A stretch of DNA of 64,000 nucleotides, taken from positions 41,914,001 through 41,978,000 of the forward strand of contig NC_087251.1 in assembly GCF_037042905.1 (NCBI RefSeq), read 5' to 3'. The DNA is from Lytechinus pictus (taxonomy: Eukaryota). The notes beneath the pieces were generated by a model, which saw nothing but the letters and a program-made list of their open reading frames with translations, ran no database searches and was not told the DNA's origin. Shown here one piece after another: positions 1-64,000 of this stretch (position 1 is its first letter; the number at the start of each line of letters is the position of its first letter). A program made the translations under genes and the position numbers.

Positions 1-85
1 GGGCCACCAAAAAGAATTATTTGATGGTTTTGGTGGCCCGAACGGGCCACCACCAAAAAAAGTTAATGTGGTCTGTGGAGCCTTG
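1..85. mobile_element. Terminal fragment of hAT-like non-autonomous element
   Basis: gggccacca repeats and an aaagttaatgtgg...gagcc(t)tg type terminus. Confidence 0.4.
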
Positions 86-183
86 CTCTAAGTCTAAGTA
101 ATGATGCGGACTGTGAAGACAAACATCGATAGAATAGAGGAGGTGCATGATTTGCTTTTTTAAAATAATTTGGGTGTTTTGAA

Positions 184-246
184 GATTTTCGTGACGATGA
201 CGCAGAGTGCCACAAATTGTAGCTCAGCATCATCGTCACGAAAATC
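184..246. repeat. Short inverted repeat (17-bp perfect arms)
   Basis: gattttcgtgacgatga (184-200) and tcatcgtcacgaaaatc (230-246). Confidence 0.85.
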
Positions 247-405
247 AGCATGCTCGCATCCGAGGCTCCCGGCCCGCCGGGCGCCAGCGTGATACCGAGG
301 CGATAGCCTGCTGGCTGCCTCCGATAACTAGCTCCGGTATAATCGGGCTTGGAAAGTCAGTTCACAAATACCGGTAAGTGGCTAAAACAGGGGCAATATA
401 CTTAC

Positions 406-466
406 GCACACCGACAGTCCATGACAATTTAGAAACAAATACTTCAAATCCTTTCCTTGATGCCAT
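406..466 (-). CDS. SLIRP: First coding exon of SLIRP-like mitochondrial RRM protein (MASRKGFEVFVSKLSWTVGV); gene continues off the left edge
   Basis: cgaaATGG start; RNP2-like FEVFVSKLSWT resembles the SLIRP-family N-terminus (FVxKIPWT); phase-1 donor C|gtaagt; GC-rich surroundings. Confidence 0.7.
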
Positions 467-713
467 TTCGGGGATTTTGTAGTCAAGTATTATAACTAGC
501 CATGCCAGAGTCTTAGAGAAGCGCGTTCGCAGTGGTAATTGAGAAATCGCACGAAACTATGGTGTTAGCACTAAGGCGAATAAAAAAAGGGAAAAATTAA
601 TGTGGGCATGGGATACAACACAACAACATGCTCAGCTCAGCAAGTTCACTGAATGTGTTCAGAGTAAGGGTCTGTTGAACGAGAAAATATTTTGAGCAGT
701 TATGTTATACCAA

Positions 714-832
714 GGTTTTTTACCTGGCTGCTAAGAAAGCACGAATGCCTGTGAGCAAGCAACCAGGGGACCAACCGCTTTAGGTCCTCTCCGAGGGACC
801 TGGTAATGAGAATGCCTTACTAAAGGGCACTA
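714..832 (-). mobile_element. SINE body fragment
   Basis: ggggaccaaccgctttaggtcctctccgagggac core; related copy in the opposite orientation at about 8884-9215. Confidence 0.6.
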
Positions 833-898
833 TCTTGTATGATGTATCTGAAAAAAAGAGTTGTTTAGTCAATTCGTATCAATCTACAATGTTTCTTG

Positions 899-1501
899 TT
901 AAGGGAAAAGTTCACCCCAACGAGAAGTTGATTTGAATATAAAAAGAGAAAAATCCAACAAGCATATAACGCTGAAAATTTCACTAAAATTTGATGTAAA
1001 ATAAAAAGTTATGACATTTTAAAGTTTTGCTTAATTTCACAAAACAGTTATATGCACATGCTGGTCGGTATGCAAATGAGGAGAATGATGACGTTATCCA
1101 CTCACTATTTTTTTTATAAATTATATGAAATATTCTAATTTTCTCCTCATTGTCAAGTGAAACAATGATTAATTCCTCACTGAACTTGTGGAACTAGCAT
1201 TGTTTAATACTATATGGTTCAGTCAAGTTGGTCCTTATTTTCAAATATGTAAAAATTAAATATTGTATAATTCAAACAATAAAAAACAAAAAATACAGTG
1301 AGTGATGGACATCATCGACTGTCTCATTTGCATGTCACTGAATTGTGCATATCACTGTTTTGAGAAAAATAGGCGAAATTTTAAAGTGTCATAACTTTCT
1401 TATTTTACATCCGATTTTGATGAAATATTCAGTGTAATGCTAGTTTAATATTTCTCTATTTATTCAAATCAACATTTTTCTGAGGTGGACTTGACCTTTA
1501 A
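899..1501. mobile_element. TTAA-flanked MITE (Kolobok-like, agg...cct ends)
   Basis: TTAA at both ends, TIRs, internally palindromic; same family as 15493-16043 and 39077-39676. Confidence 0.8.
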
Positions 1502-2580
1502 ACATTGGGGTTACCATGGGAACAATATCTATCTTTTCCATCTTGGCTAATTGCATTGTAAAAATGATCTCCCAGCAGTTTTCTGTTCTCTGATATATTT
1601 ATTCATTTATTCACACACAAACAGTTCACACAAACCGGTTCACAAGATCAGAGATAAAATTACTGTTTTGCATCTTGGTCCTGGTAAAAAAACCTGAAGC
1701 GGGGGTTGCAAATGACAATATCCAAGCACCACTTACCGACTTTAGGCATGTAGAGAAATCTGAGTAGAAATCCTCCAATATATATTAAAATTGTTCCAAT
1801 TATTGCACGATCCCAATATTCGACACAATACACACAAAATCACACAGATATTATAACAAATCTAACTTGGCTAGCACAAGCGGTATTTTGGATTTTTCTC
1901 TTGGTGAAATAAAGGAGAAAAAGGGACGACACTTGGATCCCTAAGTCTCGCCTTCACCTCTGGTGGGTGAGACAAAAATGGCAATGGGCTAGTTCATGGT
2001 TTTTCATGAAAAAAAAATCTTCTTTTGTTCATCTTTATTGTTTGTCTCCCTCATCACACATTGGGACACTTTTCAGAATTTGTTTTTTTTTAAAGATCAC
2101 TTTTGGGGGAAATATGGAGTTCACGATTTTCATAAAAAATAATATTTTTCGGGAGGTTCTTCTTTACTTTTTTTAATCCATTAATGCTCCCTTATCCAAG
2201 GAAACCCATCAATAACCTATGAGTGTAGTGGTGGCTTGGGGCATTCTTCAGAATTCTTTTTGAAATAACCACTCCATCAAAAAAGAAATGGCAAGGGCTT
2301 AATTCAAGATTTTTTAAATAAAAAATATTACCTGTTTTGCATGTTCCCAGACAGCCAATTTCAAGAATCATGTTAATTTTGAAAAAGATTTCCAATTGAG
2401 TGAGCACCACATACTTTGTAAAAAATGACTCGCAAAAAAAATTGGAGTTACATGTAATAATAATAGTTAACATTATTTGTATAGCGCTTATCACAAAACA
2501 TGTCTCTAAGCGCTTCAGAAAAAAAAGTGTATGTGGATGAAATGGGTGTGAATCATGAAAAGCACATGCCCTGTAGCTAT

Positions 2581-3377
2581 TTTAACTAGGCCGGGGTATT
2601 TTGGGAGTTCATATGGCCGGGGGGGGGGGGGGGGGGGTCCCAGGCCCCCCCCCCCCTTGAGATCTCGGCTGTCGACCGCGCCGAAAATTGGCAGACGGGT
2701 TGTCTGGGACATAATTGTATAGTAATTGCTATTAAGTGATTATGCTAATTTATGCAAAATCATACTTTTTCCTTTAACTCCCTAAATAAAGCTCCAAATG
2801 TTCTAATTTTTGCTGTAGAAACTCTTTGTGGTGTTATTAGCAAGTGTACATGAACAAATTGCGATATCATATCGTTTTCTTGTGTATTATATATTTTTTT
2901 GCAATTTCTTATGTATTTCTTTGTTTTTTCAATGAAATTTGTTGGGGACTCTTCTGAGATCATAAAAAGCATAAAATAAATACATTTAGACCAGCAAAAC
3001 TAAAAATAATCATACATTTATGATTTTTGGTTGAAAACACAATTTGCATTGACTTTGTAGACAAAATCATGTTTTTGTGCAATTTTTGGTCTGACATGCA
3101 CTTACATACTTAATGTTTCCTAGGTAATTGGTTATATACCAGCTTGGCGTTTACCAGCAAAAATGCTGTCCTGCCGAGTTCCTACGGGAGTTACCATGAA
3201 CAGAAACAGAAACATAATGTTGCGTAATTTCGGAACCACGTACCCGGGTGACGCAAAATTGGTCTTAAATATTGCACAAGACTTGAAAGTAAAAAGTCAG
3301 CGAGCGGCGCGGTCAAAAAATTTCGCACTGCAAAAATATTGCGCGAATCGTTGAGGTCCCTGCCTAGATAGGGTTAA
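2581..3377. mobile_element. piggyBac-like MITE with a small internal insertion (about 3113-3215)
   Basis: gggttaa right end, G/C-run subterminal hairpin; related to 4198-5014. Confidence 0.65.
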
Positions 3378-4197
3378 AAGATATTCTTTCCTTTCCAACT
3401 TTTCTCCTTGCCAAACACAATCCCTTAAGCAGTACTACTCCCCCAACACACACCTAGACCATCATGATATATGGTGTTCATGTAGCCGTGAACTACCGTA
3501 TGTAAGCGTATAAGTGCAACCAAGATGTACAGATAATAATCTCTAAACAAGCCATCATCCTTTAGACAACACAATATCTCTGATCTCGTCATTTCTTCAT
3601 CATAAAATGTTTTTTTAGCCATCAGAATTCACACTGTATTGACCATTTTTTTAACAATTATAAATCGAATTTGGCATTGGTAATGCTTTCATTTCAATTG
3701 CAATAACCCTTTCAGCATTTACTTGGGCATTCACTTTACAAATTAAGCCATGAGTGTCTTATTCCTGGTCAAATTTCTTTCAATTTTATATTTCTCCTTT
3801 TACTTACTGTGGTTGATTCCATCTCAACTGAAAGTAGATCTATTCTTTACTTTCCTGGTCAAAAATATTTCAAAAATGAAGAAATGGTGGAGTATAATAA
3901 AAATTACACCTCAAAATTTTTAACTAAATGAAAAAATTGTCATAAACAAACAAGTATTACAAATATCCCAAAAAGACTATCCCCCAAAATTTAAAACCAT
4001 TTATCAATTATATATTTTTTATACTTGGATAATTAGGTTTCTTACTTTGATGTAAAATGTGTTTTTTGTGTATAAGGCATGAATATAATGAATAAATCCA
4101 GATATCAATGAAGTCACAATCTTAAAGAGTTGCAGCAAAATTCATTGCAAAATACCTTGTTTAATAAACACTTTTCAAAATTGACTCCCATGTTAAT

Positions 4198-5014
4198 TTA
4201 ACCCCAACTAGGCCAGGCCACTTTGGTAGTTTATAAGTCCAGGGAGGGGAGGGGCCTCCCAGCCCCCCATCCTTTGTGATCTCGGCCGTCGATCGGCCGA
4301 TCGTGCTGTAAATTGGCACGCATATGCTGTCCATGGCGTACTCTATAAAACTGCAGCGTTGATATATCAAAAAGTTGTATAGTTTTATTATGCTAATTTA
4401 TGCATAATATCAGAAATCTGCTCTAAATCAAGAAATAAAAGGCCAAATTTGGACTCCAGACCCTCTTTGTAGGCTACTTTGTGAATCTAATATGAAAACA
4501 TACAATGAACCAAGTTTAATCCAGTTAGAAATCAGTGCAAGAAATCAGACAGGTTACCCTCAATGAGTGCCAAGTCTCAGCAAGGGTCATGCCTTTCAGC
4601 TGCTTAAACTTGATGATAGCTTAATACTCAGGTTTGTCCATTTTTCATCACACACCTATATAGGAACTTCTAAAATATGACTAGATATCGCTATGACCAT
4701 GACATTAGGTTGGTAGGATTAAGTATTGTGTAAAATTTTAATGGCCCAAATTTGATCTTCATATGTTCTTAATCTATCTATGCTAGGCTCAAAACTTTTC
4801 AGTCGCCCCTTGTACATGACATCCGTTTTTGAGCAATTTTGGGTCTGATGTGCATATGTAAGTTTGGAACTTTCAGACTTCGTATCAGGATGTAGCAAAT
4901 TTGGTGTCAAAAGTTGCGCGAGACTTCAAAGAAAAAAGTCAGGGCAAAATCTCTGTGCAATTTGGACTTACCAGGTGAAAAGCCGAAGGGGGGCAGGGCC
5001 CTAGTTAGGGTTAA
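4198..5014. mobile_element. piggyBac-like MITE
   Basis: ttaaccccaactagg ... cctagttagggttaa TIRs with TTAA. Confidence 0.75.
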
Positions 5015-6565
5015 TTGAAAAGGTATTTTGCAATGATGTTCAGGGAAGCTCATGAAGTATTATGATTTCTTTCATTGCAGTCATGCCTTACTTTGACAAA
5101 TATGAAATTCACCTCATTATCCAAGCAGTAATACTAATAAGAATTGTTTTTTGGGGAGAATATATTTTTAAAGACATATACTATAGTTCTGTATGTAAAG
5201 TTTTTTTTCTGAATAACTTGGTACAAACAATAAAAACAGCCAAGCTCTGTGTTGTCAAATGTTAAAACAATGTTAAACTTTTAATTGATACAGTTGCCAT
5301 GGTATCGAAGCAACAGATAGCTTCAATATATTCACCACATCAAGGTCCTAATAAAGCTCTATGGTCGGAGCATGCAAGGACAATTCATCATTTTATTTCA
5401 TATTCATAGAATCATCAAGATCCTTTATAATACATATTACACATTCTCATTCTTTCTTTTGAATCACCCCAAAACACATCCCCAAAATTCCTCCTTTCCA
5501 AGTTAGCTGCAATGAAAACATTCATGGAAGTTGATGCAAATGAAGGGAGTGGATATTTGGCTCATCACTTCGAGACATACCCTAGCACCCAGTTGGAAGA
5601 TAACCTTTCAACTTCCATGTACAGTACATGTCTATGTTTGTTCTTAAATGATTATTACTCAGACAGCGTATGTGTTTGAACAATGCATGAATGATCGGTC
5701 TCTGCAGTCTAGATATAAAGAGATGTCTGAATACACGCGATTACGTTGCATAGACCAACATAAATACGGCGGAAATAATAGAGAATATGTATCATGTATC
5801 AAATTAAAGCACAGTAGAGTATATCTACAATATATAGTGGCTGGGCTATACCAATTCATAATCAAATTATTCTTATTATATCATGACTAGTGATCTCATG
5901 TTCAACGCTAACATCTTGGTATTGGTGTTAGGTCAATTTATATGTCAGCACCTTACTTAAAGATAAATGCCAGTTGTGGTAACGATCTCAAAATGACTTT
6001 TTACAGAATCCAATATGACCACCCAAGTGTCTGTATGAATAAAAATATGTGCCAAAGGATTCTGGAAGAAATTGTGTAATTGCTGAAAAAATAAGCAAAA
6101 TAAGCGCGGATTTGGGCACTTCCGTCGGGTCTTTATTTCAGCAGAAATAATATACACTCTCCCACGTGTGCCTATCTGTGTTGGCGATCTTCAGAGTGAT
6201 CGTTTTTCAGCTTAGATTTTATGATTTCACAAAGTTAAGTATATGTAACTGTACCAGATCTAGATCCACGATTATATAGTATTACTTAACCTTGGTTTTA
6301 CAGACTTTCTCACAAAATCAGTGTTTTACTGCAACTACTTTCATTTAGCTTTAAAATGAAGCCGATCCAAGAATGAATCTCACTACATGTAGGTGTGAAG
6401 CTCCCAACACCAGGACCGGCATTAACACCAAACTATCCAATATATCATGTATTTATTCCTTGAGATTTATTGGGTGTTATCATATACACTCTCCTAGGAG
6501 GCAATAAGACAACTGCTGGAGAATTAAAAGCTCTGAATCGAGGAAAAGATGCAAGTTAACTCTTC

Positions 6566-6986
6566 TAAAGGCCACCGCACACCTTACGACTGTTCGCGAT
6601 CCGATTTTGGAACAAATCGTACTTTGCTCATTTTCTGAAAATGTGAATGGAATAAATCATTTTATTTAAAGTTAAAATTAATTGAAAGTATACTAACATA
6701 ACAATTTTGAAAGATTGCAAGCCTTTATTTTGGAATAAAGGCCAAATTGGTTTCAAATCGTAGCCAATCGGACGACTGCAATGACGTCATTACGACTAGA
6801 TATTAAATTCGCTTTTATTCGAGGAAGGATGATAGCATAGTCACAGATTTGAACATAGGTATCTATACGATGATTTAGAACATTACACAGTAAGATATTC
6901 CAAGTCTTAATATTAGCATCAAATTCTACTACATTATATTCTAAAATCGGGTCGCAGACCAGTCGTAAGGTGTGCGGTCGCCTTTA
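6566..6986. mobile_element. PIF/Harbinger-like MITE
   Basis: TIRs aggccaccgcacaccttacgactg / cagtcgtaaggtgtgcggtcgcct flanked by taa/tta. Confidence 0.8.
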
Positions 6987-7943
6987 GATGTCTAGAATGT
7001 TTACTCTTTGAAATGGATCACATTCACCAATAATAACTTCTTGAAAGATCAGGTTGAAACAAGGGGAAAAAACCCCTCAATGATAAATAAAGCATTACCT
7101 ACTTTAGAAAAGATATCATAATAAATAGAAGCATGTGTTTCCCAAATATCAACTACGTAACCCTTTTGTGCATTCATTCATTGCATAAATCTTGCAAGCC
7201 AAAACTTCTTTACAAATATCTATCTCAAGTAATAATCAATTATTTTATAGGAAAAGTTATTTTGAGTATCTATTCTGTCACTAGATTGAGACACTACAGT
7301 CAATCCATCACAATTAAAAGTATGCAAAATTGTATCATCGAGGGAAGCAATGAAGCAATTGGACCATTTTTACATAGAACTTTCAATTATAACTTCCCTA
7401 AATCCTGATTTGATTCTGATTGACTCTCAAGTAGAGTTACCATGTTAGTTACCTTTGATGGCAGAGATAACATGAATGGTTAAGTCTTACATCACAGGGT
7501 CCTGGATTGTCTTACACAACACATCTCAAGTATCAATAAACATTCATAATAAAAATGGTGTCACTTTGTTTTGTTCTTTACCATATTGAAAATATATCAC
7601 AACTGAACAACTGAAGTTTTTCATATCCATTATGATACATAATGATGCAAACATCGTCTCTCAAAATGTATTTACACCAGCATTGATGTAAAGCATGTGT
7701 ATACTCTAGACAGGATGTTACTAGAAATAAGGACCACAGCAAAGCACAGTACGATGTATTCAAGGCATTCATATAGATAGTAGATACTAAAGTATAAATT
7801 CTTCTCCTATTCCCATGCTTTGTAATCACTGGGTTTTTTTTTTCAAAGCAACATGCATTATGAACTTCATTAATGAATCAGTAGTACAATGCTCCATTTG
7901 GGATGAAATAGAACTTCTTGGTCCTTCAATGATGATACTACTT

Positions 7944-9129
7944 CTGGGGTCCGTTGCAGAAAGAGTTGGGTTTACACGCAAGTCAAAAAATCAATCGCAA
8001 GTCCCAAATGCGCGCTGTTGATCGGTTGAAAATCAAGTTGCGCAAGATTTTTAGAGTTGCGATTGATTGCAACTCTTTCTGCAACAGGCCCCAGAGCATT
8101 TAAATGTTTTGATGGCAATAACAAGATTTTCTATCAATTAATGGTATGCCCCAATCTACTGTATAAGATCTAGTTTCCGGGAATTCATTTCATTACAATG
8201 ATGTGTTCATCATTACAAAAGCCCTCAATTGCTTTACAAAACAGTTGAAAAAGAATGAACGGCCATAAAAGGGTTTTAACTGTAACAATAAATTATCCTC
8301 TTACATTTCACATCTGAATAGATATATTATACAAACAAATGCAGGCCAACATGAAATCTTTGTGAAAGAAGAAATGCAATTAAACAGAATGCATACTTCA
8401 TCATGAATGATTCCAGTTGTGAGTTGAGACAGATCACTTGGTCTTGTAATCTGAACACCAGGACCCCGTCTTATAAAGATTTAGGATTTAAACCAATCAA
8501 ACTCAAGTATATGAAAATCCATCAATGTCATATTATTTTCTTTAGGAAATTTGCACAATGTCCTTTGAAAACAAAGAGAAGCACAGTGAATTGTAAAGAA
8601 AGCTATGAATGTATGAATATATATCATATCTAGAAAATATTTTGAACAAACATGTATTTTACATGTTGACGTTGCTGGCCGTCCATAGTTGTGGTTGATT
8701 GGATCAATCGCAACTCTTTGTAAGACGGGTCCTGGGTTCCGTAACACAAAGGTTAGCGATCAATCATTCGCTTGATTTTCACGATTGATTGTACATTGTG
8801 GTCAATGGAATCAATCATAGAAAAATGTTCTACGATCATTGCTAAGTTTTGTGTTACTGGCCCCTGGTTTCAAAACCAGGTCAGTGCCTAGTGGCCTATG
8901 GTAAGGCATTTATCTTCATAACCAGGGTGGGGTTTCACAAAGAGTTAAGTGTGACATATAGAGACATGCTTAAATGTTGACAGACCGTTTGATGTAATGT
9001 GCAATCTTATTGATTAATAAAGCAGGAGTGCGCATCCTTTTAGCACAATTTGACCGATGCGGTGATGCCTGCAATTCCGCCAGCAACTGGGACTTTAAGT
9101 CACACTTAAATCTTTATGAAACACCCCAG
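7944..9129. mobile_element. Cluster of four CWG-flanked Harbinger-type MITEs (7944-8094, 8459-8734, 8732-8866, 8923-9129)
   Basis: Each has ggg...ccc-type TIRs with CTG/CAG flanks; relatives at 25217-25361, 31196-31325 and 37284-37556. Confidence 0.75.
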
Positions 9130-9277
9130 GTCTATCAAAGAGGACCTTCAGCCATTGGTCCTCAGGTTGCTTAATGACAAAGCCTCCTTGCTTTCTTAGC
9201 TGTCATGCAAAGTAACAGCCACTTACCAGTCACTTATTTCAAATACAAAGTCAGACAGCAAACATTCTTCAGAATAC

Positions 9278-9283
9278 TTTATT
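9278..9283 (-). terminator. Candidate DLST polyadenylation signal (AATAAA)
   Basis: AATAAA about 1 kb after the stop, followed by GT/T-rich sequence on the minus strand. Confidence 0.35.
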
Positions 9284-10301
9284 CTTAACAAGTGACTCTG
9301 GAATCATTTGTATTGAGGTACTTCACAAATGATGCATATATCCCATATGATTTATAACAAAATGGCCATTTGTCTTTATATGAATTCATATACATATCAA
9401 TTTAGTTTCTCACTACCAATTGACAGCTTAACAAACGACTGACATTTTGTTAGAAGCTTCAGAAATGTTTTCTTTTTAAAGAATATGAAGCACAATCGTA
9501 GTAAGCGCTTACCACCTTAATTTTAGATGAATGACAGTAGTGTGACACATTCAAAGATAGTATGTATTAATGTCCTTACAATGAAGAAAACAAACTTATT
9601 GATTATTACTCATATTTCTAGACAATGAGACATGCCATAGCATTCAAAATTGACTCTGTTTAGCCACTGACTGAATATTCAAGTGTATATTATATTTGTA
9701 TCAAGTCATTTGCATCAACTGATATGCCTTCACAGTGGGCAAAACATGCCTAACATTTCATTGTTAGACCCCAAGATATTTGATTCACATATTTTTGTAA
9801 ATGTTATATAATATATACATTTCATCTAAAACATTGAAAATTTTTCAAAAGACGCAAATCTGGATGACCTATCAAAAAATGTAACTCAGCAATGAATTGT
9901 AAAATTTAACAAATAAAGAACAAAATGCTTATCAATCTTGATGAGTATGTACTGTATGAATACCACTCACTTATTTGAATTTGGCAATTTTGTAAAATTA
10001 ATTTTCAGAAAAATTCCAATGGATATTACAGAAATAAAAATAAATAATATTCATCAAATGTGTAGGGGATAAGGATGGTGAATGGTACAAACTAAACATA
10101 CCCATCAACAAAACCTATTTCAACAAAGAATAGCTGTCAGTCAAGTTCATCAAAATCTGACTCCAAATAAAAACTGATCTTACTTTTCACCTATCTTCCA
10201 CTTCAATTTCCTCATTGCAGAATATTACAATCACAAGTCCAGCTTCACCGCTACTTCAATGGATCTTCTTAAATATATCTAGATCTATAACTCTGAGTAA
10301 T

Positions 10302-10436
10302 TCACATTTCTAGTAAGTAGATGCTGGGGTCTTCGACACCGGCTTTGATTTTACGAAGGAAGGTAACGGCTTCCCTACCATCGATGAGTCTGTGGTCGTA
10401 CGTCAAGGCAATGTACATCATAGGCCGTATCTCAAC
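10302..10436 (-). CDS. DLST: DLST exon 15 ([44 protein letters not shown])
   Basis: Catalytic DHRLIDG motif and TGA stop; 135 nt. Confidence 0.98.
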
Positions 10437-13400
10437 CTGTATAAGAAACAAATACACCCCCCAAAAAATATATATATCAGTCATGGGTCCCTATTGTTGC
10501 ATCGATATATATTCATCTAACAGAAAAAAAATCTTTCAGCTGGTCTACATTTGGAAACAAGGTGGTTCGCGAACCAAGAGTCTCACCTGATTTTACAATC
10601 AATAAAACAGGCAACATGATCTTTTCACTCGTAGATGACCTTTAACCCCATCATTCTCATGAGGTCACATGTGGTATTACCCAATGATCATTTATGCCAA
10701 GTGTGAAAACAATTGATGCAGAAAGAAAGAAACGTTAAGAAAAGTTAAATAAAAATTAACACTTTTTTAAACAGACCAACGGACTAACAGGAAAAGTGAT
10801 TACTACGTCTCTGCTGAACTTTGTTCAGGCAAGACAAAAAAAATGAGAACTGAAATAAATGATGATGTTAGTGATGTTGATGATAATTCTGAGTTTGATG
10901 ACGGTGGTGAAGGATGATGACATCAACGGCAAACACTGACAGTGACCATGATGATGATAATGATGATATGGTGATGATGGATGATAATGATTATGATTAT
11001 GATGACAGTAGTGGTAGTGGTGACGATGATGATGGTGATGATCATCATGATGATGATGGTGATGATGAGGATGATGGTGATGATGATGGTGATAATGGTA
11101 ATAATCAGTGATGATGATGATGGTGATGATGGTGATAATGGTAATAATTAGTGATAATGATGGTGATGATGATGATAATGATGATGATGGTGATGACAGT
11201 AGTGATAGTGGTGATGATCATGATAATGATGATGATAATGATAATGATGGTAATGATGATGATGGTGGAGATGATGATGGTGATGATGATGATGGTGATG
11301 ATGATGATGGTGATAATGGTAATAATCAGTGATGATGATAATGATGGTGATGATGATAATGATGGTGACGATGATTATGATGATGGTGATAATGATTACA
11401 GTAGTGGTAGCAGCGATGATGATGATATTTGAGGAGCTCACCTTTCCATTTATAGCAACGGGTCTATCAAACGAGGCGTGCATTCCCAGGATTGCTGACT
11501 GAGGTGGGTTGATGATAGGGGTACCAAACATAGAACCAAATACACCTCCATTACTTATTGTAAAGGTACCTCCATCCATGTCTTCAACTGCTAGTGTTCC
11601 TGATCTGGCCTGGATAGACAAAGAAGATGTGGAAGAAGAGAAAGTGAACCTTTTGTCTGAGAAAAACGATGGATGGAGATTATATAGATCAAAATTATAG
11701 AACATTACTAATTTGTCTGCATTTTGAATTAAGTACAGCATTGTCCTTGTCTTTGTAACAAGAAAATATCACTTCTTCTTTTTTAATAAAAACTGTTGAA
11801 GTTGAATCAAGTTTGCACACATTTGAAATCCGAAGATTTTATGATCTAAGCATGTAATAGGATTTATCGAATTTAATTGACTTGAAATGAACTTTGATCG
11901 TCATTTAATAAAATAAAACTATATATGCTATATAACATACTGGCTCCCACTTCATGCCATATAACCTTTCCTCTGTAATGAATACATTCTAACAATAATC
12001 AATTCAATATCAAACTTAACCTTCTAAACTTGAATCTTTGAAGATTTGAATCTTTTTAAATCTTTGAAAAAATACACTTAAAATTGTTGACACTTTGATC
12101 TTCATTTTTTATAAAAAGAAAACCATTTCTGAACCTTTCTGGTTCCCACTTCATGCTGTATCACTTTTCTCTGTGATCAATACATTCCAACAATAATCAA
12201 TTCACTATCATACTTTACCTTCTATAAACATTTTATAAAAACCTTTTTTGTAAAGTATTTGCAGATTTGAATCTTTTCTGAAAAAGTACAGCTGAAATTG
12301 TTGACACTTTCTTTTATTCAGAAAATTTAGGCCAGCATAAATACCACCCCCCCCCAAAAAAAAAAAAACCCTGATAAATCTATTGCTGTTTGTTGCACCC
12401 CTTTTCTCTGGATGCTTGGCAGAATATTGGGGGGGGGGGGAGGTGTTGGAAGAAGAGAAAATACCTTTTCACCAAGCTCATTCAGCCCCTTCTCAACGTC
12501 CGCAAAGCTCATACCATCAGCATTACGAAGAACAGGAACTACTAGACCCTAAAGGAAGAGAGAGAAATTCAAAAAATATTGTTTCGATTTGACTGCATTT
12601 CATTTCCACATCTCAGTAACAAAAGTATATACAAGTACATGTATAATCATTTATCAACATTACATTACATAAAAACAAACAAATATTTTCCAACATAATG
12701 ATTAACATACATATTATTCTAATTAATATATAATTGGAAAATTTTTACCTGTTTTTAATTATTGAAAAAAAAAGGTAAAGTATAAACATCAACAAATGAA
12801 ATGGGGAAGACTGCCATGTTTAGCTTGGAGCTTGAAATTGATGGAGGCATTGAAATGAAAGGGGGGGGGGGCAACAATCTAGACTCATTCTGCTGTAATG
12901 TAAATGATAGAAAGTCTCAGTCTGCGAATAAAAGTCCGTTTTGATGATATGCACATTGTATGTAAATGGAGAAATGAAAATAAAACAAACCATATTTGAA
13001 AAGAATTACAAATTCATTATATCATATTGAACTGGAAGAGAGCATTTGAATTCTACATTATCTGGCTGAATCTCAACTTTCAGAGCCAGAGATCTCATAA
13101 TTCATAGAATAAATGGGAAAATCATTTCAATCATACCTTAGGAGTAGCCACAGCCACGCTGATGTCAACGTAGTCACGATACACTATTTCATTTTCATCA
13201 ATAACTGTGATAACAAAGGAGTGACAGACAAAATAGAAAATTAAGGTAAACTGGAGATAGCTAGAATGAACAAGATTTAGATGGAAATATGTCTTCAAAG
13301 AGGAGTTAAAAAACATTTGCAAATAGTTGGAAACATCCCTCAAGCTGACAATGATCTGAACATACTGTTTTGACTATGTGTCATAGAAATTGACTATTTA

Positions 13401-16400
13401 TTATTGTCCTGATTTCAAGTGAAAGGTGAAAATGTTTGAATGCAAGCATCAAGTGGATGTGCATCACTGCTGGCACCATATGGTGACAAATATTGGAGAT
13501 GATTTCAAATGACTGTATAAAGCTAAATTATACCTATAAATACTTATAGCTATCATACAAATACACATGAAAATCCATTTTAAATCCCTGCGTAACGAGC
13601 AGTAGAGAATTTATAACTAAATGCTGCTAGGTATGTGTAATGTAGGATTTGACAGAAAAATATGATAAATAATTCAATACAGGGATTTAAATCAGGAGTT
13701 TAATATCCCACATTTAAGCAGCTAAAATAAGCATGAATAAGCACACAATGCATATTCATGCATTTAAGAATGATACAATACTGGATCTTTCAAGTGGCTT
13801 CTGTGCAAAAAAATATCAAGTAACGGGATGTAACCACACAATGATTTCCAATTCTTGTATGACACTGAGCCACAGGGATAGACAAAAAAAGTCGTCCCTT
13901 GAAACTACTTATGCACTGGACATGTAAAACGATTGGATTAAGTTATTTTTGTGGATAGGCACTGATGGCATAAAAGTTGTCAGCCAGTTCTCAGAATACT
14001 GATTTGTGAACAAGATGAAGATATACTGTCTCTATCTGTACATTCAAGTTTTAGGTTTATACAGTTAAGGTAAGAATGTACTGTGTAAGTTAATATATAT
14101 CTTGGTTATTAAGAGACTCGGCATGAGGCTGCATCAAATGGATGATTGGCAGTGCAACCTCTCTAAATACATTTGAGTTTGTTGCTATTACAACTGCTAT
14201 GTTGGGTGGGTTATGACTACATACCTGCATTAACAACGGGCATTTCCTTGAGAGCATAAGATGATGCTTTGACGAAAGCCGACATAAAGCCCAACTTGAC
14301 TCCATGCTTCTTGATGAAAGCATCTTTGTGTTTATTCCTTACCCCTATTATATTGCTATAGATAAGAAGAAATATAATACACACGTCATGTGACTATGTT
14401 GCAACAAATGTACAGATTCTTAATGTAATAGAACTATAACAATAGTCATGTCCGTGTCTTCCCTACATGGGAGGTTTCAGTGGCTTTCCAGAATTCCCAT
14501 TGTTTTTGTCTACGCAGGCATTTGCATTGACCGAAAACCGAGCAGAACATCATACAAGATTAAAATTAGAAAAATAGAAAAATCCATGTTTTATTGTTTA
14601 CAGGGTTGTAATAAAAAACGTTTTTTATAAAAAAAAACAAATAAAACGTTTTTTATTGTTTTAAAACGTTTTAAATCGTTTTAAAACGTATTTTTCCCCC
14701 AACGAACGATGAAATTTTCTGTAAATCAATTAAACTATACATTTAATACTGTATTATTTAAGCTCTTGATGTTTTAAATACATTTTTTGAGTAAGTAAGA
14801 GAAAACTACAATTTTTCTCACTGAATTTCCAAAAGAAAAGTTCATATTTTCCCAAAAATTACTAAATCATTGAAATTGAATGCAAAAAAGTACATTGACA
14901 TTTTATAAGTTTATTCCTCATACATGTACATACATTTGAGTCTTGTCAATCTAGGGGGTGAGAAGAATTTGCACAATGTAAGAAAATGACATAATCTAAA
15001 GACTATGGGCTTTCAAAGCTTGATATCATTTAATCAATATTCTTCATTTCATTTTAATAAATTAAACCAATTTTAGAGCATGAAATACAAGTTTGGGTTT
15101 AAATCTATAAATAAAGCCCTTATTTCTTTAATTGAAGATTTTTAATCAAAATGTTTTTTAGTGTTTGTTTTAACTTTTTTTTTAATATTTCTTATGAACA
15201 GTTTTTTTGGTTAGGTTTTTTTTTAATGGAAATTATTGGCGATAATTTTCCAATCATGTACAAATATTGGTACAGGTACGAATGTTGGCAAAAAATTCAC
15301 ATTGGCTTTATACATGAAATCACGTTATTGAGCAATTCGGGGTCTGACATGCACTTGTGTAATATCATAATCACATACCGATGCATGCATCCCAAAAATA
15401 GTCTTGAACAATATGGCGTGGCCCTGTCCTGCTCATGGATTCATCATAGAAAATTTTTAGGGGGCCATTACGGTCCCCTGGGATTGTTAGGGTTAAAGGT
15501 CAGGTCCACCCCAGAAAAATGTTGATTTTAATCAGTAGAGAAAATTCAAACAAGCATAATGCTGAAAATTTCATCAAAATCAAATGTGAAATAAGTTACA
15601 TGTATGACACTTTAAAGTTTCGCTTATTTTTCACAAAACAGTAATACCAACCATCTCAGTGATATGCAAATGAAAGAGTCGATGATGTTCCTCACTATTT
15701 ATTTTGTTTTTTATTGTTTGAACAATACAATTTCAATTTTTACAGATTTGATAATAATGACCTACTTGACTGACCCAAAAAATGTTAAAAACAATGGTAG
15801 TTCCACATGTTCAGGGAGGAATAAAACTTTATTTCACATGACAATGATAAAATAACGAAATACAAAATAAGTAGTGAGTGAGTGATGTCATTAGTCCCCT
15901 CATTTGCATACCGACCAAGATATCTAATTGTTTTGCATAATTAAGCAAAACTTTAAAATGTCATAACTTTATCATTTTACATCCGATTTTAAAGAAATTT
16001 TCAGCATATACATGTATTTTTCTTGGGGTGGACTGTCCTTTAAGGTTTGCTAGCTGACAATCTTATACTGAATTAAACTACTTTTCTTCATCTTTACGAA
16101 GCGCAATGTTTCACCTGCTTTTGTATGTACCTCAAGAATACAATGTCAATTTTTTCAGTCTATTTGTAAAGTATTTTATGCTTTTGCAACTCCTCCATTC
16201 ATTCAAGTACTACTATTACACATTTGAGCTTATTTTAAATAGTGTTTCTTTCCCTGTCTAAAAAGTGAGCACAACACTCAGATGTTTGTTATAATGAGAA
16301 TATTCTATAGATTGATGTGCACAATTGAACAAGAGGATTTCAAGGAACATGACAAAGTGATGGAGAAAGGGGGATTAAGAAGGAAAGAGTGGTGTTGAAA

Positions 16401-19400
16401 AAGAGATTTAGTTAGAAGAAAATGATATACCACTTAAGAAATAAAAGAATAAAAAAAAATATTCATCTAAAATCACATCCATGACCATGCATATTTATAA
16501 CACACAAGTCTATGAGGCGTTTTAAAACACGTTTTTTTTGTAAAAAAAAACGGGTGTTTTAAAACGCGTTTTAAAACATGTTTTAAAACACACCGTTTAA
16601 AACGTGCCAACCCTGATTGTTTAAAAAAGAAATCCTCCGAAAAAATGTTTTGCCCAATTAATTGTGGGCACTAATCAACGCCAGATGGACGTAGCTCTAT
16701 CCCTTGTCTTATTGAATGCCAAACAGGGTAGCAGCAACTCACATTTATTAACGTCGTTTGGTCTGATGCAGCCGGGGTTTGGACTCCCGGTTGAGAGACG
16801 GACGCTCTACTAACACACTAGTACAAGAGCCAAAGAAACACCCCACACAAAATACCTGGATTTAATACTACGACAGGATGTGAAATTGAATAATCAGGTT
16901 GCATAGTCCAGGGGAGTAATTAAGGATAGGAAAGTCAGATGTTTATCTGACAAAAGTTGGTTTTATTTGACAGTTACCAGAGTAACTGTCAGATGTGTGC
17001 TTCTCAGCTAATCAAATTCGAGGAAACATGTCAGATCAAACAACTTGTCAGGCTGAAAATGTTAATGAAACACTCTCCAAAAGTAAGTTAATGAAAGTGA
17101 TAATCCAAGGAGAAACGGTATTCTATGATGGTTAAACGCTATCTTAAATAAAGCATCATCAACTTGGGATCCGTATACAACTAACAACATTTGCAGCCAT
17201 GAAAAAGTCTAGAGAAAAGCAGTTAGATTTGCCAATTACACTCATTCAAGGATCAAAAGAGTCACTGCCTTGAAAGATTCGACGGGCTGGATCCATCTCC
17301 AGGAAGAAGGTCAGAAGTCCTGTGAGGCCTGCTTATAAATACATAGACCCGTATTCTGAAGTCAGGTTTAATTTAAACTCTGGTTTTCAGTTGTGGTTTA
17401 ACTATGGAAAGCCAGTTGTTACATAAATCTCTAACAGTAGAGGTTCAATGTATCAGCTCATTTGACTCCCAAAACATTATTAACTGCCTGGGAAGGATAA
17501 GTATGACAATTGTCTTCACCATTAAATAATTAGTGAAGAGCATAGTTAACTTGAGAAGCATTCTCTGTAAACAAAATTTTGAAACGTTTGGCTTCCCATA
17601 ATTTTAGCACAGAGTTAGACCATGATCTAAGTTGAACCCGACTCCAGAATACGGGCCATAGTGGATAGAGATGGGGCCACGACCAACAATTGATAGTGAC
17701 AAAGATAGGACAGATAAATATGCATACTTTCACTTTTCCCAATAAAAATGAAGGACTGGAATAGTGAATCTTCCTTGATATTATCCAAACCTTGTTGAAT
17801 ACCTTAAGGGTGCACTTAAAACAAACTGTAAACCAGTGCCTCAAAGATGGTGGTTGCACATGAAGACACTCTGTAATAAATGTGTAATGCAGTCTGCACA
17901 CCCAGACTAGTTGTCCCCCTAGTCACAAGAGTACATTCCATCCCTGTGAAATGCCCAATCAGCTGAATATTCTAATATCTATCATGATGATAAATTGCAA
18001 GCAAGAGAATCTTCATAATTTTATTAAAATTACATGAAAATTCAAGTAAAGAATCAGAAAACATGAAAATGATTAAACAGCAATCAATGTAAATTTATAT
18101 TGGATTCATTAATGAATATGATCTTTCAGTTAATATGCATGCAATGTTATACAAATCTCTATCTATCACTCCAAAGCATCAAGAAAGTGTAATTACAGTG
18201 AGCCCTCTGGTGGGCAATCAGCACACAGTTATCAAATGGTTCTTAAGCCAATGCAAGAATGGAAACAGGAATAAACAGATTGAGAGACAGAGATCAGGGG
18301 ATTTTTTTACGAAAGAACTTGTCGGACGTTTTATCAGACAAGTCAAGTTTTATCTGACAGTTGCCATAGGAACAGTGCTTCTCAGCCAATCAAAATCAAG
18401 GAAAGATGTCAGAGCTGACAACTTGTTGGAGAACAATGTTGATGAAACACTCCCCTAATGCCTGTTTCCTAAAAATTGTTATAACAATATAATAACAAAT
18501 TTACAATAGCAATGAAGAGCTACGGAAATCCTTCAATCATATTGGCTAATTGTAAATTTGTTATTGAAGTTGTGCATTTGTTATAACAAGCCTTTATGAA
18601 ACCGGACCAAGGTGCCCCTGGAATGGTTCTCACCTCATATCTATTTCATTGAATGTAGTAAGCATTGCAGCAGTATTCTGGGCATCCTTGAGTCTTTGTG
18701 CTATCCTCTGTCTCATCCTGGACATCTTGACCTGTGATAAATCAAAGTTTGTAGTAAAAAGGGAAACAATATACAAATAATTTCTTCAAAATTTGAGAAC
18801 AAATAACAAATTTATTGAATTTTGAAGTTTAGCAGTATTACGTGAAAACAGTTATATGCACATCATCGTGAATATTCATTAGGTGGGCTGATGATGTGCT
18901 GTCCCGACTTTCTTTTTTCTTATGTTATTACATGAAATCATAATTATTTCATATTTTCATACATGTGTGTATGATATGTCTCCCTTCTAGTGAAATAAGT
19001 TGTGGCAATGAATATCCAAAGCATTAAATTAGTTATCAATCCAATCTTTTTTAATTCTTGGACAAAATTTGAATAAACATAATTCTATATTATAAAATAC
19101 AAAAAACAAGTGGGGATATGACATAATGAATTTGCTCACTGAATATTCATAAAGACATGCATAAAACTGCTTCACCGAAATAATACTCCTTCAAAATGAC
19201 ATAACTTTGTTATTCCTTGTCGGATTTTGAACAAATTTTCAGTTTTTTGTTCGCCTGATTTTCCTTTTATCTGTTCAAACCATATTATTTTCAGCTTGAA
19301 GAACCCCTTTAACAACCTGTAAAGGAAAGGACCACCTGCCTAAGAAGACCACGAGTTTGGTTTCCCCTGGAACACCCCCCCCCCCCCCTCTCCATTGAAA

Positions 19401-22400
19401 CACGTATTCAAGGAACCTCTCTATAAAGACCACCTGTTCGTAAACAGTGTTATAGCTACAGTGGACAGCAGTGGTTGGGCCCTGACAGCACAGATGATTT
19501 CTGACCACCTATCATCATCGAAAACACTGCTTCCATCTTCCACTAATTTCAAATGAAAAGTGTTTCAAAACTAACTCTTTGCAAAGAGGAAGTGCACTTG
19601 CTTTCATTTCCATCTTTAATCTTGTTTTATTAGCGTAAATTACATTAAACATTCTGAAATTTGATATGATTTTATTGTGATTACATTGATATTCCTTCAA
19701 TTTGGGCTTTAAGACCACTAACTTGGCCTGAAAAAAAAAATTGTAATGCTGTGAAAAAGCGGCCACCACTAAAATAAACCTCGGTAGAAAACTGCTCATA
19801 AAAATAAAGACAGCCTTTCTCATCTCCTTTATGTAGTCATTACATTCAGGAATCTATTTTCTTGAGTTTAGCATAACCAAACTACAAATTTTGCTGTCAT
19901 TTTCAGTATCATGCCAGTACTGAATTATAAATAACAATTGAGTTCAGTCATTGAGTGATCTTACCCTTTGTTCCGATCTTGCTCCAAAGCCAATAGGTTC
20001 TGACTGGGATACTGCAGCAGGCTGGATAGGGACTGATGATGCTGTAGAAAAAAACATAGAAAACTGATGACAGTGGCGAGGATTGATATCATTATAAATA
20101 ACAATAATCTGCCTTAATACCACATTGAAATGACATGACATCTCGATGTGCATAGCAAATACATTGCCTGCATACAGTATACAGGGATGTTGAGGTCTAG
20201 AGGTTTTGACTCTCGCCCTTGTAACAGAGGGTTGTGGGTTCAAATCCCCAACAAAGCATGTTTCCCATCAGCAAGAAATTTACCCACATTGTGCTGCACT
20301 CAACCCAGGTGAGGGGAATGGGTACATGGCAGAATTAATTCCTTGAAATGCACTCAGCCCTGGGAACTGGCAGCTCAAGACAGAGCTGGGGGTAATGGCA
20401 CAACCATAAATCACAAAAGTTCTTTGACAGTGTGTTTACATTGCATGTTTGTCACAAATTGAACATTCTTACTGCTCTTAAATAGTGAAATTCTTGAAAA
20501 TACCTCCTCAAACAGGGAGCACAAAAATCAACATACAGTATAATGAATGAATAAATAGCTCATACAGTTGTATGTACTATAAAAAAGGAGCCTTGAAAAA
20601 TCCCCATTCATTGTGTACTACATAGTTAAAGCTTATCCAATGTAGCAGATCTACGCAGTATGTTGTCAGAAGTAGCCCCCCCCCCCCCATTTTTCGCCTG
20701 TTGTGAGACTGTTTGATAATATCAGCATACATATACCTTGAGTACCCATATCAATTATAAAAAAAACACATTATGGAATCAGCAGGTGAAAGGGTATATA
20801 CAGTGTAGTTTGAAGTGTGAACATTAGACTTTACAGAAAATTTGCAAATCTACACTTCACCACTTGATCTAAACTATTGCAAGTTCATAAATTAAATATA
20901 CTTTTTTGGCGATAAATCTCATTATCACAAGTGCCTTCAATCATATCAGTTGTGCCAAATCAAGATTTGGCGAATCCATCACAAATATAAGTATAAAGCA
21001 CAAAAAACACACCATGAGCTTGCAATTTCATTTCCAATATTGCAGCTTCATAAATGTATTATATGATCATTTCAGTGACAAAAAAAAATAGCATTCTGAA
21101 ATAACTTTCAACTGAGAGTAACCATCACTGTCCAATTTGTATCCAAGACAAGCCAAATAACAAACAAAACATCACTTTCATTTTAGCAGCACTCATCTTT
21201 AATTCAGGCTAAAAGCAAAACATTTCTCTTCGTCGAATCTTCAGTAAATACACTTGAATCTCCAAATCTTGATTGCAGTATGAAATCATGAAAGATTAAT
21301 CAAGAAGCACAGATCCAAGCCAAGAAGCAGATGATATATGCTCTTAGATCATGCAGTGCTCATCTTTTATTCAGACTAAAAGCAAACGATTCCGTTTGTA
21401 AGGTAGTGGTTCTCCCTCAAAGACATGTCTCTTGTGAAAGAATAATGAGGGCTAAGTGATTAACGAGAGATTGAAGATAGAGGGATGCGTCTCTGATTTG
21501 CTCTCGAAGAATAGACTCTAAAAGAGAGAAAGGGCTGTGAGGTATCACAATTCTTAGTCAAGGATAAACTAGGATAATACTATCAAATGAAGTATTTAAA
21601 GTAATAGGCTAGTGATAAGATCAAAAGAATGTCAAGGGTCTATTTCAGATCAGAAATGGATATAGGGTTTGGGTTAGACTCTTTGCATGAATTTTAAGAA
21701 GAAGGTAAGGAACATGAATGACGTGGAATTATTTTCTAAAGTTGCTTGTACAAATAAGTATGTCTCTCATTAATGTCAGAAAAAGACAAGAAAAACATCA
21801 AGTACAGCCTTGAGAAAACTATCATGATATATTTCAGACCTAATATATGTGATACAAACTTGCTATGAAAACAGGAAAGTAGTGGATTTGTTTGATTAGA
21901 AAAGAGTGTTTGCAGATATTTTCAATTATCCATTTGCAAAGGAAAATCTTGGAAATTTAATAATTAATGCAATATAGCATTAACTCATACACTGTAAAAA
22001 TCAGAATCCCATATCAACATGAAAAAATGAAATTAAAAGGCATTGTCACACTAAAATCTGAAATGTGAAAATCAGTCTGAAAGGAGATCATGTATATTTT
22101 ATGTAAAACAATAACAAAACAGACAAACACCAACCCTTTCTGAAATGGACAATTAGTCATGATATGGAACTATAAATAGATGTTTTAGACGGAATTTAAC
22201 ACACTAAGGAAATTTGTTTTAACTACCGGTATATTAATGATGAATACAGAATCACTAAAAAAAATCTTTAAAATGTTTTAAAAACAAATATTGAATCTTT
22301 ACTTCCGATTCAAAGGTACATCATACAATTGATTAAAAAGGATAATCAAATCAATAGATTGAGATTGTTTTTGAAAAATCTATAGGCCTACTTTACTGAG

Positions 22401-25400
22401 TTTCAACTTGTTTTTACTTTATATGATTATAATACTCAACATATCTGTCTGACAATATACATAATAAATTATTTCAAAAATCGCCTTTCATATACAAAAA
22501 ATCTATTCTCATTACAGGCCAACATCAACTTCAACAACAATAACAAATTCTGTAAAAAAATAATTGGATTTTCTTATGTTAAGGGAATTCCACAAACCAA
22601 CAACAACAACAAAAAAAGCCAACATAAGTAGCATGACAAAATAAAAATAAGATTACATCCAGATAAAGGCTTTCTGTTCCAATCATCTAATACACTTGTA
22701 TTAATCTAACGGCCCATCATGTGGTCCGTTTTAGAACAGGAAATTTGCCATCCCCTATCATTCCTTTTCTCTATTACAGGCATACCTTTGACAATTTAAA
22801 TCACAATAATCAGGTGTCAAATTACAAGCAACAGGTTTAATCTACAAAATTAATTTCAAATTACCCGGATAATCCCTTTTCATGCAATACTGTTGATTTT
22901 ACAGAGCGGCAGGATTGCAAATACCGGGGTTATTTCTGTCAGGGAAGATTACCGACGATGGTCTAAACCGCTTGGAGAATTGGATGTGACATTTGTGGAA
23001 TATGCAATCTTTGGAGCAAAACAAGGAATATCCGGTTCCCAATAAGACTATTGTTTCGGGGCTGTGTGAGTCAGGGATGTATTTTGATACCTTCAAAGAT
23101 TTTCTGACACTTACAAGCAGTGACTGTCAGAATAAAATGCAAATGAGATTAAGCAAATCTCTGTGACATAGATCCCCTGAACAGTTGATTTTTGACTTCC
23201 CTGCTCTGATATAATGTGATTTGGTACTGACAGAAGTACAATCGGGAGGATTAGAGAGGGGTTCCGCGGGCAAAGTAAGATGACATATACGGGGAAGTGT
23301 GCAACAATTTCACAACTGTTACGTGATTTCTGCCACCTCATGACAATTGTTTGACCCAACCGAGTACTTTCTTTAACTCCAATCTAACAAACTCTGTGTG
23401 GATTAGAGCTGGGGCAGGCATGCCGAGTCTGCAGCTAACCAATCCTCAGACATCTAAGACAGTGAGACATGCTATCCCCCACAGGATACTAGTAATCATC
23501 AAGATTTGAACAGAACAAAAGCTCTGATATCATCCGACAATTGTAGAAATTGCCCGAGACCTGGGGTTATTATCTCTAATTATCAAATTATCCCATTACA
23601 TCTAATCTTTCTTGGTTGAGTCATGCTTTTATATCATGGTATCAATGCCAAGTCAAACTGTAAGTCCTCCGGTAATACCTACACACAGGCGTAGTCCCTA
23701 GGACCTAAAGTCCTGTCTACTCAAACCAATGGTCTTTCCACTAATCTACAAGTAAATCAGGCTCAGTCTCGCTTTAACCACACAACATGCAATGGTATTC
23801 GTTCAGGCAAACAATGACTTAAATATGACCATCAATCTAAACATATCTTACAACAAACAATATTTTTTTTAATAATAAAATAAAAGGGAGTGGGGTGCAA
23901 GTACTCTCACTCACAGATAAACCAAGATTTGTCTCAGGTTCTAGCCATCCACCAAGATGATCAAACGGCTCAGACATGCCATGGGTCACAGGAAATGCAT
24001 TAATCTTAGTAATACCATGAAAAAAGCTAAGTTGGCAGTAAACAGATCATGGTTGAAACAAAATCTCACACCTGTATTTCTTGAAATTGGAGGGGGTCCG
24101 AATGGCGCCTCATATGTATATAAGAACAATACAGATGATGCCAACCTCATACACAATGAATATTTCATACCTCTTTATTGCACAAACAAATAATACAGAT
24201 TCTGGAATACTGTTTGACTTTTATTTCCACTTTCCTATATGTACACAAAATGTTGGTGTGTTCAGCTTGGTTTAAAGAAATCAGAAAGACAATATATAGG
24301 CCTAACTGGTATACTGCATAATGACTCATTATAAAACATATTTTAGGTACTTAACAGTGTAATAATACATGTAAATCAAATCTAATTAATAGTTATCTTC
24401 AACTAAGAAAAGAAAAATAGAAAAATTACAACACTACTACAATGTAGTTATATTTAAAAAAATGCTATATTATTTATCAACTTGAAATATACTAAATCAT
24501 TCTCAAAATGGAAAAAAATCCATGAAATGAATAATTCACCTAATCTATGATTGATTACCAGCAACAAAAGGTTCAAGGAATTGAAATAAATCTAAATTCT
24601 TATTCTTCATCTATATGTTTCAGATTTAAGCTAGAAGCCTATAACTTTAACACTTCTGTAAATCCACAAATATCTGTGACTTAGTTCATAATCATACACC
24701 GGTAAGTATAATTTTTCAACAAAATATATTTATAGAACTCAAAAATTTTAAGAACAGAAAAACATATATTTTGCAGCTTGAAACTTCAACTATCTGATTA
24801 TGCAATAATATCATGTGAACTATTACTTTACTATCCTGGTATACAGGCTTAATGGTGTTCACATAAATAAAGGTATCACTTCCTTAAGTAGCGATACTTA
24901 TATCAGGAGTTATACATCTCCAGATGTATTACTAGAGATTTGATTTTAAAGTGCAATGAACCACACTGGTGAACTACATTTATATCTATACTAGAATCTG
25001 ATAAATAGGATTCCAGACCTTCAGGAAATGGTGTATTTATTGTATTCAAGCTTATCACTTTAAGTTCTTATATACTGTGGTCCAAACCTTGATCATAGAG
25101 GACATTTAACCTCTGTCTATTAAGTAGTGCCTTACATAGCTTAACGTTCGCAAATATTTCAGAATATTTTCTTCAAGTTCAATGATTGCTCTGCAAATTA
25201 TAAAGCCCTTTTTACACCAGGGGCCCGTAACACAAGACTAAGCATAGTAAGCAATGATGGTAGAACATTTTTCTATGATTGATTCCATTGACTACAATGT
25301 ACAATCAATCGTGAAAATCAAACGTACGATCAATCGCTAACCTTTGTGTTACGGAACCCAGTGGCAATTTTTAACATCAGCGTTTGCCTGGTAGGAGACT

Positions 25401-28400
25401 ATTGATAGACCTGAATCACCCTATTTTCATCTATTTTTTCTTTTTAGTTTTTTTAAGATGGCCAATCAAATGTATTATGTATACACATATGCAAGAATAA
25501 AGAGAGCAATGGTGGGCACAAAGAAAACAAAATGTTCAAATGGCTCTAAACGTATTAAAGGCTATTTGTAACTTGTTAGACGCCCGAAGATACCATGACT
25601 TTATGTAGATTGTATCAAAATCTAGCATCAAGTATGTGAGCAGAGGCAGATTCTCTGGAATGCCAACAATTTGCTTTCAAAACTTACATGAATGAAGTTG
25701 AATTTCTGTGTTAAATTTTATGTTTCTATTTGTTCATTATCATTTCAGTGTTGAGTCTTAATAAGAGTTTATCTTTGGGTTCCATGACATATGCTACGCT
25801 GTAAATTTCACACACTTTAAAATGAACAACTTCAACCCTGGGTTTAATTCTATACCCTACCCTAACTAGAACGTAAAACCATATTGCAACCCTAATGCTA
25901 ACCCTACATCTTAGACGAAATTAAGCCCGGAGCATATGTTGCAGGAGCACATGTTGTGTCACCGATATTTGATTGTTACAGAAAACGCATCGCAGTAGAT
26001 CAGTGACCTCTAACCAAATGTATTGTATAGTCTCAATTGTTGTACTTCTTTCATTAATTATAAATAGCTATAATAGCAACATGAGATCCAGAGCCGGATT
26101 TTGACAACAATCTTGATTGCAGAGGCAGAGGATATTACCCTTTCATCTCCACCTTAATCGCACACAGGTCATAGACTTGCCATTGCACTAAGATAGGTTT
26201 GAATCTTATATTACATAATAGTACATGTACTATAGTGCAGCAAAGTAAAATTAGAGAATTTAGCCCTTATCAAGACTCCCAACTATGATCTTGACTGGTT
26301 AGGACAATACCCTTTCATTTTCAGGAAGCAGTGGGGTCGTAAGCGTACTTCAAAATGTCCTCTATTATTCGATAAGAATATCATTATATCTAATATTACA
26401 TAATGCACTTGTACTAGAGTACAGTCAATCGAAAGTTCTTCAAAACTAAGATTTCTGCTTTCATCTTGATTACAAAAGACAGCACCGTCCCATATTAATG
26501 ATAAGAGTATTACATAATGCACTTGTACAGTTGTACTATAGTATAGTAAGTCCAAAGAACTTCAGACCTTACAGTTAAGATTTCCACTTTGATGATTACA
26601 AAACCTACCTCAGGGCTTAAATGCAAGGATGCCAGTGGCATATGGCTCCATGGCCTGAATTTTTTAGAAGATTATGTGAGCGTTGTGCACGACACAAGCC
26701 CAAAATGCAAGCACAAATAAGTCTTCTGGGGTCCCTTGAAAAGTGCAAGCTCTAGATGCTCTCTTGCAATCTGAGCATATTTGAGGGGTCTTTCCTCCTC
26801 AAATTTAACCATATTTTATGAGTAGATCTATATCTAAAATATTTTGAATTAAAGTAAAAAAAGGATAAGAACGAGGCTCATAAAATCTATAAGCTCATTT
26901 TAGATTCTAATTCAAGCCATCAAATTTATTGTTCACACCAGTGAATCTTCAAATCTCCATTTTCATAGGTGATGTAGTATAATACAGATGAAAAAATTGC
27001 ATTCGTAGTGTCAAAGTCACTATAAAAAATGTGCTTGTCCCAGTTGAAACGCAGCCCGAGCGCTATAGCTCAGCTGCACCGCTCGCCTGCCCCGCCGGCC
27101 ATGCCTGTAAATTTCTTTTTCTATAAAGCAGACCTAGAAAACTTTCAAAGCTTTCCTCATGGGTCTTTATAGCTTAAGACTAGTTACACTTCGTCTTCTA
27201 CAAGGACCATCTAGAGTAAAGTGACCTTCCTTCTTGAAGGTGCCCATGGTAAGACCAACATACCTAATATCTATTACATAATATGATAATTGTAAATGGT
27301 ATTTCTTTATTAAATAAAATCACAGATGAAGATAGATCAAATAATGTCAAGATTTCAACAGCATTCAGCATTCAGATTGAACATCATGCACTTGATATAC
27401 ATATACTCAGGCAAAATACTCAGAGGTCAGTTCCCTTTAATACTGGATATAATAGTTGATAGTTACAATGAAACAAGGAGTTGTCTTACTTTTCATTCAA
27501 AGAAGAATTACTAATATATATAATACTTTAAAAAACAACTCATGTTCAAAACTAAACTCTTGAATTATTTTTATTTTATTTTAACTCTATATTTACAAAT
27601 TTTGTGATTTTTGTAATTGGTAGTCATATTTCCAATGGTATCACTGGCCATTTTTGTAATAATGTTCTATTATAAGATTTTGGATGATATTACAAGGGCA
27701 TTCATAGTGCTTTATAGATCCTCCCTGGTCATTGGATACTGACTTGCCTGCACACACTATATGCACTTTCTCCGCTCACTGGGGAACATTGTAGTACAAG
27801 TTTCCAAACTCAACTGCTATGCATACAGCATTGATTTTCACAAGGTGGAGAGTGACAAAGCATGGACCAATACCTTGCCAAAGGATTCGAACACACCACA
27901 CTCTGATTACAAGGCGAGAGTCAGACATCTACGCCATTCTCACAACCATTTTACTTCAAAACATCAACGTCATATCATTTTGATAACTCCTCACACTATG
28001 GGTTAGAAATGAGTCAATACCTGGTTTAGATGTGATAGGAGCTGTAGGTATAGAGGGCGGTAGTGGTGGAGTTGATGGTATGGGCCCAGCTGATGCTCCT
28101 GGAGGGGGCGAGGCTGGGGCAGCAGCAGGTGGTGGAGGGGTAGGAGGAGGGGCTGCAGCTTCTGGGGCAGCTTTCTTAGGTGCATCTCCTGTAATAGAAT
28201 ATTAGAGAAGTAATATCACTTTCCTGATGTTATGTTAATGACTATGATTATGTTTCTTGCTTTTATTCTAGTTTATACAGCAGGTTGAGTGGTGATTACT
28301 CTGAAAGTGTGCACTAGAAATAATTATCATTATCATAAATGCACACAGGGTTATTATAGGTACATTTCTATAGTCTTGAAATAAATCTATAATCACAAAC

Positions 28401-31400
28401 AAAGTCCCTACACCAACAAATACTTTGTTGATCTCGGTATTATCACATTTAATATGCCGGGTCAATTCATAAGTACGAGATATTTTTTTTTTTAGAAGTT
28501 GACCTACTTTGACCATATATCATATCAATGAATTTCCTATTTAACTTGATTTCCTGCAGACATACACACAGATTTATTCTTGATTCAAATCAACCGATTT
28601 CCTGATTATACCAATAACAGAATGAAGGGCATCGCAAACAATGTAGGGATTAAACAGCATATCATCAAGTATGTATTATGTCAGGGTCTCTAAAAGTGTG
28701 TAGTCATTTTCAATTGAACCATGCAACTACCTATGGTGTTTCTACGAAATTTTCAATTGCATTTCAATCAGGTCATCTGCAATATTTCCTTGTCATTTTA
28801 GCACAAGGCAACAAAAATATGGGTAAGGATATCTAAATATTTTCTCGGACAAACTATCTGGCCATACCAATATTTCTGTACTTATCAAATAGGGAAAACA
28901 TATTACACATCAACTAATACAATTTGCAGCTATCTATCATCACTGATCCTACATTCTTCCAGGAATCCCAAATGAAATCTGCGATAAATACCATCCTTCA
29001 AAACTTTCCTGAAATTGGAAAACACACATTCATCATAATAATATGTGACAGTCACACCGGTGATACTGAGTCCAAACCAACCAAATCTGTAAAGTTATTT
29101 CCAATGACATACAACAAAGATACTACAAGGGGAAGATCAGACAGTACAAAGACCGCGTAATGAAACGGTCAGGAAGAGCGCCCCACAGAAGTAACAACCT
29201 TTTTTTACCTTTGCGTATCGTGAGATCGTTGTGTACAAAACATATGAGAGAAACGGTGAAGGAATAGACGATTTTTACATCTTAAAATTTTTTTCATTCA
29301 ATTTTTTGTTGTTGCTTGTATTAAAGATGAATATATTTCAAAGGTTTCTGAATAATAAAAGGTGAAATCATTCCCAAGGACCACCCTTGAGCCCTTTCCA
29401 AAGTCCCCTCTCTCATTTACCCCTGATGTTTTATACACAGCTGCGCGCCGATGTGCGATGGTTTACTAACTCAACGCCAGTGGGTGTCCTTCCCCCGGAG
29501 CATTTTTCGGGCGTTTGGGAGCGTTTCAAAAAAAATCGCCGAAGTGTCCAATCTTCCCCATATAGTATCTTTGAATACAATCTGTTGGTTTGGAGTCGGT
29601 TTCGTTGCGTGTGGCTGCAGCGCAAGAGATCTTTGAATTATATTTTGTTTTCAAACTAGGAAGAGGGACCATACCTGAGACTTGTATCTTGAGAAGCTCT
29701 TGACCTGCTACAACCTTCTCTCCATCTGGTGTCAACAACTCAAGGATGACTCCACTACATGGTGCTGGTACTGGGATAGAAGTCTGTCAAGACAATGTAT
29801 ATAGGATGATGATCTTTGATGGTTTGCATGGTTGGACAGATAATGTACAAGAGACTTAATACAACATATTGATGGGCGTATTGAGCTTCACCGGTGAACA
29901 GTACCAACAGAGATGCTTCAACAACAAAAATCATTTTTTAAAGAAATAAATTTCTCCATCATTGCATGAATCAATTAGAATAATTAATTCAGAGGAAGAT
30001 CTAGAGAGACAGACAGACAAAGAGAGAAAGAAAAAAAGAGAAAGAGGGAGAGATGAAGGGGAGAAACGAAGCACCACAGATGAAATTTTCAAGAGCTAAA
30101 TGATTTCTTCCTCACATACTTATGTCCATTTCAGTGTACACTGAGTTAAAAATAACAGGACTCGTGAAATGTCCGGGAATCGCATCTCAAATTTGCTCCA
30201 CAGTTTTGTATGAGTGCTACACTAAGTTTCCTTTGTGCATTATTTTTTTTTACACGGGGTGGCAAAAACAATAGTTGCAAGATATTACATGTATCTAACA
30301 ACCAGTAAAAGCAAATTTGAAAGGTAAAATTATTCCCTGAACTAGATGTTGCGCATCGTGAAATCGACTTAGTAATACAAAGCAATGGACATTTTCATAA
30401 ACAGCATCTTTGCCTCTTTCAAATACAACCCCCTTTCTCTCTTTACCGTATATGTGAAGACAGAATAGAGCTGAGACAACTTGACATAGTTGTACTTCAG
30501 CTTTATTCAAGCCTTGGCCCTTGCAGCCTTCTTCATGTTAGCTGTGTACAAATATGGAAAGAAACTCCATTTATTACACAATAGTATCGAAAGTATAACA
30601 TTCATGGAGCTTCTTCTCCATGTTGTTTGAATACAGCTAACCTAGAGTAGACTGCATGCCAGACAGCTTAAATAACAGCTCAAGTAGAGCTACATCCAGA
30701 TCTTTAGATCTTTAGCACTCTTTGTTCATGCTACATTCACGTCTCCATTGGAAATCAAAGTTGAAATTTACTACATCCTCCCTTGTTTACTCACAACACG
30801 CACTTTATATTTATCCCATTTTAACTCCTTAACATCTATTTTTACCACCACAAACACTCACTAATGTACACAAACAATGTCACGGAAGCCTCCTCACAAG
30901 GTGATTCAATATTCTGTTTGAAACACAATAGAAAAGAAAACCAGTAACCCGATTCTACGGACAAAAAGTGCATATGACCAACAATAACAAACAGACTAAT
31001 TGGAGGGGTATACATACTGTAACATTGAGGACCAACTAAACATCTGGTAATGTTATCCAGGGATTTTATAAAGAGAAGAATGGAAGGGAAAGTGAGATTT
31101 ACAGGAAATGACCCAACAATGACTGCACTTGATAATGTGACTCGTGGTCCCGACATACCTGTATGAAGTACATACACATACTTTAACAAGCGCTTCAGGA
31201 TCCCGTAACACAAAGGTTAGTGATTACTCGTACGCTTGATTTTCACGATTGATTGTACATTGTCGTTGGAATCAATCACAGAAAAAAATGCTCTTACAAT
31301 CATTGCTAAGCTTTGTGTTACGAGTTACACCTAAGCTCAAGGGGATCATATACAAGGGCAACTGAAATGGGAACATTGGATATGATTGTCAATACCTTGT

Positions 31401-34400
31401 CTGTTTCGATCTCTCCAATAACTTCATCTTCCTCTACAAAGTCCCCTACACCTGCAAATCATAGTGAAGAATGGATACAAAACAAAACATATGAAACTCA
31501 TTCATACTTTACTTTTAAACAGATGTTTTGCTCAAAGTATGTAATAGATTATTCAAAACAATTTCACATGGATATTGGTGCTAACAGTCCACTTTTCACT
31601 CACCTGAATATGATTATTTGAAATTCATTTGAAATTGCATTTGGACAACTTCATAATCCATAAACATATACCAACCTGAATCCCACCCCCACCCAAAACA
31701 AAAAGAGACAAATATCATAAAGCTGAAGAAAATTAATCAATACCACCATCTCAAACACAAATACAGGTATCTCGTGAAATTTCTGATTTTCTGTATTAAA
31801 AAAAAATCCCAAAATTTAATTTAGCAACGTCTGCGTGGTTGAAATTCAAGGACTTCTGGGAACATCTACAGTAGGAATTTAAGGCAGAATTTCACCGTCA
31901 AGGACAAAACATATACAAGTACCAGCAGTATGTAGAATCACTGTATGAAGAATAAGCATGCAAAATGCTCACTATAACTAAGTAAAACAAGACCTGCAAA
32001 CAATTCAGGAAACTACGTTCTAGACCAAATTATTCTGAATTTCAGGCCAAGTTTATGACTTATGAGCAAGTTTCGGGAATTCAAGGATAAAACTCTAGCA
32101 CTTACATGTAAGGTGTAAATTGACCCAACTATTTTGTAGATAATTAATGCAAGAGAGCCTGAGATATAATTTCTTGGAAATACAAGTAGTTATATCCTGG
32201 TTTACTAGGTACTTCTTGAAAGTTCATCCTTGGACTGCCTTATCTTTGCTTTGAAAGCTAAGAAATTTGATAGCCAAAACAATAGTTTATTGTAAGTTCA
32301 GAAAAGTACAGATATGTTAGAGAATACAAAAGAATTCAGAAAGAACTACTGTACATGTAAGCTTTCTAACAATGCTAGACCAAGTATGCTACTGGCATAG
32401 CAAAATGATTTTCAGTTTAAGACATTCATGTATGTCACCACTACATGTACTTGTGTGTCCTTATCTATCAAAACACATGCCTTTTTACACAAGTCACTTT
32501 CTATTCTCCATCAATTTTTTTTATTACAGAGGCAATGCTTTTATATAAAGAATTAATATTCATTTTAAAAATTCCAAATGAAATTGTATTATGATATGTA
32601 CATGTATGCACATCAATACAATACAAATATCTTAAGTTAATTAAATCAACAACCAAACAAAATTTAATATATATCAGGGCTTTTATTTCCAATAACTCCT
32701 GTTACATGTACCTTTTAAAATACACCCCAAAACTATTGTATCATATTTCCACTTTCCAGATGTAAAATACATATATATTTTTCTGAACAGCTTGAGTAAA
32801 ACAAATACATTTATAAATAAGAACGCCTATTTTTCTTGCATACCCTGAAGTGATGATAAAAAGAGCAACAGTTTGAAGAGAGGGATGATTGTAGAGGAGG
32901 AGGAGGCAAGATGTCATCAATTATTTAGGAGAATAAATGAAGCATTTGAAAATGAGAATACGACGAGACCCCAGAGGATAGTAATGGGGCCTTGCCATAA
33001 CGATGAGCGACCACGCATCGCATCACCCAAGCTAAAAGATGATTAGTTTTCAGACAAGAAAGATGAGCACTTTATCTAATTTGCCATTCATCTTTGGATA
33101 GCTCAATTAGTCTCGTCTTTGGATTGAGGTGTCGGAAAGACTTTTAAATGGACATGGCTTGGGCTTGCCAGACGAAACGCATCCCTTCAATATACCAATT
33201 ATTTTTTTGGCTTGCGAGACGGGATTGAAATGAAAATGTCATTATTACTCCAAGGCCATTAGGATGAAGTAGGTTTCTCTTAATTTCTTTCTTTCACGTT
33301 TTCTCTCAATCTATCTTTTCTCATTTCAATTTATTTGTTCATCAAATCGCCTGTTCTTGTTACAAATAAACAATCCACCTTCAACTATGCAAAGCAAAGA
33401 GCTTTGAAATGATTCAAATTTACAAGATAAGCTATATTCAAGCTTGATCTTTGTGAAGGCCGTATTTATCAATCTATTTTCAAAATTTACAGTACAGTTC
33501 CTCTATAACATTATTTCAACCCTTATCATAAAATAAAATATTTTCCTGTATTTTTTACCCAACTGGCAATTTTATTTAATCTTGATACATTTATATGCAA
33601 ATCTATTTGCACAGTACATATAGTAAGTTCTTGTTAACATTTTGCACATGAATTAAAAAAAAAATCAAAGGGGTTGTAAAAGAAAATGTAAGAGAAAAAA
33701 TGAATGAATGATGAACTTATATTGAAAATTTATATTCCCAGCAAATGTCAATTTACTTGATTGCAATACATTATTGATGGTACCATTATTCTGTATTTCT
33801 CCGGAGTGACTTTGTGAAAATAAAGAGCTCTTTGCAGACGACTGAGACAGAATGACTGACAATTGAATAACAACTTCTTAGCTACGATGAAGACTCATGA
33901 CTTGAAGACAATAGAACGTTTACCACAATAGTGCCAAGCTCTTATGCATGACTTCATAAATAGAAACTGTCAACGTCTGCCTTTCTCCCCTATTCTTAAG
34001 AAATATGTTTCAATTCATTTCATTGCTATGCTCTAGTTACTGTACCAAGCAAGCTATTCATAGTCATAAGTCTTTTTTTTTGGAAAGATGGAATGAAAAT
34101 TTAAAAAAATCTTCATTTTCAAAAGAATATAATTTACATGTAGAAAGACAAAGTGGAGATGTTTTGTTTCATTTATAAAGGACATGGTTTTCATAGTTTA
34201 AACCACAGCGAAGATAAATATTTAATATGTTGGTAGAAAGACGAGATGCTGCGTAACAAGTAAATGAGTCACTTTATAAGGTTGAGTGCTAGAGCATGTC
34301 AAGAAAATTGTGAATCAGGAAATATACATGTATGTACAAGAGAAAATACTGTATTGATCGAACAAGTGCAAGTAGTTAAAATTGAATATAGCAATACGCT

Positions 34401-37400
34401 GGCAAAGATAAACCCAAGTACATTCATATAAAGATGTAAAGATTTTATGATATTTGCCAAGTTAATATCTTTATTGGATAACCCAGAATAGTACCAGATG
34501 CATGTAAACTACAAAATCTCATAAACTGCATAGAGAAGTCTACGATAAGACTTGTATTGATATGCATTCATCAGATATGCAGGGTCAGAAATAACATTGA
34601 TTTTATATATCTTGGTGCTGGTATTAAAAATCATGATTTAAAAAAATAGAAAAAGAACTGTGAAGAGATGGAGATTCCAGCTTTCCCAAAGAGGGATGTA
34701 ATTACAGATGGCATGATGTATTTCAATGAAGAAGATAAGACCGCTTCATTTCATTATATTTTGACCCGACACCCCGACCTACAATACAAAAAAAGAGAGG
34801 ATTGCTGACAAAAACAAGAAAGAATCAACTTCTACAAATACATGACTTTGACATGATAAAGAGTTCCTGAAAATAAAGGATGCTTCAAATACCTTGACCA
34901 CCCCCCCCCTTTCAACAAAAAAGGAGGACTGCAGATAAAAAAAAAACATGAAAAAATCAGGTTAAACAAGTACATGGCATCTTGCATGATAAAGAGCTCC
35001 TACACCCAACTTTGGTTCATTTTATACAACAGCAAGCAATAAATTAAAAACTTCATCTCTATATATGTGATTTGTAAAACCCAACACCTACCCAATGCAT
35101 TAAATTCACTTCAAAAGCCACTTGTAAACCAATCTCTTAACCTCTTCTTGACAATTGAAGACCATCTGGAGTGATATCAAAGTTGAAAATGCCAACACTT
35201 GGGCAACCTGTAGGTGTGAGGCATCTGGATTCCCGGCAACCCTTCACACCCCATGACTTGTCTCATTCCTACTCATATCCTTCCAAACATTCTCTTCCCT
35301 TTCATTCCGCATCTTCTCCAAAAGCCATCTCGGCCCCGCGTCAATATTTCTTTTGATCTCGCAGAGGAAATCTTGTAGTAATGGTGAAAGGAGGGCAGCT
35401 GTGCTTTGGCACGTGCACGCGGGATTGGACATGGTGTTTACAGCAGGAGGTTTGTTTGGGTAGAATAGAAGAGATCTCTGGTAATTCCTTGCCGATATTA
35501 AAATCAATGACCGACACCCTTTAACACGATGTCAATAAGAATAGGATTAAGACAGGGACATTGACACTTCCAATTGTGCATTGCCCTCAGTAGAGTCGGA
35601 TTCTTTTAATGATCACACAGTCATAACAGGCTTGGCTTTACCTCCCTCGCTAACAAATCATACATAATGTAGGTATAGAAAACCGTCAACAACTCCATCA
35701 GTTAAATGACAAAGTGCACCCACTTTCACGTAAGTGCTCAACGTATTTACAGTACAGGACCAAGGAAAATAACTTCTAAAATGAAAGTGATCTTCGAACT
35801 AAAACATATTCAATGCAACTATCAAATACCACTAACACCAAACTTACAACATTAGAGATCCATTTTTTTTTTTTGGGGGGGGGGTAAATGTTTGTAGGAC
35901 AAACAAAAATATAACAAATACATGTATAAACAATAATTAAAGACTAGGCCAATTTCAATTATGGACATTCATATGATTTTTTTGTATTTTTTAATGTTGA
36001 GGCATTTGCAATAAATGCTGCTTAATTGGACTGAAAAATAAAGCTATATTCATTATTCAAATACATTTACTACTGGATATTAATCATCTTTCAATTAAAA
36101 GAAAAATAAAAACTCTGAAAAACTAACATTTCCATCAGAGAAAGAAGTCAGAAACGAGTTGATGCCTCATCAAAAAGGCAAAAGATAACAAAAGAAAATT
36201 AAAGATTATAATCATCATTCCGAAATAAATCCATTTCTCCCCATGAACATGGATGCATTTAAAGATGACTTCATTCAGAAAATGTCATTTGATAGTTCAG
36301 AATGGTGATTAAATATCATCATTCTGATTTATTCAATATAAAACAAATTTATTAGAATAATTTATAATACAGCAGTAAAAAGAATTATACTGAAGGCCTA
36401 GAGAGTTTGGAACTATTATACATGCAGTAAAATTAATGTGACTACACTGTACATTCATTTCCTGAAGGCGGGGGAGGGGGAGAGGGACACAGCCCCGATG
36501 GAAAATGGTCACATTCTGGTAACTAATGGCACCATACCGTGTTAACAAGTCTTTCTCATTTCCGTAAATATTTCCATCATTTTTTTTTTTGATGATAAAG
36601 AATAGAATCTAAACTCTTAATACAGGTAGTCCCCAAATTAGATTTCTAAAATGCATGCTGCGGGCTACAACCGTACAATCTCTATGCTAACGTCACCTTG
36701 AACAATAGGTGTGTGCAAATGGTTGCATCACCTATGTAGCTCCAATCTATTCTGCAAAGTCGTAAGCAATAAATATTTTTGTAAATACAAGTAGTAGGCC
36801 TAGACTCACAGATGTAGTCCTCCATGGCAATCAATCGTGTATATTTACATAACAGATATAAAGCCATATATTAAATGAACATGATCTACTGAAAGGATCA
36901 ATAAGTGAGAATATTGATAATAAAGTTAGAAGCTCCAGTGTCAATTTAAAGTACAATCCAGCTGGTGGGTATTTTCTTAAAAGGAAATCATGAAATTCAT
37001 TTGTACACATACTCCATAATTATCTATTTTCTCAATGAACAGAAAAGCGCAGCCGTTTCTTCTTTTGCGTGGGGAGGGGGTAAGCTTTACTAACCATTCC
37101 TATTGATCTGTATTACATTTAACCTTTAAATCATTTCTCTTATCCTCCTTCAACTCTCTTTGCCTTTTAGATGATAGTCACAGAAGCAGAAAGGGAAGTT
37201 ACCTTTATCTGCACTTGACCTAGTATAGCCTTTAACACATATTCACTTAACAAAAAAAGTGCATACAAGGGAATCACCAACAACAGGGTCATCTTACAAA
37301 GAGTTACGATTTATCCGATCAATCGCAACTATGGACGGCCAGCAAAGTCAGCATACAAAATGCATGTTTATTTTTTTAAAAAATTCTAGATATGAATGTA

Positions 37401-40400
37401 TATCTATAAATTCATTGATTTCTTGACAATTTGGTGTGATCTCCTTTGTTTACAAAAGACATTTTGCAAATTTCCTGAAGAAAAAAATTATGACACTGAT
37501 GGATTTCCAGAGTTACGATTGATTGGATCAATCGTAAGTCTTCGTAAGACCCTGGTCTCAAATTAATGTATATTCCATAGTATAATGTATATGTATCCAA
37601 TGTATATTGCATATAAGCAATTTACAGGTTTACAGAGTTTTCTTCTATTTGAACCAATTTTGTAGCTCTCTACTAAGATAACATGTGGGTCGAACACCAT
37701 AACATGGGGGGGGGGGAGGAAACACTGAGCAATGTTGAAACTTGGGAGGGGTGATGTGATGCATGCTTTACCTAGCAAAAAAAAGCTGACAAAAATTTTA
37801 CCTGAAAATGGTTAGGAGAAGTGTATTGATGTGTAGTATTGAACTAAAATAATAAAAATGACAAATTATAATAAAATTTTGTTTACAGTGGAAAATTAAT
37901 TTTGCAGTGACAGATGATAAGTATTTACTATCAAGTAAAACAAAAATCACTGGTTGAGTATATGAACAATTTTTACAAGGATAATATGGCGCTAAATAAA
38001 CAGTATAATATGTTAATGCGATGGAAAGCTGAGTTGCTGAATTCCTACAAGAGTTGTTTCAAAAGAAAGCGATAATTGCAAAATAACAAGAAGAACCAAG
38101 ACAAAGAAGAACAAATTACTGGAGTAACACATGGATCAATGGTGTATCTTAGGAATAATATAAAGTTGAATCATCTTACCTTTATCCCACCTTACATCGC
38201 CCTCTGACACCGACTCGGCAAAAGGAGGTGTTTCTACCACTTTAACTTCATCATCTGAAACACAAAATAAAACAAAACTAGCACATCAATGATGTGGAGC
38301 TCATCGGGCATCTCGCAACGAAATTTAACACATTTAATTTTAGCCAAGTTGACACTGTAGTGAATTACATTGGTGACATAAATTGAGGATATAGAATTGA
38401 AATTGATGAAAAAATGACATAGAAGCATTTTTGTGATCTATGAATAAATTTCATATAAATTAAGCATAAATAATTTTCTAGTCAAAATTTCTCAACTCTG
38501 TGTAGAACCTTGGTAAACCTCATGTACAATGTAGCTCTCAGATGGAACAAAAATAATCAAAATCAATCAAGAAATAAAAAAGTATTTTTGTGAGTTTTTA
38601 AAAAATATGAATAAATGAGTATATTTAATGAGTTTCAAAATTCTGTGTTGAAATTTTGTATCACCACCTCGAGCTATCATATAAAGCAAACAAAATTAAA
38701 ATTGATTTACAAATGAAGAAGAAAAAACATTTTTGTGATATATGAATAAATTTTGCATAAATTAGCATAAATAATTTCCTAGAAAAAAATTCAAAATTTA
38801 GTGTACAAGTTTGGTGAACCTCATGCAGCTCTACCAGATGGAAGAAAAAAAAATCAAAATTGGTCAACAAATAAAGAAGAGGCATTTTCTGTGATTTATG
38901 TATAAATTTTGCATGAATTATCGTAAATAATTTTCTACTGAAAATTTCAAAATTCTGTGTAGAAGTTTAGTGACCCTCATGAAGTTCTACCAGATGGAAG
39001 AAAAATAAAAATCGATCAACAATCAAAGAAGGAGCATTTTATGTTAATTTTTAAAAATATGCATAAATTAGCATATTTAAAGGACAAGTCCACCCCAACA
39101 AAAAGTTGATTTAATAAAAAAGAGAAAAATCCAACAAGCATAACACTAAAAATTTCATCAAAATCGGATGTAAAATAAGAAAGTTATGACATTATAAAGT
39201 TTCGCTTAATTTCACAAAAAAGTTATATGCACATCCTGGTTGGTATGCAAATGAGGAGACTGATGACGTCATCCACTCACTATTTCTTTCGTATTTTATT
39301 ATATGAAATATTAAATATTCTAATTTTCTCCTCATTGTCAAGTGATACAACAATTAATTCCTCCCTGAACATGTGGAATTAGCATTGTTTAATAATATAT
39401 GGTTCAGTCAAGTTGGTCCTTTTTGTCAAATCTATAAAAAATGAAATATTGTATAATTCAAACAATAAAAAACAAAAGAAATAGTGAGTGATGGACATCA
39501 TCGACTGACTCACCTAGTTGTACATATCACTGTTTTGTGAAAAATAAGCGAAATTTTAAAATGTCATAACTTTCTGATTTTACATCTGATTTTGATGAAA
39601 TTTTCAGCACTATGTTAGTTTGATTTTTCTCTATTTATTCAAGTTAGCATTTTCCTGGGGTGGACTTGACCTTTAATGAGTTTCAAAATTCTGTGTAGAA
39701 GTTTTGAATCCCCCATCTAATGCTATCATATAAAGCAAACATAATTGAAATCAGACTTGAAATTATGAAGAAGAAGCATTTTGAAATTCAGTCAACAAAT
39801 AAAGAGGCATTTTCTGTGATTTATGAATTTTGCATTAATTAGCATAAATAATTTTCTACTCCAAATTTAAAAATTCTGTGTAGAAGTTTGGTGAACCTCA
39901 TGAAGCTCTACCAGATGGAAGAAAAAAAAAATCAAAATCGGTCAACGAATAAAGAAGAAGCATTTTATGTGAATTTTTAAAAATATGCATAAATTAATTT
40001 CGCATAACTAAGCATTAAAATTGTTCTAGTCAAAATTTCAAAATTCTGTGTAGAAGTTTGGTGAACCTCATGAAGCTCTACCAGATGGAAGCAAAAAAAT
40101 CAAAATCGGTCAACAAATAAGCATTTTTTGTGAATTTTGAAAAATGTGCATAAATTAGCATATTTAAGAGTTTCAAAATTCTGTGTAAAAGTTTAGAATC
40201 CCCCACCAAGTGCTATCATATAAAGCAAACAGAATTGAAATCGGACTTGAAATGGCAAAGAAGAAGCATTTTGAAATTGTGGACGGACGACAGACGCCAC
40301 GGCATAAGCTCATCTGGCCCTTCGGGCCGGATGAGCTAAAAATGACTATTCTATCCCTTCTAAACCAAGAACATATTTAATGATTATTAGGAAGGTGTTC

Positions 40401-43400
40401 TATACAGTAAGTCTAACTCAATACTTGCCTGAATTAGACAACATAATAACAAAAAGTCTGGCTTTGCCATGATGATATTTTGCTTATACAATTGGAACAT
40501 TCCACTGAATTGGACATTGGACTCATCTGGAATTTCCCTTGAAGGTACATGGTATTCTGGTAGTGTGAGATGTAGGGGTACTATCTTTTACTATTATACT
40601 TACTATAATAATGTGAAGTATGGATTCCTTTTAGATCCCAGATTGGTTGTGACTGGTAGCTTCCTATTGCTGGCTGTATCCTTGTACTTTATAGAAGTTG
40701 GTTGAGCAGAGAGGAAAAAAGGAATATGTAATTTTTAAAAATCCTTTTTAATTTTCTACAAAATGGATCCTCCAAAAATGATTTAGTTAGGAACAATATT
40801 TCAACTGTTCAGAAATAAGTGAAATAAGTGAAGTTAAATATGTCTAGGAAGACAAAATAACTATGCAATCAATCTACAAAGAAGTTGTTTGAGCAGAGAA
40901 GTAACATAGAAACATCCTTAAAAAAGAATTCCCTTTTAATTTTCCACAATATGGATCCCAAATATAATTTAATTAGGAATAACACTTCAACTGTTCAAGT
41001 TAAAATGTACAATGTACTTCTAGAAAGAAGTTGTTTGAGCAGAGAATTAAAACATATTATACAGAGAATTCCCTTCTGATTTCCTACAACATGGACCCAA
41101 AGAAAAAAATTATTTAGTGCAGAGAAAGCATTTTAAATGTTTAGGATATGAGAGTGGGTAAATTCAAAGATGAACATAAAAACACAATAATTATGTACTT
41201 GCAATCTATCATTCTATAGCATTACAAGACCAAGATGTCTTAAATGAAAATCATCCCATCTAAATATAATTGATTTGAATGCTCGAGTGAAACCAAAATG
41301 AAATGATTTTCTCCATTTCCCCTCTAAACAAAAAATTGGTGAATATCAAAATATCTAACCATGTCTAAAATCTATCCTCAATGACCACTGCTTTATCCTA
41401 TGAGGGTAGATAATGAATGATACACACATTAGGGGGCTAATTCTCACACATTACTGTTTGCTTCAGAGGAACCTGTTGGTACAGCATCCATAGTCTTTGT
41501 TAATTCCAAATGATTTCACTTGAATAACCGATAGCATGAGCACACACTTCCAGAGTGCATTTACCCAGAATGGGGAGACTTTCTTTTCTAATCAAACACA
41601 GCACTACTATACCTAACCAAGGGGACGAAGGATCATTTGAGGCTACTTTACAACAACAAAAAATGGGTCAGAGCTGCATTTGATGGAAAGGGTTCCTTCC
41701 CAAGATTTTAAATGAAAAACATATATCACCCCTCTCAATGCAATTTCTCTACTGTCAATATATCCATTTCCCCTGACAATTGTCCTCACTGATGGCTGAA
41801 TTGTATATCGTTTATGGGTGGTATAATATTTGCATTGCATTCTCCACGCTGCTTTGTTCAAACCACTTGAAAGATTAGCATTATACCTTATCCACTATTC
41901 TACAGATCATTGGCCATTGCTGGTCCATGCTTCATTGCATAACGGCATACAGAGATGGAAAATTAATAACATGCTGTATTATCTGCCTAAACTGGCTGTG
42001 ATGGAGGTGAACCCTTGGATGTATTTTCATCTTGTTGCTCTTCTTAATGCATCTATAAAGTTGGGTGTGAATTATTCATGATCTGTCTCACACGAGGGAA
42101 TTTCTGAGCCCCTGCTGCGGCCTTCTTCTGTTATTAATGATCCATGGATGCAAATATGATTACAAGAGAAATATATCAAGGTCTAAGTTTTCCCCCTCTC
42201 TTGCAATCAATAATGCTTTCAACATTGGAAAAAGGGAGGAAGTTAAATGAAAAGCAACAAGTCTGCCTTGGGGACTTTTAGTGTGGTTACTCAGGGATGA
42301 AATTAAAGAGGTGGAATGTAAAGATGAATGGATGAGAGAGATGGTGAGATGAAGTAAATGTATACCTCAGAGCTTGTTGATACTTTGAAAGCTGATTATA
42401 TGCCCTCCACTGACATCCCTCCGATGAAGCTTGAAAAATAAAACCATTTTCACAGAGATTAAGATAAAGGCTAATAAGTTGTATAAAAAAATCAAGGATC
42501 AGTTTAATTAATGTATCCCTTATACTTCAACTTACAGTGTTAAAATACAATCAAAGAAAATTACACAAGAACTTACATATACACGGGATATTTACAAATG
42601 TTTGGAGATACATGTTGAAACCGAGCAATGTTTTCAAGGCCTTTTGCCGGGACCCCCTGCTTTTGCAGGGAACCCTCCTTGACCAGAAGGGTATTCACAG
42701 CTTACTATTAAATAAGCCCTGATAATAACAGGCCGCTACTCCCTTACACCTTCTTAATTGGTTGTTTTTTGCCTGGTGAGCAAATGGTTAACAAGGTAAA
42801 TACAATTATGAACCATACATTTAAGGTTTTATGCAAAAAGCCTAGATATGAATTAATTCTGAAAAGAGGAAAAGAGGGGAAATGGGTTTGTCAGGGTTAC
42901 GTTTCTTGAGGAACTTTAACTTACCACATGTACCTACCATCAGGAGCAGTGATAGGGTGTTTTTATTGGGGGACAGCACAAACTTAAAACAGGGCACTCG
43001 CGTCCCTGCTTAAAACAATGGCCTTTTCCTCAATTGAATAATACTTTAAAGGAGAAGTTCACCCTGAAGAAAAGTTTGTTGTAAAAATAGCAGAAAAAAT
43101 GATAAAAAATACTGGTGAAGGTTTGAGGAAAATCCATTAAAGATTAAGGAAGTTATAAGAATTTCAAGTTTTGTATTTCTGACATCATAAATGAGCAGCT
43201 GTGTGTGTGTATGTGTGTGTGTATTTGAGTTTTGTCAGATGTGCATCAATCAGATATGATTATTTACGTCTGGGACAGACCTTTAACGTCACCATCTGAA
43301 AGACGTGACAAGGGCTCGAACCTCGAACCTCTGCATCCATTTGTAACTTCCCCACAGCTTGGATTACAGGCACATGCCACAATGCCCATATGTTATGTAA

Positions 43401-46400
43401 TATAAAATGCATAAATTTCAAATTTTCAATTGTTTGTGACGACTAATTTTTGTTTTCTTTTTAGGAAGGTGTGTGAAATGATTTGTCTATTGATATACTG
43501 AATGTCACAACAAAACTATTTTCAATTTTCGAAGTAAATTACATTTCATTGATTTGTTATACCATTCGATATTTAGGAAAGCTGCTCGCATATGACGTCA
43601 CAAATCAAATAACTGAAATTCTATTTAATTTTGTATTCTTGGGTGGATTTTTCTCAAACCTTTTACAATATTTTTATTTTTTTTTCTATCATTTTTACAA
43701 CAAACTTTCTTTGTGAATTTTCCCTTTAATAGGGCATTATATTCTTGGACATTTCTTTTTTTTATAGTCATCCTTCCCCTTTCTTTCCTTTTCTTCATCT
43801 TTCCATCGCTACTTGAAAAATCAAATAGGGGTGGTCACCTAACTGCCCCCTCGCAGTACTATTCCCGACTACTAAGGACACCTAAATTTTGATTGGGTGA
43901 TAAGCAAGTTCTATTTTCTTACCTATATTCAACTTGATGTTCCTTGATATGCATACCTACAAAGATATGGATAAATACAAATAATTACTATTTCATAATA
44001 AAAACGAAAAGAGGTTTTAAATCTTTACTACACATTAAGCAAAAATAAAGATCTGTTTTTACCCAAAAAAATCAGCAACAAAAATTACTCACCACTTACA
44101 AAAATATGTAAGACAAATAAATATGGATATATCGAGAGTCAATATTTTGCTAAAGTTAATTAGAATATAAAATATATGTAGGGAAATAGAAAAGGTATTC
44201 CAGAGATTCAAATCTAGTTCTGTCCCTGCCAAAGATAAATGGTTATTTATTATTTTTTTCATTGTATTGATAATTAGACAGTAATATGAATGAGTATGGC
44301 CTTTATTTAGAAATAATACAACATACTGAACTGGAAATGACACAAACCACTATTTTGTTCAGAATCTTATCTATCCGATCATACTTACTCCCTGCTCCCC
44401 GTACGATTGATACTATTTAGGATATGATTACATGTACCCGTCAATATTTCCCTATTTTGTGACAGTTGATGACCATATAGAGTTACCCAAATAAAGGGAA
44501 AATTATCAGAAATGTCACTTGAAATCAATTTTTTTCATGAGAGAATCCATCTTGGAATCTGACATCTAACCTGAGTTGAAAATAGACGGGAGCAACGAGC
44601 GATTCCGCCCTCGTGTGCTTTGGAATCGCTCTCGCAACTGCCTAAAACTGCTATAGTACTGAGCGACTCCCAACATGAAGATCGCTCCCGTCAGCGCCCG
44701 TCCAGTCTCCCACTTATGACTGCATAGTAGTCAGACAGCCAGGCCAGCGAAACAGCAGTTTTTACTTTCATGGATCGTCGAGTTCTGACGTGTAACTGAG
44801 TGGATTTTTTAGAATCACGGGCACGGCGCTTCAGAAAAATGCGTATTGATTTTCAAACTCTCGATATCCTGGGTAGTGGGTACTATTTTTCAAAACGCTG
44901 CGCGGCACCAGCAGGTCATGCTGTACCTTTGATAGAAAATTTTTCCCTTTTTATTGGATTAATTTTGAAGATACCATCCTAAATTTGCAAGAAAATAAGA
45001 TCGTAAACTCTGAAGAAAATCAATTTTTTTTTTCTGAGTACTTTTCTGCGACTACACTTTTGAAATCTGAACTAATTCACTTGGTGCTCTGGATATTTGG
45101 CACAGATCCTGGAATTTTAAGACCGAAATTAGGATTTTCAGTGGGGATTTTTGGTGAGTAAGTCAGTTGGTAGCGATTCGGCATGCAAGTTGAATTTTCC
45201 GACTCATCATCACCTGTGTAATTCCCCTAATTTACCTCCATCCACGTCACTCTGTTGTTCACTAGAGCTAGAAACTTCATCATCATTCTCTTCATCTTCA
45301 AAATCATCAATTTGAAAATCCAAATCTAGATAAACTTCTGGGTTTTCTTTCATTTCGTGATCGAAGTATTCAGTGACAGTGTGGAGAAACGTACCCTCGC
45401 AACAGGTTTTGCATGCAAGTGGAGCTCGACATGGGAGAGCCAATCACGTCTCTCGTACACTCATGCATGTCATCAAAAATCCCCAATTTCGCGGACATAA
45501 TTCTGCGTGTTTGAAGCATTCAGAGAGAGAACTGTATACTATCAAATAACTGAGTTTCATCGGTCTCCATGATAAATGATTTACACCATCGTGTTCTTAT
45601 TTTCTCCTTTAATTTGATATATAATTCTCCATTTTTAGGATTTGCAATATATTTCTACTTTAAAAATAAGCTAGTGTGTATATATATATAAATGTGTGAA
45701 ATTATACGTGTACAACAGCTTTGGCAACTCTTTTATTTAAATATTGTGTGAAAGAAATGGATGAAGAGAAATATGATAGGCGTAGCTTAAATCAAGGTTC
45801 CCCAGAGCTATCTACCCTTTGGAAAATTTGGTGATGCCGAAAAAATGTCTCTGCCGGGAATCGAACCCGGGCCCCCAGCTTTGAACGCCGGTGCCTTAAC
45901 CCGTCTCTGTGGTCTAGTGGTTAAGGCACTGTTCAAAGCTGGGGGCCCGGGTTTGATTCCCGGCAGAGACATTTTTTCGGCATCACCAAATTTTCCAAAG
46001 GGTAGATAGCTCTGGGGAACCTTGATTTAAGCTACGCATACCATATTTCTCTTCATCTATTTCTTTCACACAATATATATATATATAAAACGAGAGGCGA
46101 GAGCTTTACAACATAGTGTATACTTTGCTTCATCCTTGATTCTACTCTACTCTTCACACATATATATATTAAGAAATACATATAAATAGGCCTATGACAT
46201 GCAGAATAAAATGAGATTAGATAAATCATGAAAACTTTTTTATTTGATTTGATTTGATTTGATTTATTGTTTTCTTCTGCATCCATAACATTCGTATAAT
46301 ACATTTTTCATAACATAATAAACATAATATGCTAGCATTTTTGGCATGAATCATAAATAAAGAGTATTAAAAAGATAATTTCAGACAAAAATGATTAACT

Positions 46401-49400
46401 ATATGATATTCACAGTATATTGATGCAGTATAGGACCTATTATTCTTCATGGTCTCCCTCTAACCTCTCTGTAATTTTATTTTGTCTGAAAATTAAGCAG
46501 CTGGTGGATATTTAATTCATATAAATGATATATATTCCTTTTTTTAATAAAACAAATATTATTCAAAAATTTGCATCTTCAATTAATTTCATCGCAGATT
46601 ACTACTCTCACAGGTCACCTTCCTCATTTCATTTCTTTTTTTTTTACTTATTTTTCTCAATACTTTTATCTATTCTCACATTTTTTGTTCTATTTAATTC
46701 ATTATTTTGTCTTTGCAGTATTATAAAATCTTGGGACCAGGCCACTAATAAAACTTCAGAATGTCCGGCCATGATCCTGAATTACATGCAATAATATTAT
46801 GTATCTGTGGAGAGAAAAATAAAACACAGCTCGCTTAATATCTGAATAAAATCATGATTGAGATAATTATTTATGAAACGTATCCTATTCTTGAAAATTG
46901 ATTGCATTACTAAAATATACAAATATGCCTCTGGCAGTCTCGCCTGCATTACGCAATTCGATATAGCAGCAGTGCTGCCTCTGAAAACAGCTAATGAATA
47001 ATTATTCATAGAAGAAAACACTAATATAATAATAAAATATGTCCATTCACCCGAAATGAACTTTGACCATGATCATATGACCTACTTGATTACCCTTATG
47101 TCGATGTTTCATGAGCTAGATCCATAATCTTTCTAAGTTATGATGTCAATTCAACACATACTCCCAAAATGCCAGAGGTCATTAACCTTTAAATGACCTT
47201 TGATCTTGGCCATGCTCCTGAAAGGGTATTCAGAGATACATTGCTGCTCTTATGTCCAAGTTTCATGAACTAGATCCATAAACTTTTAAAGTTATGATGA
47301 CAATTCCTCAAATACCCCTAACATGGCTAAAGTTTGTTGACCCCAAGTGACCTTTGACCTTGGTCATGTGAACTGAAACTCGCATATGATATTCAGGGAT
47401 ACATGGTTGCTCTTATGTCGAAGTTTCATGAACTAGATCCATAAACTTTTAAAGTTATGACAATCCCTAAACAAGTGGAATGCCTCTGGCCGTCTCACCT
47501 GCATCACGCGATTCAATATAGCAGCAGTGCTGATTTTGAAAACTACTATAACTCGCACAAGATGTTCAGTGATACTTGGTTACTCTTATTTCCACGTTTT
47601 ATGAACTAGACCCATACACTTATAGAGATATGATGGTAATTCAACAAATACCCCCAACGTGGCCAAAGTTCATTGACCTTACATGACCTTTGACCTTGAT
47701 CATGTGACCTGAAACTCGCACAGGATGTTCAGTGATACTTGATTACTCTTATGTCCAAGTTTCAAGAGAAAGATCCATCAACTTTCCAAGTTATGATGGT
47801 AATTCAACAGATACCCCCATTATGGCCAAAGTTCATTGACCTTTGACCTTGGTCATGTGACCTAAAATGCGCAAAGGATGTTCAGTGATACTTCATTACT
47901 CTTATGTCCAAGTTTTATGAACTAGACCAACACACTTTCAAAGTTATGGCGGTAATTCAACAAATACCCCAATTTGACCAAAGTTCATTGACCCTAAATG
48001 ACCTTTGACCTTGATCATGTGACCTGAAACTTGCACAGGATGTTCAGTAATACTTGATTACTATTATGTCCAAGTTTCATGAATCAGATCCATAAACTTT
48101 TAAAGTTATGATGGTAAATCTACAGATACCCCCAATTCGGCCAAAGTTCATTGACCCTAAATGACCATTGACCTTGGTCATGTGACGTGAAACTCATGCA
48201 GGATGTTCAGTGTTACTTGATTAACCTTATGTATAAGTTTCATGAACTAGGTCCATATATTTTCTAAGTTATGATGACATTTCAAAAACTTAACCTTAGG
48301 TTAAGATTTTGATGTTGATTCCCCCAACATGGTCTAAGTTCATTGACCCTAAATGACCATTGACCATGGTCATGTGACATGAAACTCAGGCAGGATGTTC
48401 AGTAATACTTGATTAACCTTATGGCCAAGTTTCATGAACTAGGTCCATATACTTTCTAAGTTATGCTGTCATTTCAAAAACTTAACCTCAGGTTAAGATT
48501 TGGTGTTGACGCCGCCGCCGCCGTCGCCGTCGGAAAAGCGGCGCCTATAGTCTCACTCTGCTATGCAGGTGAGACAAAAAACCCTAACATGGCCAAAGTT
48601 TGTTGACCCTAAGTGACCTTTGACCTTAATCATGTGACCTGAAACTCAGGCAGGATCTCCAGTGATACATTATTACCCTAATGTCTCAGTTTCATGAACT
48701 AGGTCCATATACTTTCGAAGTTATGACATTTAAAAAACTTAACCTTGGTTAAGATTTCGATATTGATTCCCCCAACATGGTCTAAGTTCATTGACCCTAA
48801 ATGACCTTTGACCTTGGTCATGTGACCTGAAACTCAGGCAGGATGTTCAGTAATACTTGATTACCCTTATGTCCAACTTTCATGAACTAGGTCCATATAC
48901 TTTCCAGGTTATGATGACCTTGGTTAAGATTTCAATGTTGACGACGCCGCCGTTGCCGTCGGAAAAGTGGCGCCTATAGTCTCGCTCTGCTATGCAGGCG
49001 AGACAATAACTAGAATGAAGTAATCAAATCTACTGCAGAGTTTGTTTTATTAATCATCATTTTATTAATTCCTTGGAATGCCGGGACCAGTTTCATCACT
49101 GCGTGGCGGACATACACTGTCCCTGGGCCGAGAGTGCCTGCAGTCCGTGCCAGAGGTCCGTGCATACAAGCGCACTTTGCACAGTCATAGCTGCACAGCT
49201 CAGAATACGCACAGACAGTGCGCAAAAAGGAAACAAAATTGCACTTGTCTTCATTAAATTTGTGGTGATTCTTGCAGCTGTAGAAAGCACATCTATCTCC
49301 ACCACCCATAATTAAGAAGAAAAGTGATGTTAGTTTCTGAAACAAATATGACAAGACGTTTACTTGAAGAAAGCAAAAAGTTGGCTGCGGGCGTTGATCG

Positions 49401-52400
49401 TATTTTAATACACTATGGAAATCGTACACTTTATTGTCGGCTGCTTGCGTTCGCATGATCGCATCCAGACAATAGCGGCACTATTGCTCCCTTTTTGATC
49501 CCATGATCCTTTGCGTGAATCTATTTGCGATAAGGTCTATTTGTATTTCACGGACGAGTCCTGGGCTCCAGCCCGTGAGCTCCCTGGGTTTAGTTTTAGA
49601 CCAAAAGCTTCGATCTCTGTTATGTTGGCTGTTCCGCTGAACTCCGTTGGCTCCACACACCAAATACAGAGACAGAAATTCTAGTTCGATCTGTACAGGG
49701 ACTCAATGGCCATATTGTTATTTATTAAGTTCGGATAAAACAGGGAAGAAAGGTTGCACAACAGCCGAAGTCACTGTTTTTTCCCCTTTTAAGTTTATTT
49801 TTCCCCGTTTTGGTGCATTTCAGATCAATATGGAATAATAATCTTTATTTTGGTACAGTTCCTTTTAAGGCCCGGCCACCACGCCCACGGCCCGGCCAGT
49901 CGTACTTGCACTCAACTTGCAGGCTAGGGCCCTAGGTAGATATCACAGCCGGTTTGACTTTACGACACTCTCGTATCTGTCACCGTGTTAAATTGGTGAG
50001 ATCAATAACATAATTTCTACAAACACTTTTTTTTAAATAACAAGTGGAATGCCTCTGGCCGTCTCACCTGCATCACGCGATTCAATATAGCAGCAGTGCT
50101 GATTTTGAAAACTACTATAACTCGCACAAGATGTTCAGTGATACTTGGTTACTCTTATTTCCACGTTTTATGAACTAGACCAATACACTTATAGAGATAT
50201 GATGGCAATTCAACAAATACCCCCAACGTGGCCAAAGTTCTTTGACCTTACATGACCTTTGACCTTGATCATGTGACCTGAAACTCGCACAGGATGTTCA
50301 GTGATACTTGATTACTATTATGTCCAAGTTTTATGAACTAGACCAACACACTTTCAAAGTTATGGCGGTAATTCAACAAATACCCCAATTTGACCAAAGT
50401 TCATTGACCCTAAATGACCTTTGACCTTGATCATGTGACCTGAAACTTGCACAGGACGTTCAGTAATACTTGATTACTATTATGTCCAAGTTTCATGAAT
50501 CAGATCCATAAACTTTCAAAGTTATGATGGTAATTCAACAGATACCCCCAATTCGGCCAAAGTTCATTGACCCTAAATGACCTTTGACCTTGGTCATGTG
50601 ACGTGAAACTCATGCAGGATGTTCAGTGATACTTGATTAACCTTATGTATAAGTTTCATGAACTAGGTCCATATATTTTCTAAGTTATGATGACATTTCA
50701 AAAACTTAACCTTAGGTTAAGATTTTGATGTTGATTCCCCCAACATGGTCTAAGTTCATTGACCCTAAATGACCTTTGACCTTGGTCATGTGACATGAAA
50801 CTCAGGCAGGATGTTCAGTAATACTTGATTAACCTTATGGCCAAGTTTCATGAACTAGGTCCATATACTTTCTAAGTTATGCTGTCATTTCAAAAACTTA
50901 ACCTCAGGTTAAGATTTGGTGTTGACGCCGCCGCCGCCGTCGGAAAAGCGGCGCCTATAGTCTCACTCTGCTATGCAGGTGAGACAAAAATGACCTACAC
51001 GGTAAAATAATAGTATGATATACAAAATTATAACATTTAAAACTTACATTGTGTACTTTGAGGTCCATAAAAATCCATTTTACAGAGACGATATGGTCAC
51101 TCGTACATCCCCGAAAAAGTTGCCATCTTGAAAATATCGAGTTTCGCGAGATTAGACTTTCGGGTTTTATTTTCTCTCTCATATCATCGCCATTCGATGA
51201 AACATCAAATTTCTTTCTTTGCGAGCATGATTTCGAATTTGAAAAGTTCTTTTGATGCTGGAAATATGAAACGGGTGAGCAAAATTGTGTTTTTTAAAGT
51301 GATTTTTTGTTTGCATAATCCCTGATTATCAATTTTTGTTGGGCCTTTATTTATCTTTTATTTCTCAGGCGACGTTTTCTTGACACCGATATATGAATTA
51401 ATATATCGGTGAAAGCAGGTTTTTTCTTCGGGCGATGGTCATTTTCCGACTTCACAAATGTGTCGCATATCGCCCTCAAAGCCTAAACGCAAGGCGATGT
51501 CGGACTAATGAGTCATAATTTTTCTCGAGTTTGAGCGAGGTGAACTGGCATTAGTAATGACCCTTTTGAAATTTTTGTTTGATATAAATAACAATTCGTA
51601 CATCTAATGAATAACAAATGTTGCATTCAACTTGTGCAGTGAGGTGAATGCATGGATCGAGCTCTGTGTGTCTCTCGCTAGTGCAGTGGTCACCGGTACG
51701 GTAGAGGGGGGGCACATTTTCGTTTTAAGTTTTAACAGCATTTTTACATTACATATTTTAATTGTGCCTCTCAAAGGGGGGGGGGCACACTTTTGTTTTA
51801 AGTTTTAACAGCATTTTTACATTTTTAATGTAAAATGCTGCCTTTACACTTGTACCCTCCCCCCTTTTGAAAGTCACAGCATATGTTTTTAATAGGGATA
51901 TATTTTTTTTTTTTGCTTTTCAAATTTTACCTGGACGAAATGAAATGCATTTTTCGGTGAATTTTAAAAAAATTTTTGCTTGTCAAATTTTCTTTCCAAA
52001 AGGAAAATGTGCCCCCCCCCCCTTAGAAAATCCTGGATACGCCCCTGCACATGACCATGTAAAAATTCTCAATCTTATTCTTAATAGTACAATTATCAGA
52101 CACAGATCCAAGGATGGAGGAACGGCCTGGGCATGCACCCCCCACCCCCAAGATCGACATTAGGGAGAAGCTCAGAAAGAGCTGTTGACCTGCTCTTGAC
52201 CCTTTCAACAATTTCTTTTTTTTTTACTTCTCCCCCCTTCATGCAGGTATATCCTGGACCCGCCTCTACTTTGCAGCCTTTGAACAGAAAAGCTTACACA
52301 GCTTGTAATACACAGTCATACACATGACCTCACTTCATATCTTTTGCTCTCCCCCCCTCCTAATAAGCCTGAATCTCCCCACTTCTCCCCACTTGCAGCA

Positions 52401-55400
52401 ATTCAGCCACTCTCGTGATCACATGACACATGCACACACAGCATATACACATATCATTCAGCATTGCTAGAGTCATAAAGGTACGTGTATAGTGCAACTT
52501 GCAAATGAGTGTTGGGAGTAGTGTGAGCCAAAACATTTTTTTTGCCAAATTTCTTTCTCGACCAAAGATCAAGATATGGCAACAAATATTTACAAGATGG
52601 TAGAAAAATGACATTAACTACTTGATTGTAGAGCTAAACTTCACTGAATATATATATTTACATGTATATACTTCATTTTATATGAACTAATTATATGCTA
52701 ATTTATTCATAAAATCGTATATCCTGTTCTAATTCAGTAATTAAAGCTTGTAGAGTGTTAATTTTTGCTGTACATATTCTTCATGGCATTTCTAACAACT
52801 TTTCTTAAAAAACAACTGAAACCAAAAACGTTTTCTTACACATTTTTTCGCTTTTGAAAATTAAATCACGTATTTCAGCATTTTGGGGGCTGACATGCAC
52901 TACTAAATGTTGCATTATTTTAAAACCACATACCCGAGCATCGTAAATTTGGACTTAAATGTTGTGCAAGACTTGAGGGAAAATATTCTTGGAATGACGT
53001 GGAGCAGTTTTCAAACATGAAATGTTTATCGCAAAAAAATTTGAGGCATCACATTATGCGGCAGAATGGGTTTTAAAAATTTGATCTTTAATTACCCATA
53101 ACTCCTTAAAGTTGAATTAAGAAGGGGGTGAGTTTCCATAAATATAGGTTCTACATACAATATATAGTATATATAAGTTGTTCAAACACATAGCATGTCA
53201 CAATAATCCTCTGCCTTCTCGATATTTTGCTTTGAAAGTCTATGAAATTAGCCACCTGTCAGAGCCCGAGAGACGAGTGTACAGAAAAGTCACTCGGAGT
53301 GTGACGTCACCGGGGGGAATTTAGTATAAGAGGTGCCTGAATGTCATACAGAAATGCTAAGCAGAGAGAGAAAGATATTTTACAATTTTTTTTCAAAGCA
53401 ACTCAAATCAAACAAATAGGACTGATATGTACAAATCTTTACTTTCCCTGTATAAAAAACAGTATGAATAACCACCATGAACTCTTCAATCATGATGTAA
53501 GATAGCAAACAGTGAGTTATTGAATGATATTTTCACTATTTCTCATTTATTTTATCACGATGTTCAATCAAGTGAGTAGCTGGAAAGTAATTCCGGCGGC
53601 TAGCTCAGCGCGCGCTGAACGCATAATACTAGTACACACAACACCCAGGCATTGAGTGTACTGTTATGGTCTGGTATGTCGACTTAGTTCATGGCCGTGC
53701 AGCGATCCCCTGGCGTTTTTTCTTCTTTTCTTTTGTCTTTGACTCCACTTTTATATCCTCTGGATCATTTCCACTCATAGCTCATTCCACAGAACAATCT
53801 TGAACCAAACGTATAGTATTCTTTCTCGGCCTTCTGAGTTGTTTTCTATATTACTTACGCTAGGGGTCACCGTCACACATACAAACGCAATTCGGAAGTG
53901 AGTTGAAGACAGAAAGATATATAGTAATTAGTATACATCTCTATGGTTGAAGACAACAAGAACGGTACGGTAGCTCGACAGCTAGCTGCGCCGGAGCGGG
54001 CGGCCGGTCGGCACAAAGCAATTCCGCAACCAACTGTGTTTTTTTGCAAGAGCCGCGTCACACGCGGATAAATATGTCATGATAACACGTCTGCTACGTT
54101 ATCGACTGGTGAGAAGATCTCGATCAAATTTCATATTATTCACCTTGAAATTATTCCTTTAGGGTCTATGGTATCATTCTGAGGGAATTCACATATTTGG
54201 AATAATAGTACGGCCACAAATATTTTAATCATTTCCTCTTTGCAAGTTCTATGGCTCGCAGATACAACTTCAACTGCAGTTATTCCATATGAAGGAGTAC
54301 GTGCATAGTACACAAAACGGCACTGCCTTGTTTACGACACCGGGACCGAATACCCCCCGGTGACGTCACACTCAAAGAACACCCGTCTCGGTAGGCATTG
54401 CAGGAGCGAACTCAGGGAAAATGGGTAGGGATAAATCGTTCAAATTCACTATTTTGAAAAAAGAAAATGGGGGGTCGAATCACCTATTAGTGTTTGGGGG
54501 GTTGTAAGGTTGCTATTAATGTAAATATCTCAATATTTGGAATCGTCTTCTTAATTCAACTTTAACGAATGGCTGAATTTTCTTAATATTTTTGTTGTTG
54601 CATTTCTAATGCAATGACCTTTCATTTGATGTATCATACGCCAATCTTATAATCTTAAGTTTTGGGTAATATACAACCAAAAAATTACTTTTTTTCTTTC
54701 CAGGGCTCTTTTTGGAGAAACTTATACATTTTCCAGGGCTACTTTTTCATTTTCCAGGGCTCTTTTTCCACTTTCCAGGGCTACAATTTCTGGAGCTATT
54801 TCGCGGCTTTTTTGCGTTTGTGTGGGGGTGTGTGTGTGTGTGTGTGCGCCACATTGAAGGGATGCTGGTCAGCAGTGCAGGGCTGCTCTGCTGCAGGCTC
54901 TGCTTTAACAAGATGTACTGTACATGCGGTGCGTTCAACGCTAGCGGGCGTGTATATTTTGCTTATTACATGACGTCATCCAGCCACTGCCTAGAGCCAA
55001 TTTATGAATGAAAATATAGTAAGCATGCGCAGTGCAAGCCTTCCATAGCCCCACACAGTATTCCACCAAAACAAGTGTGCAATACTCTATCACCTCGTAC
55101 CAAAATCGACCTAGAATTTCACTTTCCTATAATTTATATGAATTATGAAAGGTATTCTCGGAGGATCTATTTTCTCACCGATACCGAACAGGTAAGCGAA
55201 TTTCGATTACTTCTTGATTTTCGGTCAAAATCTTACGAATTAGCGTTGATATAGCATCGTGTTCGTTGGAGTCTGTAGAGTCTATCGCAACGTGTACAAA
55301 GTCAATTGATTTCCGGGTTTCGGAGCGTCGCGTGAATATGCATGAAATTGCCGAGTCTCGATAATTTTCGATCGATACTGGAGCGATCCGATCACGAACC

Positions 55401-58400
55401 AAGACCATTTCCCGCGTAGACAATGTGACCGGATATCGTTATCGCTATCGATACTTTCGCACGCAGTCCGAAGGAATTATTTTGGCGACCACGTAGTCAT
55501 GACGTGATCTGCGCGATTGGCCAATCAGCAGTCTCCGATTCGCTGAGCCGAGACGGTCTATTCGTTGTACACAGTCTATGGACAATTTGCCACTGTGAAA
55601 TATACAGTGTTGACGGGGGCGATTATGAGTTTTGCAGTCGCCCTCGTGTGAATGTTTTTAGCCCTTTTCCGGGGCTCTTTTTGGACTTTCCGGGGCGAAT
55701 TCGCCCGCCGCCCCCGTGTAATTTTTTGGTTGGTAATATAGCTACCCTAGGGCTAGGCGCTGCATAGACCAAAAGCTTCGGTCTCTGTTATGTTGGTTGT
55801 TCCGCTGAACTCCGTTGGCTCCACTCACCAAATACAGAGACCAAAGTTCTTGCTCGATCTGTACAGGGACTCAATGGCCATATGTTTATGTATTAAGTTC
55901 GGATAAAACAGGGAAGTGAAGTTGCGCGACAGCCGAAGTAGTCATTGTTTTTTCCCCCTTTTAAGTTTATTTTTCCCTGTTTTGGTGCATTTCAGGCCAA
56001 AACGGAATAATGATCTTTATTTTGGTAGTTCTTTTTATAAATCTTTATGAAAGAAAGACAAAAATTGATGAGCCCCGTCGGGGGAATTTGCATTGTTTAC
56101 CCCCTAATGGTGGCTGCACGATAGCGAGCCGTCTGTGCACGAGGAGAAATTTTTAAAAAATAAAATTTTCAAAAACAAACGGCTGCCAGCTGTCTAGGCG
56201 CTGCATAGACAGGAATAACCGTCGTTTCTGGGGATTTATTTAACAATTTCAGACATTTTACTATCATCCCCATTCACCGACGGTAGTGTGTTAGTGCAAG
56301 CCTGCATGTGTAATCAGAACCACCAATTCGGGCGACCGGGTTTTGTCTAGATTTTTTTTTTTTTTAATTCTAAATGACATTATATTATCTTGAACGAAGG
56401 CCCACTATTTTCGTTAGACTCTAATCTTTCTTTTGATACTATACCTAGTGCAAGAAAATATCTAAAATATACGTTACCGATGATTTATTCCTTATTTTTT
56501 TAATTTTTCTGCCGGAGAGGAAAAAATGGCAGCCGTGTGTTGCTGCCCTCTACGTTCAACGAGTTGTTCTTTTATCAAAGCTTTCCGATTAGAATTTTCG
56601 ATATCCTGGCCAATTTATGCGAGCGACAAGTTCCAAATGCGCGCACATCTACAAGCGCAAAGCAGCGGCACAAATCGCGATATATAGCGACTGGTAAATA
56701 CGTCTGTATGGATGATGACGTCATCCAAGATGGCAACTTACATTGACCAACAAAAGGATCGAAGATGACTATGTTTTTATCATCATTTGAAAGGAATTAG
56801 CAGTAACTCCGATCTATAAGGTACAATATTTCTTAATTCTATATATATTTTTGTAAATTTGATGTCATATCTTTTTTATAATGTGACATTTTATAAATTT
56901 ATGTATGATGGGGTGTCCAAACTTTGCGGACTTTTAAAAATATTCATGAGGCTTAAATTTGTTCACAAAATATTCATAATCTATACAAAACCAATTCAAT
57001 AAATAGTTACATTGACGGCAAGATCCTAAACTGTAAAATCATTGACGAAAATGTGAAGTAGGTCAAGGGGTTTTGGCGGTATCGCGATCTCAAAATTTAA
57101 TTCCGATCGACGAATGAGCGCTGTGCTGGAAAACCGTTCTGATAAAGTGTGACCCAACTTCGCGGACCAAAGTTTTTGTGGAGATTTAAACAAAAACTCA
57201 AGCTCAAAAGGTGAGATATTTATATCAGATTGACGACAAAATGCTATAGAATCAGTCAGTACCACATTTAACTCACATTTTTAAAGATATCTGCTTACAA
57301 AATGCTGATATCGTAATGCTTGTTGAGAATATTATCAGATTTCGTTGGAACGGGCGCTAACGGTGACAAATTTTGTCGATCTTTTCATGAATACTGAACT
57401 CATCCTAAAGAAACTTACACCAAAAGGTAATTTTAGTAGGGTGTCTAAAGCCACACTGAAAAGTGTCAGCATAAGACAGGCTGATTTAGGGGAAAATGTG
57501 GCACATTTTTTTCGGGAAGTTCAGGCTACTAGAAAAACGTGATCTGAATTGATTGTTAACTTGTGTTTGGCATGTATGGAAAGAGAAAATTCAGGGGCTT
57601 CTTTTGACAGTAAGGACAAGTTTATATGATCATTTGAATTAAGGATTTAGAGATAAATTGCAAACCCTTATTTTTGTGTGTGTTGAGATTGCCATTTCCC
57701 CATGCGTTTTCTATGGGAAAATGAAATTTTTGTTTTGCACATTTTTTTCACTTTGTCGCAATTTTTCATTGTGATCTGGTTTCCAAATCTTTATAAAAAT
57801 CATACCATCAGAAAGAGCATAAAAAATCCTATTGGACTCTTTATGGACAAGTTTTTGGCATTAATAATAAATTTATAACAGTGAACAGCTCTCGGAAGCT
57901 AAAAATTTGGATTTGTGTGTGTCCATTTCTTAACTACACAGTCTATGGCAGAGAAATGCTGAAAATTGACCTAATTTCATTCTTCTTTTTTGTAGCCAAT
58001 AATCAGATTTTTTTCAAAAATGTTACATTTCTGTCAGTCTGAAGGTCATTTCTCTTCAAATTCACAAAGAAAATGTGATATTTTCTTGAAATAAGAAAAA
58101 TAATATTTTTCTCCAGACACCCTAATTTTAGGTCGCTTTTCAAGTTGATGATGTAAGATTTTAAAGATATTGGCTAGTTTTTTAGATAATGACCGTCCGC
58201 GAAGTATGGACACGCGAAGTTTGAACTCGGTCACTCACTGCCATACAAAAAAACGATCTGAAAATCGGGTTTCCGCCGAATGTTAGATCTAACGTTACTG
58301 CTATTAGTATTACATTGCCTGTACGTACGGGTTAACAACTCTTCAGTCTATGTATTGGTGAGTGGAGCCAACGCAGTTCAGCGGAACAACCAAAATACAG

Positions 58401-58708
58401 AGTCAGAGACTGAAGCAGTTTTGCCTTTTGGTCTAGGGCTAGGCCTAGGCGCTGCAGCTGCACTGCGAAGAAATGCTACACAACCCGCACACACAAAACT
58501 TGATCAATGTCACAACTCACATCCGTCATCTCATCGCATGATTACAGTAAAATATCACAAGATACATGAATTGAAAACAGTAGGAGTGTAATATTTCTCA
58601 GGAAGAAATAATTATTTTTTCTACACCTACCTTTTCTAATGTAGAAGAAACTCCTCTTAGATGAAATTGAGGAATTTTCCTCAGTAGATTAGCTGACAGC
58701 ATCGCCAT
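10302..58708 (-). CDS. DLST: Dihydrolipoyllysine-residue succinyltransferase (OGDC E2), mitochondrial precursor; whole 15-exon gene span, spliced CDS 1428 nt / 475 aa
   Basis: Fifteen exons joined by hand with GT-AG boundaries and matching phases give one ORF: presequence, lipoyl domain ([12 protein letters not shown]...IETDK), Pro/Ala linker and catalytic domain ([34 protein letters not shown]). Confidence 0.96.
10858..11428. repeat. Degenerate (GAT)n microsatellite in DLST intron 14
   Basis: About 570 bp of gat/ggt/aat triplets with a repeated ggtgataatggtaataatcagt subunit. Confidence 0.95.
11442..11609 (-). CDS. DLST: DLST exon 14 ([56 protein letters not shown])
   Basis: Catalytic-domain motifs; 168 nt. 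Confidence 0.98.
11870..12320. repeat. Diverged tandem duplication, period about 200 bp, DLST intron 13
   Basis: cccacttcatgc...aacaataatcaattca at about 11946 and 12145. Confidence 0.75.
12465..12548 (-). CDS. DLST: DLST exon 13 ([28 protein letters not shown])
   Basis: Conserved GLVVPVLRN; 84 nt. Confidence 0.97.
13137..13204 (-). CDS. DLST: DLST exon 12 ([23 protein letters not shown])
   Basis: Conserved [14 protein letters not shown]; 68 nt. Confidence 0.97.
14225..14355 (-). CDS. DLST: DLST exon 11 ([43 protein letters not shown])
   Basis: [15 protein letters not shown] motif; 131 nt. Confidence 0.97.
14601..16615. mobile_element. hAT-like non-autonomous element with nested MITEs
   Basis: cagggttg ... 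caaccctg TIRs, 8-bp TSD attgttta on both sides, subterminal aaaacgtttt repeats. Confidence 0.85.
15493..16043. mobile_element. TTAA-flanked Kolobok-like MITE nested in hAT element
   Basis: ttaaaggtcaggtccacccc / ggggtggactgtcctttaa. Confidence 0.8.
16670..16815 (-). mobile_element. tRNA-derived SINE fragment
   Basis: Reverse-oriented tRNA-like head (gacgctctactaac) plus SINE body. Confidence 0.55.
17345..17657. mobile_element. Harbinger-type MITE
   Basis: cccgtattctgaagtc / gactccagaatacggg TIRs. Confidence 0.75.
17700..17920 (-). mobile_element. Possible decayed DIRS-like reverse transcriptase fragment
   Basis: Frameshifted FEALVYSL...LKVFNKV resembles the RT motif FxALPFGLxxAPxVFTKV. Confidence 0.3.
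18294..18610. mobile_element. Two adjacent small Harbinger-type MITEs
   Basis: Right ends gatgaaacactcccc and ttatgaaaccggacc; the first resembles 16909-17078. Confidence 0.55.
18634..18731 (-). CDS. DLST: DLST exon 10 ([33 protein letters not shown])
   Basis: Highly conserved E2o segment; 98 nt. Confidence 0.97.
18740..19312. mobile_element. Decayed TTAA-type MITE
   Basis: cccctttaa right end; shares aaaacagttatatgcacat with the 899-1501 family. Confidence 0.6.
19965..20041 (-). CDS. DLST: DLST exon 9 ([25 protein letters not shown])
   Basis: RSEQR leads into VKMSRMR; tttctacag| and AGG|gtaag; 77 nt. Confidence 0.92.
20184..20395 (+). mobile_element. tRNA-derived SINE
   Basis: Decayed A box, B box gggttcaaatccc, body tgctgcactcaacccaggtg...aatgggtac. 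Confidence 0.7.
22900..27250 (+). mobile_element. Possible ancient DIRS-like retroelement relic (RT, RNase H and tyrosine recombinase traces) interrupted by MITEs
   Basis: Collinear decayed motifs: GRL..AW.IG.D (about 22943), LG.... (about 23561), KQIMVET...GG (about 24040), FRKWC (about 25020), FY-KD (about 27196); many stops and frameshifts. Confidence 0.35.
27690..27945 (-). mobile_element. tRNA-derived SINE
   Basis: ggattcgaac B box in reverse orientation and a typical SINE body. Confidence 0.6.
28021..28188 (-). CDS. DLST: DLST exon 8, Pro/Ala-rich linker ([24 protein letters not shown]...ITSKP)
   Basis: Typical E2 flexible linker; phase 1 to 1; 168 nt. Confidence 0.92.
29675..29783 (-). 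CDS. DLST: DLST exon 7 ([36 protein letters not shown])
   Basis: C-terminal half of lipoyl domain; GT-AG bounded; 109 nt. Confidence 0.95.
30150..31190 (-). mobile_element. Possible decayed DIRS-like fragment (FPP-motif region then recombinase N-terminus)
   Basis: [23 protein letters not shown] resembles DIRS YAFPPxxLIxxxLxKI...LIAP; KW trace downstream. Confidence 0.3.
31396..31451 (-). CDS. DLST: DLST exon 6 ([19 protein letters not shown]), contains lipoyl-lysine
   Basis: ETDK lipoylation motif; tttgcag| and AAG|gtatt; 56 nt. Confidence 0.96.
35190..35600 (+). mobile_element. Decayed DIRS-like reverse transcriptase N-terminal region
   Basis: [16 protein letters not shown], GVYSRx[11 protein letters not shown] occur in the order expected for DIRS RT (PVGGRL, GYxLPF, EI, GFYSRLF, SIxxxLxxGDW). 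Confidence 0.45.
38180..38254 (-). CDS. DLST: DLST exon 5 ([24 protein letters not shown])
   Basis: Start of lipoyl domain; tttcag| and G|gtaag; 75 nt. Confidence 0.95.
38272..40342. mobile_element. Helentron-associated (HINE-like) element with internal tandem repeats of about 155 bp
   Basis: Subterminal agctcatc motif near one end; hairpin agctcatctggcccttcgggccggatgagct plus A run at the other; repeated gcataaattagcata units. Confidence 0.7.
39077..39676. mobile_element. TTAA-flanked Kolobok-like MITE nested in HINE-like element
   Basis: ttaaaggacaagtccacccc / ggggtggacttgacctttaa; closely similar to 899-1501. Confidence 0.85.
40604..40686 (-). CDS. DLST: DLST exon 4 ([27 protein letters not shown]), 83 nt
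   Basis: Pyrimidine tract plus aag| acceptor, A|gtaagt donor, phase 2 to 1; KGIHTS resembles a presequence cleavage motif. Confidence 0.75.
40687..41130. repeat. Three diverged tandem copies (about 150-190 bp) overlapping the exon 4 acceptor region
   Basis: agaagttg(g/t)ttgagcagaga at about 40693, 40880 and 41026. Confidence 0.8.
41830..42130 (+). mobile_element. Possible decayed DIRS-like tyrosine recombinase fragment
   Basis: [13 protein letters not shown] resembles PFEPLxxxxLxxL; weak. Confidence 0.25.
42366..42429 (-). CDS. DLST: DLST exon 3 ([22 protein letters not shown]), 64 nt
   Basis: ttttatttttcaag| acceptor, AG|gtata donor, phase 1 to 2, open frame bridging exons 2 and 4. Confidence 0.7.
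43046..43729. mobile_element. TTAA-flanked Kolobok-like MITE hosting a SINE insertion
   Basis: ttaaaggagaagttcac / gtgaattttccctttaa. Confidence 0.8.
43200..43387 (-). mobile_element. SINE-like element with 7SL (Alu-domain)-like head, B box, Meta-like body and (CA)n tail
   Basis: Minus strand reads GGGCATTGTGGCATGTGCCTGTAATCCAAGCT...GGTTCGAGCCC...GTCTTTCAGATGGTGACGTTAAAGG...CACACAC. Confidence 0.7.
43923..43956 (-). CDS. DLST: DLST exon 2 ([11 protein letters not shown]), 34 nt
   Basis: ctttgtag| acceptor, G|gtaag donor, phase 0 to 1, open frame. Confidence 0.75.
44480..45730 (-). mobile_element. Possible internally deleted DNA transposon with acidic N-terminal ORF remnant (45210-45443)
   Basis: CpG-rich interior, short imperfect inverted ends gagttacccaaa / tttggcaactc, acidic [11 protein letters not shown] peptide; superfamily unclear. 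Confidence 0.3.
45741..46076. repeat. 336-bp palindromic element with two divergent tRNA-like copies
   Basis: Arms of about 160 bp are near-perfect reverse complements. Confidence 0.92.
45903..45971 (+). pseudogene. tRNA-like sequence (pseudo-tRNA or SINE head; consensus anticodon UCA)
   Basis: Acceptor GTCTCTG/CAGAGAC, A box TGGTCTAGTGG, T arm CCGGG/CCCGG, T6 terminator; anticodon stem partly deleted in this copy. Confidence 0.7.
46919..49006 (+). mobile_element. HINE-like element with tgacctttgacc tandem repeats (outer element)
   Basis: Subterminal IR gtctcgcctgcat / atgcaggcgagac; repeat units of about 155-190 bp. Confidence 0.8.
47471..48580 (+). mobile_element. HINE-like element nested in a related copy
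   Basis: acaagtggaatgcctctgg start, IR gtctcacctgcat / atgcaggtgagac, A-run end. Confidence 0.85.
49596..49862 (+). repeat. About 265-bp segment repeated directly at 55765-56030 and partly inverted at 58345-58436
   Basis: tagaccaaaagcttcg...ccgctgaactccgttggctccac shared by the copies. Confidence 0.85.
50040..50990 (+). mobile_element. HINE-like element, near-identical to 47471-48580 but about one unit shorter
   Basis: Same termini and internal units. Confidence 0.85.
53106..54565. mobile_element. TTAA-flanked Kolobok-like deletion derivative (1.46 kb)
   Basis: TIR ttaaagttgaattaagaag / cttcttaattcaactttaa; internal IR gagtgtgacgtcaccgggggg; possible broken THAP-like start on the minus strand near 53690-53780. 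Confidence 0.75.
54662..55749. mobile_element. hAT-like non-autonomous element
   Basis: caaccaaaaaattac / gtaattttttggttg inverted ends, gctacccta terminus, subterminal tttcc(a/g)gggc repeats. Confidence 0.65.
58631..58708 (-). CDS. DLST: DLST exon 1 ([26 protein letters not shown]), mitochondrial targeting peptide start
   Basis: ATG in gaaATGG context, Arg/Ser/Leu-rich peptide, phase-0 donor AAG|gtagg matching exon 2; assigned by phase and composition, not homology. Confidence 0.75.
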
Positions 58709-59179
58709 TTCAATAGGTTCAAGTTGCCAATCAGACACCGATATATTACTTTAGTATAATATTTTCACCTGATAAATCACATTAATCATTTTAGTAATGA
58801 AAATAAATTATTTATAATAAAAAAATATTTTTAAATATAGAAATAGATAAATTAAGAGGAAAAAGAAGTGTCTTTACCCTCTAAATTTATTATCTAGTGA
58901 ATGAATCGATTTTTTCAATTTGGCTGTAGACTTTAAATTAGGTGTTTTTATACTATGATTGTGATAGCTGAATATAATGCTACTAGTATACGTAGCTTAT
59001 CACACAAAAATTCTAGCTTAAGACTATTTCCAAAGCGATCGTGCAATACTGTACAATTATTGCATTTAACGATATTTTGAGAAGGGTATTTCAACTGGTC
59101 GTGGTGGTGCAGCTGTTTATTCCCTAAGTTATTTTTTGTCTGACTCGGACTCTGAGTATTGTCTTTATATATCGTCATA
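58709..59179. promoter_or_regulatory. DLST promoter region, possibly bidirectional; CCAAT-like motif gccaatcag at 58726-58734
   Basis: Non-repetitive AT-rich gap between the DLST ATG and a candidate divergent ATG. Confidence 0.4.
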
Positions 59180-59232
59180 ATGGATGAACATGTAAGACTA
59201 AGGAGATGGAATTCTGAGAAACCGGATGTCTA
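59180..59232 (+). CDS. Possible first coding exon of an unidentified divergent gene (MDEHVRLRRWNSEKPDV)
   Basis: ataATGG start and TA|gtaag donor, head-to-head with DLST exon 1; no homology recognised. Confidence 0.3.
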
Positions 59233-59463
59233 GTAAGAAAACAGATAATTTAAGAAAGCTAATATTAACGCAAAAAAATGATGCAGCAGACACCCTTTTT
59301 CGTCACCGAGTCACGGGCAATTTCATACAGCTCGAGACGGGGCTTGAGCGGGGGCGCGGGCACTGCTCATGACCACGTCTCGGCTCCTGATGCCTGGGCC
59401 GCGATGCCCATGGCCGTAATGCTAATCATAATGACATGTCATGGCCCAGGAATTCAGAAGAAG

Positions 59464-59999
59464 CAGTGGCCGCGGAAAGGTTTTCAAAGTGGGGGGGGGG
59501 CCGGGGCTGACCATGCAAAAAATCACAATCGTATGGTCATTTTTACGCTTTTGTACATGGTTTTGGAAAAAAGGGGGGGGAGGGGCTGAAGCCCCCCCCC
59601 CCGCTTATGGCGCGCCGTTTGACCAATAATTCAGATAAACACTGTTTATCGCCGATAAACAGTGTTTATCGCCGAAAAACACTGTTTATCGAGCGATAAA
59701 CACTGTTTATCAAGCGATAAACACTGTTTATCGAGAGAAACTATGTTTATCGACTGAAAAACACAGTTTCTCTCGATAAACAGTGTTTATCGCTTGATAA
59801 ACATTGTTTATCGCCGATAAACAGTGTTTTTCGGCGATAAACACTGTTTATCGAGAGAAACTGTGTTTTTCAGTCGATAAACATAGTTTCTCTCGGTAAA
59901 CAGTGTTTATCGCTTGATAAACAGTGTTTTTCGGCGATAAACACTGTTTATCTGAATTATTGGTCAAACGGCGCGCCATACCCGCTTCCGCGGCCCCTG
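59464..59999. mobile_element. Small TIR element (cagtggccgcggaa / ttccgcggcccctg) with 5-bp TSD agaag
   Basis: TIRs and TSD read directly. Confidence 0.75.
59606..59980. mobile_element. TA-flanked foldback MITE made of cgataaaca(c/g)tgtttatcg palindromic units
   Basis: Perfect TIRs tggcgcgccgtttgaccaataattcagataaaca, TA at both ends, nested in 59464-59999. Confidence 0.88.
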
Positions 60000-61035
60000 A
60001 GAAGGGCAGGGGCGAAGCAAATAAATGCTAATCCAGTGGTCACTTTTTGCTTTGTTTCTAATGTATAGACCCTGCTAGCTAGGTAGGCCTATACTATAGA
60101 CTGTAATCTGTATGGAAGCTGGCCTGATACTGAAAGTGATACGTCATAAGATTAAGAATGATATTACTTAGTTAGACTCTCGACTATATTAAGTTATAAC
60201 CGTGATAACGGCTCCTGGCCCAGACAAATATGAGACAGACAGACCCAAACACTAGTGTCGTCTCACTCTCAGAGTCAGAGTATAGATCTAATATCATCAG
60301 TGACAGCATGCACTTGGTCTTGATGAAAATGAAATGAGCAAAAAACATTTTTTTTTTAATTGAGAGTGAGGCCAGTGTAACTAGGGAGTAGGGCCTAGGG
60401 GTTTACATTTTTTGTGGGGGGGGGGGGCAAAGTGAGCGAAGATATTGCTGATCCTGTTAGAAATGGAAATTTAATTTTGTGAAAGAATTTTACATAGACC
60501 CTTACTTTAGTATTGAGAAAGTTTATTTTTACTCCTAAGTTTCATTTTTTCCCTGTTATTTATTTATTTATTTTTTTTTTTGGGGGGGGGCATGGAACTT
60601 AGGGGATCAATTAAAGGCCCCCCCATCTATACAGAAATGAATAGGATCTAGTTCCTCAATGTTAGAAGGAGGATGAATTTCGGACATGCCTCCAGAAAAA
60701 CTTATACTTGGGGAAAAATGTAAATCAAAGAATAAGATTAAAAATGAAATTAGATATGAGAAAAATTGAGTAGACAAAAGTATGAGGCATTTAATGTCGA
60801 AGATGCTAAAATTTGTCAAGAAGTGTAAAAAAAAAGATAAATAAGATGGAAAAAAGACAAGAAAGAGTGAAAAAAGTGTACAAATGCCCCTATAATTTAA
60901 TATATGAGCTTCCACCCTGCAATGACTAAGCAAATGCAATCTATTATTAGAGCATCGGTGGTAGTATTTGTCTCATCCACCAGCACTAACATCTAGCCAC
61001 CTAACTTGCCAACAAAACAATTACCGAGCATTTTC

Positions 61036-62339
61036 TTGTCTCACCTGCAGAGACTAGGCGCCGCTTTTTCGACGGCGGCGTCAACACCAAATCTTAACCA
61101 AAGGTTAAGTTTTTGAAATGACAGCAGAACTTAGAAAGTATATGGACCTAGTTCATGAAACTTGGCCATAAGGTTAATCAAGTATTACTAAATATCCTGC
61201 CTGAGTTTTAGGACACATGACCAAGGTCAAAGGTCATTTAGGGTCAATGAACTTAGACCATGTTGGGGGAATCAACATCAAAATCTTAACCTAAGGTTAA
61301 GTTTTTGAATTGTCACCATAACTTTGAAAATATATGGACCTAGTTCATGAAACTTGAACATAAGATTAATCAAGTATTACTAAACATCCTGCTTGAGTTT
61401 CACATCACATGACTAAGGTCAAAGGTCATTTAGGGTCTATGAACTTTGGCCAAATTGGGGGTATCCGTTGAATTACCATCATAACTTCGAAAGTTTATGG
61501 AACTGATTCATGAAACTTGAACATAAGAGTAATCAAGTATCACTGAACATCCCGTGCAAGTCACATGATTAAGGTCAAAGGTCAATGAACTTTGGCCATA
61601 ATGGGGGTATCTGTTGAATTACCATCATAACTTTTGAAAGGTTATGGATCTGACTCATGAAATTTGGACATAAGAGTAATCAAGTATCACTAAACATCCT
61701 GTGCGAGTTTCAGGTCACATGATCAAGGTCAAAGGTCATGTAAGGTCAATGAACTTTGGCCATGTTTTTTTTTGGTTGAATTACCATCATATCTCTGTAA
61801 GTGTATTGGTCTAGATCATAAAATGTGGACAAAAGAGTAACCAAGTATCACTGAACATCTTGTGCGAGTTTCAGGTCACATGACCAAGGTCAAAGGTCAA
61901 TTTATATTGGCCATGTTGGGGGTATTTGTTGAATTACCATCATAACTCTGTAAGTATATTGGTCTAGTTCATAAAACTTGGACATAAGAGTCGTCAAGAA
62001 TCACTGAACATCTCATGCCAGTTTCAGGTCACATGACCAAAGTCAAAGGTCATTTAAGGTCATTGAACTTTGGCCATTTTAGAGGTAATTATAAGATAGC
62101 TGTCATAACTTTCAAAGTTTCTAGATATATTGTATAAAATGTGGATATAGGGGTAATCAAGTATCACTGACAATTTTTAGGTCACATGATCAAGGTCAAA
62201 TGTCAATGAACGTAGTATTGTATCATTATATGAATGGTGTTTTTTGTGAATAATTATTTTATAGTAGTTTTCAAAGTCAGCACTGCTGCTATATTGAATC
62301 GCGTGATGCAGGTGAGAGCGCCAGAGGCATTCCACTTGT
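61036..62339 (-). mobile_element. HINE-like element (same family as 47471-48580), inverted
   Basis: Reverse-complement termini and ggtcaaaggtca units. Confidence 0.85.
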
Positions 62340-62419
62340 CTACTTTTGAGTTCTCAACACCAAGTGTCTACTGAGGAGACTACTATAGGGCATGAAACAG
62401 GCCCAAAACGAACAACAAC

Positions 62420-63540
62420 AACAATATAGTAAATAGTGGTTGTAAAATATGAGCTGTGATTGGCTAGATTGGTACCACGTGACCTCCCTTCAAAAAAATA
62501 TATTGTACATATGCACAATATATAAACTTTCAATTTTGGAGGGTAAAACCCGTATTAAATGAATGGGGAGAATATTGATCAATGGCAATGCGCATTATAA
62601 CCAGTAAGCCCTGCGCGTCTGCATTTACTGAGCACATGCAATGCGTTGGATGTTAATTTTTATAGTGACGTCACCTTTTCCTGACCCGTGCAAGGTACAT
62701 TATGAACGGTACATTTTGGATGGTACGTGTGCAACGGTACGAATGTTTGACATTCAGCCTCCCATTTGCTCGCGTACAACAATCTAAGTAGGCATTGTAC
62801 AATTTGCTATAATAAATAGTGAACGTTCTATTATACAATATTACTGGACTATATGAACTCCAAATATTAAATTATCCCTCGTGCAGGTCTATTTCATATA
62901 AATAAACCCGCACTCGGGATAATTTTACATTTGTAGTACATATAATCCAGTATATTAGATAGCCAAGCACGATTGGTCCATAGCGCGTCACGTGATATGA
63001 TCGAAATCAATGTATTTTCCCAGCTGGTCCACCTTCGATGAATATATTGACCAACCGGTCCATGAATATATTTATCTACGTGTATGGCGCCCACTTGTGG
63101 ATTAGATGTTACCAATTACACAGAAATAAAATATGTGGGACTAAAGTAGCGATCGTTTGTAATTGATCAACACTCGATATCAATAAATTTTTCGAACCGG
63201 ACCGCGAAATTTAAGTGAGTCCGACAATGACAACTAGGAGCCTACTACGAGTTAGGTTCAACGTTAGGCCTTCTTCAGTTACTAAAATGGAGCCTAACTT
63301 AATTGTGTAACGTTAAACAGGAATAACCGTTATTTCTGAAATTCTGGGGATTTATATAACAATTTCTGGATAGATCTTTGACTTTGTACCGGTATTGAAT
63401 AGTGGAGCCAATGTTTTTAGCAGTTTTGAAACTTTTATAGTTTTGGATTTGGCCTAGGATCTAACGTTAACGTCAAAATTTATGGTGATGTCTGATGAGG
63501 AAAAAGATAAGCTTTTGGACGATAAAATTGGGTATTTAGA
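62420..63540. mobile_element. Possible Crypton-like or other decayed DNA element
   Basis: Internal short inverted motifs; MSDEEKDKLLDDK peptide at about 63488; a stretch shared with 56210-56250; weak. Confidence 0.25.
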
Positions 63541-63960
63541 TCTACATTTAGGCCTAGATCTAGTCTAGATCTAGGTCTAACGTTAGATCTAGAGTCTAGT
63601 ATAAGTTAACGTTAGGTCTAACTTTTTAACATGTTAGGCCTAACGTAAGATCTAACGTTTATAGGCTAGAGTCTAAAAGTTAGAGTAATCTAACGTTAAA
63701 TCTTGCTAACGACAAACGGAGTTAGATCTAACTTAGATCTAGTGCTAACGAGTCATTTGTTAGATTTGGTCCTGGACCGCCAACAGTAGATCTAGGCCTA
63801 CGCCGCAACCTAAGTTAGTCTGACTTAACGTTAGAACACTAGGTCTAGATCTAACATTAGGTCTAGACTTCTAGACCTAACTGTTAGATAATGTTTTATC
63901 TCATCCCCAATTTGGCCTAGACCCTAGATCAAAATCTGCACCTGATCATGGCCTAACATG
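63445..63960. repeat. Low-complexity mosaic of palindromic octamers (tagatcta, taacgtta, taggccta)
   Basis: Many interleaved copies visible directly. Confidence 0.85.
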
Positions 63961-64000
63961 CATTCTCGGTCTGCCTTGGGTCATGGACCTGGACTGGACT

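Follow-up and report, generated by a model that had tools for sequence, protein, structure and literature searches.

A decayed insert in a sea-urchin intron is probably a 7SL-headed SINE that arose independently of Alu

Is the Alu-like head of a short insert in a sea-urchin intron a true piece of 7SL RNA, and is the insert one copy of a SINE family? In the accessible parts of two papers, 7SL-derived SINEs are given only for Euarchontoglires, hagfish and the shrew mole, and all of these carry both ends of 7SL (PMC7245038, PMC13023118). The sequence-only reading that drew attention to the locus was right to name Euarchontoglires and hagfish as hosts, but it omitted Urop of the shrew mole (PMC13023118). 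We found no 7SL-derived SINE from an invertebrate in the open-licence PMC and bioRxiv literature, searched by titles and the starts of abstracts; Repbase, Dfam or supplementary files may hold one. Within the 64-kb stretch of DNA analysed (the window), the insert occupies 188 bases of the minus strand at 43387-43200, and its earlier placement agrees with the sequence. It is best explained as a decayed element that joins the 5' Alu domain of 7SL to a tRNA-like half with a B box, a piece of Deu domain, a hairpin and a (CA)n tail (Table 1), and that is likely one copy of an Alu-independent sea-urchin SINE family. To this reading as a whole we assign a probability of roughly 0.78.

Table 1. Parts of the insert and of its surroundings, in positions of the window
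Feature	Position	Strand	Description or basis
Head, very probably 7SL-derived	43345..43387	-	5' Alu domain, 7SL positions 4-46
Sub-features of the head: helices 3 and 4, U-turn motif, A-box region	43386-43377 (A-box region)	-	
Spacer and tRNA-like 3' half	43310..43344	-	variable-loop-like stretch, then T arm with B box
Deu (Nin) SINE body domain, 5' 38 bases	43272..43309	-	by-eye match to SINE2-7_EBu and AmnSINE1_HS
3' segment with predicted stem-loop (about 43272-43235)	43222..43271	-	candidate LINE-recognition signal
(CA)n tail	about 43200..43221	-	sequence
Palindromic MITE-like element	43038..43740	.	arms 43038-43200 and 43580-43740, 74% identical over 155 bp
DLST (dihydrolipoamide succinyltransferase) intron holding the MITE and the SINE	42431..43923	-	tblastn of P0003

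The likeness of the head to 7SL, which had been claimed from the letters alone, holds against a metazoan 7SL gene, L029, with 31 of 43 bases identical at 7SL positions 4-46 (72%); identity falls to 7/34 at 7SL positions 47-80. L029 is a complete 7SL gene (270 bits in Rfam) that comes from another animal and is not the 7SL of the host. It was obtained by scanning a 16-base seed from the head over about half of a metagenome collection, which yielded 117 loci, three of them true metazoan 7SL genes. The head and these three genes, L029 included, have in common one extra base relative to the Rfam model. Because L029 was reached through the seed, only the 26 flanking positions were scored; at these, 14 bases match and a further 10 differ by transitions (binomial p 0.0015 for the matches). 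For comparison we used the other seed-bearing loci: removal of 20 duplicates left 97 distinct contexts, and removal of L029 and the 7SL-like locus L018 left 95 unrelated controls, which reach at most 10 matches and at most 20 matches plus transitions over the same 26 positions. The fragment in L018, around positions 601-616 of that locus, has 16/26 matches outside the seed and no Rfam match at E 0.01; going by its sequence, it is possibly a piece of a 7SL pseudogene. Across the whole head, 10 of the 12 mismatches to L029 are transitions (p 0.0005).

Scores that span the full head point the same way, each with its own limit. The local score of the head to L029 is 40, a value inflated because the reference was chosen through the seed; the next tile of the window scores 23 and 60 random 128-kb sequences score at most 27, and against the seed-independent Rfam consensus the head, aligned by eye, scores 35. 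When a 56-base cut-out of the head was submitted to Rfam, positions 1-50 of the Metazoa_SRP model came top of 4227 families with 12.6 bits and an E value of 0.057, which is weak because the 56-base stretch was picked after the fact; a scan of 1.7 kb around the insert returned no SRP match. By eye, 31 of 42 model positions (4-45) are identical to the Rfam consensus; the head carries one additional base, and 5 of the 11 differences have the form expected of CpG decay, as had been proposed. The first 4-5 bases of the head could be sequence of the host MITE. From these alignments we consider it very probable that the head derives from 7SL, well beyond chance. The head might otherwise be the decayed A-box half of an ordinary tRNA-headed DeuSINE that happens to resemble 7SL, an explanation that draws on the tRNA-like B box and T arm and on an Rfam match that, taken alone, lacks significance. 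Such a coincidence is at odds with the test that left out the seed, with the excess of transitions and with the scores of random sequences, as well as with the lack of an ARAGORN tRNA and a 7SL match that begins at position 4, at the 5' end of the element; we judge it very improbable.

Much of the 7SL fold can still be drawn in the head. The insert keeps 6/8 pairs of helix 3 (L029 keeps 7/8), 3/3 pairs of helix 4 and all three loop-loop pairs, two of them Watson-Crick and one G-U, and it retains the U-turn motif of the SRP9/14 site; of the closing helix only 1/3 pairs are left. The double change at pair 8-19 can be explained as two CpG decays and is thus no evidence for selection on the helix pairs. 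With no CpG left in the head and an A-box region identical to L029 at 6/10 bases, this copy is probably dead as a mobile element.

The similarity ends at about 7SL position 46, and no 3' strand of 7SL was found in the insert. Of 2000 shuffles, 902 did at least as well as the insert against 7SL positions 47-100, 1875 against 251-299 and 1861 against 101-250, in a test that uses one decayed copy and a non-native 7SL as its reference; a likeness to 7SL 47-61 (11/15 over 15 bases) does not rise above shuffles either. The sequence-only reading had overlooked that the insert carries nothing of 7SL beyond the 5' Alu domain (7SL 1-46), unlike every described 7SL-derived SINE. The insert works like a SINE1 and has the 5' head homologous to 7SL RNA by which SINE1 is recognised. 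It does not have the two-strand Alu architecture, and its 72% identity covers 43 bases only. This is shorter than the 60 bases over which SINEBase requires an identity of 60% or more to tRNA, 5S or 7SL; the SINEBase definition also calls for at least 100 interspersed copies (PMC3531059).

Downstream of the head, the proposed composite of 7SL, tRNA and Meta parts stood for the 7SL head and for a tRNA-like half with a B box; the body resembles Deu and not Meta. The Pol III B box lies at 43322-43312, as had been stated. A 7-base word does recur beside it, but the description of the box as partly duplicated does not stand: a 5-bp stem (43325-43321 with 43313-43309) encloses a 7-base loop that contains the B box, and the apparent duplication is therefore more simply a variable loop and a T arm. 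The tRNA-like mascRNA model of Rfam draws the same T arm, at a non-significant E value of 0.63. Over 22 of 31 columns, aligned by eye and picked after the fact, 43338-43309 is identical to the tRNA head of BivaMeta-SINE1. ARAGORN called no tRNA at the insert, and Rfam gave no tRNA match on the spacer and B-box stretch. The B box does not come from 7SL positions 76-86; it falls in the T-arm-like stem, within the stretch of low identity to 7SL.

The body looks like the 5' end of a Deu domain and has, by eye, no evident match to the Meta consensus. Compared by eye with Fig. S4 of PMC7245038, it is identical to the Deu domain of SINE2-7_EBu at 29/39 and to that of AmnSINE1_HS at 26/38 positions, a likeness of 68-74% that is limited to the first 38 bases of the domain. 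An earlier comparison of the body with positions 766-800 of the window proved weak, at 25 matches over 38 columns and a score of 19; among 852 tiles, at least 15 scored higher. That stretch is Deu-like and belongs to a different SINE-like remnant at about 690-815 on the minus strand.

The hairpin predicted in the 3' segment is marginal (-7.2 kcal/mol, z -1.88, with 11 of 200 shuffles equally good), and no LINE with a matching tail was found within the 64-kb window. The (CA)n tail is present as described, at about 43221-43200. There are no T4 runs internal to the insert, and the first lies 68 bases downstream. No direct repeat adjoins both ends, in agreement with the earlier remark that no target-site duplication (TSD) is visible; the direct repeats that do occur in their vicinity are AT-rich and lie out of register by about 14-23 bases, and we rejected them as candidates.

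The insert sits in a host MITE, as had been noted: a palindromic MITE-like element encloses it. The SINE interrupts this element at the inner end of one arm, and because the symmetry of the palindrome picks up again on the far side, the 188 bases are an insertion into the MITE. The gap between the arm and the resumed symmetry is about 7-11 bases on the side of the insert and about 35 on the other, so that a small deletion at the insertion site or an asymmetry of the host element is possible. By tblastn, DLST exons on the minus strand lie at 43956-43924 and from 42430 downwards, which places the MITE and the insert in an intron, with the insert in sense orientation. The nearest protein, P0003 (XP_063957583.1), is 92-100% identical at 13 of 14 aligned stretches, and the remaining stretch runs into an intron; P0005 (XP_781522.4) is a more distant DLST match. 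We take the two to be Lytechinus and Strongylocentrotus sea-urchin proteins, respectively. The gene has two candidate first exons on the minus strand, one at 45295-45233 (the P0003 model) and one at 58708-58601 (matching the N terminus of P0005), and the start of P0003 may reflect either an error of the gene model or an alternative exon. The CpG observed/expected ratio is 0.45 for the host intron and 0.56 for the whole gene, against 0.57 and 0.77 outside it, which gives no clear gene-body signal.

An Alu-like head might also have entered the assembly as human Alu contamination or by mis-assembly. The insert lies within a MITE that itself occupies a DLST intron, the exons of the gene are in order, its extra base relative to the Rfam model is that of the L029 gene, and its sequence runs on into Deu, which is not part of Alu; on these grounds contamination is extremely improbable.

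The window holds further repeats of other kinds. At 45790-46030 lies a near-perfect palindrome of two head-to-head tRNA-like units in which ARAGORN calls a tRNA-Leu (45903-45971); this is a tRNA-derived foldback element and not a tRNA gene. A second palindromic MITE family, of ~600 bp, has three copies (899-1505, 15493-16023 and 39073-39676) that are 76-86% alike. A tandem unit of ~160 bp forms arrays in both orientations, in several places within 46925-50990 and 61033-62342, and at 10825-11430, also in a DLST intron, a long microsatellite of degenerate (CAT)n type gives rise to spurious His/Met-rich ORFs.

Only one copy had been reported from the window, and we likewise found no second one in its 64 kb. 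None turned up among the 117 metagenome loci, from about half of a collection not expected to contain sea-urchin DNA, and a 22-base motif from the tail had 0 matches in genome_contigs and viral_contigs, which are not expected to contain it either. A match at 38240-38263 was rejected as a second copy, being the start of a DLST exon. These counts would also suit a one-off chimera, in which reverse transcription began on the 3' part of a tRNA/Deu SINE and switched to the 5' end of 7SL RNA without founding a family, and template switching is a recognised source of chimeras (PMC7245038). We hold such a single event to be improbable, and think it quite likely that the insert belongs to a real multi-copy SINE family.

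How might such a family have arisen? The parts follow one another (7SL 5' domain, tRNA half, piece of Deu, hairpin and microsatellite) as they would if the template had switched from a tRNA-headed Deu SINE to 7SL, so that the 5' end of 7SL took the place of the A-box half. Heads made of 5S and partial tRNA by template switching are a precedent (PMC4824008), and the origin of the hagfish SINE1 has been modelled likewise (PMC7245038). Intact copies would be transcribed by Pol III from a hybrid promoter, with the A box of 7SL and the B box of a tRNA. The two boxes are 64 bases apart in the insert; in human 7SL the spacing is 70 bases.

Once transcribed, the RNA may use its 7SL 5' domain to bind SRP9/14, which would park it on ribosomes that make a LINE protein. 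A LINE of the CR1/L2 or I/Nimb type would then recognise the 3' hairpin and the CA tail and reverse-transcribe the RNA into new sites; in bivalves, such SINEs are reported to have partners of the CR1, CR1-Zenon, L2 and Nimb types (PMC11481361). The SRP9/14 site comprises the first ~50 nt of 7SL, and mutation of the U-turn lowers Alu mobility by 88% (PMC11581171). The head stops at the border of this binding site, as delimited in that paper. Because the captured piece of 7SL coincides with the site, and in view of the effect of the U-turn on Alu, we favour SRP9/14-mediated docking on ribosomes. The odds seem slightly better than even that SRP9/14 binding matters for the mobility of the element. 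Helix 5, which folds back and closes the Alu domain (PMC8137916, PMC10450188), is absent from the insert, and this counts against docking.

A real 7SL-headed family could also have taken from 7SL nothing but a promoter, with the head as an A-box donor, no role for SRP9/14 and mobility that depends on a LINE-type 3' end. The 3' Alu strand required for the closed fold (PMC8137916) is missing, a LINE-like hairpin in the tail could suffice for recognition, and a young family would retain the 7SL fold by descent alone. Against this, the captured piece extends about 30 bases past the A box and stops just at the SRP9/14-binding border, and around the U-turn the insert and L029 agree at all 16 bases, although these bases are also the search seed. 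We regard a pure promoter capture as possible, at distinctly less than even odds.

The element differs from every system with which we compared it. The hagfish SINE1-1_EBu (Ebu1-1) shares with the insert a 7SL head on an older tRNA-SINE chassis, a microsatellite tail and independence of Alu, and it is mobilised by a non-L1 LINE, as the sea-urchin insert would be (PMC7245038). Ebu1-1 combines 96 bases from the 5' end of 7SL with the 3' end, and it has the B box of 7SL itself, a bipartite RTE tail with (AAC)n and TSDs of ~17 bp (PMC7245038). In the insert, 7SL is confined to positions 1-46, the B box is tRNA-like and followed by a Deu piece, the tail is (CA)n and a TSD is lacking. Alu/FLAM, B1, Tu and Urop resemble the insert in having the 5' end of 7SL, including the A box and the U-turn motif for SRP9/14, and in CpG decay; they differ by having both 7SL ends around a central deletion, poly(A) and the use of L1 (PMC13023118). 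Neither the poly(A) tail nor the TSD of the Alu, B1 and Urop type is found in the insert, which ends in (CA)n with no abutting repeat.

DeuSINEs with hybrid heads (AmnSINE1, with 5S rRNA plus partial tRNA, and the sea-urchin SINE2-3_SP) have the 5' Deu segment that the body of the insert resembles, and their heads likewise unite a partial tRNA with another small RNA of foreign origin, but their donor is 5S or tRNA where that of the insert is 7SL (PMC4824008). The Deu piece is also short, at 38 bases against the 70 of the shortest described and the 70-120 bp of invertebrates (PMC4824008). Among the MetaSINEs (SINE2-1_SP, SINE2-2_SP and BivaMeta-SINE1), the tRNA head of BivaMeta-SINE1 resembles the 3' half of the insert, and BivaMeta-SINE1 likewise ends in (CA)n; MetaSINEs have a 66-bp Meta domain after the head, and the insert has none.

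A 2026 paper confines 7SL-derived SINEs to supraprimates, hagfish and shrew moles and argues that they can arise only through one specific deletion in the centre of 7SL (PMC13023118). We put forward tentatively, at a little under even odds, that the sea-urchin element represents the first 7SL-derived SINE family of an invertebrate and the first whose spread relied on no more of the Alu domain than its SRP9/14-binding 5' part, lacking the 3' strand and having a hybrid 7SL-A/tRNA-B promoter, a Deu body and a non-L1 partner. Its spread would show either that capture of SRP9/14 without the closed Alu fold suffices to favour retrotransposition, or that the tRNA-like half replaces helix 5. If this is true, a sea-urchin family built on 7SL 1-46 would be the fourth independent origin of 7SL-derived SINEs and the first outside vertebrates, as well as a counter-example to the central-deletion rule (PMC13023118). 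It would then offer a natural experiment that sets SRP9/14 binding alone against the complete closed Alu fold in ribosome-coupled retrotransposition, a question that could be addressed in a laboratory embryo model.

What the first reader, a model, noticed from the sequence alone, without database searches (positions are those of the whole stretch)
45741..46076. Palindromic element whose arms reconstruct a tRNA cloverleaf with a UCA (opal-reading) anticodon
Seen: two divergent copies form a hairpin with arms of about 160 bp. The plus copy has the 5' half and A box but a shortened anticodon stem and a C>T change in the T loop. The minus copy lacks the first ~17 nt but has an intact anticodon arm and B box. 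The merged consensus is GTCTCTG TG GTCT AGTGGTTA AGGC A CCGGC GTTCAAA GCTGG GGGC CCGGG TTCGATT CCCGG CAGAGAC A TTTTTT. All four stems pair, the anticodon is TCA and a Pol III terminator follows at once. It lacks the long variable arm of tRNA-Sec. Inference: this could be a mobile foldback unit spreading suppressor-like tRNA genes or pseudogenes. It also places a long dsRNA hairpin in DLST pre-mRNA.
Basis: partly seen in the sequence, partly recalled or inferred. Interest (0 to 1): 0.7.

Follow-up and report, generated by a model that had tools for sequence, protein, structure and literature searches.

The report
Inverted insertion of tRNA-bearing retroelement
The hairpin is two broken, head-to-head pieces of an abundant mobile repeat that carries a well-formed tRNA look-alike with a stop-codon-reading anticodon and is heavily transcribed, but neither piece here can make that tRNA and nothing shows that the family decodes stop codons.

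Summary
The palindrome is real (arms 160 and 157 nt, 152 matches) and lies in intron 1 of DLST. It is not tRNA-Sec. Both local copies are broken. The insertion (45693-46075) lies between two identical 14-nt TA-rich repeats, has a 49-nt extension at one end only, and is joined at a 5-nt inverted microrepeat. This is the published shape of Penelope-like element insertions, so the hairpin is most likely a by-product of insertion, not a foldback unit. In one rRNA-depleted library the family made up 0.55% of letters read, about 1,500:1 on the tRNA-sense strand. That RNA includes an upstream leader and runs through the T6, with no listed pile of ends between tRNA and tail. It is therefore a longer repeat RNA, not a tRNA transcript, although tRNA-sized products would be lost in such a library. 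Best reading: a non-autonomous, ribozyme-free Penelope-type parasite with a tRNA module. Suppression is unshown and unlikely.

The parts
45679..45692 (+). Left copy of a 14-nt direct repeat, (TA)6AA: candidate target-site duplication
   Evidence: Identical to 46076-46089; the 14-mer occurs only at these two places in the window. Low complexity, so moderate evidence.
45693..45741 (-). 49-nt 3' extension of the family, present on the left arm only
   Evidence: Covered by family RNA at depth 12,984-23,058; absent from the right arm.
45742..45845 (-). Family body downstream of the tRNA module, left arm, starting with T6 at 45845-45840
45846..45901 (-). 5'-truncated tRNA-like module: intact anticodon arm (TCA at 45884-45882), T arm and B box; no A box or 5' acceptor strand
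45897..45923 (.). Junction: 5-nt inverted microrepeat (45897-45901 / 45919-45923) around a 17-nt spacer in the right arm's sense; 45897-45902 is the last 6 nt of the family leader
   Evidence: Sequence; loose ends before 45897 in all four runs (45896 in X15).
45903..45971 (+). tRNA-like module with A box, 3-nt deletion in the anticodon stem and C>T in the B box
   Evidence: Rfam tRNA 44.9 bits; ARAGORN mis-calls Leu(caa) because of the deletion; differences.
45972..46075 (+). T6 (45972-45977) and family body, right arm, ending in the TA tract with 3 nt of microhomology (46074-46076)
46076..46089 (+). Right copy of the 14-nt direct repeat
43957..58630 (-). Host context: first intron of DLST (approximate limits; a small intervening exon is not excluded)
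   Evidence: tblastn of homologues P0005 (58708 start) and P0003 (43956-43924); exon motifs.

Best explanation
The locus is one insertion of a short, non-coding retroelement that carries a tRNA-shaped module inside a longer unit and is copied by the reverse transcriptase and nuclease of a Penelope-like element (PLE) that cuts TA microsatellites. Shown: multi-copy family, leader + tRNA + body in one RNA, one-strand transcription, 14-nt direct repeat in a TA tract, unequal inverted arms, shared rare variants in both arms. Inferred: a staggered cut gave two primers; each copied the same source RNA (tandem, circular, or two molecules from one source), one from the unit's end and one internally at a 3-nt TA match; the two cDNA ends met at the 5-nt complementary patch between leader and D loop. 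Both halves have since decayed. The tRNA module most likely serves the element (internal promoter boxes or an RNA-processing/stability fold), and UCA is a hitch-hiking anticodon. The PLE partner is inferred from the insertion shape, not found here.
For: Published PLE insertions have an inverted 5'-truncated copy at the 5' end, a 30-40-bp tail at one end only and (TA)n targets (PMC8557442 passages; PMC8969392 passage); this locus has all three, with a 49-nt extension. The spacer is in the right arm's sense while the left arm is the longer one, which a simple foldback from one arm cannot give; two-primer models can (PMC2837659 passages). Overlap in L1 twin priming has a median of 12 bp (PMC12016303 passage), so a 157-nt overlap needs a repeated template. 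Both arms share letters at 45771, 45772, 45827 where about 99% of X1 depth and of X23 reads differ, and 3 extra bases at 45748 that about half of X1 depth and two thirds of X23 reads lack. All 5 arm differences involve a family C (4 C>T, 2 of them at CpG). Three other X1 contigs show head-to-head joints with other breakpoints. Earlier AI notes describe 404-407-nt tRNA-bearing units in TA tracts in this genome: leads, not support.
Against: No PLE sequence or shared 3' end with a PLE was found here; no whole genome was held. The direct repeat is low-complexity and the empty site was not seen. The extension (49 nt) is longer than the published 30-40. The unit's ends lie outside the laid stretch or in a masked tract, so tandem structure was not seen by me. 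The spacer could have been flipped later by recombination between the arms, which would rescue a DNA foldback. A fully paired cloverleaf only 53/72 identical to the nearest of 95 fetched tRNA-like sequences is more conservation than a promoter needs.
Confidence: 0.68

Rival explanations
1. A tRNA-derived SINE (SURF1-like, with the tRNA region some way in from the 5' end) inserted once and was later duplicated in inverted form by DNA foldback at the 5-nt microrepeat.
For: tRNA module, body and simple-repeat end; abundant one-strand RNA; sea-urchin tRNA SINEs exist (PMC3747384 table passage); shared variants in both arms fit a later duplication. That SURF1 has its tRNA region about 60 nt from the 5' end is recalled; the paper was not held.
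Against: T6 directly after the tRNA is kept and read through; RNA starts are spread up to about 95 nt upstream with at most 3% near the tRNA start; SURF1 (SP-4) is listed as a CORE SINE (PMC4758252 passage) and I saw no reason to call this body CORE (not tested by alignment); unequal arms inside one direct repeat.
Confidence: 0.12
2. A MITE or foldback DNA element whose inverted arms each carry the tRNA and which moves as the palindrome.
For: Long inverted arms, TA context; other head-to-head joints in X1; one earlier AI note reads a similar locus this way (e1-7787458).
Against: The two ends are not mirror images (49-nt extension on one side); a 14-nt, not 2-nt, direct repeat; the family normally continues into the leader; summed X1 depth falls from about 1e6 in the arm to 3,105 at 45930; other joints have different breakpoints.
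Confidence: 0.07
3. Two truncated solo LTRs of a Helenus-type TRIM (non-autonomous LTR element with a tRNA-like sequence inside the LTR).
For: Helenus has an internal tRNA-like sequence, often followed by a T run, and explains all tRNA-Sup-CTA calls in two rust fungi (PMC10886601); the left end reads CA with AATAAA about 40 nt upstream.
Against: Animal Helenus makes 4-bp duplications, here 14; no primer-binding site in the visible sense strand; no echinoderm family listed; most Helenus tRNA parts are predicted non-functional, this one folds fully; 0 hits for 7 element-specific motifs in the supplement, and only generic D- or T-arm matches for 3 others tried (one had 0).
Confidence: 0.06
4. The family is a source of real opal-suppressor tRNA: RNase P and RNase Z release the 72-nt module, which is charged and reads UGA; the repeat spreads it.
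For: 21 of 21 pairs, nearly all invariant tRNA bases, ARAGORN 120; TCA is the majority anticodon in DNA and RNA; very abundant precursor; some TA-targeting PLEs (Naiads of clams and spiders) have in-frame UGA codons (PMC8557442).
Against: G at position 32 (normally a pyrimidine: established knowledge); reads join leader to tRNA (20,767) and tRNA to body with no listed end piles; by eye, the last 15 leader bases can pair with the D arm and block the cloverleaf; those Naiad UGAs are explained by SECIS elements; an abundant general suppressor should be harmful (inference).
Confidence: 0.07

Closest known systems
Penelope-like elements and their non-autonomous derivatives (Naiad, Chlamys; Craig et al. 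2021, PMC8557442, passages read)
   Same: Inverted 5'-truncated copy, one-sided extension, (TA)n target, no hammerhead seen.
   Different: Carries a complete tRNA-shaped module; no coding sequence; no partner element identified here; extension 49 nt rather than 30-40.
Animal non-LTR retrozymes (PMC7229834 passages; bioRxiv 10.64898/2026.07.22.740005 abstract, first fifth and passages)
   Same: Short non-coding repeat, very abundant RNA, proposed dependence on PLEs.
   Different: No hammerhead core in the 650 nt scanned; tRNA module instead; circular RNA and tandem units not shown by me.
Helenus / TRIMp3 (Kojima 2024, PMC10886601; parts 1-4 and 6 of 6, supplement part 10 of 11 and two searches)
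   Same: tRNA-like sequence inside a mobile unit; gives false suppressor-tRNA calls.
   Different: 14-nt rather than 4-bp duplication; no primer site seen; full cloverleaf kept; no echinoderm family listed.
tRNA-derived SINEs (SINE2), including sea-urchin SURF1/SP-4 (PMC3531059, PMC3747384, PMC4758252 passages; the 1988 paper not seen)
   Same: tRNA-derived part, many copies, short, transcribed.
   Different: tRNA part is internal, followed by a retained T6 that is read through; transcripts do not start at the tRNA.
Eukaryotic tRNA-Sec
   Same: UCA anticodon.
   Different: 72 nt, 7/5 stems, 4-nt variable region, A73; tRNA-Sec has a long variable arm, 9/4 stems and G73 (established knowledge).

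Membership tests
Non-autonomous PLE derivative | Inverted 5'-truncated copy at the 5' end | tested here: met
   against PMC8557442.
Non-autonomous PLE derivative | Short extension at one end only (30-40 bp) | tested here: inconclusive
   One-sided extension present but 49 nt.
Non-autonomous PLE derivative | Insertion in a (TA)n microsatellite with a target duplication | tested here: met
   14-nt direct repeat (TA)6AA at both ends, unique in the window; empty site not seen.
Non-autonomous PLE derivative | 3' end shared with an autonomous PLE; head-to-tail units | not testable with these tools
   No genome held; stated only in earlier AI notes.
Non-LTR retrozyme | Type I hammerhead in each unit | tested here: inconclusive
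   No CTGANGA core on either strand of 45601-46250 and no Rfam hammerhead hit, but part of the unit is not in the window.
Non-LTR retrozyme | Circular monomer RNA | not testable with these tools
   No end piles listed in the visible part fits circles or long transcripts alike.
Helenus TRIM | tRNA-like sequence inside the repeat unit | tested here: met
   Leader of at least 60 nt upstream.
Helenus TRIM | 4-bp target duplication in animals | tested here: not met
   14-nt direct repeat against PMC10886601.
Helenus TRIM | Two LTRs with primer site and polypurine tract | tested here: inconclusive
   None seen in the visible part; ends masked or outside the stretch.
SINE2 | At least 60% identity to a tRNA over 60 nt; many copies | tested here: met
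   53/72 to Glu/Gly tRNAs; 5,683 contigs laid in X1, part of them on the neighbouring repeat; definition in PMC3531059.
SINE2 | tRNA part is the 5'-terminal head and transcription start | tested here: not met
   20,767 reads carry leader upstream; at most 485 of about 14,300 placed sense mates start within 5 nt of the tRNA start.
MITE / foldback element | Fixed terminal inverted repeats and a shared structure among copies | tested here: not met
   Ends differ by 49 nt; other joints differ.
tRNA-Sec | Long variable arm, 9/4 stems, G73 | tested here: not met
   ARAGORN drawing.
Functional suppressor tRNA | Full cloverleaf with UCA anticodon (family form) | tested here: met
   G32 is atypical. 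Not met by either local copy.
Functional suppressor tRNA | Mature, CCA-ended, charged RNA that reads UGA | not testable with these tools
   Library of 151-nt reads does not retain tRNA-size RNA (inference); none seen.

The most novel reading that the evidence does not exclude
The family is a retrozyme-like parasite of Penelope-type elements in which a tRNA fold replaces the hammerhead: host tRNA-processing enzymes cut long tandem transcripts into unit-length, probably circular RNAs that reach about 0.5% of non-ribosomal RNA, while a leader-D-arm helix switches the fold on and off. A side product could be a mature UCA tRNA that raises UGA read-through, possibly for a partner element with in-frame UGA codons.
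Probability: 0.2. Interest if true: 0.8.

Novelty: new variant of a known kind. Interest (0 to 1): 0.48.

Why it matters
For annotation: these copies will be called SeC or suppressor tRNA genes (ARAGORN does so) and should be masked as a repeat. For retroelement biology: a tRNA-bearing, ribozyme-free parasite of Penelope-like elements did not turn up in my ten paper searches, and this locus records the insertion reaction (duplication, one-sided extension, 5-nt joint, 157-nt overlap), which bears on how PLEs make inverted copies, a step described as still undefined (PMC8557442). For cell biology: an RNA at 0.55% of a library with an intact UCA cloverleaf makes the question of a natural animal opal suppressor directly testable in a laboratory model, if the host is the sea urchin that earlier notes name.

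Tried and rejected
No whole genome was held, so copy number and ends were not measured. Exact-pattern scans found 0 family matches in viral, metagenome and prokaryote contigs. One search listed no holder on record as RNA; the RNA evidence comes from laying X23 and X15. Four element strings gave 0 papers; 'sea urchin + SINE + tRNA-like + Lytechinus + transcribed' gave 0; searches listed no paper on this family. The 1988 SURF1 paper was not held and the SINEBase supplement could not be read; either could hold this family. bioRxiv supplements were closed. Rfam microRNA hits are below gathering score and reflect the hairpin. ARAGORN's Leu(caa) call is an artefact of the 3-nt deletion. A 60-nt leader (first guess) was dropped: read ends imply starts up to about 95 nt upstream. 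The host species was not determined: names were cut, the cluster look-up could not be made, the Atlas gave nothing useful. Editing of this locus's own hairpin could not be judged, since family reads swamp it (746 of 769 reads at 45930 carry the family letter). Sequence look-ups in earlier findings found no look-alikes.

Full report
Observation. The palindrome is real. The region folds at -296 kcal/mol with z = -35.8. The arms are 45742-45901 on the minus strand and 45919-46075 on the plus strand, with 152 matches, 5 substitutions and a 3-nt gap, so it is not a perfect-copy assembly artefact (inference). Rfam and ARAGORN each find one tRNA in the window, the plus copy. That copy has lost 3 nt of the anticodon stem and the invariant C of the T loop; the minus copy lacks the first 16 tRNA bases. 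Joined by coordinates, the two give a 72-nt cloverleaf with 21 of 21 pairs, anticodon TCA, ARAGORN score 120, a 4-nt variable region and A73. It is not tRNA-Sec. Its best identity to 95 distinct fetched tRNA-like sequences was 53/72, with Glu and Gly tied.

Context. DLST runs on the minus strand. Homologues place exon 1 at 58708 and the next exon at 43956-43924, so the element is in intron 1, about 1.7 kb before that exon. One database model (P0003) instead starts at 45295, 400 nt downstream of the element in gene sense. That the host is a sea urchin rests on earlier AI notes and on my recall of its repeats, not on a result of my own.

The family. I laid four runs on 45300-45945, which holds the left arm, the junction and the start of the right arm. 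In DNA run X1, 5,683 contigs were laid (some on a neighbouring repeat), with summed depth near 1e6 over the arm against 22-50 for the single long contigs listed. This shows many copies but is no copy number. Where this locus folds back, family sequence continues into a leader: loose ends before 45897 in 42 X1 contigs, one X14 contig (54 nt) and 20,767 X23 reads. Opposite-strand joints at 45901/45918 (13,920 reads) and 45890/45929 (8,092 reads) and loose ends behind 45929 show that the intact head with TCA is the common form. No difference row at the anticodon is among the 40 shown of 149, so minority anticodons are not excluded. None of the 24 listed pieces (of 6,128) crosses this locus's junction. 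Three X1 contigs show head-to-head joints with other breakpoints (45768, 45835, 45863).

The RNA. In X23 (raw, rRNA-depleted, labelled organism B; whether the window is organism A or B was not determined) 66,309 of 8,710,588 records were laid; letters on the element are 0.55% of those read. At 45718-45761 the strand ratio is about 1,500:1. The direction is set by an internal control: in the neighbouring repeat, A>G appears only in one read class (45365, 45368, 45389) and T>C only in the other (45311, 45426), and these changes are nearly absent from X1 DNA, as expected for A-to-I editing in a library whose first mate is antisense (inference; DNA and RNA are not from one animal). The RNA is thus tRNA-sense. 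Depth does not fall at the T6 (32,269 across it, 35,072 downstream), and the only begin/end pile listed is at the stretch's edge. Read ends imply starts spread up to about 95 nt upstream, with at most 485 of about 14,300 near the tRNA's first base (a rough estimate that assumes full-length reads and misses reads too short to place). The captured RNA is therefore a longer unit holding leader, tRNA and body. A mature 75-nt product would not be kept in such a library, so it is not excluded. By eye, the last 15 leader bases in the loose-end consensus can form about 14 pairs with the D arm, an alternative to the cloverleaf; I did not compute this.

Anatomy of the insertion. An identical 14-mer, (TA)6AA, stands at 45679-45692 and 46076-46089 and nowhere else in the window. 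Inside it, the left arm carries 49 nt of family sequence that the right arm lacks. The arms meet at a 5-nt inverted microrepeat around a 17-nt spacer that has the right arm's orientation. Both arms share letters at 45771, 45772 and 45827 that about 99% of family depth does not, so they come from one source. Their 5 differences all involve a family C, four being C>T, which reads as neutral decay.

Mechanism. Published PLE insertions often have an inverted 5'-truncated copy, a 30-40-bp extension at one end, and (TA)n targets (PMC8557442 passages; PMC8969392 passage). This locus fits. A foldback from the right arm cannot give a longer left arm, and one from the left arm gives the opposite spacer orientation unless flipped later. 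Two primers from a staggered cut, each copying the same source and joined at the 5-nt patch, give the observed structure (twin or dual priming, PMC2837659 passages). L1 twin-priming overlaps have a median of 12 bp (PMC12016303 passage), so a 157-nt overlap points to a tandem or circular template or two RNAs. All of this paragraph beyond the anatomy is inference; no PLE partner was found.

Earlier notes. I turned to PLEs only after AI notes on this genome described 404-407-nt tRNA-bearing units in TA tracts, some with UCA, some head-to-head. I could not match them by sequence. I tested their pattern at this locus (target, duplication, inverted copy) but not unit length, tandem arrays or copy number.

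Comparison. It works like a non-autonomous PLE derivative or a retrozyme without a ribozyme (PMC7229834 passages; bioRxiv 10.64898/2026.07.22.740005). It fails tested features of Helenus (4-bp duplication), SINE2 (tRNA as 5' head), MITEs (fixed symmetric ends) and tRNA-Sec. Helenus shows that mobile tRNA-like modules can produce hundreds of false suppressor calls (PMC10886601). Against a purely passive module stands the complete pairing of a sequence so far from ordinary tRNAs. Naiad PLEs of clams and spiders have in-frame UGA codons, attributed to selenocysteine with SECIS elements; no link to this family is shown.

Verdict. The locus itself is a dead, inverted insertion that puts a 383-nt hairpin (-288 kcal/mol) in DLST pre-mRNA, with no evidence of function. 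The family is the interesting object: a new variant of a known kind, not found in my ten literature searches, with an unusually abundant RNA. Interest 0.48.

Noticed in passing
window 45300-45665: A second multi-copy repeat left of the insertion; RNA runs X23 and X15 show strand-specific A>G/T>C changes nearly absent from DNA run X1, consistent with A-to-I editing. A>G plus T>C make up 54 of 122 changed places in X23 and 30 of 74 in X15, against 7 of 34 in X1.
   Followed up: partly
window 45295-45233 (minus): Database model P0003 of DLST begins with 21 residues encoded here, beside the neighbouring repeat, while related proteins begin at 58708: an alternative or mis-predicted first exon.
   Followed up: no
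window 46153-46169: The right flank repeats the family's 3' end motif before another TA tract (16 of 17 nt; 14 of 1000 shuffles scored as well): possibly an older related end.
   Followed up: partly
window 46925-51000 and 61030-62340: Arrays of about 160-nt units, with an inverted copy of the array at 61-62 kb.
   Followed up: no
window 899-1505, 15492-16023, 39077-39676: Three copies of a roughly 600-nt self-inverted repeat, MITE-like.
   Followed up: no
window 59634-59952: A 320-nt palindromic array of 40-nt units just upstream of DLST exon 1.
   Followed up: no
L001, L003, L004, L005 and about 30 similar loci: A multi-copy tRNA-derived SINE-like head with a broken acceptor stem in two metagenome sets; most are not called by ARAGORN, a contrast to the fully paired module here.
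   Followed up: no
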